A DNA stretch of 64,000 nucleotides, from the NCBI GenBank assembly GCA_051294905.1, contig CM119372.1, positions 3,288,001-3,352,000 of the forward strand, read 5' to 3'. Of the stretch, positions 1 to 64,000 are shown in pieces; the stretch's first letter is position 1; the number at the start of each line of letters is the position of its first letter. A program made the position numbers and the translations under genes. A model generated the notes under the pieces. That model saw only the letters and a program-made list of their open reading frames with translations, had not been told where the DNA came from and made no database searches. Source of the stretch: Botryllus schlosseri. Taxonomy: Eukaryota.

Positions 1-22
1 AACAAAGGGGTTGAAACCTCAC

Positions 23-174
23 CACAAAGCCTCTTTTCTCCTGCGATATTCGTAATCACTATATTCAAGAGATGTGTCACTGGATAGAAATGACCGGGGC
101 GGAGTTGATATGTCTACTAAAAAGATCGTACTTTTTGTTGATGGAGATAGCGTAGTGGTGCGCGTCGGCGCCAT
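23..174 (-). CDS. Possible first coding exon of a gene running off the left edge
   Basis: ATGGCG at 174, open for 50 codons (MAPTRTTTLSPSTK...YEYRRRKEAL), then TG|GTGAGG donor-like site; no recognisable domain. Confidence 0.2.
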
Positions 175-1086
175 CCAAGCAGGCCGCCCGGTATCGATTC
201 CAGACAGGCCGCCCGGGATCGATTCCGGACGTCGGACGCTATTCTGGGCTTCTCTTCTCCCGTGTGGTTGTTCTTACGGCGTCAAAAAAGCCCAGAAAAA
301 AGCCCAGAAAAAAAGCCCGATACGGAAATAGATAGAGCAAGAAATAGCTTCTAAAGAAAGAAAAACATCGCCAGTTCAGTTGATCGTTCGGCATCCCCCT
401 ATCTGTCCGTTACATCGCATTGTGTGTCTTGTAAATTGCGTGTGTATGCGTCTTGGGCAGATTAAAATATAATCTGTCGATTGATTGATGTCGGGATCAT
501 ACCCATAGAGGTGTAGTTGGAAGCGTTAGACGTTAGTATTCAATTCACCCCCCCCCCCCCATCCGTCTATGTTTGTGGAAATGGATTTTCGGCTAGCGGT
601 AATATCAATTCAAGACACATAACCACGTATTTCAAGAAATGAAGCTGCAGCATTCGCTTCGAAATAACAGAGGTCTACACAATTGCTACCTAAAGTATGA
701 TGATATTTCCGTGTTTACCACTAGCATGCAGGAAATACTATGATAATTGAGCTAAACTTGAACTAAATTTATTTCGGGGGTCCGCAAGGGTCCGTGGGGT
801 CCGCGAAGAAAAAAAGATTGAGAACCACTGGCCTACGAGCTAGCGGTATAATACGCCAAGCTTGATATGACGATGCGACCGGAAGCAATGATCTACATCT
901 TGGTAAAATTAGTTATGGAGTTAGTTTGCGGTTCATTTAGGGCCTCTTATTTAGGCTTAGCATTGCTGGACTGCTCAGTGAATCTTCGAACTACATCGTA
1001 ATATTTTGGCATCATTTGACCGAATTGTCACTTAGCTTGTGTCAGGTGTCGCTAACTCATTACGCGGAAAGATCGCTCAACCTGCC

Positions 1087-1379
1087 CTTGTTGTTGTTGT
1101 TTGTGGTATTCATGGTGTTTGTCGACTACATCCTATGGTAATTTACACCAAGCACCTTTTTCATTTTCTTTGCGTAGCTGCCGACTTTATAGTACGGTCC
1201 ACTTCTAGGCTTTTATAAGACACCGCTTACACGGATGAGATGGAGAGACCGATGAGGAGGAGCCTATAGATAAACCTCTGAAACTTAGGTAGGAACTCTG
1301 GAGTCGACCTCGGTCGGACTCGAACCCGAAACCCATTGGTGTTGCAGCTGTAGATGATAGCATTACGATATTTCGCCCC
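1087..1379 (-). mobile_element. tRNA-derived SINE, near full length
   Basis: Minus strand has B-box GGTTCGAGTCC, body shared with copies at 40797 and 62547, 3' end GTCGACAAACACCATGAATACC plus (CAA)n tail; imperfect TSD CTCAACCtgCC/CTCAACCaaCC. Confidence 0.75.
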
Positions 1380-4300
1380 CTCAACCAACCGACCAACCTC
1401 TTCTAGCAGGCCTTATTTGCAACAAAATTCTCTATGGATGTCGTGATGCCGTGAATGATAGCAAGTCGGAACTTACATAATTGTAATCAGCAATGTTATA
1501 GGATTACTGCAAAATTCTGATATTACGCGAAAGTTTTCACTGGGTGGAACCTACCAAGGTGCTTTGGCGAACGCGAACCTCTAAATTATCGAAATACTCA
1601 TACTGGCCACGAACCATACGTCCGAAACGTTTTTATTACAGACCCCTCAATGCATAATGGATAATGTTAAATCTGTGTTAATATCCCAGTGGATAAGGGC
1701 GCGCAGATCCACATCTCTTTCTGTTACATCAGATCATGCCGGTCCGAATTCAATTCTAATAAAGTTATTTGTACATTATGTATAAATGCATACCCGTATA
1801 TGCAATCTGCATTTATAAATCGACCTAAAAATCGGTTACTTTTTCTCAAGTTTAGTATTTCATCGCTCTTACGTAGGTCCGTACATTCAAAGCGATTATA
1901 TTACATTGAAATATTGAGCATACGACCTTTATTTATTCATGTTTTGACGAATAAATACTGTTTTTATTCGCCGAATACATATAATCAGTATGTTCATGAA
2001 TATGCAACTGACTTAGTATATAATTATTTACTGTGGACACAAGAGAAAATCATTGAAGTCTTCTGCAACAGCAATATAGGGGGATTAGGCAAATCGTTTG
2101 CATATAATATCAAAAACATCTGCACTATACTAAGTTGCAATGCATTCAGAGTGCTTTAAATTTTGACAATTAGCTGTGCAGGATATTTAAATTTCTCAGT
2201 GCATCTACAGATGGCGGGTATGGATATATACTCGGACAGTACGGATTTGGCGTATGCAGGCCCTATACTGTAAAAAAGCAGGAGGCAGGCATGCAAAACC
2301 ATTTCATTTAGTGTGGAATAGTGATGTTTGGCACAGAGGAATAGCTTGTTTTGAAACAATAACAATATTATGAAACGGGGCTCAATTTCAGCATTTCTTC
2401 CGAAATCTCAAATAAGATCGCGGGCCGCAAAATATGAGCTTGCGGGATACGTGTCGGTGAAACCTCGTCTAGATATATGTATAAAAGCTGTATACAGCTA
2501 CCAAAACTATCGTGTTTGTAACAGTGACTCTTACTCTTTTTCAGATGACGCCTTTCTAGTCTGACCGTACTTTTTCAGCTCATCCCCCCCCAAAAAAAAG
2601 CCCAAACATCATCAGTGGTTCTTATAACCAGGGAGACGCAAGGAGACGCGGACCTGCTTCAATTTTACAGGAATTTCAATTCGCGCACCCATCGCACTTG
2701 CATATGTAGGTGCGCGCCTAATTCATGACATCTCATATTGACGGCGAAATGTCCGCAGCTATGTCATCCTTACCTCTTTAGTAGTATATAGCTGTTACAT
2801 TAATCTTTGCTTTTTATCACTAGTCAATAACGAAATTGCATTCCACACCAGCGTTTGGCTAAGCTTAAATACAATAAGTGTATATACAATAAGTAGTGTG
2901 AAATACCTGCATGAGATCTGCCTACCTAACATAAATGCAAGTATATACAAGTCGGGATTTTAGCATCATGATGAATGTGACACATTCAAAAATTAATACA
3001 AATACTTATAACTCACAAACACTGCGCCGATATACAGTCCGATGGTAACAACGCTTCCGGATTTTAGTGTAGTATGAGAAAATTATCAACAACGATCACC
3101 CACAAATAACTATAGCTATAACTATAGGCCTATATAGTGGTGCATGTCTGGCATCTATCGGATTTATCATCCAATGATGATTCCTTGTTTAAAATAAAGG
3201 TGCATTCATGTGGTGCAATTTGCGTAGGCTGCATATCTAAATGTGTTAAGATTTGCCAACACCAATCCCTTCACCAAACGTACGTTTCAAGTGCATACTT
3301 ACGGACTCGCAAGCAACTTCGCGCCAGCTCCCAGAAGTCCCGCGACTGCGAAACCATTGACGACGTCGTAAGTATTAGGGATGGTGTGAACGTTAGGTTC
3401 ACGTTCGCGTTCTGTGTGTGAACCTCGGAAATTTAGAGGTTCACGTTCACAGACGAACCTTGGTAGGTTCTGCACTGTGAACCTTTTTCATATATTACGA
3501 TTTTCGCTTCATTATAACATCTGTGGTAGAAATTTATTGCATTTAAACTGCGAGCCACTCTGTGCATGTCGCTGGCAGCATAAAAAAAATCAACACTGAA
3601 TGAACATGCACTGACTCTGCTGCGAGCTTGACCCGCTATTACACAATATCATGAGCGAAATACACTACATATAGTTAGTCAGCGAATGATGTTATTCAAC
3701 CAATCAATGAAAGTGACATCGATGCCAGGCGTACGGGAACAATCTTGATTTCATGTTTATCGTATCATAAAAACCAAATCCGTGCGATTGGGGTGTTGGC
3801 TACTGCAGTGATAACGCTGTGATCACTCGCCCATGATATTTCACTATGTCTCGAATAAGAAACTACTTCTCGTTCTGATTACTCGAGAGTCGAGACTTCT
3901 ATATAAGTGTAGGTAACACGCGTTAGAGATTACTTTTGATTATGAGACTCTATACGCAAACTACTGTATAACGTTCTGAATAAACCATTGTATTGAGTAT
4001 ATATCTGTTACGAAGAACTTCACCAAAGGAACAGCTTCTCGAGTTAAGTATTCAAGTATAGCCGAAATCCCAAGATATTTGGTTAGCTACGCTTCTAATA
4101 CAGATCACCAGAGACAATAAGCTCTAAATCCTGCACTACATATGTTAAAGGGGTGATATCGGTAGCAGTACAGAAACCCGTTTTACACTCTGTTCAATAT
4201 CAACGTAGCAATTCTCAGACGCTGAATACATTGTCCGGTCTGACCTAGACCATCAAGGCGTAAGCTTACTTACATTCCCTTACAAGTCCCATCGAAATTG

Positions 4301-4450
4301 TTAGCAAAGCGGCTGAAGATATTGATTTTATGGGATTATTACATCATTCGATTTCACCAGTTGGTACATTTGGCAACGTTTAAATCGTCAATATGTACTT
4401 CACCATTGCGGCCTTATGTGACCCGAGCCGTCGCTAGGTATCGTGTACAC

Positions 4451-6455
4451 CAGTGGTTCCCAACCTTTTTCGATGGCAGGGCCAAATTTGGAATTTCAGA
4501 GTACGGTCGGGGCCGCACGAATACCAGGGCAATGAAAGGAACCCAAGATAGTCACCAAAATATGAAAATTGGCATTGTTCCGATCATTCGCTTGACGCCA
4601 TTGGCTATTGTGTTGTCGCGCTCCCGTTGTTCAGAACAATCAACCTTTGCTGGCTATTTCGGAGTAGTTTTATTGCCCTGGCGAGATTTCAATTCATATT
4701 TTTGCAATCAGTGCGACACTTGCTTTCGATAAACACCGACATATCAATAAATTATTCGGACGCTTGGGTCGCGAGCTATAGGACTACCAATTATGCTTCT
4801 TTTTGCCGGCTAATCAGTACGTATCTAGGCGTATTCAATCGTAAGTCACTTGTTGAACATCTATCCGTAAATTAGTTATCAATACCCAGAGCCGTAACAG
4901 CACTTCGTCAGCCCCCCCAAACGTTGCTCTTGGGCCCCCCATAGGGTGATAAACCGAACTTCGAAACCCCCCAGCCCCCCTCAGGCTAGATGGCTGTTTA
5001 CCGCTATTTATCATCTAAATCGGGTGTCCGTTTTGGGCAGCTTCTCTCGACTGTTCGCGCGAAGCGCGAAATTCTTTTATAATTCATGATTGAATCGGTC
5101 AATATAATCGGCAATTGCATATATATTGGTATCAATTTTTATCCTCTCTCTGCTCACGTAATCAGATTGACCGGTTGAGCCGAGTACTCACGTGAGTTGT
5201 GTTTGAATAGATAAGACCACTCAATAATAATTAAACATCTTCGGGCGTATATCCGTTGGCAGGAACGAAACAGCACTTCGTCAGGCCCCCCAAAACACTT
5301 AGGTCTTTAGCTCCCATAGGGTGATAAACCGACCCCCCGTCCCGTTGTTCGCTTCTGCCACGAAATCAGGATCACCGTTTAGTGAGCCAGCGTGGAGTGC
5401 GAAAATTTTCGATAATTCAAAATAAAATAGGTCAATAAGATCGGGAATTACATATATATTGCTATCAATTACTTGTCCTCTCTGCTCACGTAATCAGATT
5501 TACCGGCAGAGCTGAGTGAGGTGTCTTGGAAACTGTAGGGCCCGTAAATAATAATTAAAGATATTCGGACGGGCGGACCCGTTGGTACGACTTCGTTACA
5601 TGATGTTATTTCGTGACCTCCAGTCTGCTATATCAAAAAATATAGAATGGCCCAAACGTACTAAACTAAAAGATGCACACGATTTCAAATTGGTAGTTCT
5701 TCACTGGCATATAATTCTTCCCTACGGGATGGACCCTATTTGTCTCGTGAGGTTCAGATTGCCAAGACAGGAACATTCGGCGCCAGACATTTAGGCGCCT
5801 ATGGTCAATTATAGGCCACCTATATGTATTTTGTATATACATAACGAAGTTTTCGGTCAGTTCGCCCAATGTTTTCTCGCTGCCGATCGTTCTGGCACAC
5901 TTCTTGGAGTCGCATGTTACATGGCGTAAAACTTTATATGTCTTAGTACGTCGTGGCGCGGTAATGGTCGACGCCGATATGCCCATTTCTATAGATCTTG
6001 CGTATTCTATCTTGCTGGAAGGGTAGCCAATAATTAAGGTATTTTGAGATTTGAAATCGCACGCAGCGCGGAAAATTTTTGAAAAAGTTGCATAAAACTT
6101 CATAAAATACTCTATAATTTATGCTAGTTCACTAAATAATTTTGGGCACCCTTCGAGCTCGCTCCCCCCAATTGGGGTGCGGCAGTTACGGTCCTGTCAA
6201 TACCTATAGGTAGGTAGGCCTACTGCTCGTTCAACAGGAAAGTTAGCGCACATTACATTGAAACAGCAGCGCACATTACATTGAAACAGCAGTGACGTAA
6301 TCTCAGCAGTCTACTCACAACTTTCCTGCAATCCTAATTGAAAACTCCAGACTCCAAGCCAAGCAAAAGTCGATTTCTCAATATTTTTGTGGGGGCCGCA
6401 AGAAGGCTAGCTGGGGGCCGCATGCGGCCCTCAGGGCCGCGGTTGGGAATCACTG
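4451..6455 (+). mobile_element. hAT/Buster-type non-autonomous element nested in family A
   Basis: TIRs CAGTGGTTCCCAACC...GGTTGGGAATCACTG; exact 8-bp TSD GTGTACAC. Confidence 0.9.
4887..6196. mobile_element. hAT-type element family E, third nesting level
   Basis: Ends CAGAGCCGTAAC...GTTACGGTCCTG; exact TSD TCAATACC; internal diverged ~370-bp duplication (4896/5269); related sequence at 31556-31982 and 46690-46870. Confidence 0.85.
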
Positions 6456-6792
6456 GTGTACACTGTACAATTGTACATTAATACAGGCTATCACTTCACT
6501 GAAATGTAGGGTTGGAATTAGCAATATGACGTCACGTGACATCATGAGGTTCACGTTCGCGTTCACACAGAACCTTTCAAAAAGGTTCGCGTTCACACGA
6601 ACCTGAACCTTTCAGAGGTTCACACCATCCCTATTAACGATACGTCACTGCGTTGGCGATGAAGCACTACCCTTGTTCCTCGGCTACAGACGACGTAATC
6701 GCCTTGCTAAATCTGGGAAAAATCATGTTCATCGATCTATCACACATCGACTGCGGGTAACTGGATAGTATATTGTTCAGTGACTGCAAAAA

Positions 6793-8976
6793 TCAAAAAC
6801 GTTTTTGCCCTGATCGAGCATACGCAAACGGAATCAATACTAGCAACGCTATTACAGTCGCCGCAATGAAGACCACCACGACAACATTGATCACGCCCAC
6901 TCCAGGAGACTTCTCTTCCTCAGTAGCTCCACGGGGCATAGTCGCCGCAATGCGCGTGATCACATCGTCCAGATATTCATCCATACCGTTAATAGTAATT
7001 TGCCCCGAGCCATCGGAACCATTGAACACGAAAATTGGTCCGATCCAGGCCACGGGGGGTGCGCTACGTCTTACACGCGAAGATCGGCATCTTACGTTGT
7101 CGGCGGCAGGGGAGCATACCTGAGAATGTGAAATGTAATACGCAGATATCCGGACGAAGAGAAATTATTACGCTACCCACCTCTACATCGTCACTGGCAC
7201 AGGACATCAACTCCGCGTGAATGTAGAATTCCGTGCATTGCAACGTACGTGGCGTTTGAAAGGAGACGCAGGCGATGTCCGATGTAAAGGACGAACGAAT
7301 TTTCGACAGTAAGCCCGACTGAGCGGTGCATCCATCAACGACTATGTCAAGTACACTGCGGCTTGATTCGTCACCGGAACAAGACAAGTACATTTGAGTG
7401 ATTCCGGTGTTCATGGCCCCGGACTAAAACATGAGAAAGGATAAGAAAATGATGGTGCCACAAGTCCAGCCTATCACTTACGTCCAGCGACATGGTAACA
7501 TGTATCAATTCACCCACAGTATAAGAGGCTCCTCCGCTAACCTTGTATATGTCCGGGCAACTACCAGGGCAAGTAGGGACCTTGCACAAGGAAATAGTTG
7601 GGAAGATATCCGTCTTTGAAACCACCAAGCCTGGATTGCTGACTCTGCAATATAACCGGGAAACATGATAGAGATATATCGATTGAAGGTACAAGGACAC
7701 GAAAAAAAAGTAAATCTTTTACACTGGTTGAATCGATGTAACGAGCTCGTACACGCGACTGTACGTGCACTGAAACTCGACGGCGGGGATTGGCATGTCG
7801 AACATAGCGCTGCCAAGTTCTCGATTGAACCACATTTGGTTTGTGAATACGACGCCCTCTTCAGTTCGTCGCGACGTGGTGTTGCAGGCCGAGAACGGCA
7901 GGGGAATCGTCATCTCATACGCGCCGTTTGTTGGGAAATATACTGTTGAAAACTTCTTCGTTAAAATAAATGCATGATCATAATTAGATTCAGTTACATT
8001 TGCACGCCGAACGAGTGTGTTCATGGAGGCTGGGTGCTACCGATATGTAGCTATTCTTCATGCCCAGGTCGTATTCGTCGACGAAGTTTTCGGAGACGCT
8101 CAACACAATTTTGTCAGATTCGCACCGCAATACAGGAACAGCTTGATCGTAGCCACAAACATCAGTAAGCATCGCCAACTAGAAAACAGCAAACGCCCAG
8201 GTACTCACGAACAGCGCAGTTCTTTCCCAGGTAACCGGTATCACTACGGCAGTAATAGCCACCAGCGTGCTTACACGACTCGTAGCAGGAACAATCACCA
8301 ACGCAGGGATTCGGGCTGCATGCGGATGGTGTCAAATCTAAATGGTAAGCGGGAGTTAGCATTCCCCCCGCCCATATACTGTCGACTATATGCTTCTTAC
8401 CTGCAAGACAGTTCGAACAATCGACTCCCCCGCAGCCGTCCGGGCATATACATTGGTAGCTGGATTCCGATATTGTAATGCATATTTGGTTTTCATGAGT
8501 ACAAGGTCGCGTATCGCAAACGTTTCGGATCCGCCTAGCGTCTGTGACGATATGAAGCGTAAAGCTTACGTAATACACCATTTTCATGGACATCAATCCT
8601 CTCACCTTGCAGGCAGTTGGAACAGTTGGCGCCTTGACAATCCGGGTGGCAGACACACTCGTAGTCAGTGTGGGATAACGCATTACATACGTGGTTCACG
8701 TTCGGACAAGGCCGAGCATTGCAACTGGCATTACCACATTCACTAGAGCACACACAGCGGTAGTCTGTCTCAGATAAGGGATGGCATTGTTGGTTACCAT
8801 CGACGCACGGCCCAGTATCGCAAACGTTCGGTATTTTCTCGTCGGTAGCACCAGCCACGGCCAGAACGCAGCTCAAAGCGAGGAACCTGAATACACGTCT
8901 ATTGTATAGTCACATTTAGCGTTAACTCTGAAACGTCTTCCAGCTATACTCACGTAAAGTAACATGTCAAAACCAT
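6793..8976 (-). CDS. EGF-repeat + zona pellucida (ZP) domain transmembrane protein, 556 aa, vitelline-coat-like
   Basis: Nine phase-consistent GT-AG exons: 8976-8954, 8886-8606, 8541-8401, 8337-8209, 8141-7998, 7942-7723, 7644-7482, 7423-7181, 7119-6793 (1671 nt). Signal peptide MVLTCYFTFLALSCVLAVAGA, four EGF-like modules, ZP-N (CESDKIVLSV..CNT..FTN..VEFQCTY), ZP-C, furin site RVRR, EHP-like WIGPIFV, TM helix, short tail. Confidence 0.92.
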
Positions 8977-9050
8977 TCTTTATCGAACGCAAAACAAATT
9001 CCAACAGAAGCAAAACCCAGATTCTAACTCCAAACCAACTGACAGCTTCA

Positions 9051-9057
9051 TTTTATA
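9051..9057 (-). promoter_or_regulatory. Candidate TATA box of the EGF-ZP gene
   Basis: TATAAAA on the minus strand ~75 nt upstream of the ATG; a second one lies near 9150. Weak evidence in AT-rich DNA. Confidence 0.3.
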
Positions 9058-12000
9058 TTCCCGAGTGATCTCGCGCAGTCTGAAGCGACTGATTGCTTGA
9101 TCACTTCTTATTATCATCTCGGGAAATCCATCAAGTATTTGGATAATTTTATAAGTTAGGTAGGTTTGAGACTGGACAAAAAGCAATTACCCTATGATTA
9201 GGGATATCTAGATACTCCTGCATATATGATCAGGACGGAATACAAGGAACGCATGGCTCTATGAAGTATGCCGGAGAGTGACGTACAGTGAGGTTCATGG
9301 TTGATGAGGCACCGAACGTTATAGTCAGATTTACAAATATATGAACCCAAAATGGTAGCGACTTGTTTCTGATCACGCTTCCCACGCAGTAGGTGTAGGT
9401 AGATGGAAAATACATTACAGACATATCTGTAATTTTTGCAGCTTTTGCAAATTTTCTGCAGCTTCTATGAGAGCTTCCTAAATACTCACAATATATGTAG
9501 TATGACTAGGGAAATTTTATATTGCAAACTTTTGTAACTTTTCCAATTTTTTCATCAAACTTTTTAAGGCAACTTTGATCAAGTATTGCGCAAAATGCCG
9601 ATGATGGATATTAAAAAATGCTGTAAAACTATGTTTAGTATGTTTCCACTTTGATTTGTTTAACAAAGAGCTATGTAAAGGATTATTATCTGCATCTCAA
9701 TGTAATCTATGAGGAGATGGCTTACAAGCCAGAAATTCAACAACCCCAGCCAAGCGCGATATAACTCGAAATATCTCTAAATAGATCGCTTGATTGATTC
9801 GATGTCGTTTAAATTTCGGGTGCTTTCCCCTCTCACGGACGCCAAGGCGAGACCGCCGAAAATTACATTCTCACTGGGTCACCTTATCAGGCTATTGATG
9901 TTGTTGAAGTCGTCAACGCTGCGTTTTACTGCAATGCCTTGGGCAACGTTTGTAGACCTATAGGGGGTTTGGGATATGGTATTTCGCTTGTTTTAAGGAC
10001 TATCGCTGGGTTGTTCGGCTATATTTGTGGAAATTATTTTCTTGTTGCGTGTCGTATATGCTGCGTATGTATTTTGGGCGGTCTCGCCAGGCCGTCCGTG
10101 AAGTAGGGAAGTACCGAATTTGGCATTTCTGCACGCGATGACATCCAAATGCTGTCATGGCGGTTTCAAACCTAAAGAACATGGGAATCTATGCATGATC
10201 GATCGAATAACGAAGAAAGAAACGAAAGCAGCTGATACCCCGCAAATTTAGACTGTTGGGTTATACAACGGAACCTTAAGTAGTGTCTTATACCCCAATA
10301 ATTCAAAAAATATATAAATGCAACTTTTGGTAAAATTGAATGCAACTTTCACATGATTTTTAGTGCAACAAAAACTTACCCTAGTGATGAGTCATGTAGT
10401 CACAAGATGCATATTATTGCATAGGACTCCATATAACGAACTATTACATCGTATTTGCCAGTAGCTACTTTGCCTTCACAAACCACGCCATGATACAGTA
10501 GTCGGATGTCATTGAGAGTTGATTAAATTATGCACAATCGAGCAGAAGAAACCATACGCGTTAATTGATGATTAGGCGACGGGTATGCATTGTTACGATT
10601 GCCCGTTTCATCGATCGGTGAAGAGTGAAGACGTATATCGCATTCGCATCTCGTATCGAGGGCATAATATAACCTATCCAATCCATACTTGAGCAGGGTC
10701 GAGTTAAATTCGCTGTAGTCTATTGAGTCGTGATAACCTTTCAAATTTCATAAGTGACATTATGGCTGGTAACGGAAGCGTGTATTAGCGTTGTGGGTCA
10801 TAGATTTTAGAGGGCATTGTAGTTAGTAAGATAACGCTTAGGAATATTTTGTTCGCGCATGCATTTATAACAGGTGGTAATGTGTCGTGTACCTTTTTGC
10901 GACGACAAAGAAATTCCGTAAGTTCTACATCACATTGAAGATAATTTCTAGTATTTTCGACCATACATCATTCGTAATTAGGATATTGGGATTACGCTGT
11001 TGCGTTTCGACCGAACAATACGATGAAACTTCCAAGGTAAAGCCGTACGTTTCAGAACCGATATTCGGTAGGCAGCAGTAGAAGTCACTCTGATTTCCAA
11101 TAAATAATCATTATCGTGTTTTCGTTTTGCGTTCAAATTATATTTTTTGGTTTATTCTTTTAACACGATGTTGCTGCACAGCTATTTTGTGCACCAGCTA
11201 TCTATAGTAATACATTGGATGTGTATTGAAGGAGATTTCTCGTTTATGGTAGAACTAGGTAAAACTACATCCTTAATTACACAAATGCCACCCGTCACAT
11301 GTAATCGTCCAGAGAGTAAGCGGTTTGTGTGTTTTCTTCTGACCATCACGGCGTTACTGGGAGATGACATTTTGCGCTTGTCAACATACTGTGTTAGTTC
11401 CACTTTAATCACACCTGTGCATTCCGACTACTTTCAATATTCCTTTGTGTCCGAATAATCGCTTTGGATCGTATGTATGCAACGCCATTATTTGTCAGTA
11501 CAAGACTCCGTTATCAGTTATCACTTCGGTTTACACTCGTTTAATGGGAAGCGAGGAAATGTTTTTCGGGCGTCTCGCAACCTTACGGCCAGGAATATAG
11601 AAGTGGAACAAATAATACTATTCTGTGTAAGAATATACGCGTCGTGAATAGTTTATGATGGATAAATTGATTCTGCTCGCAAACGAAATTTGTTTGCAAT
11701 GCACTCTTAATACAACGTGTTTATGTCTATGACTGCATGTCGATCAGTGTAGAAGACTCCAGATAGAGATTATAATACTCTGTGTAGGGTGCTTGTTTAA
11801 ACTATGTTTTTATAATATTTTCAAGTCCTATCAACCTACATATCAAAAATAACATCGAAATTTACAATATTTGGATGATTTGTATGCACGGCATGAGACT
11901 ACTTGAAAATTACATTCCAAACGCGTCACCGCAATCGTTTTTCTGAGATCGCGAGCGCATCAGAAATGCGTCGAGGCTCATTCCGTGCTCTGGTATCTCA

Positions 12001-13548
12001 AATAGGTGTGTATCGTTGGTTTATGTATATGGGCCACACTGTCGAATCTGATAGTAGTCACACCTGGTGACTAACTCGCTATATTTGGTAACAGATTTGG
12101 CAACATTTTAATACTGGGCTGTATTTCACCAGCAGTTAAAATGTCATAAATTAAATCTTCAATTTCAATATTACCAATATAATTTACAAGTGATCAGCGT
12201 TTCTGCAGCATCAGTTCCGGTAGTGCCAAACGAATTTCTTCGCGAACATGCAGATGTGCAACACAGTCGAATCACCTGTCGCCTTTTAAGGAATTAGGGA
12301 ATACCATCGCGCATTGAATCGGGGAAAACAGCTCCTTGAGTAGTGTTGTTTTAAGAACCTCTTTTTTATAAGTTCGTAACCACTCACGTTCGATTTGCTT
12401 TTCATTGTGAGTTATGCTTTGAATTGCCCAACATTTATGTTGGAAATTTCGGTTAGGCTTAGCTTAGAGTACAATAACAGACGCATCTGCGTAGGTGGTC
12501 TAATCACAATAACCACAATTGAAAAAAATTAGCTCACGTCGACCCGTCAGTCAGTATTGAACTATTACATTGCGTCAGACATAAACATGGCCAAGATATA
12601 GCCGAATAAAAATGAAAATCCTACAAAAACATGAATTTCCAAAGATGTTAAATATGAAGATATTACCCTTGAATTGCATACATTTATTTTAACCAAAGTA
12701 AGGGTTAATTTCGATTTTTGAGGTTTCACCTGTCCTCAACATTTGTTTTGAAGTTTTACCGGCCCACCTCTGTCCTAGCTGACTGGAACGACATCTGACC
12801 AATGGTTCTTAAACTTTTTAGTTTGTGGGCCTTGAAATTTCAAAACGAAGTTAGCGGACCGGTTAACTTTCAAAATCAATATTAACCCAAAACGTAATTA
12901 CGACAAATGTTTGTCTCTTGAAGGCACACATTGGATATTTGCTGCTCCCTTTTTGATATGTGCTTTCATTGAACATTCTGCGAGGTGAAGTTCTGCTAAA
13001 ACTTACTATACCTTGATTTCGATTGTTCGGCTTAGTTTGAAAGAACCGTGACCTTGCTGTGCGTTAGATGCTATTGCACTGGCAAATTTCCTTGAATTGT
13101 ACCGTCAAAATATAACGGATTTTGTTCACAAGAGTGTGATAGAAGTCTTGCGGCATTGCGACTTACGCCAAGTCAACAGTGGTCCGTGTAGGCTCTATAT
13201 TGAGACACGATGCAGAAAAATAGGTTCGAAATGAGTATAACATTTGCAATTTGATTTCTATAATTAGCGGAAAACCAGCCAAAGTCTTGCATTTTGCAAT
13301 TGTTGAATAAACTTGTAATGTATAATGACGGACTGGCACTAAAGTTGACACCGAGCGGCAGTTGAGAATCGCTGCTCTATAGACACGCTACATAAGGGTT
13401 TCACTACTTGTAGTCGTGTTACCGTATTATTGATAGGCTACTGTGAAGCAGACTTGGATAACTATATAATTCAAGTTGTCTAATTAGTTAAATTAAAGAA
13501 AAATGAGGGTATTCGAATTCTAATCTAATTTGTGAAATGTTTCTATGC

Positions 13549-14674
13549 TAGGGTTACCATATTTTTGTTTCACAAATTCCGGACGCTCTTCAGCGCCCAC
13601 TAGCGGATTTCAAAATGAGATGTGAGCGCATTGTCGATCAATATGACGTCACACCAGCAACGCTTTGTCTATCGACTAGAGGTGGTCGCGATCTGGTTCA
13701 GGAGTATGTGGTTGTGTATTGTATGTTGTAACCTGGGCCGTAGCCACATATTGCAGCCCCATCCCACCCAAATAAACACTGGTCTTGGGCCCATCGTAGG
13801 GTATTCGATGCAACTTCTGGGGGTTTGCTATATGCATCTGGTCGTTAAATAATTTGAATGAATTGTGTCAATAATATTGGCTCTTCCATATATTACTGTA
13901 TAATTTTAATGCTCTCTCTGTCCACATAATCAGAGTCAGCGGTAGAATAGAGCTGATGTAGGATGATGACTTCGAAAATGCAAGGAGCGTAATTGTACAT
14001 CGTTTAGTCATGTTCATGTCACGCCGATAAGATTATTTATCAGCCTAATGCGGGTGTGCACGTCACCACTGAGCTATATAAACACCGCACATCCGGTGTT
14101 TTCCAACCTTTTATGGTCGCGAATCCATTTCCAATTTGAAAATGTGCCGTGGCCCAGCTCACAATTTGATGAGCTGACGGCACATTTGCCCAGACTTACT
14201 CAGAGCCAATTTTGGAAGCTTATTACGTTCAACATCTTCGCGAACCCCAGAATAAAGGCAAACTACCCCCAGGTTTAGAACCAACATCTTTGAATAAAGC
14301 ATCCAAACGACCTAGAACGACGACTCTATGAATACCGCTATATTGTAATTGCGATTACAATTAGACTTCTTTTTGTAAATTAATGTTATTTTTTATTTAT
14401 TTTTTGATCGCACTTTTTGCGATGGCGGTAGTACCCATATTAAAACCAATATATATGATACTAAATCGCGCGCAGCGCGAAGAAAAATTTCATGTAGCAG
14501 AAATCTGCCCAAAAATAGTCTTGTTTAGGTTGATTTACGAAAAAAAGATATGAGCTTACTTCAAGCCTTCAAAATTCCGGACATTTAGGCATATTTTAGA
14601 AATTCCTCCCGGACGCAGTTTTAACAGTGAAATCCCGGACATGTCCGGGAAATTCCGGGCGTATGGCAACCCTA
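13549..14674. mobile_element. hAT-type MITE family F (TAGGGTTACCATA TIR)
   Basis: TAGGGTTACCATA...TATGGCAACCCTA; exact TSD TTCTATGC; subterminal CCGGAC repeats. Confidence 0.88.
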
Positions 14675-17082
14675 TTCTATGCTCTCATTTTAATTTTATT
14701 CTCATTTCTGGTTTTCCAAAAACAATACCACAGGAGAACTGACTAGTGCTCATGAGAATGAACTCAGGTTTGATATGAACTGAACTTAATTTTTGTTGTG
14801 TTTCTTTTGCGAACTTGGTAATTCTAATTCTGATATAATTTTGGGAAAGGTGTAGCTATAATTCTAATTCTAATCTATTTTGGAAAAGCTCGATGATTTC
14901 CAGATGTCCAACTCTGCTGTGAAGTGATTCCTGGAGCATGTTTGACAATACTCCGAAATAAAATTATGTACGTTGCATATAAGACTTCGACCATCTGTCA
15001 TCCGTCTTCCGCCAGCAGTTTAATGCGATTCGACCTCCCAGTTTATGGTTCAACGGCAATGATGACAACCTCAAGCGTGAGCTTTCAGCTTTGTCTCAAT
15101 CATAACAAAGGCGTCTGCGATGCGAAACGTTAAACCGATTTACGAGCGTGGCTCCGGAATAGGATTCTATTAGGAGGGCAATCAGAATATATTCACTGTT
15201 CAGTTCATGTAGTCAGCTCCTTTGTTCTACATCGACTTTAGTTATCATTTAAACTAGCATCACAGTGAAAGCCAAAGATGCATGCGCTGCGTGTATAATC
15301 CCGTCCAGCATTAGATTGATTGCAGCCTATCTCGTAAACAGTATGACTAGCGTATTATATGTAACAGTGACTTCAGAGCAGCTAGCGTAATCTTCAGTAG
15401 CCCACACTGTAAACAGAAATAGTTTGTCACGATGGCTTCCACGATAGCCTAGGGTGCGAATCAGGTAGACGCCACTTTCTGGTACCGGTACAAAAGTTTG
15501 TTATCATTACATTATGCCGGCGGCCTGAATTGTCCCATATGCTATGATGTGAATTCAGTGAATAAACACATTTTCTACACATGGACGTTGTACAGTACAC
15601 ATTGTACACATTGTACTGCGCAGTGTACCAAGCAAATGAAATTCTGCCACAATCACGGTGGTACAGTCCCTGTAGTATATTAGCGTAAGAAGTGCAATGA
15701 CCGGTGACCGTGTTATTTTTATTACACTCCGGAGCCATAACCATCGAGTCTATAGCATAACTACACCTCCGACTTAAAACTCGTGAAATATATCGCGGCG
15801 ATGGAGTCGTTGAATTTATTAGCCGCCGTAAACTGATTTACAAGCGCATTGACGGCGTCGGCTGAGAAACGGAAACAGAGGCATTAGTGAGAGTAAGGAT
15901 TACTCGTGATTTTTTACTCGATAACAATAAAACTTTTATCGCTCCAATGTATACAAACGCGACTGTAATAATAACGAGTGTAGAAGATATCTTACTCTGA
16001 AAATTGACATGAAAACGGCTGATCAGGAGTGGAGTAAGTTTATACTATAATTAGTTTGTAGAGCCTATTCAGCATTTCGCATTTTAGGTCGGTCTATAAC
16101 TCGAAACTTGTAGAATTAATCGGTAAGCCGAAGACAAGGCGCGTTACAGTCGTCAGTTGGATGTGTGGTTGTACTCCATTCCCAACGCCAAGTTGCTTTT
16201 TGTTCTATACTGCTGCAGACTCGGTGCTCTCGTCTTAATGAGACAGAGCCAAGTAATATTACATCGAAGAGATTCTCGGAGGTAGAGAACTGCAGTCTAC
16301 AATTGAACACTAACAGTGAACAATGATACCTTCACCTGACACTCGTGAGGGTTGGTCGTCGTCATTTAGTTTCGAGAGTGAGCAGCGTAGTGACGTAGTG
16401 ACGTAATTAGCAACAATCTCGAGCTATACATGTTTCATTCCTGATATGTAGAATACCCTTTAATTAAAAAAAATTGAACGTATTCGAACTATTCCTAATC
16501 ATGAGTACTGAAAACTACAAGCACAGTAAAATGTTTCAAGCGACTGTTAAGAACCAAAGGTTTGAGCGACTAACAGGAAATAGGCTACAGGACAGTCAAC
16601 GAAATGTAATCAAACGATTAGGCTACTTAGAGCTGACTCAGGATAATAAAACGTAATTGGTAAGGCGCCAGCGATAAGGATGATACCGATACGGTCCGTA
16701 AAATTAAAATAAATGCAAAAGGAAAGAACCTCCTGATAACTAAGAATTACAATATTGTGGTTGGCATTTACATTATCACTTGCTCGGAAACTGTTAGATT
16801 GGATTTGATGAACATTAGGGTGCGAAAAGTTTCTGGCCAAAGTAAATTTGGCCAAGATTGGAGGTAAGATTGGGATAACATATCTACAAATGCGTGATCA
16901 AGTTTGATGAAGCCTTAGTTGGAAACTTGAATTTTATTTTTTGCTTTTGATGCAAAAGCCTCGGTACTGGTCAGAGATTAAAAAAAAACTTTGACCGTGG
17001 TGTAGGAAATGGTTCAGCACAGGTTTCAGAAGAGTTAATTTGCTGTTCATCCATTTTTGAAATATTAAGATTTAGTTTAGCC

Positions 17083-17379
17083 CACTGGTTCCCTAACTTT
17101 TTTAGGCACGCCCCCATTTATGACAGTGAATATTTCGCGCCCCCTTATCGTCGTAGCACACAATGAAACCATAAAATTAGCAATCCTTATATATGGTTTG
17201 ATGGTATGGAAGGTTATGACTGTTGAGTGTTGATGAGAGAATTCTCCAATACGAAATTCAGACTATACACCGAGCAATAACCATAAAACGGAGATGAATC
17301 GGCTTCACTGGAGCGTCGCGCCCCGTTCAGATGCTTTCACGCCACCCAAGGGGTCACGCCCCCAGTTTGAGAACCACTG
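17083..17379 (+). mobile_element. ~300-bp Buster-type MITE
   Basis: CACTGGTTCCC...GAGAACCACTG; exact TSD GTTTAGCC; same family as 30989-32234 and 58708-59023. Confidence 0.88.
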
Positions 17380-17626
17380 GTTTAGCCTATATTGTACTTC
17401 ACGGAGTTTTCTGTTGGCACTGAAGTATGGGAACAGTATAGCGTGACTGAATTATCTAGTTATAACGCAGCACGCATAGAACACCGATGTAAATAGGCTA
17501 ATTATTACATGTGGTGACTGTTTGCTAAGGCCTTAAGGCCCCTCGTCGTCATCCTGGTTCGTACCGGATTTTTACTGGTGCGACGAATAAATGATTGATT
17601 AAATTATTATTTTATGTTGTGATTGT

Positions 17627-17798
17627 CAGGTTTCCATGAAAATGTAATTGAGATTGTAATGAAGCAAAATTTTGATCAAATTACAATTACAATTACACAA
17701 AATAGAAATGCTTTAATTACAATTACAATTACAATTACATGAAAAAATGTAATTAATTACATTCAGCTCAATTACAAATTACAATTGATCCAACTCTG
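17627..17798. repeat. Short foldback element with GTAATT/AATTAC repeats
   Basis: CAG...CTG ends; GTAATTG units on the left, CAATTAC units on the right. Confidence 0.55.
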
Positions 17799-20333
17799 AT
17801 CGTGATATGCCAAATATCCATAACCCCATTTTCACATGGCGTTCCTTCAAAGCAAAATTGACTTACCGTTGGTTCTATAGTTCTTTGATTGGGAGTTTTC
17901 GCAGTACGCTTGAGAAGAACGTTGGTTCTTCTTCTATCGTACAGCATTGAGTTTGAATTATTGTGCACGAATTACCAGTCGCGTATGATGGATTGTCGGA
18001 TTCGATTAAATAGGAATGTTCTTATTCCGTTTGTTGGTATTGTTGTAAATTGAAACGATTGAATATGTACATCGATCAATTACGGCGCTTCACGAGAAGT
18101 CGTTACATTTGATCGATGGCCGATCATGGGCAGTAATTGGGCACGCCGGGTAAACAATCAATCCGTAACCGCGGGGAAACCAGCTTGAATGCAGTCCGAC
18201 ATATTTTTATCGGCATATGATGAAATTGCGATCATTCTGGTGGTACCATGCAGTGAGAAGCGTGTGATGTTGTTTTACCCTATCGACGTTTCCTGATCTA
18301 TTGCAGTTACGAGATTAGGCATAGGCGTTAAATTCGTCTTCCTACTGATCCTGTTTTGACATATAAAGTACCTAGTAGTGCATACAAAGATATAAAAAGT
18401 TAATCCATGCGAAGAAATAAGCTAATGATGCGTATCACGCAAACGTTCTTCAACTATAGAGATTGTAGTCTCTATACTTCAACGCAGGGTCGTTAATGAA
18501 GCGTTAGATTCGACTATTTCAATTCAGGGACGGGTAGTTCGTCTGTGAGATTTCCTAGTATTAATTACGACTAAAGAAGATGTATCGATCGCTGGGATTC
18601 AATCAAACTTGAAAACAAGTAGATAATTCTAGTGGTTTAATTAGAGCGAAATACCGGTAACTTTATTCTAATCTAATTCGCGAAGTGTCTCTATGCTCTG
18701 ATTTTAATTCTAGTCTAATTGTTCGTTTTTCTGAAAATGCTACAGAACTGTGCGGTGCAAAACGAGCCAAGCTTGGTGTACAGAAATTTTCCATTCTCGG
18801 GCTTTAGTGACTGAACTATGATTTTATTAACTTTATTTACTTGCGTTTCTTCCTAATTATGAATTCAATTGAATTTCCAAGATTTTTATCGTATTCTGGG
18901 ATTCTATTTTTTTTTTTAGAATTTGGGAAAGCTAAAAATATTCTAGCTGGCCAGCACTGGATTCAACATCAGATTATTGGCCTATGGACAGCAAGTCAAT
19001 GTCATTGATTCGCATTCCCATATGGATCAATCGCAGTGTGATCTATCGCTGACATGTCCGTATTTCTTCGATTGCAAACTAAGTTTCCAATGTAATTTGG
19101 TCGACACCTGTACGGTTTTCCTTTCCCACGAGATATATCGAACACACCCGCGTTCCTCCGTATGCGAAGGTTCGTTTAGACTTTACTGGATCGCCAAAAT
19201 CTCCCGATGCGACGAAGCGAAAATTCATGCAGCATAGTTTGAAATTGGGATTGCTCTTCAGTGATTCGCGTCGACTATTGATAATGCGTAATTGGGTGGA
19301 AATATTTGCCATTGCCGATGAAGATATTTTGCACACAAATAGGAAAGACCGCATCTAAAGAATTTTCGAACTCTCTTGTTGCCATCACAACAAACCCAAT
19401 TATAGATAAATACGGAATTCAACAGAGATTCCCTAAAGTGCAGTCTAAATGAGCATAAACACAATGACTATAGGTAGACTTGAATGCGCTTGGCAGAACA
19501 AGGCCATTATCATAATGCTCAAATTATTATTACGTTGGCCAACAAAATGAAGGAAAAATAACAGAACATCTAGTAGTTGTTTTCTGGGTTTTTGAGCTTG
19601 CTGATTACGAATGTGCAATTAGTTTTACCAGGTTGACTCTAGCTTTGAAGATACTTGTACCCCTAAATAATCCTGAATTACTGTACTTACCACTTAAATA
19701 TTTCACATAGTAAGAAGTAAATCGTAGCGTATTTTCTACTTTTATACTGCACGTACTTGGATAATTATTACTTCATTGGTCAATATGTCCATTGGTCAAT
19801 ATGTCGAGAGTCGAGTATGTCAGACCTCAGACGCATACAGTAGTATGTCATTGCGAATCGTCTAAATTGCTACATTTGACTCTTGGGGCCGAATGCCATT
19901 TATTCAGAATTGTTTACCGAAAAAGTTGGTTGGAGTCTAAGAAACGTATATGTAATCTATAAATTTGATAGTGATAGTGTTCTGTTGGTCTGTGTCGTGG
20001 TAGCAGTGTGATATCGATTGCATGTTTGAATATGCCGAGAGAAAGATTTTTCACTTTCAGGTTGTCACGTTGTCTGGTTTAAACTGCATCCGAAACGATT
20101 AGCCTTCGACCATCTTTTGGTAACACATATTGTACGAATTGTAGCTTGACGCAATCTTCGCGATGGCTCTATTGAAATTTCCTTTCATGCCTTTGCTGTC
20201 TGCGGTTTTCCGATTCATAATTTTAGGTGGATGTGATGACTTGAGCATACTCAATGTTCATTTTGTACCAACGTGATATCTACCGTAACTCAGAGAACTC
20301 ATTCCAACATTGGCAGATGATGGCCCATATAAG

Positions 20334-20815
20334 CAGGGCGGGGCAAAATCGAGTACAAGAGTGATTCGATTCCGAATCACGTATCATGCTTCGAGTCGAG
20401 TCGAGTATCACTCGTTATGACGTCATAACATAATGTAATATGTCAGATTTCACATATGTACCCTGCATGCAGTCACAAAGAATATAATGCCTGTTATAGA
20501 TCACATTAAAGATACTTTTGGTATTTTTTCGACCATACCGATTTCATTGCACTTTGTGACAATGCTGCTGTGGGATGATCATGACTTCGGAGATGTGTTA
20601 TTTTCTGTATGCTGCGATACGGCCAATCAAGGTTTCTAGGCTTCCACAGTAGTAATAGCGTTGAAACTACCATTCTCGTTGATAAATTAACTTTCGGTGG
20701 CGAGCAGCGTATAATTTCAATACTCGAAAAAAATTGTCTTTCACTACTCGATTGGAATCATTAAAACTAATGCTCGATTCAAATTCGAGTACTCGGATCA
20801 TTGTGCCCAGCCCTC
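20334..20815. mobile_element. MITE family H (TCGAGT-rich ends)
   Basis: CAGGGCGGGGCAAAATCGAGTAC...GTACTCGGATCATTGTGCCCAGCCCT; diverged second copy at ~27012-27466. Confidence 0.7.
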
Positions 20816-21089
20816 CCCATAAGTCGGTTATCAAAAAGATTCGAGATGAAATATCACTTTGCCTGCACCCACTGATGGAGTTGGCATATAATTTTTCTGT
20901 CATATTGACAGAATTTAGGATTTAATCTGGGTGATCTGGGAAGGGGCCGAACGCGAGTCTGCAGGATATAAATTGGCAACCAGCCTTTGTATTCGCATTG
21001 ATTTATGTATAGAGTACTGTTTGAGACGTTTATTGCTGATTTTCGGACTTGGCAAAATATAGACTACGCCGTTTCAATAGGCTCTAAAT

Positions 21090-21559
21090 CAGGGGTGTCA
21101 AACTCGAATTGCGTCGGGGGCCGGACTCAAACCTTCAGATCACTCGCGGGCCGTACCGGTCAAACGATTCCAAAATGTTAAAATGATATACAGCAGTGCG
21201 ACCACATATATTTAAATCATATTTGGTAACTGTCGTACAACTGTTTCGCATTGGCGTTCTCGTTTCTGTGAAAAACTATTCTTAATTCATTTATCCGCCA
21301 CAGTCTGAATTCAGTGCGCTAGTGCACTTTTTTGCCTTCTCGGTGACTATAGAGTGAAATTACAACATCGCTATAGGATGATTACAATGAGGCCTATCCA
21401 TTCCACATACCTGGCATTTGTTTTCTTAAGGTAAATGGATTATTTAATTGAACTATTTCTTACGAAAAATCTCATCATTTGATAGAAATACGCCGGATAC
21501 CACACGGATTTCTCAATCTATTCAAAATTGCTTCGCGGGCCGTATGTTTTACACCCCTG
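21090..21559. mobile_element. Buster-type MITE
   Basis: CAGGGGTGTCAAAC...GTTTTACACCCCTG; exact TSD CTCTAAAT. Confidence 0.9.
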
Positions 21560-22949
21560 CTCTAAATCTAAATAGGGTAATATTTCTTGATCGAACATAC
21601 TTGCATACAAAGACTCTAGTTCGCCCGCATATGGCGGAAATGGTTGTTATCTTTATTTGCCTATGTTCGACCCTCATAAACCCGCGCGATGCTTAGGACG
21701 AAGCCTTGAATATGAAGCAGAATTAGCAATTAGAATATTCTCGAGAACATAATGAATCCACATTAGCGGTGAGTGACTGATGTGCTATATCGACAAAGGG
21801 ATAGTTTACGTATCCGACATTACCCAAATCGTAAGGTTGATAGCTCGTAACAAAATCATAATTAATATAAACACGGTCACAGTAGGTTTCACAACAATGG
21901 TGCGCGACAATAGACGGGATGTCGCGTGGTTGAAACAGCAAGTGAATGTTATTGTAACGAGTCCCGGTGGAATACGCGCAAGTGACTTTTCCTTAGACTT
22001 AAAATCAATTGCCCATAACATTGAATATACTCATCCGCCGGGCATACCATAGATAGTATATGGTCCTTTCGATTTTGGTGATAAGTCCACCGCGTGTATC
22101 AACTTAGTTCAGGCATATCAGCTTTAATCTTAACTGGGATACAAACAACGTAATTTGCCCGCAAATGCCCCCAGTACCTTCCCAACGGCCCGAGTATTTA
22201 CAATCTTTCCGCAAGTCTATATTGTAGTAGGAGATACGTAATAACATTACCATTGACCATACGACAGAGGTATGCCGTGCGGTGTGGAATCTTCTTGACA
22301 GACAGGCAGATATAAATAAGGATATAAAAATCCGCAGGTCGCGCACGTGATTTCTAGTATAGTTACATTGGAAGACTTATCAATAAAATTAGGTGCCGGA
22401 ATATACACAACAGTAAGAAAAACCCGGAACAAACTCGCGTGAGATGCTACAAATCATTTTTGGGTAATCCTATTTGAGCGAAAAATATCGAGACGGCAGA
22501 TTTCGTGTTGTCGGGAGAGGTTGTTGACGCTTTCTTTTATGTGCATAGGAGTTGCCTTTTATCAAAATACGCCAACCAAGTCTGCGCCCACACATGGTAT
22601 TCGACGTTCGTGTACCATCTAAAATAGTACAGTAAGCTATCTTCGCCCCGATTATTCGAAATATCATGCCGGTGACGACATATTTTGTGATACGATTATG
22701 GATATATGATATTCTCGCCAATTCCCTACTAGTTGCTGACGAATATCTTCGGGTTCATTTCAATACGAATATAACAAACGCTTCTATATTGAAGTTCTGT
22801 ACCGACAAGAAGCTCTTCAAATCTCTCAAGGTTTTTAACCGAATTTTCTTTGAAATATTCCAATGCCAAGTCAAAAGATGCATATCTTTATTGTTTTGTC
22901 TCAATTTTAGCTCACTTGAGTTCAGCTCAATCGTACGCAAGACTATAAG

Positions 22950-24309
22950 CAGGCCGTGTTATTTTTGGCATTTCAGGAGCCAGATGCCAAAACTGCCAAA
23001 AATAAAAATTTGAAAATGCCAAAAATAAGCAATTTTTGGCATATGCCAAAAATAACACGGCCTGCCAAATAGTGTATTTCGTTCATGGTGTTGTGTTAAC
23101 AGGACCTCGTTACAAGCGAGAAGAGCGTTTGTGAAAGGCAGGTTTCTTAATCTGGGTCCAGCCCACCCATTAGGGGGGAAAGCATGGTGTCCTAAATGGT
23201 GTGGGCACAGCGAGATTGAACGGCTGACTGCATTTGGTTTACGTCATACTTTCCATTTGTCGAAAGGCAATTTTACAACCATTTTTGACCGGCTTGTCGG
23301 GCACTAAATTTGATAAAACGGGTATCAATGAGAAGCTGCCGCAGTACTGATTATTAAAATCTAAATTATATTCTGCTCATGGAACTGGAATCCCCAAAAT
23401 CAACCACAATTTTTGCATTGTGATCCAGTTGAACATTGTGACGCAACAAACTGTCTGGCTATTTCTGAGCTGCATAGTCTCGTTTTGCCAGACAGTCTTG
23501 TTGCGTCAATGTTCTTAAACAAGCCAACTTTCCCAGGACTCTTCCATGCGAGTTGGTAATATTAAAGCCACCTGAAGTGACAAAAGTCCTCCGAAAATAT
23601 ATCGGTAGACTGAAGGGGAAATGATAGTCGGGCTACTAAATAGAATGTGTTAAGAGACAACACAGGAAACTCCTGGAAAAGGATCGGGAAGAAAATTCTT
23701 TCCGCGATAAGATCGATGGCACTGGCGAAGTGATCTCTTTTCATGATGCATGGAAGCCGGTTCGGCCCTCCAAAGATTTTGAAGCTCTGAAAACCTTTTG
23801 TGGATGACTGGCAACATTCTTTCCCTCAACGGCTACTGTTGAAGCCGATATTTCCCAGATTCGCTGGGCGAGAAAAGAATTCAGGAGAAACTTAGCTGAC
23901 CTGAGTTTGGAAGCACTGTTACAGTGCAAACTATTTAAGTCTATTCAACAGCTGTAACAATCAGCTGTTGAGCGTGTTTGTTAGGCTTTTCTTTCTTTTT
24001 TTTTTGCTTATTGGCACCGATTCCGATGGATACTGCACATTTTGTGGTTTCGTTTGATATTATTACCCTATGCAATCGTTAGTTTTTTTCTTCTTCTTAT
24101 CGTTTGTTGGCACTGATTATACGTGGATGCTGCACATTTTGTGGTGTCTTTTGACAAACTAGCCCAAATAAAGCGTTTTTGTGACTAATTCGAGGCTGAA
24201 ACTATCTATTTAGAGGACGATGCCAAAACTGCCAAAAATAAAAATCGAAAAATGCCAAAAATAAGTTATTTTTGGCAGTTTTGGCATATGCCAAAAATAA
24301 CACGGCCTG
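22950..24309 (+). mobile_element. Internally deleted hAT transposon
   Basis: Perfect TIRs CAGGCCGTGTTATTTTTGGCA...TGCCAAAAATAACACGGCCTG, exact TSD ACTATAAG, subterminal TGCCAAAA repeats, transposase remnant inside. Confidence 0.92.
23529..23957 (+). pseudogene. hAT transposase C-terminal (dimerisation region) remnant
   Basis: One frame with four internal stops: FPRTLPCELVIL...IECVKRQHRKLL...SFHDAW...FCG*LATFFPSTATVEADISQIRW..EFRRNLADLSLEALLQCK; PSTATVE resembles the hAT P-x-S/T-x-x-x-E motif. Confidence 0.8.
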
Positions 24310-24981
24310 ACTATAAGGTATATCTGAAAGCAATTTCGCGGGTCACACATTTAAAATTGAAATCTTCGCGGACCTCATGTTGCTCAAACGCACGCCTCTG
24401 CTATAGTGTATTTTATAATATATTTACAATTCTCGGGGATATAATATTGTTCTATGGTTCTTTAAACTTGTCAATCGTAAAACAGATCGATAGATTCGTA
24501 ATTTCTTCGTCCTGGACTTGGTATAAATATTTTTCGTCTGACACTCATGTCTCACATCTTCAATGGCAAATAGGATTGATGTGACCAGATTCGGTAACAC
24601 GCTACGCCTCCTCCGGGATGTCCGAGACATTTACTCAGCTGCCAAAAGTCAGAGTACAATACCATATTGCAAAAACGAGATTTGACTCTATTGTCGAGAG
24701 TCAGCTCATGGGAATTTTGAGCATGAACCCGCATTGTAATCGTCACCGCGCCATAACGCTGACTGAATCCCTATGGCGTTAGTCAGCCTGAATGATGCTG
24801 TCCGTAATTGTGATTACATGGATTTTGTATTTTGACGAACAGGCTGTGTTTCTGTTACAGGAGCATTTTAGATGTATAATAAAGCGAATGCGTAAATTTA
24901 AAACTCTCAATACTCTCTGTGCAGTTCTTTCGTCATAATAGTGGATAGTTAGAAGAGTGCGATTGACAGAAACGTTCGCTC

Positions 24982-27900
24982 ATGGATCATCAAGTAAGCA
25001 AATTTTGCATAATATGATTGTCTTTGTTTGCCTCGCATTCTCGGCCTATTTCCCTCTTTGCGAGGGTGCGATTGTTATTGCAACGAGTCCCAAACTGTGT
25101 GCCACCACAAATTCTCAGGTGTTTCTCTAATCTGTTGGTAATTTCGTAAGATAACTGTAAGTGTATACCTACTATTTCAAATAAGGCGTGCAGACAAGCA
25201 TATGCGACTTCTTAAAAGCGCGCAATCAACTCATAAACATACATGTTCGCTACGGTTGTATGTGTTCGCATGAACATTGAACAAGCATGTCTATTGCGTT
25301 GAAAAAAGTGTGCCACAACGTCACAAGCTTTAAAAGTTTGGGAACCACTTATGAAGATGACTTTACCACTGTATATACTGTGTATACGCCTCTTAATTCG
25401 ACAATGTGTTTCTGTGTTCTCCTCGAGTATCAGTAGGCTAGGACCTTTCTCCATTCACATAAGGTGTTTTACTTCAACCTTGAACCGGCGATAATATTCT
25501 TATGCAGGGAATCTTTACTCTTTGCTATTTACAGATTGCATCTACGCTGTGGTTATCACCGAATATGTGCGTGCTTAGCGCATTGCCTACGATTCCGATG
25601 CATCCCGCACAGATTCGTCCACACCAGTACTCCACGCCTCAATTGTTGGACCATTCATTTCTTACAGGTAATGTAGTTATACATTAGCTATGAGGTTTTC
25701 ACGACGTATCTTTTCTGTGATTGCCAACTTCAGACGAGACAATGACTAATTAGGACCGTGACATTTACAATATATATGATTTTATGCGGGTCAAGCCATG
25801 CACTTGCAACCAGTTTTCATAAATTTCGTCAATGCCTAGTAAACCGACGAAATGAAAATTGCAGCCGAAGTGGCATTGTAAATCCGAAATTACCAAAATG
25901 AGGTTGGTGGTACCATAAACCAGCACCACAATTCACCAGCACTACTGAAACCTCGGTTTGACAGAACGTAGAATATACAGGGAACACCCATATACATATA
26001 AAATGGGTTACTCTTAGCTCAGTAGGCCTTTATCTCACAAAATAAAGAGAGAGAGAGAGAATTTATCATTGCAAACAATATAAAGAATTATTAGATGGAA
26101 TTAAATAAATAAATAATATAATTCAAATTTGACATGATACAGAACAGATTGATTGAATGTAGTACGCGAATTATGTTCCATAAAATGATTGTGATATAAA
26201 TGGATATTAGTGGATATACACGCTTGTTGTATGTCTATAATCCTATAGCTAGAATTTCCCAGCATTTAGAAATGTAATATGGTATGGTTGATGGTTAGGC
26301 ATTGCTGTTGTGATTCTAGAATTCATCAACCCCTTTTACATCTAGTCTAGTCCTATAAGTCGTGGAAGACAATTATCATTTATTTATTGATTATTTTTTC
26401 AGTTCCTACGAATAACATTGTTCACAACGCGCAAATACTTCATCACCCTCACATGATATCTTCACCGCAGGTAAGAAAAGACTAATCCATTTTGTGTATG
26501 CTACATTATACTGCGATTCCATTGAGACATGGTCTACAACATTATGGATACCCTTGGGAGTGTGAACCATGCGTAATTCCATGACATCATGTCTGCTGTT
26601 GTTATTTGCCGTAGTGGCATTCTAGAAATGAAAATGAACTCACTTCTGCCATCATGTGTTAGGCGCTGGCTATAAGCTTACACGATCGATATTTCAATTG
26701 TTATGGCGTGAGTTCGAATCGAACTAATCTCGTATCTCGCCTATTTTAAAAAATGGAGGCATAGCTGGTCAAAGTAGTCAGCGTTGCTACTCAAGTAGTG
26801 TTGGAAATAACGCTGTGGATTTCTAATCAATTACAAGTAGAAGTAGCGATCTATAAGACGTGTCAAAACTACTTCAAGTGGAAGTAGAACTGAATATACT
26901 CAAAAGCACCCAAGTACTTAGTTTCTGATATATTCGTAACCATCTTGTTTTCATTCATTACTTAACAACAATATAATCGTAATATCGATTGAATTGCTTA
27001 TTGTTTTTGATTAGGGACTAGCAAAAGTGAATACTTGAATGATTCGACTCTTGATAAAGTACCACTACTTATTATGACGTCATAGCAGTATGAATGATGT
27101 GGAAAGTTCGAATATGGTCCTTTTATTCGACTACAAATAATACAAAGCAAGTTCTACATCACACTGAAGATAAGTTGGTTTCTGGTTTTTCTACCATACT
27201 CATTTCATTGCACTTTGTGTCAATGCTTTGGGTCGATCACGATTTCACGGATATGTCATTTCCACTAACGTGCGTATAGCTGCTGTGATGCGACCGCTCG
27301 AGGTTTACAGCCTTCTAAGGTGGATAATAGTATCGAAACTATAATTCTCGTTGATAATTCAAATCTTGATGGCACGGAGAATATAATTTCAGTGCGCACT
27401 CGATTCGATCATTAGAATTTATACTCGATACGGATTTTTAGTACTCGAAACATTGTTCCTAGCCATATCGTTGATTTTTCTCGTACAGAACATCGTTCAC
27501 GTTCCGTTGGAAAACTTACTCGTTCCGCCCGCCTCTACTGATGCCACAATAGACCTGCAGTCACCCGCTATTGGCGTACACAGTTTCACTGCAGTACAGG
27601 CTGAACCTCAGACCTCTCCTCCTCGGGTAAGACAGTAGCACGCGCGGTCGGAATAGCCTCTGTATCACTGCATCACTATTTGCAGTGTCCAATTGTCGTT
27701 TTAGTTAGTAGCATAGATAAATCCTGCAACTTTGAAACTAGGGTTAGGGTTAGGGTCCCCATCACCGAATCTACGCTTTGAGGCTACTTACTTGCGGACT
27801 TCTCAGGTATTTTCACTTTCATACTTGGATTATCCTTAACATGCCATGGGAATTGTTACTTCTACTTGCAATTGAGTGCAAATTTATGTAGTTGCATCTA

Positions 27901-30235
27901 TGTATACTTGATCAGTAACGCTGAGCATTTTGGCAACATCTGAAGTTTCAACGTGAATGGTCTTGTGAATGGATGGCATGAAGTGTCTTTTTTATCAACG
28001 TTGACCAACGAATATGATGACATGAATCCGAAATGCAATTTTATACTTATAATAAGCATCTAAATTTCCCCCACCTATATATCACACACTTGCAGGTCGT
28101 ATCTTCATCTGAAGCATCAACGCCGGTCCCTTCCATGAACAGCGCGAGTAAAGTATTAAAAAAGAGACGAATTTCACCTTCAGCAAAAAGGCGAAGTAGG
28201 TCGGTATATTTACGATTGTGCTGTCAATACATCGTTGTAAATTGGTGGAAGTTTTTATTGCGGCTTACATGTAATGTGTAGTGTGCACGCCAGTTGCTTG
28301 GAGACGTGCGCGTTGCGTCTGGGATGCAGATAACGTACTTTTCACGGCTCCCTAATAATTACTTATTGCGTATGTGATGTCTAATCTCGGTCGGATAGAA
28401 TTCAGCGTTCTTGTTACACGTTGTACAATCAGCACACCGCATTTCAGATTGAGGTTGATAGCCTTTCTTGAACAGAAGAAGAAGCAGCAAGATGAACTCG
28501 GTGATTCGACGCCGGAAAAGTAAATGTATGTATATATCAAAATACGAGTCGCTTTTGATCTGAGGTCTCAAAAACGCGGCATAAGAAATATGTCATACTA
28601 TGCTACACAATAGGGTGGTCCAAAAATAACTTTATTTCCCGGATGCCGGGGATTGACTGATTAAATTGTCACGTTGCCTTAAAAAACGCTCCACACCAAG
28701 TTTGGCTTAATTCCAACCGGTATAAGCCGCCGCAGAGCCAATTAAAATTTGTGAAGTTATTATAAAAAATTAAAATAAAAAAGTTTCCAATTTTACTGTC
28801 AACCCAATGAAATTGTCGAGTTGTTTACAAAAACGATGCAAAACAAATTTGACGCAATTCCAACCGGTGGAAGCGAAGTTATATGAATTTTTCATTCACA
28901 ATTCTGCGAATTCCCACGGACAATGCTATTTTTGCGTATCCATAATTTTCAACTGCAATAACTTCGCTTGTACCGGTTAAAAGTGATCATAAATTGTTAT
29001 ACATCGTTCTTTTAGGCAACTTAAAACAAAATTTATAATAAATTTAAAAGTTCCAAGTGGCTCTGCGGCGGCTTCTAATTTTTAGAATTGCCCCAAATTT
29101 TGTTGGCAGCATTTTTGAGGCAGTCTAACGAAATTTAATCAGTGAATCCACGGAATCCGAAAGAATAAGTTATTTTTGAACAACCCTACACATTTGTGAA
29201 CATGACGCAGGCAAAGTGCAATGAAATAGGCATGGTCGACATAATACCGATATCGTAATTGTGATTAAAACTGAAATTATATTCTTTGTGGTAGCATAAA
29301 TGGTACATGTTTGGGCTTTCCGCATCTTTCATACTTAGTAAGACGTCACTGATAAGTGATTCTCAACCTCTTTGTCTTCGTGGACCCCCTTTGAATCGTC
29401 ATGGACCACGCGGACCCCCCAAGTTTGAGTTCAAATTTAGCTCAATTATCCTTCAACCGCAATCTGTCTTAAGCAAATATGAATTGTAGGCTATATTGAT
29501 AAACAGTAACAAAATGAATTTTCTTGAAAGTAACATCATACTATTTATGTGGAAATTGGGAGGACTTCTATTATTATTATCTCAAAGCGAACTATGTAGC
29601 TGCATTTCTTGAATACGCGTTCGTGCCTTTCCAATCCACGCTGTCGATTTGATATTAACGAGTGCCGAAAATCCATTTTCACAAAGACACCTGATGGCCA
29701 ATGTAATAATAACACGTAACGCTTCCGACGACATCTTTGGGAATGTACTCGACATATATGGCACGAAAATTGAGAAACAAAACATTAACGTCGAACCTAG
29801 TTCTTCCCATATAGCAGCTCATTTTGAAGTTAATCTGGAATAGTGGTTATGTATATCGCAGGAGAAAAAGGATTTTTGCTAACAAATTTGTTCCAAAACC
29901 AAAACAAAACATCCCTCAACAACAATATGTTTGCATCAGTAGCCTATTGACAGTAGAATATTTCATCTCAGACGACCATTCTGTTTATGTGAGTGCTGAA
30001 GTTTTAGCAGTTATGAAGCGAAAATGCCACCTGATTTCTCTAATTAAAAAAATACAAATTAGGTTATAAAACGTAATACAAATTAGGTTATCAACAATTT
30101 TACAAATTCGCAGGTTTCGCATACCACCTGACAATGCGTCTCGTACCACCGGTTGAGAACCAGTGAATTATGCAATTCAATATGTACGTTTGAACTTTTC
30201 GCAATTTCAGGAAAGTCCTAGTTGCGAAGTCATGA
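24982..30235 (+). CDS. Uncharacterised ~183-aa low-complexity protein with basic NLS-like segment
   Basis: Phase-consistent exons 24982-24993 (exon begins 24861), 25535-25667, 26403-26470, 27489-27626, 28096-28199, 28448-28519, 30211-30235, with canonical sites. Last exon uncertain: unspliced read-through stops at TAA 28521-28523. Confidence 0.7.
26760..27942. mobile_element. Degenerate family G termini (AGTAG-rich) flanking a coding exon
   Basis: Left CATAGCTGGTCAAAGTAGTCAGCGTTGCTACTCAAG and right ...CATTTTGGCAACATCTG resemble the terminus of 45217-45482; no TSD. Confidence 0.5.
28611..29188. mobile_element. Foldback MITE family C, diverged copy
   Basis: TAGGGTGGTCCAAAAATAACTT...AAGTTATTTTTGAACAACCCTA; homologous to 42932-43547. 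Confidence 0.8.
29582..29785 (-). pseudogene. Buster/Charlie (ZBED5-like) transposase C-terminal remnant within element ~29354-30165
   Basis: FPKMSSEALRVII...LCENGFSALVNIKS...MQLHSSL resembles the Buster YPxLxxxALxxL..YLCExGFS..IKxK..QxHxSH pattern; flanked by TTCTCAACC/GGTTGAGAACC TIR remnants. Confidence 0.75.
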
Positions 30236-30988
30236 AGCCAACAGGTCGCATTCAAGTCGAGCGGTATCACCAACGTCACGACGAAGCGTTATGATGGATA
30301 TGCAGCGCATTCGCTAGTGGGCGAAAGCGGGCAGACGTTCGCCGCCAAAATACGAAGACGTTGCGTCTCATGTGCAGAAACTATTCTACCTTACTCGAAT
30401 ACTAATTAAAAGCGTGCATAGAGCCGTGTGCAGACGATGCTACATATATACTCTTTACAAGTCACAATGGTGACTGTATGACATCCATCCGACTAAGGAT
30501 ATAATATATTCAACTGCAGTAAATTTAATTGTCTGTGTTCGAATATTTGGATACCCTTTTTGGACATAAGCTCGCCCTCGACCAGCCAAAAAGTTTAAAA
30601 AACACATACATTAACGCTGAAGATTTGCTTTTTCCCCGAAGTCTGTTATATTGCTTCAAATACGTGAACGGAACTTAACAGCGATGAAGCACTGACTGCA
30701 TGGGATGCTTTAGTCCTTGTGTGGCTGACCACTACGTATGCATGACTGTGTTTTTCAGTAGTGCAAACATCCTAACAGCACTACCACGACCTGCATCGTA
30801 TCGATATATATATAGATATAAATAGATGTTTTGGTACATTCTAACTTCCAGAAATCTGTTTTTTACATCGTTACTATTTGATATCGGTTTTATGCACTTG
30901 TCGATGATCAAGAACTCCTTTATAATGAAATATTGACGCATGTCTTGCTTTATCTTGTGTTGAGTTCCTCATGCTGTACGTTCTAGAG

Positions 30989-32234
30989 CAGGGGTTCTTA
31001 ACCTGGGGGGCGCGCCCCCCTCGGGGGGGGGGTGAAACATCTGAAGGGGGCGCGAAGAAGCGGTCACCTGAAAAAAATTTACGCGCTCGGCGTGATTTAC
31101 CTACAATGCAGGCGTGTTTCTCTCTATATCAGTGGTTCCCAAACGGTGGGAAATTCCCCCAAGTGGGGAATTCAATGGTTTCTCGTGGGGAATAGACGCA
31201 TTTGTTCAAAATTATATAACTGACAGTCTACATATTAACGGAGACACATGCACAATTACCGTTACCAGTTACCTGCTCTGGAATGTATTTATCGAAAATT
31301 ATATTGCGTGTTGTTCACAAAACCTCATTTTAACTCTGGATGGCCAATCATGGCGCCACAAACGCATCCAGCACGACTAGTTTGACGTGAAATAATGCTT
31401 TCGGGAAATTTTGAGCGTTACTGTTATCGGTTAGCAATACGTTTTGTGTTGCAGTTATAGGCGATTGTCTTGCGTACTGGTGTGGCTGTGTGTCTTGTGT
31501 GGTCAAACCAGCAAATAGCGGCTCTGTGAAGACAAAAGTGTTCGGTAATAGATAACAGGACCGTAACTGCCGCACCCCACCGCCGGGGGGGGGGGGGGGA
31601 GCTCGAAATGGCCCAATATTAGTTTGTGAATTAACATAAATTATAGAGTCTTTTTTAGGGAAATTTATGCCACTGTTTCAAAATTTTTTCGCGCTGGGTG
31701 ATTTAATATTGCCGAATATCTTGATTATTGGGTACCCTTCCCGCACGAAAATACGTAGAATTTATAGAAATGGAGACTTTGGCGTCGGCCATTACTGCGT
31801 CACGACGCACCAAGACATATTAAGTTATAGGCCATGTAACATGCGACTCCAAGAAGTGTGCCAGAACGATCCACAGCGAGAAGATCTTGGCCGAGAAGGA
31901 ATTCCCTTGTGGTGACCGAAAACTTTGATATATATACAATACACATATATGTTTAATTGAACGAAGCGCTGTTACGGTTCTGGTGGGAAATGAAGGCTCG
32001 GAATAAATCTGAAGTGGGGAATGAAGACAAAAAGGTTGGGAACCACTGCTCTATATAGACCCAATTTCATATATTTTTTATTCTCTCATCAACATTCATA
32101 ACCATCCATACCACCAAACAATCTGTTGGGGTTGCTAGCATCCCAGTTGGATTTTGTGATATGACGATAAGGGGGCGCGAAATTTTTCACTATCAAAAAG
32201 GGGGGCGTGTCTAAAAAAAGGTTGAGAACCACTG
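30989..32234 (-). mobile_element. Buster-type MITE hosting nested insertions
   Basis: Exact TSD TTCTAGAG; ends are the reverse complement of the 17083 family. Confidence 0.88.
31130..32048. mobile_element. Nested Buster-type element containing a family E copy (31556-31982)
   Basis: CAGTGGTTCCCAA...TTGGGAACCACTG; exact TSD CTCTATAT. Confidence 0.88.
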
Positions 32235-32578
32235 TTCTAGAGCAACGGTCCCCAGCACTGCGACCGCCACCACCAGTTTGGGAGTTGAATCGGGGCCTAC
32301 GGTAAGTTATCGTAGGCCCCGGTTGAATTTTGTATTTATGAGTTATTATTTCAACACGCAAAATGCAGCGTAATTCAACGAGCGAATTGGTTATTCCTGG
32401 CATGCAATTTATTTAAGCGTTTATCAAACTGGTAGTCCTTCTCAATATCAATCAATCAGTTTTATAAATATTTTCATCGTTTCAAAATACCACAAAACTG
32501 CGATACAATGAAAAGATATGAAGGTGTCGAAACAACTTGGAGTTGTCTTTAAGATCAGACACCCACCTTGGCCTAGGC

Positions 32579-34593
32579 CAGGGGCGGGCAACTTCTCCAG
32601 TCGGCGGGCCGGATATAGGAAAATTAGGAACTTGGCGGGCCGGATTGCTGAATCGATACATTATTCGCCCATTTATCCACATATACAAGGAATAAATCGT
32701 ATTTAATGAATGTATTTTAACGACAGCAATGTAATTTCAACGCCATTTCTCGCCAATAAGGACAAAGACAATGTGGATTTGAGAACAGCATTGTCCTACA
32801 GGCACAACCATGTCTGCTTCTCTCTGATCAATCAACACACGGTGCAATTCTTAATTAAGATTTCGAGGCGTTCGATAAGTCCGGTACCCCAAGTTTACCA
32901 AGATATCAATTCATTAGGGTTTAGTAGGTGACGAGACAGCGTGGTTGTTCAATGTTCAACTATGTAGCGTGGTTGTTCGACTATGTGGCCTATTTTATCT
33001 CGATATTGAATCCATGCGGCCTGCGGCCTCCACGAAATTTGAAAGTGGCCCCCGACCCGCTTTGAGTTGGCGACCCCTGGCATAAGCGGTGTCTTACAGA
33101 AGCCTAGAAGTGTGCCGTGCTACAAGTCGACGGTTACGGAATCAAAAATAAGAAATATCGGCCTGGTGTAAATCAGTGGTTCTCAACCGCCGGTCCGCGA
33201 CGACTTTCCTGCCGGTCCGCCAGGCATATTACAATTTTATACCTTAATTTAAAGATGCAATATTTCAAAGGCTTGTCTATTGATAAAATAAATAAAACAT
33301 CAAATTTTAAACTGATTCAGAACGTCGCTAGGTGACATTAGGTCTGGAAACATGTTCGATTTGACTTGACGTTCAAGACGTGCCATTTGAAGACATGCGA
33401 GCGACCAGTTCGAGCTGACTCACTAAACCGCCCAGTTTGTGCGATCATTCGTTCTCGATTCATTCATTTTATGCAGGATCGTATAACTGCGGCACGCCAA
33501 GCACCCCAGTTGTATAGGGACTGTGGTTGAACGGACCCAAAATTATTTTGCAAACGAATAATACAGTATTTTTTAAAAACTTTATCCGACATATGTCAAT
33601 ATTTTTTCGCGCTCTTTTGGAATCTTGTCCGTCTTTTAGTTTAGTGCGCATGGGCGATTACAATATCTATTCACTATATAACAGACCGTCGCGAAATAAT
33701 GACATGCAACGAAGTAATTACTCCAACACGTCCGCCCGAACATGTTTAATTACTACGTCCGTACCCTAAATTTTCCAAGACGACACCTCACTCAATTCTA
33801 CCGGAAAATCTCTTAATTATTAAGGATAAAAAATTTATGGCAATCTATATGCAATTACCAATATCATTGACAGATTCAGTCATGAATTATAGAAAATATT
33901 AGCGCTTGATGCGATTTACATAAACTGTCCGACTACACAGAGTAGAATGAATGTGCTCACAAGTACCGGTGAAAACATCCACCCCACGGTGGGGTATGGG
34001 GGCGATTTCCACCAGAAGTTTGACTTATCATCATGAGGGGGCCCAAGACCAACGTTTATTTTACCTAGACTCAGCAGACTCACTACCGTAAAATCACATG
34101 GACGCCATCGTGAACATAATTAATTACGATCAAAACCCCGTAGATGTCACTCTCTGGCAACAAATACCTGCAAAAAACCGCATATTTACATTTTGGGTTG
34201 ATTTCAATTTTTAAAAGTCCACCGGTCCCGCCAAATATGTTTTGAAATTTTACCGGTCCGTGAAGTGAAAAAGGTTGAGAACCGCTGGTGTAAATGACCA
34301 TTGTAGTCGACAAACACCATCACGATTACCACAAATGACATTAGGGTTGAGTACATCGTAAATGCCGATAATGCAATAAGTCTTCTCGCTTCGACGGATT
34401 ACGCGTAAGCTCCACCCTCGCTCGCTGCGCAAGTGCGCATACATGTGTATAATGACATACAGTCACTAAAATTTGAAGTATGTAAGCAAGTAGCGGGGAA
34501 TCTCGGAAGACTGGGGCCGCGGGCCACACTAGACGGAAAACTGTCCGCGGGCCGGACTAAATCCCTTCGCGGGCCGTATGTTGCCCGCCCCTG
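32579..34593. mobile_element. Buster-type element with nested SINE fragment and MITE
   Basis: CAGGGGCGGGCAAC...GTTGCCCGCCCCTG; exact TSD GCCTAGGC. Confidence 0.9.
33174..34287. mobile_element. Buster-type element inserted in a SINE 3' half
   Basis: CAGTGGTTCTCAACC...GGTTGAGAACCGCTG; exact TSD GTGTAAAT; SINE sequence resumes on both sides (33080-33173, 34296-34320). Confidence 0.9.
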
Positions 34594-36370
34594 GCCTAGG
34601 CGAAGTAAAGAAGAGGCATGCACAGTTGCACACTGAATGAAAAGTAATGCAGAGAATATAAGACGCAAGCGACAAAATGAGGTGGCATGTGGCGGAAGGC
34701 GAGGTCGATGTTAGGTCGTTGTCCGGTAATCCTGAAGGCTGGCTAGTATTCATTTAGAAGAAATTGCTTGTATTTCGACTTGAATGTGGACTATGGACAT
34801 GCGACTGTCGGATAGCCAGCGAGATGCTGCTCCACAATTGGGGTCCGGCATACTTGATAGAGCAATGCGTTTTTTTTGTATTCCGCCCTGATCATGTGGT
34901 AGTTGTTCTTCGTTGACGCGCGTGTGCTGTACTTGAGCGCTTGTGACTCCGAGGTGATGTAGTCGTTGAAATGTTAGGGACATTGATTGATTGGGCTACT
35001 TTGTAGCTTTGGATTGCAGACGTGATATATACTTTGTCTTACAATGATGTCCTGAATAAAATGGTCGGAAATAAACTTGTGTGAGGGCATTGCATGAGAT
35101 GAATCAGTAAGGATTTGATCACGACTTTATTTGAGGCTAATCACGTGAGGCAGAATATCCCTGAATCACTCCAGAAACTTCAGCGTCGTCAGACAGATCG
35201 GATTATTGACTGCTACATAATCTCGTAATCACCAACGTGTATCACGGTGACACAAGGAAGTACTTCCTCGAAGCGCACGCACCTATTTTGTATAATTGTA
35301 TGTACTAACAGCGTTTAAATTTGAGTAATCACTCATGTGTACTGCGTCATTGGGCGGAGAATGCTACATTTCAGTTATGTCTGCGTAAAGTCAACAACGC
35401 TTTACTTGACTTCGAGGGCTACCGGTTTGACAAAGGGAGCTATTTATCATAATTCCATTGTCAGGAAAAATAGCGTGCAGTTCTCTTGAGTTGTCGCTGA
35501 GTTGCATGAATATATGATCATCTGCCCGTTTTCGTAAAACTCTATTTGTTATTATTATCATTGTCTTTATCAAGGTCGTTTTGCATACTATGCTATAAAT
35601 GGCAGGACACGTCCATGTGCTGTAGGTATTGAGAAGACATTATACTATATAAATTTACCTGACACATCATCTACCTTCGAAATGATGTTGCAACGATACG
35701 AGTATACGTTGAGATACCATACGACCCGCTTTTGCAGAATACAGCTCCTACAGTCCGAACATGGCACATCGGCAAAACGGTTTTTGTCGAGTTGTCAATT
35801 TTAGCTTACTGTAGTCTGGCAGCATAGCAGGGGCTGTGGAGACTCAGTCAGAGTTTCGCTCATTTTACCTTGATGCAGTCGGAGTCGTGAAAAAAATACA
35901 GACTGGAGTCATGTTTGTGAAAATGCTCTCGACTTCGACTCCGACTCCAACTTCCTTAAAATGAAAAGAAATGCTTTCAAAGTTCTCTTAAAATTGCTAC
36001 TAATAAATAAAAATAGGGTTTGTATTAGTAACTATATTGATGAAGCTGGACATTTATTGCAAATTGCAATTCAATCGGATAGAGGAAAAAATTTCAACCA
36101 AATCGCGACCAACACGAAATTACAGATGCAGTCACAAATTGGTTCAATTTTGGGAATTAAACCATGATATTTTGAAACAGTAAATACATCGTCTGGTTTC
36201 GTAAGTCAACATCACTTATAACATTGAAGAAAATATAACCAAACACTGCTTCTCACTTGGCAAAATCAAACATATTTCTGATAAGAAGCTCAGCCACATG
36301 GGTCGTACAAATGTTCAAGAAAGGGTGCAATAGTCCCAGTCCATGAATACATGACTAAGTGCATGTAGAC

Positions 36371-37274
36371 CAGTGATTCCCAACCGCGGCTCCAAGGTAG
36401 CCTTCTTGCGACTTTGATTGACCTCTAACTATTCCACAAAATATGATAGAAGGCAGTTGTTTTTTGTTTCTATAAATAGGTACAGTCAATTTCTGTATAT
36501 GAATGCTAACGTGAGGGATATTAGTTATGTTTAAAGCCGTCCAAGGCCGCCTCTGAACACCGGGAAAGGGAATTCTTGAAGACTATCGTCAAACGCACGG
36601 ATGAATACCCGTCGGGTAAGTAGGGTTGCATTTAAAACAAATGGTTGTTAAAACACTTTGTTTAAAACATGTTTTAAACAATGTTTTAAGCAAGGGCCTT
36701 TTCAAAAAAAAATTGTTCTTTTTCAAGTTGTAAAATTATGCCATAATTGTGTAAATACTTTCCGAAATCATGTTGTATTAGTCTACGGACAATTGCCACC
36801 CGATTTAGCCGACGTATATCGATATATGGGATGGTTGGAACTCTCAAGTCGGTTCAACAGTTATAGAACAGATATTCGCTAATGGAGATATTTTTACCCT
36901 ATATTTTCAATTGGCAATGCCAATTGGCGTATAATCACTCGCAAACCTGTTCATCAAGTGCTGGAATGTATGAAGACTGGAGAGATATCACATAACGATA
37001 TAACAGAATATTGTATAGAAACGATATGTATTTTTAGTTTATTTCAATGTATAGCACTCGCCTATCTGCGATGTAACAATGCTAAATTAACCGATATAGA
37101 ATATTTAGAAGTGTAAGTAGTCTATTAAGCTGGCTTTTAAATTAGCTGGATGGTAAGATCAAGAGAGGTAGGCAAGCTACCTTTAAATTTTCGCCTACGT
37201 GTTTTCATACAGCCCCATAAATACTGTGATGTTTGAAATGCGGCTGCGACATCCGAAAAGATTGGGCACCACTG
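36371..37274. mobile_element. Buster-type element
   Basis: CAGTGATTCCCAA...TTGGGCACCACTG; TSD ATGTAGAC/ATGCAGAC (one mismatch). Confidence 0.75.
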
Positions 37275-37755
37275 ATGCAGACATATGTTATTTCACTGCT
37301 CCCTAGATTTCGTTTCTGACCATCGTTTATTGGTAGTGAGAGAGTGTGTACTTGTCATCAGTATAGTGTTTGTGATAAAATTTATAGGTCGCTGCTATAT
37401 TAGTTGTTGAGCTACACTGCTATGGTTTATATCCACAGATGGGATATATATCATGTTTGAATGATTCATACATAATTAGAGTGTCCGTGGCTTGTCCATG
37501 TTATAAAAACCTGTAACATATGAATGAACAAAGGATATTTTAAAATGAATACTTCCATGTTGACTGTACGGTGAATATTTCGAGATGTGTACCATAATGT
37601 AAAAATTTGCATGCCATCGTGAATAATATGTATGCATCGCATATGTTGAATGGTTATGTGAAAGTCATTTCACCATCACCGTGGCACATACTTTCCTACG
37701 TCCATATGCATTATGCAGGCATCAATTGGAATGAAATGTTGTCTTTGATATATAG

Positions 37756-39279
37756 CAGCGGTCGGGAACCTATGGCTCGCGAGCCATATATGGCTCTTTT
37801 GGGTATAAGATATGGCTCTTTGACAAATTTTCATATTCGTGCCTAATTTATGAATATTGCATCAAAGTGTTAGTAAATATTGCTAACGGCCAGATTAATT
37901 ATTCTCGTGACAGCATATACATGCCTTTGAGAGGTCAAGACAGTGGCGTTCCGGTGTTAGGGGCTCGGACTCTCTTTATACTAAATCTCATTATTTAAGT
38001 TGCTGTCATGCCAGCGACGAATATCTCTCACGAATTCGATGTACCCGACATCACTCGCCGCGAAATCTTCGATTGCCGACATAGCCGACATAGCGACATC
38101 TGTATGACAATCCAGTTTTCAAATGCACATTCTCTACCTGATCTACGGGGAGAAATGGACAGCCTTGAAGTGTAATTAACAATCAGAAATCCAAATTACG
38201 AACAACCACGCCTCCTCCTCGCCACGTGATCCGCATGTCCGCGGTGTCTTATAATATAGCCTAGAAGCGGGTCGTGCTACAAGTCGGTAAATACGGAATC
38301 AAAATGAAGTATATATCGGCCTGGTGTAAAATGATCAATGTAGTCGAAACACCATGAATAGAAAAGAAACATAGCTTGATTGGTAAGTGCCATTGACGAT
38401 GAATTGCGCTATCACAGGAGAGGCTTCGTCCTACTGTATCTCATTTGTGTGTTTCGCGCTTTATATTTGAATAATAGATGTGCAAATTGCGTGATTTTAA
38501 GAGTACAAAGCTTCAAAATTGAGTCATTACTTAACATGATAAAAATAGCCTACCGAAGGTTCCACAATCTCCCATCACTCATCCTCACGACAGGCGAGGC
38601 ACTGCCTCACTTACCTCTCCTGACCCCACGTCACTGACGTATCACACCCTGCAAAAGGTATATGCCTTTGTCGTGACCATGTTTGTCTTCACCGGCGCAG
38701 GTGGGCACTGGCCAGTCGTTCTTGCATTTACAAACCATCAAGACGAGCCTATGACCTAGTTTTACTGACGAGAGGCTATTATGAAGCTTAACCTCGCCAA
38801 TTATTATATCAGCCAGATTACAAAGCTATCAGTATTACCAAGTCACATTAACAGACATATTAACTGCAAAAAGCGTGTAAATCGTGGATTCACACTTTTA
38901 CTGTTGTCCACAATTGTTGGAAATCTAAATGTTACTTGTCTTGAGCTTGAACAATTATCATATGGCCATCGCTGAAATACATTCAAAAAGATGTAGCTTG
39001 CAAAACATTCAAGTAACTGTCGAATGTAGACATTCGGTAATGTAACTTAAGTTTCGCATGCTCAAATAAGGCAACCATCATGATAAGTACCAGTTTTTAC
39101 TGTGAAAATAGAAAGCGTACGACGAATTCCATGTATGAACTTCGATTAAGTGCTTCGATGACGTCACAAAATTACAACTGTGACGTAACAGCTGTTTGAC
39201 ATGTATGGTTCTATGGGAGTTACAATGGAAAATTTAGGACCAATATGGCTCTTCGGACGAAAAAGGTTGCCGACCCCTG
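37756..39279. mobile_element. Buster-type composite element
   Basis: CAGCGGTCGGGAACCT...AGGTTGCCGACCCCTG; exact TSD ATATATAG; contains a SINE 3' half (~38205-38360) and a repeat (~38385-38690) also found inverted at ~49970-50270. Confidence 0.85.
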
Positions 39280-39548
39280 ATATATAGGCTACCGTGGTGT
39301 AGATCTGAAGTAGGTTATGGTTTCGTGTACCGCGGGTGTATATTCACACCCATATGTCACGGGTGGTACACGGGTGTGAATACACACCTTGGCAAGAGTA
39401 CAGTTACACTCTAGGGCTAGGTTTGGCGGGTGCTGATGGATGATTTGACTAGCAATAATGCCTATACTTGACTGCATGTTTCGAAACTATTTTGATGATA
39501 GAGTTGAAGAGTGACTATAGAAGCTCATATCGGCCTATCATTCTAACA

Positions 39549-39927
39549 CAGTGGTTTCCTACGAGGGCGATTTTGAGAAAAAGGGGGCGATTGGTAATTG
39601 ACGGAGGGCGAAAATGTTAGAACGTCCAGAGAGATATATTTAATTAACACGGCCAAAACTGCACGTGAAGATGGCTTATTCTGCATATGACGCAAAAGTT
39701 TACCACAAAAAGATGAACTCAATAGAAAAGAGACGCGGAAACGGGTTTTTCGAACACCTACTCGAAACAATGATATTTACTTTTTGGTCATTTCACCAGC
39801 GATCAGAGTTTGGTGAATAAAGTTCCCGTTTATATGCCCCGTTTTTCGGATCCGTAAATGTGGAGGGCGAAAATTTGTGTCGAGCTTGATAAGGGGACGA
39901 TGAGGCGAAAAAGGTTGGGAACCGCCG
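39549..39927. mobile_element. Buster-type MITE ~130 bp upstream of the 40060 start codon
   Basis: CAGTGGTTTCCTAC...GGTTGGGAACCGCCG; imperfect TSD TTCTAACA/TTCTAATG. Confidence 0.7.
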
Positions 39928-40059
39928 TTCTAATGCATATGAGCGAGTTGAACGTTTTCTAACGTTCCGAATTTACTGCCAAACTAATTCGCTATTTACG
40001 CAATATGTGACAGGGTCCTGTAACATGTAGCAAATTGTAGCAAAAGTCTGCAGTCTGTC

Positions 40060-43000
40060 ATGATACGGTTTTGTATCGCGTTGGCGATTGTTAGTATAGC
40101 AGGTGAAGATAATAATACATCAATTCAACTATATGTAATGGAGATGACCTATATGTTATCTCCGTGGAGATACTGTACGCTTTGCGTGGTTAAGCACAAG
40201 TTAACTTTGACAATTTTAAACACTCAATTTCGAAATCAGTAACTTTATACCAGCTGGAGTCAAGAGGGTTTATATTACATGAAATTTTGATGTAAAAAAA
40301 AATCGAAGGAACCTTGAAAACTGATGAAAAAATGAGTAGAGTAGATGAAGATATACCCATGCATATCATAGGAAATATTTATTTGACAATGCTGTATATC
40401 ACGCTGTACAATTAGATCGGGTCTTTCATCAATTGCTCCGTATCGCTAAAATACGGGAGATTGACGGCTGAAACGTGCGTGGAAAATTTAGGCGCGGTGT
40501 AAGAATCATCACAAGAGATGCGAAATAAATAGCTTCCACACTCCCGACGCTGATGTAGTCAAACAAGATAGAGCCGAACCCCTATAATAATGTGTGTATA
40601 TATGCATTTAGTTCTTACACTGTTCCGAACATATTAATTGCTATTCCCCGGTTGATGCATTTGACGACGGTCAAAAAGTCAGTATGTACTTCAGCATTGT
40701 GGCATAATGTGGACCCAGTTGTCGCTAAGTATCGTGTACGTACATTAATATATTAATTCACTGACATGTAGGGTTGGAATTAGCAATACGACGACGGTGA
40801 CGAGGAGATAGCGCAGTGGTATAATCCACAGCTGCAAAACCAACAGTTTACGGGAGGAGTCCGACCGAGGTCGACTCCAGAATTTCTCTAAGTGTTGGAG
40901 GTTTATCGAGGCTCTTCCTCGCCACCTCATCCGTGTAAGCGATGTCTTTTGAGTGCCTAGAAATGCATCGACCATGCTACCAGTTGGTAGCTAGGGAATA
41001 AAACTGAAGGAAATTTGCCTGGTGTAAAATGAATGTTGTAGTCGAAAAACACCATGAATATCCCAAAAAATATGACGTTAGTGACGTCATGAGGTTCACG
41101 TTCGCGTTCACACATAACCTTTCAAAAAGGTTCGCGTTCACACGAACCTGAACCTTTCCGAGGTTCACACCATCCCCAGACCATTATCCATTCTGTTTCA
41201 AGGCAGTATCTCCGCCGGTCACGATAACTTTTGAGCAGAGTCGGACAACTAGACAATTTTCAGCTATTATAAATTAGATTAGTATTGGGAAGTTTGTTCA
41301 GTTCCTTTCACGATTAGAAGTGCTCAATTCACAAAATTAATTAATTCCGAATCAGGAAGAAATACGACACAAGTCACGTTCATATCAAATCACAGTTCAT
41401 TCCCATATGCATAAAAATAGTAAATGTATGTGCACCAAGTTTGGTTCGTTTCACACTATACTGTTTTCCCGTTACATTTTCAGGAAAGCAGAAGTTAGAA
41501 TCGAATTACAATTAGAGCATAAATATATTTTAATGGTTAGGATAGAATTAAAATACCCATTAATTAGACAAGTCCAAGTTTGCTTTTAACTAGTTATCCC
41601 ACTTATCTGCCCCTTGCGAAATCGTGACCACTAGCGATTATACGGTCTTACAAACGACAATAATTTCCAGGGGCAATGAATGACACAACTACGGAAATTG
41701 ATGTTACTCCGCTTTCAACCACAAACGAATCAGTTGACGCTGGTTTGACAACTTGGCTCACAAATGTTTTCGGTGGAGAGAGAATACTGTATGTCCTTAT
41801 CGTGACGATATTTTTTATTCTGGTCTCACTGATTCTCGCGGTGTGTTTGATCTGCAAAAGGTAAGAAATTCCTCATGTCTGCATACCGTTTCCTGTTACG
41901 GAGAACAATGTGTATATGTGGTGTTACATTGAAAGCAAACATGATAAAACAAGGCCCTTGTTTAATAAATGTTTTTTATTGTTTTTTTTAAGCCATGACG
42001 TCTGGAATATTCAACTGTGACGTCATAGTGGATTGACATTGAACATTGAAAATATAGGGTAAATATAGCTCCTTTGATGAAATATCTACGTACTATAGCT
42101 GTTGAACCGATTATTTTGAGGTCTCCAACCATCCCATATCGTATACGTCGGCTATATCGGGTGGCAATCGCCCGTAGCCTCATACAACATGTTTTTGAAA
42201 AGTATTTACGCAATTATGGCATAATTTAAATATACAACTTTAAAAACACAATTTAAAGGCCTTTGTTTAAAACACATATTAAACAAAGTATTTCAAACCA
42301 CCATCTGTATTAAATGCAACCCTATCTATATGTACTGTATATGGTTGCGTGGGATTTGAGGAAATGAGCATGAGCATGTATCACAATCACGAACGACACT
42401 TGAGCAACGAGAACGCAACACCTTCGCATATGACACTTCAGCATGCGACTTTATAACTCATACCCCGAGCCCAACCCAACACACACTGTGCAATACTGAG
42501 TTTTATCGTTGCGAAAGGCCATTGCGGGCATAACCTATACATTTACCCCGCCATTCGTTCAATAATACCTAGAATTGAATTTCATTCGCTCTAAGAGCTG
42601 CTCACTCGATTGTACCTAACACGGATTAGTTGAACATGCCACAATTGTCTGAAATATATCGTAAATCAGCATGGGTCTACGTATTCTGAACTCCGACCTA
42701 GCTGTCACGAGATGTCTGTGGCGCGTTTGTAATGACTGGAGTCATGACATGACCCAACTCGAGTCCCACTGCAGTCGAAAATTTTCAGTGAATCAACTTA
42801 ACTTGAGTGACACTTTGTGTATTGACTCGACTTTAATTCGAGTCTTTGCGCATGATTCGACCCAGTCATATATATATATATACGACCCACGACAAATCGA
42901 CCCTGAAACTGTCTTTTATACGTTTAAATAATAGGGCTGTTCAAAAATAACTTTTTTCCCGGATTCCAGCCATTCACTGATTAAATTGTCAGGTTACCCT

Positions 43001-46000
43001 AAAAAACGCTGCACACCAAATTTGGTTCAATTCTAACAAGTATAGGACTCCGCAGATCCAATTAAATTATTTAATTTATTATGGATCATTGAAGAAAAAA
43101 AATTCAAATTTTTCTGCCGACCCCATGAAATTGTTGAGCTGTCTTCAAAGACGTTGCAAAACAAATTTGAGTCAATTCCGACCAGTAGAAGCGGAATTAT
43201 GTGAGTTTTTCGATGATAATCCTCGGATTAGCCTTGATCGGTGGATAATCCGGGATTTATCAACGAAAAACTCACATAACTCCGCTTCTACTGGTCGGAA
43301 TTGACTCAAATTTGTTTTGCAACGTCTTTGAAGACAGCTCAACAATTTCGTGGGGTTGGCAGAAAAATTTGAATTTTTTTTTTTAGTTTTCCATGTTAAA
43401 TTAAAAATTTTAATTGAATTGGATCTGCGGAGTCCTATACTTGTTACAATTGAACCAAATTTGGTGTGCAGCGTTTTTAGGGTAACCTGACAATTTAATC
43501 AGTGAATGCCTGGAATCCGAAAAAAAAGTTATTTTTGAACAGCCCTATTAAATAAATAATCTTGTGTAGTGTAGAAGTGGTGTAGTGTTGTGTTGTGTAG
43601 ATGTAGCCAGAGTGGCCATTGTTGGCACTCAACTCAAGTAGAAGTAGAAGTAACGACGTAAATTCACACTCAAGTACAAGTAGAAGCAGATATTTCGAAG
43701 TATGCAAAATAATAATTATTGTATGCCTATAGTTTTGGCTAAAAAACTGAAAATTGTGAAGTAGAAGTCGTCTAAAATCATACTCTATTCAGCTAATAGT
43801 TCAAATTGACAAAACATACTTCAGTACTTCGACAAAGTATAAATACTTCTTCACTGGCCATATCTGGTGCAAAGTAAGAGAAATGAGTATATTATGAATT
43901 CGACAAACTCATCCCATCCGAGTACAGTTGTAAAAAACGAGTGGAACACTACTAGAACTCGAGACTGGACCGCAATAAGCAGTGCGACTTGGATTCTGAC
44001 TTGACCCTTTTAACCCTGACTTGAACTCGGGGAATAGAAAACGACTCGAATTGACAACAGTGAAACTATAAAAGTAAGACCGACTTGTGACTTGGAATCT
44101 TTTGAAATGGTTAGAACCCTGGTTTGTGGTATATAAATCAGAAATTATGCTCTACACGCGTGACGGATGTATCCCCATATATATGTTTCGGGCCATAAAT
44201 TAGTGTTACCATACGTCCTCCTTTAGGAGGATTTGTCCTCTGAGGACGCCTAAATGGCCTCCTTTTTGGCAATTCTTGTCCCTTTACAGCTTTTAGAGCT
44301 TCGATAGTGGATAGATTCGAATGAAAATGGGGATAAATGACGCTAAATAGGAAATTCGTCGTTCGAACGAAAGTGACGACTTTTGTTTTTAGTCAACCAA
44401 CCACAATTTCGTGGAAAATTTACCATTTCTTCCGGATTTTACTCCAGTATTCTGAATCTGAAAATTTTGAAAAAGTGTCCTCCTCTCCCGATTCCAAAAT
44501 ATGGTAACCCCACCATAAATTCAATCTTACGGCTCTGAAGTTAAAAGGCATACATAGTTTCTCGGTGATTTACAGTCAAGTGTCTAGTTCGAAAAACAAA
44601 GACCCCAAGAGACGGCGAGAAGCGTCGTCAGAAAAACGGAATATCGACGAGGAGCATTTGCAGTCATCTCATAGTCACGATGCGGCATCATCTTGCTCAC
44701 ATGACTCCTTTAACGGCAGCGAACATGGTGTCACAGATAACGTCCGTACTCCGATCGAGAACAGTCCTGCTGTGGAAGTGAATATGAAACAGGTGACATC
44801 CTTTTTCGTGCGTTGGTGGCAGTAATGGCTTCCTGAGTATGGTATGTAGAACGAATCATGCATGTTTGGTGAACATTGGCCGACTAGACGATAATGCCAA
44901 CAGTCTGTCGCGCAGGCGTAGGCCTATTTTCCTTCCAACTAATCAGTACTCTGTAGTTTGTATATACGAGACCACGGTATTTCAAAACCCACCATGGGAT
45001 TAGTCATAGCATAAACAAAGTAAACATGATTAATATAAATGTTCGACTCAGTAGCGTCATGGGCCTATATCGGAAGATCATCATATCTCAAAGCCGAAGA
45101 GGAAACAGTGTTTTTCTGAACCACATGAATATCTATTGGATATTGGTCTATGTTGTGTCCTATACTCGCCTACTGAATATTGGCAAATCACCTTGGCCAG
45201 ATGTCCCAACAGTGACCAGAGGGGGTCAGTAACGAAGTACTTCTACTTTTTGAAGTACTTGAAGTAGATTTTGCCTACTCACACTACTTTTTAAGTAGTT
45301 ATGATTTTAGACTACTTCTACTTCTACTTGACAGTTTTCAGTTTTGTAGGCAAAAATAGGCGTAGAATACCTACTTACTTACTTACTTGTGAACCACCAC
45401 TCCTACTTCTACTTGAGTAGAAATTTCGGCGTTACTTCTACTTCTACTTGAGTAGCGACGATGACTACTTTGACCACCTCTGACAGTGACTAACTACATT
45501 TGCACTGAATTCCCTTCTGTGTATAGACGGGAATTAAGGAGTATAGCCTGTTCAAATCGATCTTCATGAATCAGCGTCTTTTGCCTAACCAAAAGGTGTA
45601 AATGAAACCTTGTGTTTCATCGTTATACACCAGTGGTTCTTAACCTTGCCTCCAGCGCCCCCTAGGGGCGCTAGCGATTTTGAAGGGGGCGGAAACGCTC
45701 AGGGGGCGATATGAGGGGCGCTGAAGAAAAATGGCTTCGCAGTAAATGATGATGTAGTAGTAGTAGGACATATCCTTGGTGAGTATTCAGAGCAAATTAA
45801 CATTCCACAAAACATGTCAAATATCGAAATTTTTAGTCGCGCTGCGCGGCGACATTTGCTACATATATTTTCATAAATGTAGTGGGATATTATAATTCAT
45901 ATAAAATGGATTGCGCGTACTGTTAGATTGCCAATTTCCCCTTAAAACACTACCGTCACGCTCGCTGGGGTTATTTTCAACAAAATGTTTCGAACTTGGT

Positions 46001-49000
46001 ATTATATCCTGCAGTGAGAGCAGTGAGAGCCCCTTGTACATAAAATATGCTCTGAAGCTTTGTGCACGAAATGAATAACTAAATATGCTTGTATTTGACA
46101 GCTACAAAATCAAATCGTCAGAATATTTCTTCATCGTATCATAAAGGAAATGATACTATCGAGTGTTGTGGTCCACAACCTCACATTAACATTAAATAAT
46201 ATGAGTTGCTCCGTTTGGAATACCTTTATGGTAAAGTTATTAACTGGGTACAGTACTAGATTCAATGTGAGCAGATATATGCATCCCATTCACAGTTAAC
46301 TTACTTAGTCACACAAAGCACTAAAACAAAAACCAATACCATTAATTTCCCCGTATTGCCAATCGCAGATGTGAATTTGGGATGCGTACATCTGGCTCGA
46401 ACCACAGGGTATGAGACCGTACCAGATTGTTGTTATAATAACCTAGATTTGACCCTGAATATACCACATACAATCATTGTATGGTTTATTATTGTTAAGT
46501 TGTCCTCGAGCGCGATTGAATCGCAAAATATTTCCAATCTTAAGTCCCGAAAAGACCGACTGGATTTGACCTCTTCCCAGGACCGAAACTGCTGCAACCC
46601 AAACCCACAATTGCGTGAGCTCGAAGGTTGCCCTAAATTATTTTGGTGAATGAACATAAATTACACATCATGTTTTGACGACTCCTCTCGAAAAAATACG
46701 CCTAATTATAGGAAATAGAAATAGGCATTTCGGCGTCGGCCATTGTAACGCCACGATGCACGAAGACAAATGAAGTTCCTGCCAATATGGGACTCCGAGA
46801 AGTGTGCCAAAAAGATTGTCAGCGAGAAACCCATAGCCGAAGAGGATTGCCCCGTAAACTTCGATGTATACAAGTCTGATTGTCCATAGGTGCAAAACTC
46901 GCCCGTGCTGAATTATCACGTCGTCACAATCTGCACCACACAGCGGCAGTGTTGGGATGACTCGAGTCAGTCAACTTTTTCGTATGACTTGACTTGACTC
47001 GAGTCACTTTGGAAAAATGACTTGACTTGACTTGAGTCGGAGCTTCAAGAATGTACATTGACTCGTGACTCGGAGCAAAATTTACGAGTCAATTTCAAGT
47101 CATCAAGTAAACGGTGTCGAAGAAATCACTGTATCTTGTGTATGTTCGGATTGTTCGAGATACGCCAGTGTCACTTGTGAGAGCAACTATTCATTCACTG
47201 ATCCTACGTTACACTATCATCCATTGTTAGATCACAAATAAATTGACCGCAAACTAAACGATCACAGCTTACGCTGTCGAAGTAGTAGTAGAAGATTAAT
47301 CTAAGTAGCAATGTGTCTCTGTTTCTTAGACGGCTCGATGCTTACGTTGCGCAGTGCTCACATGTACCAACCCTCTTGTATGATTTAAATCGAACAAATA
47401 TAGTTTGTGCGTGTAAATTCTCACCGATGTGTAGATGGGTAGTGTAGGTTATTGTACCATATCAATTTGTTTCAACTACTCGAAGCTTCGTATTAGGTCC
47501 AATATTTTGGGTGATAATAACTGACTGTAGCATGTAGCTGTACAGTTACTCACGTATTTTATTACCAGTTCTACGTGTGCGTGAGGGATACAACGTCTGT
47601 TTGCATATATATTTAACTAAATATTCGTTATTTGATTTAAGATAAATGATCAATTATTCCGTCTTTCACACAGATAGAAGAATGTAATGAGTTTGAATCA
47701 TCACTCATACTTCGAAAATCCAATTTTACTTGAATTGGGACTTGACTCGTGACTTGACTTGACTTGACTCGACTTGACTCGAGTCAACTCCAAACATAGA
47801 GTGACTTGACTTGACTCGAGTCACCTTTGAAAATCGATTGACTTGACTTGACTCGAGTCAAAATGTACAATGACTCGTGACTCGAAGGTAGCGACTTGAT
47901 CCCAACACTGCCTACAGGACAAATAACATCCATCAGAGAAAAATTATTTTTCCAGTGAAGAAATACCAATTTTGAATCATGTGCTTATTTAAGTTTATTA
48001 CGTTTATGCGTTTCAATATCTTTTGACTATATAGCGGACAAGAGGTAACAAAATATCAACATGTAATGAAGTAATTTTACTAACGGGCACGCCCGAACAT
48101 GTTTAATTATTAATTACGTGGCCTTCATTTTCCAAGACAACAGCTCACTCAGAGCTACTGGTAAATCTTATTATGTGGGCTGAGAGGATAAGACATATAA
48201 ATGAAATTACCACCTGTTCATTCGTGCATTAAAGAAAATTTTGGCGCCGAGGGCAACCAGGCCACACAAACTTTGCTGACCATCGAAATCACGCGACGGG
48301 ATTTTTGAGAGCAAAGCCCCCAGACGTTTTTTTCATCACGCTGTGGTTGCCCAAGCCCCTCGTTTTTAGGGGAACTGACGAAGTGCTGTTACGTAGGGTT
48401 ACCATATTTTGGAATCGGGAAAGGAGGCCCCATTTGCAAACTTTTCAGTCTTGCAATACGTTAGTAAAATCCGGTAGAAATGGTAAATTTACCACAAAAT
48501 TGCGGTTGGTTGACTAAAAGAAGGGTCAACTTTCAGGCTCAACTCCCGAAATACAGTTTTTCTTCTAGATTTTCCGTTGGTTGAGTAAAAAAAATTCGTT
48601 GCTTACGTTCGAACCACGGTTTCCTGTTTAGCATCATTTATGCCCATTTTCACTCGAAAATATCGACCATCTTAGATCTAAAAGCTGTCAAGGAGGACGA
48701 ATTGCCATAAAGGAGGACATTTAGGCGTCGTCGAGGGATATTTTCAAAAATCTGAAAAACGAGAATAATATGGGGGTGGGGGCGCTAGAGCACGATCATT
48801 TTTGAAAGGGGGCGCTGGATGATAAAAGGTTAAGAACCACTGTTATACACGGACTCAAATGTGGGAATACTCTACGCGACTTATAGAATCAACAGAGCTT
48901 ATATCATCATTGCCATAATTGGATAGTATAGTAATTTGCCGTGTGAATATCCTAACACAAACTATATTTAGTCACCAACACCAGACAAACTCTTCCTAAA

Positions 49001-49671
49001 ATATTTCACATTAGCAAAAAAGCATATCCCAGTTTAGATCATGACGACAAGTTCGATTTTCGTATGTTCACACCCTATCAAAAATGATGGCTTTTTGCAC
49101 CAATGCGTCTTTTATTGGATAAATTAAGTCTACAATAATCGACAGACGGTAGAAGCTTTTCACATATTCTTATTGGACGTCTTATAAGATGTTGCTGTTT
49201 GGACAGATGAAGTCTACATTCAAGAATCGTGGAGGCTCATACGAAGACGTCCCTCTGCCAAACTGCTTCCCGCCACCTCCTAGCGCGCAGGAAAGCACGC
49301 CAATCTTGAGGCAAGAATCGCATGTTGCCAATAACGAGTCCTGCAGCAGAGAAAGCATCGGAGACCAAGCGATCCAAACCACCGAAAGCAAACTCCCAGC
49401 CGCTGACGAAGATGATGACGGACTCTATGATAAACTGAACGGACATTTGACCCAGGAAGCTGCCTACGCGAGTCGTAGCTCGCTTGATTCAGATCGATCA
49501 GAAAGCATTCCCATTCCGGCAGGAAAACCAGAAGCGACCATGTACGAAGACGTAAGTGAAGTACTCAAGGATGCAAGAGATTATAAATATACAAAAATCG
49601 TACCGAAAAAATCAGCGTCTGATAAAGACAATCCAGAGGAGGTTTTGTATGATCAAGTAAACAAGGAGTGA
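40060..49671 (+). CDS. Type-I single-pass membrane protein, 304 aa, transmembrane-adaptor-like with tyrosine-motif tail
   Basis: Phase-consistent exons 40060-40102 (signal peptide), 41671-41860 (Thr-rich ectodomain, TM, CLIC), 44576-44792, 49207-49671 (alternative in-frame acceptor 49189); 915 nt; AATAAA at 49757 and 49948. Confidence 0.85.
40797..41070 (+). mobile_element. tRNA-derived SINE inserted in a family A MITE fragment (~40640-41178)
   Basis: A-box-like TAGCGCAGTGG, shared body and 3' end, A tail; host sequence AATACGACG/AATATGACG repeated on both sides. Confidence 0.75.
42932..43547. mobile_element. Foldback (palindromic) hAT-type MITE family C
   Basis: ~300-bp near-identical inverted arms TAGGGCTGTTCAAAAATAAC...GTTATTTTTGAACAGCCCTA; exact TSD TTAAATAA. 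Confidence 0.92.
44201..44512. mobile_element. hAT-type MITE (family F related)
   Basis: TAGTGTTACCATA...TATGGTAACCCCA; exact TSD CCATAAAT; inverted relative at ~48394-48735. Confidence 0.85.
45217..45482. mobile_element. MITE family G (CTACTT-rich)
   Basis: CAGAGGGGGTCA...TGACCACCTCTG; exact TSD ACAGTGAC; relative at ~43608-43867. Confidence 0.85.
45631..48842. mobile_element. 3.2-kb Buster-type composite element
   Basis: Perfect TIRs CAGTGGTTCTTAACCTT...AAGGTTAAGAACCACTG; exact TSD TTATACAC; contains pieces of families E, B and F. Confidence 0.88.
46947..47910 (+). mobile_element. MITE family B (GACTT/GACTCGAGTC subterminal repeats)
   Basis: CAGTGTTGGGAT...ATCCCAACACTG; inverted full copy at 62704-63649; right part repeated at 51896-52549. 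Confidence 0.88.
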
Positions 49672-50447
49672 ACCCCATTCTTCATGCCTTTATCTCTTGT
49701 GGACGTATATTGACTATTATTTTACGATGCAGTTCAATTGGGGGCAGGGAAGTAGGAATAAATGAACGGTAGCCAATTGATAGTGGCGCAGTATGCGGAG
49801 AACAATACTACCGTGGTTGCGTATAGCTGTGTTGGCATTTCACAGCACTCGTTTTTCATGTATTCCATCTCACTATCCGATTGTTATCAGCATTTGATTT
49901 TCATTACCAAACTTCGAAGTTCGGTACATCGATATCTTCTTCGTGTTAATAAATGTTAATAGAAAGGTGGAGCCAAACATGGTCTCTACAGCAGTATATA
50001 TGCCTACCCAATAAGCTGTGATACATCGGTGACGTCGGGTCAGGGGAGGCAAGTGAGGAAGTACTTCACCTGTCGTCAGGATGAGTGAACGAAAATTGTG
50101 AAACCGCCAATTGCTATTAGTATTTTCAATCGATGTTCCTGAATGAAAAGATTCTGAACATTTTTCTCCCAAAATCGCACAATTTGCACATTTATTGTTT
50201 GAAAATAAAGCGCGAAACGAGAGGTAAGGCACCGACGACGGGCCAGGCCTCGCCATTGATAACGCCATTTATCGTAAATAGCTTAGAATTTATTGTAGCT
50301 GATATAAATCGAATGTAACTGTAAAGATTCCGAAAAGCTTCTCAACTCTCAAATTATGCGGCAGTGACATATAACGTTGCCCTTCACGCCTACATTTCAT
50401 CGCCGGTACTACAGAGCTATTTACCAACCATGCAAGAACGTGGATAG

Positions 50448-51437
50448 TAGGGATGGTGTGAACGTGCGGTTCACGTTCGCGTTTTGTGTGTGAACCTCGA
50501 AAATGTTGAGGTTCACGCTCACAAACGAACCTTGGTAGGTTCTAGGTTCGGCACTGTGAACGTTATTCATATTTTACTATTTTTCACGTCATTATAACAT
50601 CTTTGGTTGAAATTATTTGCATGTCAACTTCGCACCACTATGCATGGCGCTGGCAGCATTAAAAAAATCAACACCAAACGGGCATGCATCTTGACAATCT
50701 CAAAACTTTTACTTGCTTTGTTACAAACGTTTGCTCTAAATATCCAGCTTTCCGTTTGTGAATATTTATTGACTCTCTGCTGTGAGCTTGACTCGCAATC
50801 ACACAACACCAACAGCGAAATACACTACAAGTACGTAGTCAGCGAATGATGCTTATTCTAACCAATCAATGAAATTCATATCGTAGTCTGATGTAAAATA
50901 TCTAGCAGGCGTACGTGGTCAATCTTGATTTCATACGCTTATTGCATCATAAAAACCAAATTCGTGCGATTGGAGTGTATTTACTACTGCTGTATAACTT
51001 GTTAGTGGGGTAATATAGGTTGAGAAGTAGAGAAACCCGTTTTACACTCTTCTTAATATCAGCGTAGCAATACTCAGACGCCGAATACATTATACGGTCT
51101 GGCCTAGACCGTCAAAGCGTATAAGCTTATATTCCCTTGCAAGTCCTCGTCGAAATTCTTGGCAAAGCGACGATTTTAATGGGATTATTATATCATTTGA
51201 TTGCCCCAGTTGATACATATGGCGGGGTTTTAAACGACAGTATGTACTTCAGCATTGTTGCATTATGTGGCCCGAGTAATCGCTTAGGTATCGTAGGCTA
51301 TCACCTCACTGAAATGTTGGAATTAGCAATATGACGTCACGTGACGTCATGAGGTTCACGTTCGCGTTCACGCTGAACCTTTCAAAACTGTTCGCGTTCA
51401 CAAGAACCTGCACCTTTCAGAGCACATACCATCCCTA
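50448..51437 (+). mobile_element. hAT MITE family A, intact (duplicate at 55087-56075)
   Basis: TAGGGATGGT...ACCATCCCTA; exact TSD GTGGATAG. Confidence 0.92.
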
Positions 51438-53845
51438 GTGGATAGCTATGACGTTATTTGTAATTCGAGGTTGTAGCCTAATTTAGCATGCAACGTCCAC
51501 TACAGTTCGCGCCGTAGATCAGGAAGATAATGTGTATTTGAAAACTGCGTTATTGTCATATGGGCGTGGGCTTCGTTATGTCTGCTATTCTCTTTGACCA
51601 ATCAACGTATCGTGCAATCCAAGATTCCGAGTCGGGTACATCCAATTCGCGAGTGATATTGGTCGCCGGCAGGACGGTATATATTTATTTTGCCACGAGA
51701 ATAATTAGTCTGGCCGTGCTGAAAATTTACCAACAAGTTGCTACAATTTTGGTCAATTCAGTACAAAAATAAATTTTTGGCAAAGAGCGATATCTTATAC
51801 CCAAAATAGTCATATATGGCTTGATAGCCATAGGTTCCCGACCACTGGTCTAGGCCCTAGAGCCAAGGGCTCCATGAACCAGTCTCAGAGTCCCGAACGA
51901 TCACAGCTTACGCTGTCGAAGTAGTAGTAGAAGATTAATCTAAGTAGCAATGTGTCTCTGTTTCTTAGACGGCTCGATGCTTACGTTGCGCAGTGCTCAC
52001 ATGTACCAACCCTCTTGTATGATTTAAATCGAACAAATATAGTTTGTGCGTGTAAATTCTCACCGATGTGTAGATGGGTAGTGTAGGTTATTGTACCATA
52101 TCAATTTGTTTCAACTACTCGAAGCTTCGTATTAGGTCCAATATTTTGGGTGATAATAACTGACTGTAGCATGTAGCTGTACAGTTACTCACGTATTTTA
52201 TTACCAGTTCTACGTGTGCGTGAGGGATACAACGTTTGTTTGCATATATATTTAACTAAATATTCGTTATTTGATTTAAGATAAATGATCAATTATTCCG
52301 TCTTTCACACAGATAGAAGAATGTAATGAGTTTGAATCATCACTCATACTTCGAAAATCCAATTTTACTTGAATTGGGACTTGACTCGTGACTTGACTTG
52401 ACTTGACTCGACTTGACTCGAGTCAACTCCAAACATAGAGTGACTTGACTTGACTCGAGTCACCTTTGAAAATCGATTGACTTGACTTGACTCGAGTCAA
52501 AATGTACAATGACTCGTGACTCGAAGGTAGCGACTTGATCCCAACACTGCCTACAGGACAAATAACATCCATCAGAGAAAAATTATTTTTCCAGTGAAGA
52601 AATACCAATTTTGAATCATGTGCTTATTTAAGTTTATTACGTTTATGCGTTTCAATATCTTTTGACTATATAGCGGACAAGAGGTAACAAAATATCAACA
52701 TGTAATGAAGTAATTTTACTAACGGGCACGCCCGAACATGTTTAATTATTAATTACGTGGCCTTCATTTTCCAAGACAACAGCTCACTCAGAGCTACTGG
52801 TAAATCTTATTATGTGGGCTGAGAGGATAAGACATATAAATGAAATTACCACCTGTTCATTCGTGCATTAAAGAAAATTTTGGCGCCGAGGGCAACCAGG
52901 CCACACAAACTTTGCTGACCATCGAAATCACGCGACGGGATTTTTGAGAGCAAAGCCCCCAGACGTTTTTTTCATCACGCTGTGGTTGCCCAAGCCCCTC
53001 GTTTTTAGGGGAACTGACGAAGTGCTGTTACGTAGGGTTATCATATTTTGGAATCGGGAAAGGAGGCCCCATTTGCAAACTTTTCAGTCTTGCAATACGT
53101 TAGTAAAATCCGGTAGAAATGGTAAATTTACCACAAAATTGCGGTTGGTTGACTAAAAGAAGGGTCAACTTTCAGGCTCAACTCCCGAAATACAGTTTTT
53201 CTTCTAAATTTTCCGTTGGTTGAGTAAAAAAAATTCGTTGCTTACGTTCGAACCACGGTTTCCTGTTTAGCATCATTTATGCCCATTTTCACTCGAAAAT
53301 ATCGACCATCTTAGATCTAAAAGCTGTCAAGGAGGACGAATTGCCATAAAGGAGGACATTTAGGCGTCGTCGAGGGATATTTTCAAAAATCTGAAAAACG
53401 AGAATAATATGGGGGTGGGGGCGCTAGAGCACGATCATTTTTGAAAGGGGGCGCAGGATGATAAAAGGTTAAGAACCACTGTTATACACGGACTCAAATG
53501 TGGGAATACTCTACGCGACTTATAGAATCAACAGAGCTTATATCATCATTGCCATAATTGGATAGTATAGTAATTTGCCGTGTGAATATCCTAACACAAA
53601 CTATATTTAGTCACCAACACCAGACAAACTCTTCCTAAAATATTTCACATTAGCAAAAAAGCATATCCCAGTTTAGATCATGACGACAAGTTCGATTTTC
53701 GTATGTTCACACCCTATCAAAAATGATGGCTTTTTGCACCAATGCGTCTTTTATTGGATAAATTAAGTCTACAATAATCGACAGACGGTAGAAGCTTTTC
53801 ACATATTCTTATTGGACGTCTTATAAGATGTTGCTGTTTGGACAG

Positions 53846-54310
53846 ATGAAGTCTACATTCAAGAATCGTGGAGGCTCATACGAAGACGTCCCTCTGCCAA
53901 ACTGCTTCCCGCCACCTCCTAGCGCGCAGGAAAGCACGCCAATCTTGAGGCAAGAATCGCATGTTGCCAATAACGAGTCCTGCAGCAGAGAAAGCATCGG
54001 AGACCAAGCGATCCAAACCACCGAAAGCAAACTCCCAGCCGCTGACGAAGATGATGACGGACTCTATGATAAACTGAACGGACATTTGACCCAGGAAGCT
54101 GCCTACGCGAGTCGTAGCTCGCTTGATTCAGATCGATCAGAAAGCATTCCCATTCCGGCAGGAAAACCAGAAGCGACCATGTACGAAGACGTAAGTGAAG
54201 TACTCAAGGATGCAAGAGATTATAAATATACAAAAATCGTACCGAAAAAATCAGCGTCTGATAAAGACAATCCAGAGGAGGTTTTGTATGATCAAGTAAA
54301 CAGGGAGTGA
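53846..54310 (+). CDS. Duplicate of the terminal signalling exon of the 40060 gene
   Basis: Intact copy with identical acceptor; single amino-acid change (VNKE to VNRE). Confidence 0.6.
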   Translation: MKSTFKNRGGSYEDVPLPNCFPPPPSAQESTPILRQESHVANNESCSRESIGDQAIQTTESKLPAADEDDDGLYDKLNGHLTQEAAYASRSSLDSDRSESIPIPAGKPEATMYEDVSEVLKDARDYKYTKIVPKKSASDKDNPEEVLYDQVNRE

Positions 54311-57094
54311 ACCCCATTCTTCATGCCTTTATCTCTTGTGGACGTATATTGACTATTATTTTACGATGCAGTTCAATTGGGGGCAGGGAAGTAGGAATAA
54401 ATGAACGGTAGCCAATTGATAGTGGCGCAGTATGCGGAGAACAATACTACCGTGGTTGCGTATAGCTGTGTTGGCATTTCACAGCACTCGTTTTTCATGT
54501 ATTCCATCTCACTATCCGATTGTTATCAGCATTTGATTTTCATTACCAAACTTCGAAGTACGGTACATCGATATCTTCTTCGTGTTAATAAATGTTAATA
54601 AAAAGGTGGAGCCAAACATGGTCTCTACAGCAGTATATATGCCTACCCAATAAGCTGTGATACATCGGTGACGTCGGGTCAGGGGAGGCAAGTGAGGAAG
54701 TACTTCACCTGTCGTCAGGATGAGTGAACGAAAATTGTGAAACCGCCAATTGCTATTAGTATTTTCAATCGATGTTCCTGAATGACAAGATTCTGAACAT
54801 TTTTCTCCCAAAATCGCACAATTTGCACATTTATTGTTTGAAAATAAAGCGCGAAACGAGAGGTAAGGCACCGACGACGGGCCAGGCCTCGCCATTGATA
54901 ACGCCATTTATCGTAAATAGCTTAGAATTTATTGTAGCTGATATAAATCGAATGTAACTGTAAAGATTCCGAAAAGCTTCTCAACTCTCAAATTATGCGG
55001 CAGTGACATATAACGTTGCCCTTCACGCCTACATTTCATCGCCGGTACTACAGAGCTATTTACCAACCATGCAAGAACGTGGATAGTAGGGATGGTGTGA
55101 ACGTGCGGTTCACGTTCGCGTTTTGTGTGTGAACCTCGAAAATGTTGAGGTTCACGCTCACAAACGAACCTTGGTAGGTTCTAGGTTCGGCACTGTGAAC
55201 GTTATTCATAGATTACTATTTTTCACGTCATTATAACATCTTTGGTTGAAATTATTTGCATGTCAACTTCGCACCACTATGCATGGCGCTGGCAGCATTA
55301 AAAAAAATCAACACCAAACGGGCATGCATCTTGACAATCTCAAACTTTTACTTGCTTTGTTACAAACGTTTGCTCTAAATATCCAGCTTTCCGTTTGTGA
55401 ATATTTATTGACTCTCTGCTGTGAGCTTGACTCGCAATCACACAACACCAACAGCGAAATACACTACAAGTACGTAGTCAGCGAATGATGCTTATTCTAA
55501 CCAATCAATGAAATTCATATCGTAGTCTGATGTAAAATATCTAGCAAGCGTACGGGGTCAATCTTGATTTCATACGCTTATTGCATCATAAAAACCAAAT
55601 TCGTGCGATTGGAGTGTATTTACTACTGCTGTATAACTTGTTAGTGGGGTAATATAGGTAAGAAGTAGAGAAACCCGTTTTACACTTTTCTTAATATCAG
55701 CGTAGCAATACTCAGACGCCGAATACATCATATGGTCTGGCCTAGACCGTCAAGGCGTATAAGCTTATATTCCCTTGCAAGTCCTCGTCGAAATTCTTGG
55801 CAAAGCGACGATTTTAATGGGATTATTATATCATTTGATTGCCCCAGTTGATACATATGGCGGCATTTAAAACGACAGTATGTACTTCAGCATTGTTGCA
55901 TTATGTGGCCCGAGTAATCGCTTAGGTATCGTAGGCTATCACCTCACTGAAATGTTGGAATTAGCAATATGACGTCACGTGACGTCATGAGGTTCACGTT
56001 CGCGTTCACACTGAACCTTTCAAAACTGTTCGCGTTGACAAGAACCTGCACCTTTCAGAGTACATACCATCCCTAGTGGATAGCTATGACGTTATTTGTA
56101 ATTCGAGGTTGTAGCCTAATTAAGAATGCAACGTCAACTACAGTTCGCGCCGTAAATCAGGAAGATATGTGTATTTGAAAACTTCGTTATTGTCATATGG
56201 GCGTGGGCTTCGCTATGTCTGCTATTCTCTTTGACCAATCAACGTATCGTGCAATCCAAGATTCCAAGTCGGGTACATCAAATTCGCGAGTGATATTGGT
56301 CGCCGGCACGACAGTATATATTTATTTTGCCACGAGAATAATTAGTCTGGCCGTGCTGAAAATTTACCAACAAGTTGCTGCAATTTTGGTCAATTCAGTA
56401 CAAAAATAAATTTTTGGCAAAGAGCGATATCTTATACCCAAAATAGCCATATATGGCTTGATAGCCATAGGTTCCCGACCACTGCTGGTCTAGGCCCTAG
56501 AGCCAAGGGTTCCATGAACCAGTCTCAGAGTCCCGCAGAGGTCAAGACACACGCTCAACTCATACATATGATCCGTGATGATACGGCCGTTTTGCTCATA
56601 TCATGGGTTGCAGGTAATACTGACTCCCGATTGATAGTCGAATTGAGACTGTTGTGGTAGCACATCGTGCGCAGTGGCGTACACTGGGAGGTTGGGAATT
56701 TGAAATCGAAACCCAGTCCATCGGAAAACAATCTTATCTCAAGTATGGCTCATTTATAATTAAGCAATTGGTATCACGCTGTTGCGTTTTGACCGAAGAA
56801 TAACGGTCCCATTGTCGCAGGTGGGGGCTCGCATTTCTTAGCTTGTATCTGTGAGAGGGAAATGATTTGCAGTAAATGTTAATTATACTAATTTCGTTTT
56901 CAATGAAAATTTCATTTTAATGGTTTTGTTCTTTTAACACTCTGATGATGCACAGGTCATTTTGTGAAGCAGTGATCTATAGTTATGTATTAGATGTGTA
57001 TTGTGGTAAATTTTTGTTTTATGACTCTATGGGGGCTCCGCGAAGGCTTGCAGATTAGCGTAAGTGTTACTCGGGTTAGTAAAGGTTAGACTGT

Positions 57095-57425
57095 GATTAT
57101 TGTGCGAGTATCAACTCTCCTTATTCAGCACGCGACTGATAATATTGTGCAATGTGCAGCATGGAGCGATTGGACTTATTGTGTTGCGGACACTGCCGTT
57201 ATTGATCACGTAGTCACTCTCATTATTGTGCACGCAGCGAGTGACCTTATTGTTCAATCACTGTCATTATTGATCACGTATAACGACCATCCGCATTGTG
57301 CACGCGACCGTTTTATTGTGCAGTGCACGCATCGCCCTTATTGATTACGTGGCGACTCTGTTCATTGTGCACGCGAAGGATTTAATTGTACACGCGACAG
57401 GTCTTATTGTACATACGATTGTCCG
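57095..57425. repeat. Degenerate minisatellite with TTATTGTGCACGCGAC core
   Basis: Core ATTGTGCA/ATTGATCACG recurs roughly every 21-24 bp. Confidence 0.7.
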
Positions 57426-58090
57426 TATTTACACGGAGAAACTGCTTTTATTGAAGCGCATCTTCAGATCTAGGATCTACATCCATAATTGGATACGGAA
57501 TTTCAATGCATGAAACACTAAAATTTTGATGTTGGGAGGACTGTAGGAAAGAATAAATGAAATAGGAAAAAACATATTTGAAATCTAGTGCAGATTTGTA
57601 ATTTATGAGCGGACTGATGCTATTGTGACTGTCCGCAATATGCGCTGAATCGCACAAACCCTCCACTCATGAACAGATGATAAAACGACCGTAGGCTACT
57701 GCCCAGCACACTTTGAATTGGTTATTCGATGCTCATTCCACCAGATCAGTGCTCTCTAACCTGTGGGATTGTACGGAATGTACGCACTTGTGCGGATGAC
57801 AAACGCAGCGCGGATGAATATCGCGCATATAGTTCTGGCTTTTCTGACGTCGCATAATTCAGTTAACCTTTGATAGAAAATGTCACTACAGTGGCTTCCT
57901 AACGTTTGTCGTTTGTACATCTCCGAGGCCACCGTGTTGGGTACTATAGCGAATACGAAAGACACGCAGAAAAGTCGTTTCTTGGTCATGAAAATGTGCC
58001 GAACTTTGTACACGCAAATTCGCGAGCATTTACGGCAAGATTTGTCCGACATTGGTTTCTCCGGAAAACACCGTCGGGGACCGTTTAGAT

Positions 58091-59200
58091 CAGGGGTGGG
58101 CAAACTTTTGAGCTTGCGGGCCGCATTCAACATCTGAATCCATTCGCGGGCCGCACTATATAAAATTGGGTTTATAAACCAAAACGCAATATTGATATTT
58201 GATTGTATAGTGGGGACATGGAGATAATATATATGCTTATTTGAAACAAGCCAAACATTGCTTTGATGATATCGTACACGCGTCAGAAACATAGCGGCGA
58301 GATTTAATTGACTGGTTGACCTCAATAACCAATTTGTCAAAACTATAGAGATGAACGTCGGTTGGCCCGATTCTTAGAACATGATTGAAATTTGAATCTG
58401 TGAGCAGCGATCTGTTCATATATTTACTAATTCCACTTTTGGTTCAGTTCCAGGACACACAATGCTGACAGCATCATAACCATGTAAGCTTCAAACACGC
58501 TTCTACTATGTGTAGATAAAATATAAATACCCCCATTCTACGTATACGGACAACGAATCTACTTAAGACACGGCCGAATCATTTTTTATAAGCGCATCAC
58601 TGAAATAATTAAAAATGGAGTATCCAATCTGAAATCCCACTGGTGATTCAAATTAGGTCAATCTCGTTGCAGCTATCCCGCTGTGATATTAAGTATTTAC
58701 GTTAGATCAGTGGTTCTTAAACTTTTTAAGACACGCCTCCACCTTATGATGGTGAAAGATTTCGCTCCCCCTTATCGTCATATCACAAAATGCAACCAGG
58801 ATGCTAGCAAACCTAACGGGTAGTTTCATGGCATGGACGGTTACGACTGTGGATGAGAGATTTTTACATATGTAATTCAGACTAATTAAAGACCAATAAC
58901 CGTGAATTGGATGTAAACCGCGGGGAGCGCGAAACATTTTTTCAGTTGAGCTCTGCTTTGCGCCCCTCTTTCTGATGCTCTCAACCCCCAAGGTGGGCAC
59001 GCCCACCAGTTTGAGAACCACTATCTTAGATTATCATGGTGAAATATACTAAGAAAAATTTAATTAAGTCCCTGCACTAATTCGATTTTTAGTACGCATT
59101 TAATCAATATTAAAAAAAAGTTTCTATAGACTCTCGCGGGCCGCACAGAACAGTGTTGCGGGCCGCATGCAGCCCGCGGGCCGTAGTTTGCCCACCCCTG
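58091..59200. mobile_element. Buster-type element with nested MITE 58708-59023
   Basis: CAGGGGTGGGCAAACT...AGTTTGCCCACCCCTG; exact TSD GTTTAGAT. Confidence 0.92.
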
Positions 59201-60427
59201 GTTTAGATGATTTAGTGTAGGGGTGTGCCACGAGCGGTTGCGGGACTATGAGACACAGGTATTTCGAGGCCAACCCCTGCCTCGCCGGGACACATGAAAC
59301 ATGAGTTTTTTGCCCATATACGGCTGGTCAAGGTCCGGTGCCAAAAAGATCGGCGGCATGAAACTTTGGCTAAAAATGACAGTTGCTGGTTGGCCAAGAC
59401 TGTGTCCGGTCGTAGAAATGGACGCAACCGAATAGTTCCGTCCGTGCAATATGATTATTATACAGAAATAAAACTGTAGTACAAATGCAGCCGACAGAGC
59501 AAAATAACGCAATCCAATTTGAAATGGTGTACGTCGGACATATTTCATTGATCTGCGTTGCATGCAACTACTGTTATCTATGTCTTACATCCCCGTCAAA
59601 ACGGAGCATACTAATATTAAAAATGCATTCTTTTTGATGTGCTAGTCTTGTTACGGGAGCTTGCGGTTATCGAACTGCTACGAACGTTTAAGTTCGATTT
59701 AGCTAAAGAGCCGAACACACGGTATTGTGACTTTCTTTGCTATTCGCATTTCCTCGTGAGGGATAGTTTTTATAAAGACCTGGTCACCCAAGCACCCACC
59801 CCAACAACTATTTAACACAAAAGGGGATATTGTGCACTATGGTTGAAATCAGGCAACAAGGGAAGTTGTTTATTTAATGAGGCGCATATTAACCTAAACC
59901 GGTAATGCGGTTGGTGCTCTAAAAGACTGAAAAGCACTGCATCAGACGGTTTTAAAAATATCTTGACATTTCTAATTGGATGAAGTATGGGTAATGATTC
60001 GTAGTTATTGGCGAATGATACCGAATTATCACCAAGCTCACATATTTGCATCGTGTGATTATGTAGGCCACTGTATTTCTAATGCGTTTTGAATATTGTA
60101 GTTTTATTTCTTGATTGCGTGTCTCAACAACTGATCAATATTATATTGCATAAAACTTTTGTATAAAATGAATATATCAACTAGCATCATGACTATAGCA
60201 AGCCCATTTATAATAATCAATATATTAGTGTAGTTTCCAGGAAGGTGATATGAATAATCACGTAGTTAGCAATCGTGACTCAGACTTGGTATTTTTTGTT
60301 TAATTTTGCGCATGAAGGTAGAATGCTGACGTGTAGAAAAAATTTCAGCGGGTTATATAGTTGGAGATTGTCTGGCAATAATATATTGCAATACGAAGTC
60401 CTAAAGGCTGCGCTCTATCTAGATGGT

Positions 60428-60529
60428 ATGATGCTCCAACGCCTTATCTTGTTTATCATGCTCATGATGTGGACCCTGTATTCCGCCGACGCAATAAGAC
60501 CAAGCTCGAGACGAAGAAGGGCTGGATAA
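60428..60529 (+). CDS. Candidate secreted micropeptide precursor (33 aa)
   Basis: MMLQRLILFIMLMMWTLYSADA-IRPSSRRRRAG*: hydrophobic signal with A-x-A site; TATATAG at 60354; donor GTACGT at 60530, acceptor at 60845, AATAAA at 60967. Confidence 0.45.
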   Translation: MMLQRLILFIMLMMWTLYSADAIRPSSRRRRAG

Positions 60530-61728
60530 GTACGTCTTTGTGTTCCGTGCTTGGCTTCATCGTCTCTTTGATTTTGTGATTAGGATCTAGGAGTCTTTGC
60601 GGTAGTCTAGTCATATAGTGGTTCGCGTCGGGAAATTGGAATCATACAACCTTAGTTCAAATCCAACAAAGGATTAGGATCTGATTGCTCATGCTCACTA
60701 CATACAGTACTGACGTATTTGCGACATATACTGCCTGTTATGAGTTACAACAGTACATTCGAGTGCTCTGTAAAATTACGTTTGTATATACACTGTACAG
60801 GTACTCGCTGCGGCAGGTTTATCAATATATTCCTAATATTTTCAGATACCCATCTCACAGCACCGCATTTTCGTGATCACCAGGAAGACAAAGTGCCGAC
60901 TATACTTGAGAGGCCTACTTTTTATGAATGTGTACTACATCCATATCGCGTACAAAAAGCATCAGCAATAAATGTACAGAACTTTCGACTTCGGGACATT
61001 TTCAATAGTATTACAAATATTTTCGGAATACCGAGCTATAAGCACCAAGTTCAAATGTCGTACTTACGATCAGTGTTTCCCAGGTAGTCAGAAACCGCGT
61101 CCAATCTCTGTATAGTATCATCAACAGGCCGATGCGAGGGTTGTTATTATATTGTTATTCATGAGTCTCAAGTGGTATCTGTCGCAGATTCCGGCCCTGT
61201 GCGCCACGGACAAAATATGTTATCTAGGAACGGATTTTCATACCATAGGACATGGATATAAAATAATGCGAGGGTACATACTGTGAGGTAAGGTGAGGGG
61301 TGCATTGTACATATTTTCATAGGGATAAGACACAATCATAATTTATAGGGAACTTGAATTCAACACCAAGTAGAACTAATTATGATTACAATTTGCTATA
61401 GAGCAAGGGTAACTGCAGTCATTTTGCAATTCTTTCTTTATGATATGATGATGATTGGCGAAACTCGTGAAGTCCTGTTAAAAACCACTAAGCCTAATAA
61501 CCGGACTGTGATTGGTCGATATCCTTGAAAGAAATGTGACTTTGCTATTTGCTGCCTCGCTTATACTGCCAAGTGTCGCTTAATTGCACTGTCGGAATTT
61601 GCAAAAATTGTTTATAAGTATCCATAGCTTTGACGTGCAACTTATCTGAAAAGATTTGCAGGTTACTTTTTTAACATTTTTAACCTCAATTGGACTATCG
61701 CGGCATACGAAACATTATTGGAAATTAC

Positions 61729-62168
61729 CAGGGTTGCAATGACTCGTGTCACGATTTTCTGATGACTCGACCTGACTCGGGTCATTTTCTCAAAATACGG
61801 AAATGACCTGACTCGACTCGAGTGAATCTGTGGTGGGCAAAACCGACATTTCATTTTAATTTCGAAGAATAGTAAAGTAACGACACTATAGGTACTTCGT
61901 ACATTACTACGGGTACTTGAAAATGCGACCAGAAAATGCTAAAAATTAGGAAAATTAGTCTATCATAAATGTGAACCAGTCGATATCACCACACAGAGCT
62001 TTAAAAAGTGCGTTTAACAAGACTTTGACTTTAATGACTCGGACTTGGAGTCGAGTCATAATACCATGACTCGGACTCGATCCTCAACTAGCTGACTTGA
62101 CTCGAGTCAAACCTATAAAAGTGAGATTGACTTGTGACTCGGAGCCTTGTGACTTGGTTACCACCCTG
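61729..62168. mobile_element. hAT-type MITE with GACTC repeats
   Basis: CAGGGTTG...CCACCCTG; exact TSD GAAATTAC. Confidence 0.85.
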
Positions 62169-62546
62169 GAAATTACATATCTGTGAAGTCGTGAGAAACC
62201 GACAGCATTTTCACGAAGTACTATGAATTAGTCATGGTCCAAAAAACACCCAATGATCCTTAATATCGTGTAGAAAAGACAATTAATTCTGTGAATTTTC
62301 CTCATCATCTGCCATGCTACGAACGCGTCTTCCGTCATAATGAATGATACTCGAATACGATATTCGAATCGAAGCCAAATACACGATGCAGACCGATAGC
62401 ATTCAGGTATAGTAACATGATAATATCTTGGTAGCAAGTCACACCTTCTTTAGTGATAAGACTTAACACCAAATGGAGCAACAATTTCTATTTACATCGA
62501 ATCGAAAGTGTTGAAGGGACACTTGCCTAACTTTAGGTCTACCATA

Positions 62547-63765
62547 GTGGCGAGATAACGTAGTGGCTTAATACATAGCTGCAACACCAATGGATTGCGA
62601 GTTCGAGTCCGACCGAGGTCGATTCCAGAATTCCTGTCTTAGTGTTGTAGGCTTATCTAGGCTCCTCCCCGTCATTTCGTCCGCGTATGCGGTGTCTTAT
62701 AACCAGTGGTGAGATCAAGTCACTACCTTCGAGTCACGAGTCATCTCGAGTCATTGCACATTTTGACTCGAGTCAAGTCAAGTCAACCGTTTTTCAAAGG
62801 TGACTCGAGTCAAGTCGAGTCAAGTCAAGTCATGTCACGTGTCAAGTCACGATTCAAGTCACGATTCAAGTCAAATTGAACTTCCGAAGTATGAGTGATG
62901 ATGCAGAGTCATTACATTTTGCGAACTGGGAGAAGGACAGATTAATTGGCCATTTATCTTGAATAAAATAACGAATATAAAGTTAAATATACATGCAAAA
63001 AGGTGTTGTATCGCTCACGCACACGTAGAGATAATAAAACACGTGAGTAACTAGCTACATATGCCACAGTCTGTTGTTATCAGCCAATATAGAGGATCGA
63101 ATACGAAGCCTCGAGAAGTTGAACAAATTGATGTGGTACAATACGCTGCCCCTTTTACACATCCGTGAGAATATAAACGCATAAACTAAAATCGTTCGAT
63201 TTAAATCATACAAGAGTGTTGGTAAAGGTGATCACTGCGCATGCGCAATGTAAGCCCCATGAGCCGTACAAGAAACAAAGACACGTTACTATGACATTAA
63301 TCTACTGCTATACTACGACAACGTAAGCTGTGATCGTTTCATTTGCGGTCAATTTATTGGTTATGTAACAATGAAGGATCAGTGAAACGTACAATCGATG
63401 AATGACTGACGGTGGCTCTCCCAAATGACACCGACGTATCGCAAACAACCCAAACATACATAAGATGGGGTGATTTACTCGACATCGTTTACTTAATGAC
63501 TTGAAATTGACTCGTAAATTTTTGCTCCGAGTCACGAGTCAATCCACATTTTTGAAGTGTCGAGTCAAGTCAAGTCAAGTCATTTTTCCAAAGTGACTCG
63601 ACTCACGTTAAGTCATTCGAAAAAGTTGACTCGGGTCATCCTAACACTGCTTATAACAGCCTAGAAGCGGGCTTTACTACAAAGTCGGCAGCTACGGAAT
63701 AAAAATGAAAAATTGGCCTGGTGTAAATGATCATAGTACTCGACAAACACCATGAATACCTCGGA
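62547..63765 (+). mobile_element. tRNA-derived SINE split by a family B MITE (62704-63649)
   Basis: A-box TAACGTAGTGG, B-box AGTTCGAGTCC; MITE flanked by exact TSD CTTATAAC; SINE resumes at 63658. Confidence 0.88.
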
Positions 63766-64000
63766 ACAAAAGGTCTACTATATTTTCGAAACCGAAAAAG
63801 TAAGGCGAAAGTAGAACTGTTCGGCTTGAGTTTGATGATGTTTCACATTTCCTTGGTATATTGTTACTGGCAAAAGTTACAGAAAGAGACACAATAGCAA
63901 CAAATCAAATTTATATTTTACATTCAGCCCATGAATACTTTGCGGTTCCCTCAACTTTTGCTAGCAAGGACTGATCCTTTATAACGAGATCGTGAAATTG

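Follow-up and report, generated by a model that had tools for sequence, protein, structure and literature searches.

Gene structure, transcription and predicted protein

The window, a 64,000-nt stretch of Botryllus schlosseri DNA, carries on its plus strand a gene of four exons (Table 1) which, joined at predicted AG acceptors and GT donors, give 915 nt with an open frame of 304 aa and compatible phases throughout. These splice-site consensus sequences and the open frame bear out the four-exon model and layout put forward in an earlier sequence-only reading of the locus, the junctions being predicted. The gene is transcribed, with RNA reads lying on exons 2 and 4: exon 2 has 11–12 bulk RNA reads at two positions, depth over 49250–49779 is about 5 (X23) and about 10 (X21), and single-cell reads pile up within 49780–50309, the region of the likely 3' UTR. 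A public contig (n=1) on exon 3 terminates precisely at 44792. An in-frame acceptor upstream of exon 4, at 49153, was set aside on account of its poor pyrimidine tract.

Table 1. Features of the gene and its surroundings, in window positions; P0001 is the sole relative found
Feature	Position	Strand	Basis
Exon 1, ATG and hydrophobic leader	40060..40102	+	GT donor, in frame with exon 2, outside repeats
Exon 2, ectodomain, TM helix and CxxC	41671..41860	+	bulk RNA reads; one genomic copy
TM helix I53-C76	41784..41855	+	19-residue Kyte-Doolittle maximum 3.29
CxxC (C73, C76), candidate palmitoylation site at TM end	41844-41855	+	
Exon 3, polar spacer without Tyr behind a basic juxtamembrane patch	44576..44792	+	frame; one genomic copy
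Exon 4, 154 aa, all seven tail Tyr and stop codon	49207..49671	+	RNA depth; P0001 71% identical
Y162 YEDV (YEEV in P0001), Src-family SH2-type candidate site	49240..49251	+	motif
FPPPP	49267..49281	+	present here; 2/5 residues identical in P0001
Y224 YDKL behind acidic run, hemITAM-like	49426..49437	+	within 8-residue invariant block
Y237 YASR, near-match to Csk SH2 sites	49465..49476	+	invariant in P0001
Y263 YEDV, T at -2: Src-type candidate, also ITSM consensus	49543..49554	+	motif
RDYKYTKIV, longest invariant block, contains Y278 YTKI	49576..49602	+	comparison with P0001
Y298 YDQV: nephrin-type YDxV (Nck) and, with V at -2, ITIM consensus	49648..49659	+	motif
Likely 3' UTR	49672..50230	+	AATAAA at 49757, 49948, 50204; read pile-up
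4.64-kb tandem duplication	47257..56535	+	47257-51895 repeated at 51896-56535, 99.07% identity

Within the tandem duplication of the assembled sequence, exon 4 recurs intact at 53846–54310, differing by a single residue change, K303R. Both the duplication and this second last exon were absent from the earlier reading. The gene is single-copy in the genome.

The product is predicted to be a single-pass membrane protein with neither a catalytic domain nor a folded outer domain. Residues 1–14 form a predicted signal peptide (the leader being judged by eye), followed by a 37-aa ectodomain (residues 16–52; 9 Thr, Ser+Thr 11/37) with sequons at N18 (NDT) and N33 (NES) and, in its mature form, no cysteine. 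Exon 2 also holds an in-frame ATG (M17), a start at which would make a leaderless form. Two variants within the TM helix that occur in the reads, T60A and V66L, keep its hydrophobicity. The tail of 227–228 aa has a pI of 5.0 (4.9 for the whole protein) and 67% disorder-promoting residues, and translation confirmed that its seven tyrosines (162, 224, 237, 263, 276, 278 and 298) all come from exon 4.

Transmembrane adaptor proteins (TRAPs) are described as a class defined by architecture (PMC3342071), the raft-associated members having a CxxC 0–4 residues from the TM end (PMC2194115). The four-exon model has a short, unfolded outer part, which at 37 residues is longer than those of PAG, LAT and LIME, together with one TM helix, a non-catalytic tail bearing several Yxx[ILV] motifs, and C73/C76 placed as in raft TRAPs. 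The reading frame, TM profile and tail composition thus support the transmembrane-adaptor layout proposed earlier.

Homology searches and motif conservation

Sequence searches recovered a single relative. Exon 4 matched one of 12 candidates among proteins of 84–270 aa and none of 323 among those of 271–2000 aa, and a two-sequence profile run against 1.84 billion representative proteins gave three matches (P0001, P0002 and P0003), of which P0002 (TPR repeats) and P0003 (tandem repeats) were put down to their repeats and discarded. Metagenome contigs (0/139 pattern matches) and exact sequence look-ups (0/5 and 0/2) returned nothing, two matches to PDB sequences at E 1.1 were meaningless, and two further tyrosine-tail loci on the same contig showed no similarity (best E 0.25). 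In Pfam, exons 2, 3 and 4 matched no PAG, LIME, SIT or LAT model at E<=10, and a match to Hantavirus Gc (E 0.048) reflected TM composition. Run against the genome, the PAG1 model PF15347 did not match the gene, and its two weak matches elsewhere were to unrelated sequence, so that sequence homology does not place the protein in the PAG1 (PF15347) or LIME1 (PF15332) family. An Atlas feature search ranked PAG/LIME clusters 2 and 3 (0.80 and 0.77), a lead only, as one third of shuffled proteins attained a score of 0.8; with the TM exon, it returned small TM proteins only. The Pfam and protein-profile searches and the single relative agree with the earlier prediction that homology searches would miss this protein. 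Adaptors of this kind are disordered and change too quickly for sequence searches to follow, so they would be discoverable only by architecture and motif conservation.

P0001 keeps all seven tyrosines. Positions from Tyr to +3 are conserved at 25 of 26 sites versus 85 of 128 elsewhere (Fisher p=9e-4; one relative, exon 4 only), and the tyrosine motifs thus pass, as conserved islands, the conservation test that the sequence-only reading had set. None of 153 circular shifts matched this degree of conservation, and with Tyr excluded and residue type matched, 18 of 19 positions were kept where 12.7 were expected (p=0.004). The weaker retention at -3 to -1 (11/18) is as expected, because SH2 domains read C-terminal to the phosphotyrosine.

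The motifs themselves also depart from chance. Five of the seven tyrosines have I, L or V at +3 (p=5e-4, 100,000 shuffles), and four fit Y[DE]x[ILV], which none of 100,000 shuffles achieved. The most specific signal, as judged from the motifs, is the pairing of Src-type with Csk-type sites, which the earlier reading had passed over. The Csk SH2 library consensus is given as Y[T/A/S][K/R/Q/N][M/I/V/R] (PMC2194115 Table I) and the Src SH2 motifs of PAG as YEEI/V (PMC3492796). Y278 (YTKI) matches the former exactly, and Y237 (YASR) does so only when residues of natural sites are also allowed at +2. A YE[ED][IV] site and a Csk site occurred jointly in 0.045% of 200,000 tail shuffles and a Csk match alone in 5.8%, the patterns having been picked after inspection of the sequence and YE[ED][IV] being our own widening of YEEI/V. 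YE[ENY][IML], the Src library consensus in its strict form, occurs neither in the window protein nor in P0001. An ITAM was ruled out, there being no YxxL/I-x6-8-YxxL/I.

A candidate Src–Csk scaffold and competing readings

Two conserved YEDV sites and YTKI correspond by consensus, with the Src pattern widened, to those of a PAG/LIME-type adaptor, and SH2 exons of Csk, SHP, Src-family and Syk-like type are found in the same genome (61 SH2 matches, of which three were named). We put at roughly even chances the proposal that the protein is a membrane adaptor which, once phosphorylated, acts as a PAG/LIME-type scaffold holding Src-family kinases beside their inhibitor Csk. Palmitoylation of the CxxC would place the protein by lipid-anchored Src-family kinases, which would phosphorylate the tail tyrosines in acidic context. 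Going by consensus, Y162 and Y263 (YEDV/YEEV) would then bind Src-family SH2 domains, and Y278, perhaps with Y237, the SH2 domain of Csk. Csk would in turn phosphorylate the inhibitory tail of the kinases, closing a negative feedback loop of the kind established for PAG. Y224 and Y298 might add docking for Syk, SHP or Nck.

The sequence-only reading had instead pointed to a raft-associated immune or signalling adaptor with ITIM, ITSM and hemITAM-like motifs. Spelled out, this would be a subunit of an immune co-receptor with alternating inhibitory (ITIM/ITSM–SHP) and activating (hemITAM–Syk) output that perhaps takes the place of LAT; we consider it unlikely. P0001 retains the V at -2 of Y298 and the T at -2 of Y263, the genome has SHP and Syk-like SH2 exons, and Botryllus is described as using ITIM and hemITAM motifs in its FcoR tails and as having no recognisable LAT or SLP-76 (PMC12582321, PMC12065747). 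Against this, a single ITIM-consensus match is no more than chance would give (p=0.22), and LIME is reported to have two ITIM matches with no SHP/SHIP association detected (PMC2194115), which leaves the ITIM label unsupported. The strict hemITAM consensus [ED][ED][ED]xYxxL (PMC12582321) is broken at Y224 in the window copy by a G at -2 and is canonical in P0001. Neither protein has a Grb2-type YxN site, the hallmark of LAT, NTAL and LAX, which leaves LAT-likeness in the strict sense unsupported, and the window protein lacks the FcoR core-2 motif. The single-copy gene sits among adrenodoxin, rolling-stone, ZP-domain and dehydrogenase genes, outside any receptor cluster, with no FcoR-like domain or paralogue within 264 kb around it; these neighbours are not immune genes and give the 'immune' label no footing.

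We regard as rather improbable a nephrin-like multivalent Nck platform, in which the Y-[DE]-x-V sites would recruit Nck and give rise to condensates or actin assembly at the membrane. All three Y[DE]xV sites are conserved in P0001, and YDQV fits the nephrin YDxV motif, three copies of which are described as recruiting Nck (PMC11247170, PMC5996060). However, only one of the three sites is a true YDxV, the Nck1 library consensus YDE[PDV] (PMC2271153 Table 1) is matched by none, Nck is not among the three SH2 matches named, and the invariant YKYTKI block is left unexplained. The actin-linked FPPPP, for which EVH1 binding had been suggested, is lost in P0001, and we reject that suggestion.

The gene model could also be incomplete or mis-joined, hiding a receptor whose ectodomain is larger or placing the TM and Tyr exons in separate transcripts, and we consider this distinctly unlikely. 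The predicted junctions 40102/41671, 41860/44576 and 44792/49207 are not among the joints listed (15 of 1,777) from a read alignment across 15.9 kb that repeats dominated, exon 1 is merely 43 nt long, and one RNA-labelled contig runs unspliced across the exon-4 acceptor. On the other side, every exon phase fits and a single bulk run has reads on each of exons 2–4. The sole phase-compatible extra-exon candidate in intron 1 is 45 nt, and Pfam matched none of the 58 non-repeat plus-strand frames of at least 55 aa between 9 and 49 kb (63 frames minus 5 overlapping exons), a scan that fast-evolving Ig domains divided among small exons may escape; both results speak against a hidden ectodomain exon.

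Yxx[ILV] doubles as the AP-2 sorting consensus, and the Thr-rich ectodomain with its two sequons would suit a small surface glycoprotein of mucin-like type, with tyrosines that serve mainly as YxxPhi endocytosis signals and not as SH2 sites, but five motifs, four with an acidic +1 and with +1/+2 conserved beside +3, are more than sorting needs, and we deem this very improbable.

Ascidians are described as having nearly the entire ITAM/ITIM signalling kit, without recognisable LAT or SLP-76 (PMC12582321, PMC12065747), and we found no invertebrate PAG/LIME-type adaptor in the open-access literature. We raise as a tentative possibility that the scaffold proposed here represents the first Csk-binding membrane adaptor from an invertebrate, whether as a PAG/LIME orthologue too far diverged to be recognised or as a convergent equivalent. 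If it does bind Csk and Src-family kinases, this control layer would predate vertebrates or have evolved twice; a palmitoylated Src–Csk scaffold would be older than, or separate from, vertebrate lymphocytes, and could be the adaptor layer 'missing' from ITAM/ITIM signalling in ascidians. As a single-copy, six-peptide target, the gene is cheap to test.

Comparison with known adaptors and receptors

Among receptors, nephrin is described as having a disordered tail with a YDxV site at its C-terminal end, as here, but with three YDxV motifs and a large Ig ectodomain (PMC11247170, PMC5996060), in contrast to the one YDxV and unfolded ectodomain of the window protein. The Botryllus FcoR proteins are likewise type I membrane proteins of a tunicate, and their tails carry ITIM, hemITAM and YxxI/L/V motifs; they differ in their Ig-Sushi-Ig-Ig ectodomains, in lying in clusters paired with FF genes, none of which is found here, and in their often paired [A/D]VYxxV motifs, which the window protein lacks (PMC12582321).

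Among adaptors, LAT, NTAL and LAX share the TRAP layout, with CxxC in LAT and NTAL, but carry several Grb2 YxN sites (PMC3342071), whereas the window protein and P0001 have none. SIT resembles the window protein in its leader (cleaved in SIT, likely here), short sequon-bearing ectodomain, ITIM-consensus tyrosine and Csk-type site (PMC2193021). It differs as a disulfide-linked dimer formed through an outer cysteine (PMC2193021), which the mature ectodomain here lacks, and is listed with the non-raft TRAPs (PMC2194115), whereas the window protein has a CxxC. LIME, at about 300 aa and with a CxxC, was found through the same architectural criteria and binds a Src-family kinase and Csk via separate tyrosines, the likeness here being one of motifs only; it is leaderless, with 4 outer residues, 5 Tyr and a pI of 9.7 against 4.9 (PMC2194115). 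PAG1/Cbp is described as leaderless, with 16 outer residues, a 397-aa tail, 10 Tyr and the Csk site YSSV (PMC2213442, PMC3492796), whereas in the window protein a leader is likely, the 37 outer residues could be glycosylated, and the 228-aa tail has 7 Tyr and YTKI. The two share a short outer part, a TM helix that leads into CxxC and a basic patch, and an acidic non-catalytic tail (PMC2213442, PMC3492796), with, by motif, several YEEI/V-type Src sites and one Csk site (PMC3492796).

Gene structure and transcription

The candidate adaptor is a real, transcribed gene, selected at SH2-type motifs. Its contig spans 40.6 Mb, and the genome of 495.5 Mb also holds a cellulose synthase gene split by introns, a tunicate hallmark (PMC13390645). 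The four-exon model put forward by the sequence-only reading has canonical AG/GT ends and a frame of 915 nt (304 aa). The predicted product begins with a hydrophobic stretch (residues 1 to 14–16, judged by eye), a putative leader, followed by an ectodomain of 37 residues (nine of them Thr, and two, N18 and N33, in sequons), a TM helix (I53–C76) ending in CxxC, a basic patch, and an acidic, disorder-prone tail of 228 aa whose seven tyrosines are all encoded by exon 4.

Repeats occupy 50–68% of each intron, and all four exons fall outside them. Phase-compatible candidate exons number one in intron 1 (45 nt), one in intron 2 and eight in intron 3, the latter overlapping at four acceptors, and none resembles a folded domain. 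A hidden ectodomain exon, one of the findings that the sequence-only reading had named as fatal to its proposal, did not emerge: 0 of 58 plus-strand frames in the upstream region and introns matched Pfam (63 frames, less five overlapping exons).

Transcription was observed in two kinds of data. In the 6% of a bulk RNA run that was read, depth was 5.3 over the exon-4 bin (49250–49779) and 3.0 in the exon-3 bin, compared with 0.08–0.13 for a pair of upstream bins and 0.7–2.7 for intron bins, all of them largely unique; exon 2 had 11–12 reads at two positions. In a single-cell run, 49250–49779 reached 9.98 in one orientation against 0.03 in the opposite one, and depth climbed to 28 immediately downstream, which, from the library chemistry, we take to be plus-strand signal with a 3' pile-up. 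The three exon junctions are predicted; none appeared among the 15 of 1,777 read joints listed, which were mostly repeats. One contig of run X1 stops precisely where the exon-3 donor lies (44792), the pattern expected of a splice branch; another, however, crosses the exon-4 acceptor unspliced, so this end is not proof of splicing. A contig of run X1 differs from exon 3 (44610–44792) at 17 of 183 bases (9%), compared with ~2% over exon 4 for a different contig of the run; the exon-3 divergence points to an allele that has diverged far or to a second lineage among the sampled material.

Apparent tandem duplication and genomic neighborhood

Exons 2 and 3 occur once each in the genome, whereas exon 4 occurs twice, both times inside the window, in an apparent tandem duplication. 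The second exon 4 is intact and differs by one residue. Differences between the copies are uneven: 5 fall within the first 2.5 kb and 38 beyond it. The junction has no N and no clear microhomology, and divergence between the window and other individuals' contigs is ~2–4% here, resembling the distal part of the copies. Both a real duplication with later exchange between copies and a pair of alleles mis-joined in assembly fit. The duplication should matter little to the protein because the first copy carries a stop and poly(A) signals of its own.

Features in and around the candidate adaptor gene
Feature	Position	Strand	Description
Candidate adaptor, exons 1–4	40060–40102, 41671–41860, 44576–44792, 49207–49671	plus	
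Tandem duplication	47257–51895, then 51896–56535		4.64 kb; head to tail; 43 differences
EGF/ZP gene	~6800–8900	minus	multi-exon; Cys-rich EGF-like repeats, ZP-N, ZP-C, TM helix
Open frame	57759–58373	minus	205 aa; no Pfam match
Palindromic element	42930–43549		~620 bp, MITE-like, in intron 2; related copy at 28609–29188

Nearby genes, from 43 flank frames picked by length rather than every frame, encode adrenodoxin, rolling-stone, EGF/ZP-domain, short-chain dehydrogenase and ankyrin proteins; no paralogue of the candidate adaptor was found within 100 kb on each side of the window, and two other tyrosine-motif membrane-protein loci on this contig lack similarity to it. A search with one frame of the EGF/ZP gene returned no relative. 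Among transposon frames 5–24 kb past the window end lie three copies of a short-chain dehydrogenase, two or more of them apparently broken.

Tyrosine motifs and candidate SH2 partners

Five of the seven tyrosines have I/L/V at +3 (p=5e-4, shuffles), and four fit Y[DE]x[ILV], a count matched by 0 of 100,000 shuffles. The sole relative found, P0001 (from a Logan contig), is identical to the exon-4 protein at 110 of 154 residues. Its only matches within the genome are the two exon-4 copies, so it is likely either the orthologue in another, related animal or a highly diverged allele. Its first five residues resemble the translated intron end before exon 4, so unspliced DNA was probably its source, and it is uninformative on splicing.

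All seven tyrosines are kept in P0001. As the sequence-only reading anticipated, the motifs are conserved islands in this exon-4 comparison with one relative: Y to +3 is identical at 25 of 26 positions versus 85 of 128 elsewhere (p=9e-4; circular shifts, 0 of 153), the single change being YEDV to YEEV. With the tyrosines left out and residue types matched, 18 of 19 positions are kept versus 12.7 expected (p=0.004), whereas at -3 to -1 the figure is 11 of 18. The excess shrinks with wider spans (p=0.05 at -3 to +3; p=0.10 at -3 to +5). The Y to +3 conservation implies selection on residues read by SH2 domains. The proposed FPPPP site fared poorly, with 2 of 5 residues kept.

Against published consensus lists, the proposed ITIM (VLYDQV) and ITSM (TMYEDV) each had one match, the former no better than chance (p=0.22), while strict hemITAM had none here and one in P0001. 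Grb2 YxN, p85, ITAM, FcoR (fester co-receptor) core-2 and Nck1 library patterns had none in the candidate adaptor, and nephrin-type YDxV had one. YTKI, within the longest run invariant in P0001 (nine residues), satisfies the library consensus for the Csk SH2 domain (PMC2194115, Table I), and YASR is a near match. Strict Src library sites numbered zero, and YEE[IV] zero here and one in P0001; PAG, as described in PMC3492796, combines YEEI/V Src sites with one Csk site, both partners on one molecule. Shuffle p-values were 0.058 for the Csk match alone, 4.5e-4 with one YE[ED][IV] site and 2e-5 with two, values that flatter because the patterns were picked after the sequence was seen.

At least 61 SH2 matches occur across the genome, and the three compared with solved structures were Csk, SHP and Src-family. 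Src-family-type SH2 exon clusters on contigs C5 (~12.98–13.22 Mb) and C10 (~27.1–27.6 Mb) suggest tandem expansions of Src-like kinases. Two long intronless frames carry two SH2 domains each, one of 1267 aa (L042/L044, C11) and one of 609 aa (L047/L050, C5), which by eye we presume to be PLC-gamma-like and Syk-like, respectively.

Comparison with known transmembrane adaptors

Single-exon queries detected no homology to PAG, LIME, SIT or LAT, as had been foreseen, in Pfam, with a PAG model on the genome, in word-indexed searches or when a profile was run against 1.84 billion proteins. In an Atlas feature search, PAG/LIME clusters took ranks two and three (0.80 and 0.77), scores that one third of shuffled proteins reach. 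Transmembrane adaptor proteins are a class defined by architecture (PMC3342071, PMC4861716 and PMC2194115), and the predicted protein has that architecture. It shares a likely leader and a predicted glycosylated ectodomain with SIT (PMC2193021), and CxxC with both PAG and LIME (PMC2213442), a combination without counterpart among the adaptors compared. It is probably some form of phosphotyrosine docking adaptor. The suggested likeness to LAT weakens, as LAT's Grb2 sites are absent; being outside the FcoR group as well, the protein is a better candidate for PAG's place than for LAT's. It would thus work like PAG/LIME with no detected sequence link to either family, and a Src-Csk scaffold of PAG/LIME type is its likeliest specific identity, at roughly even chances.
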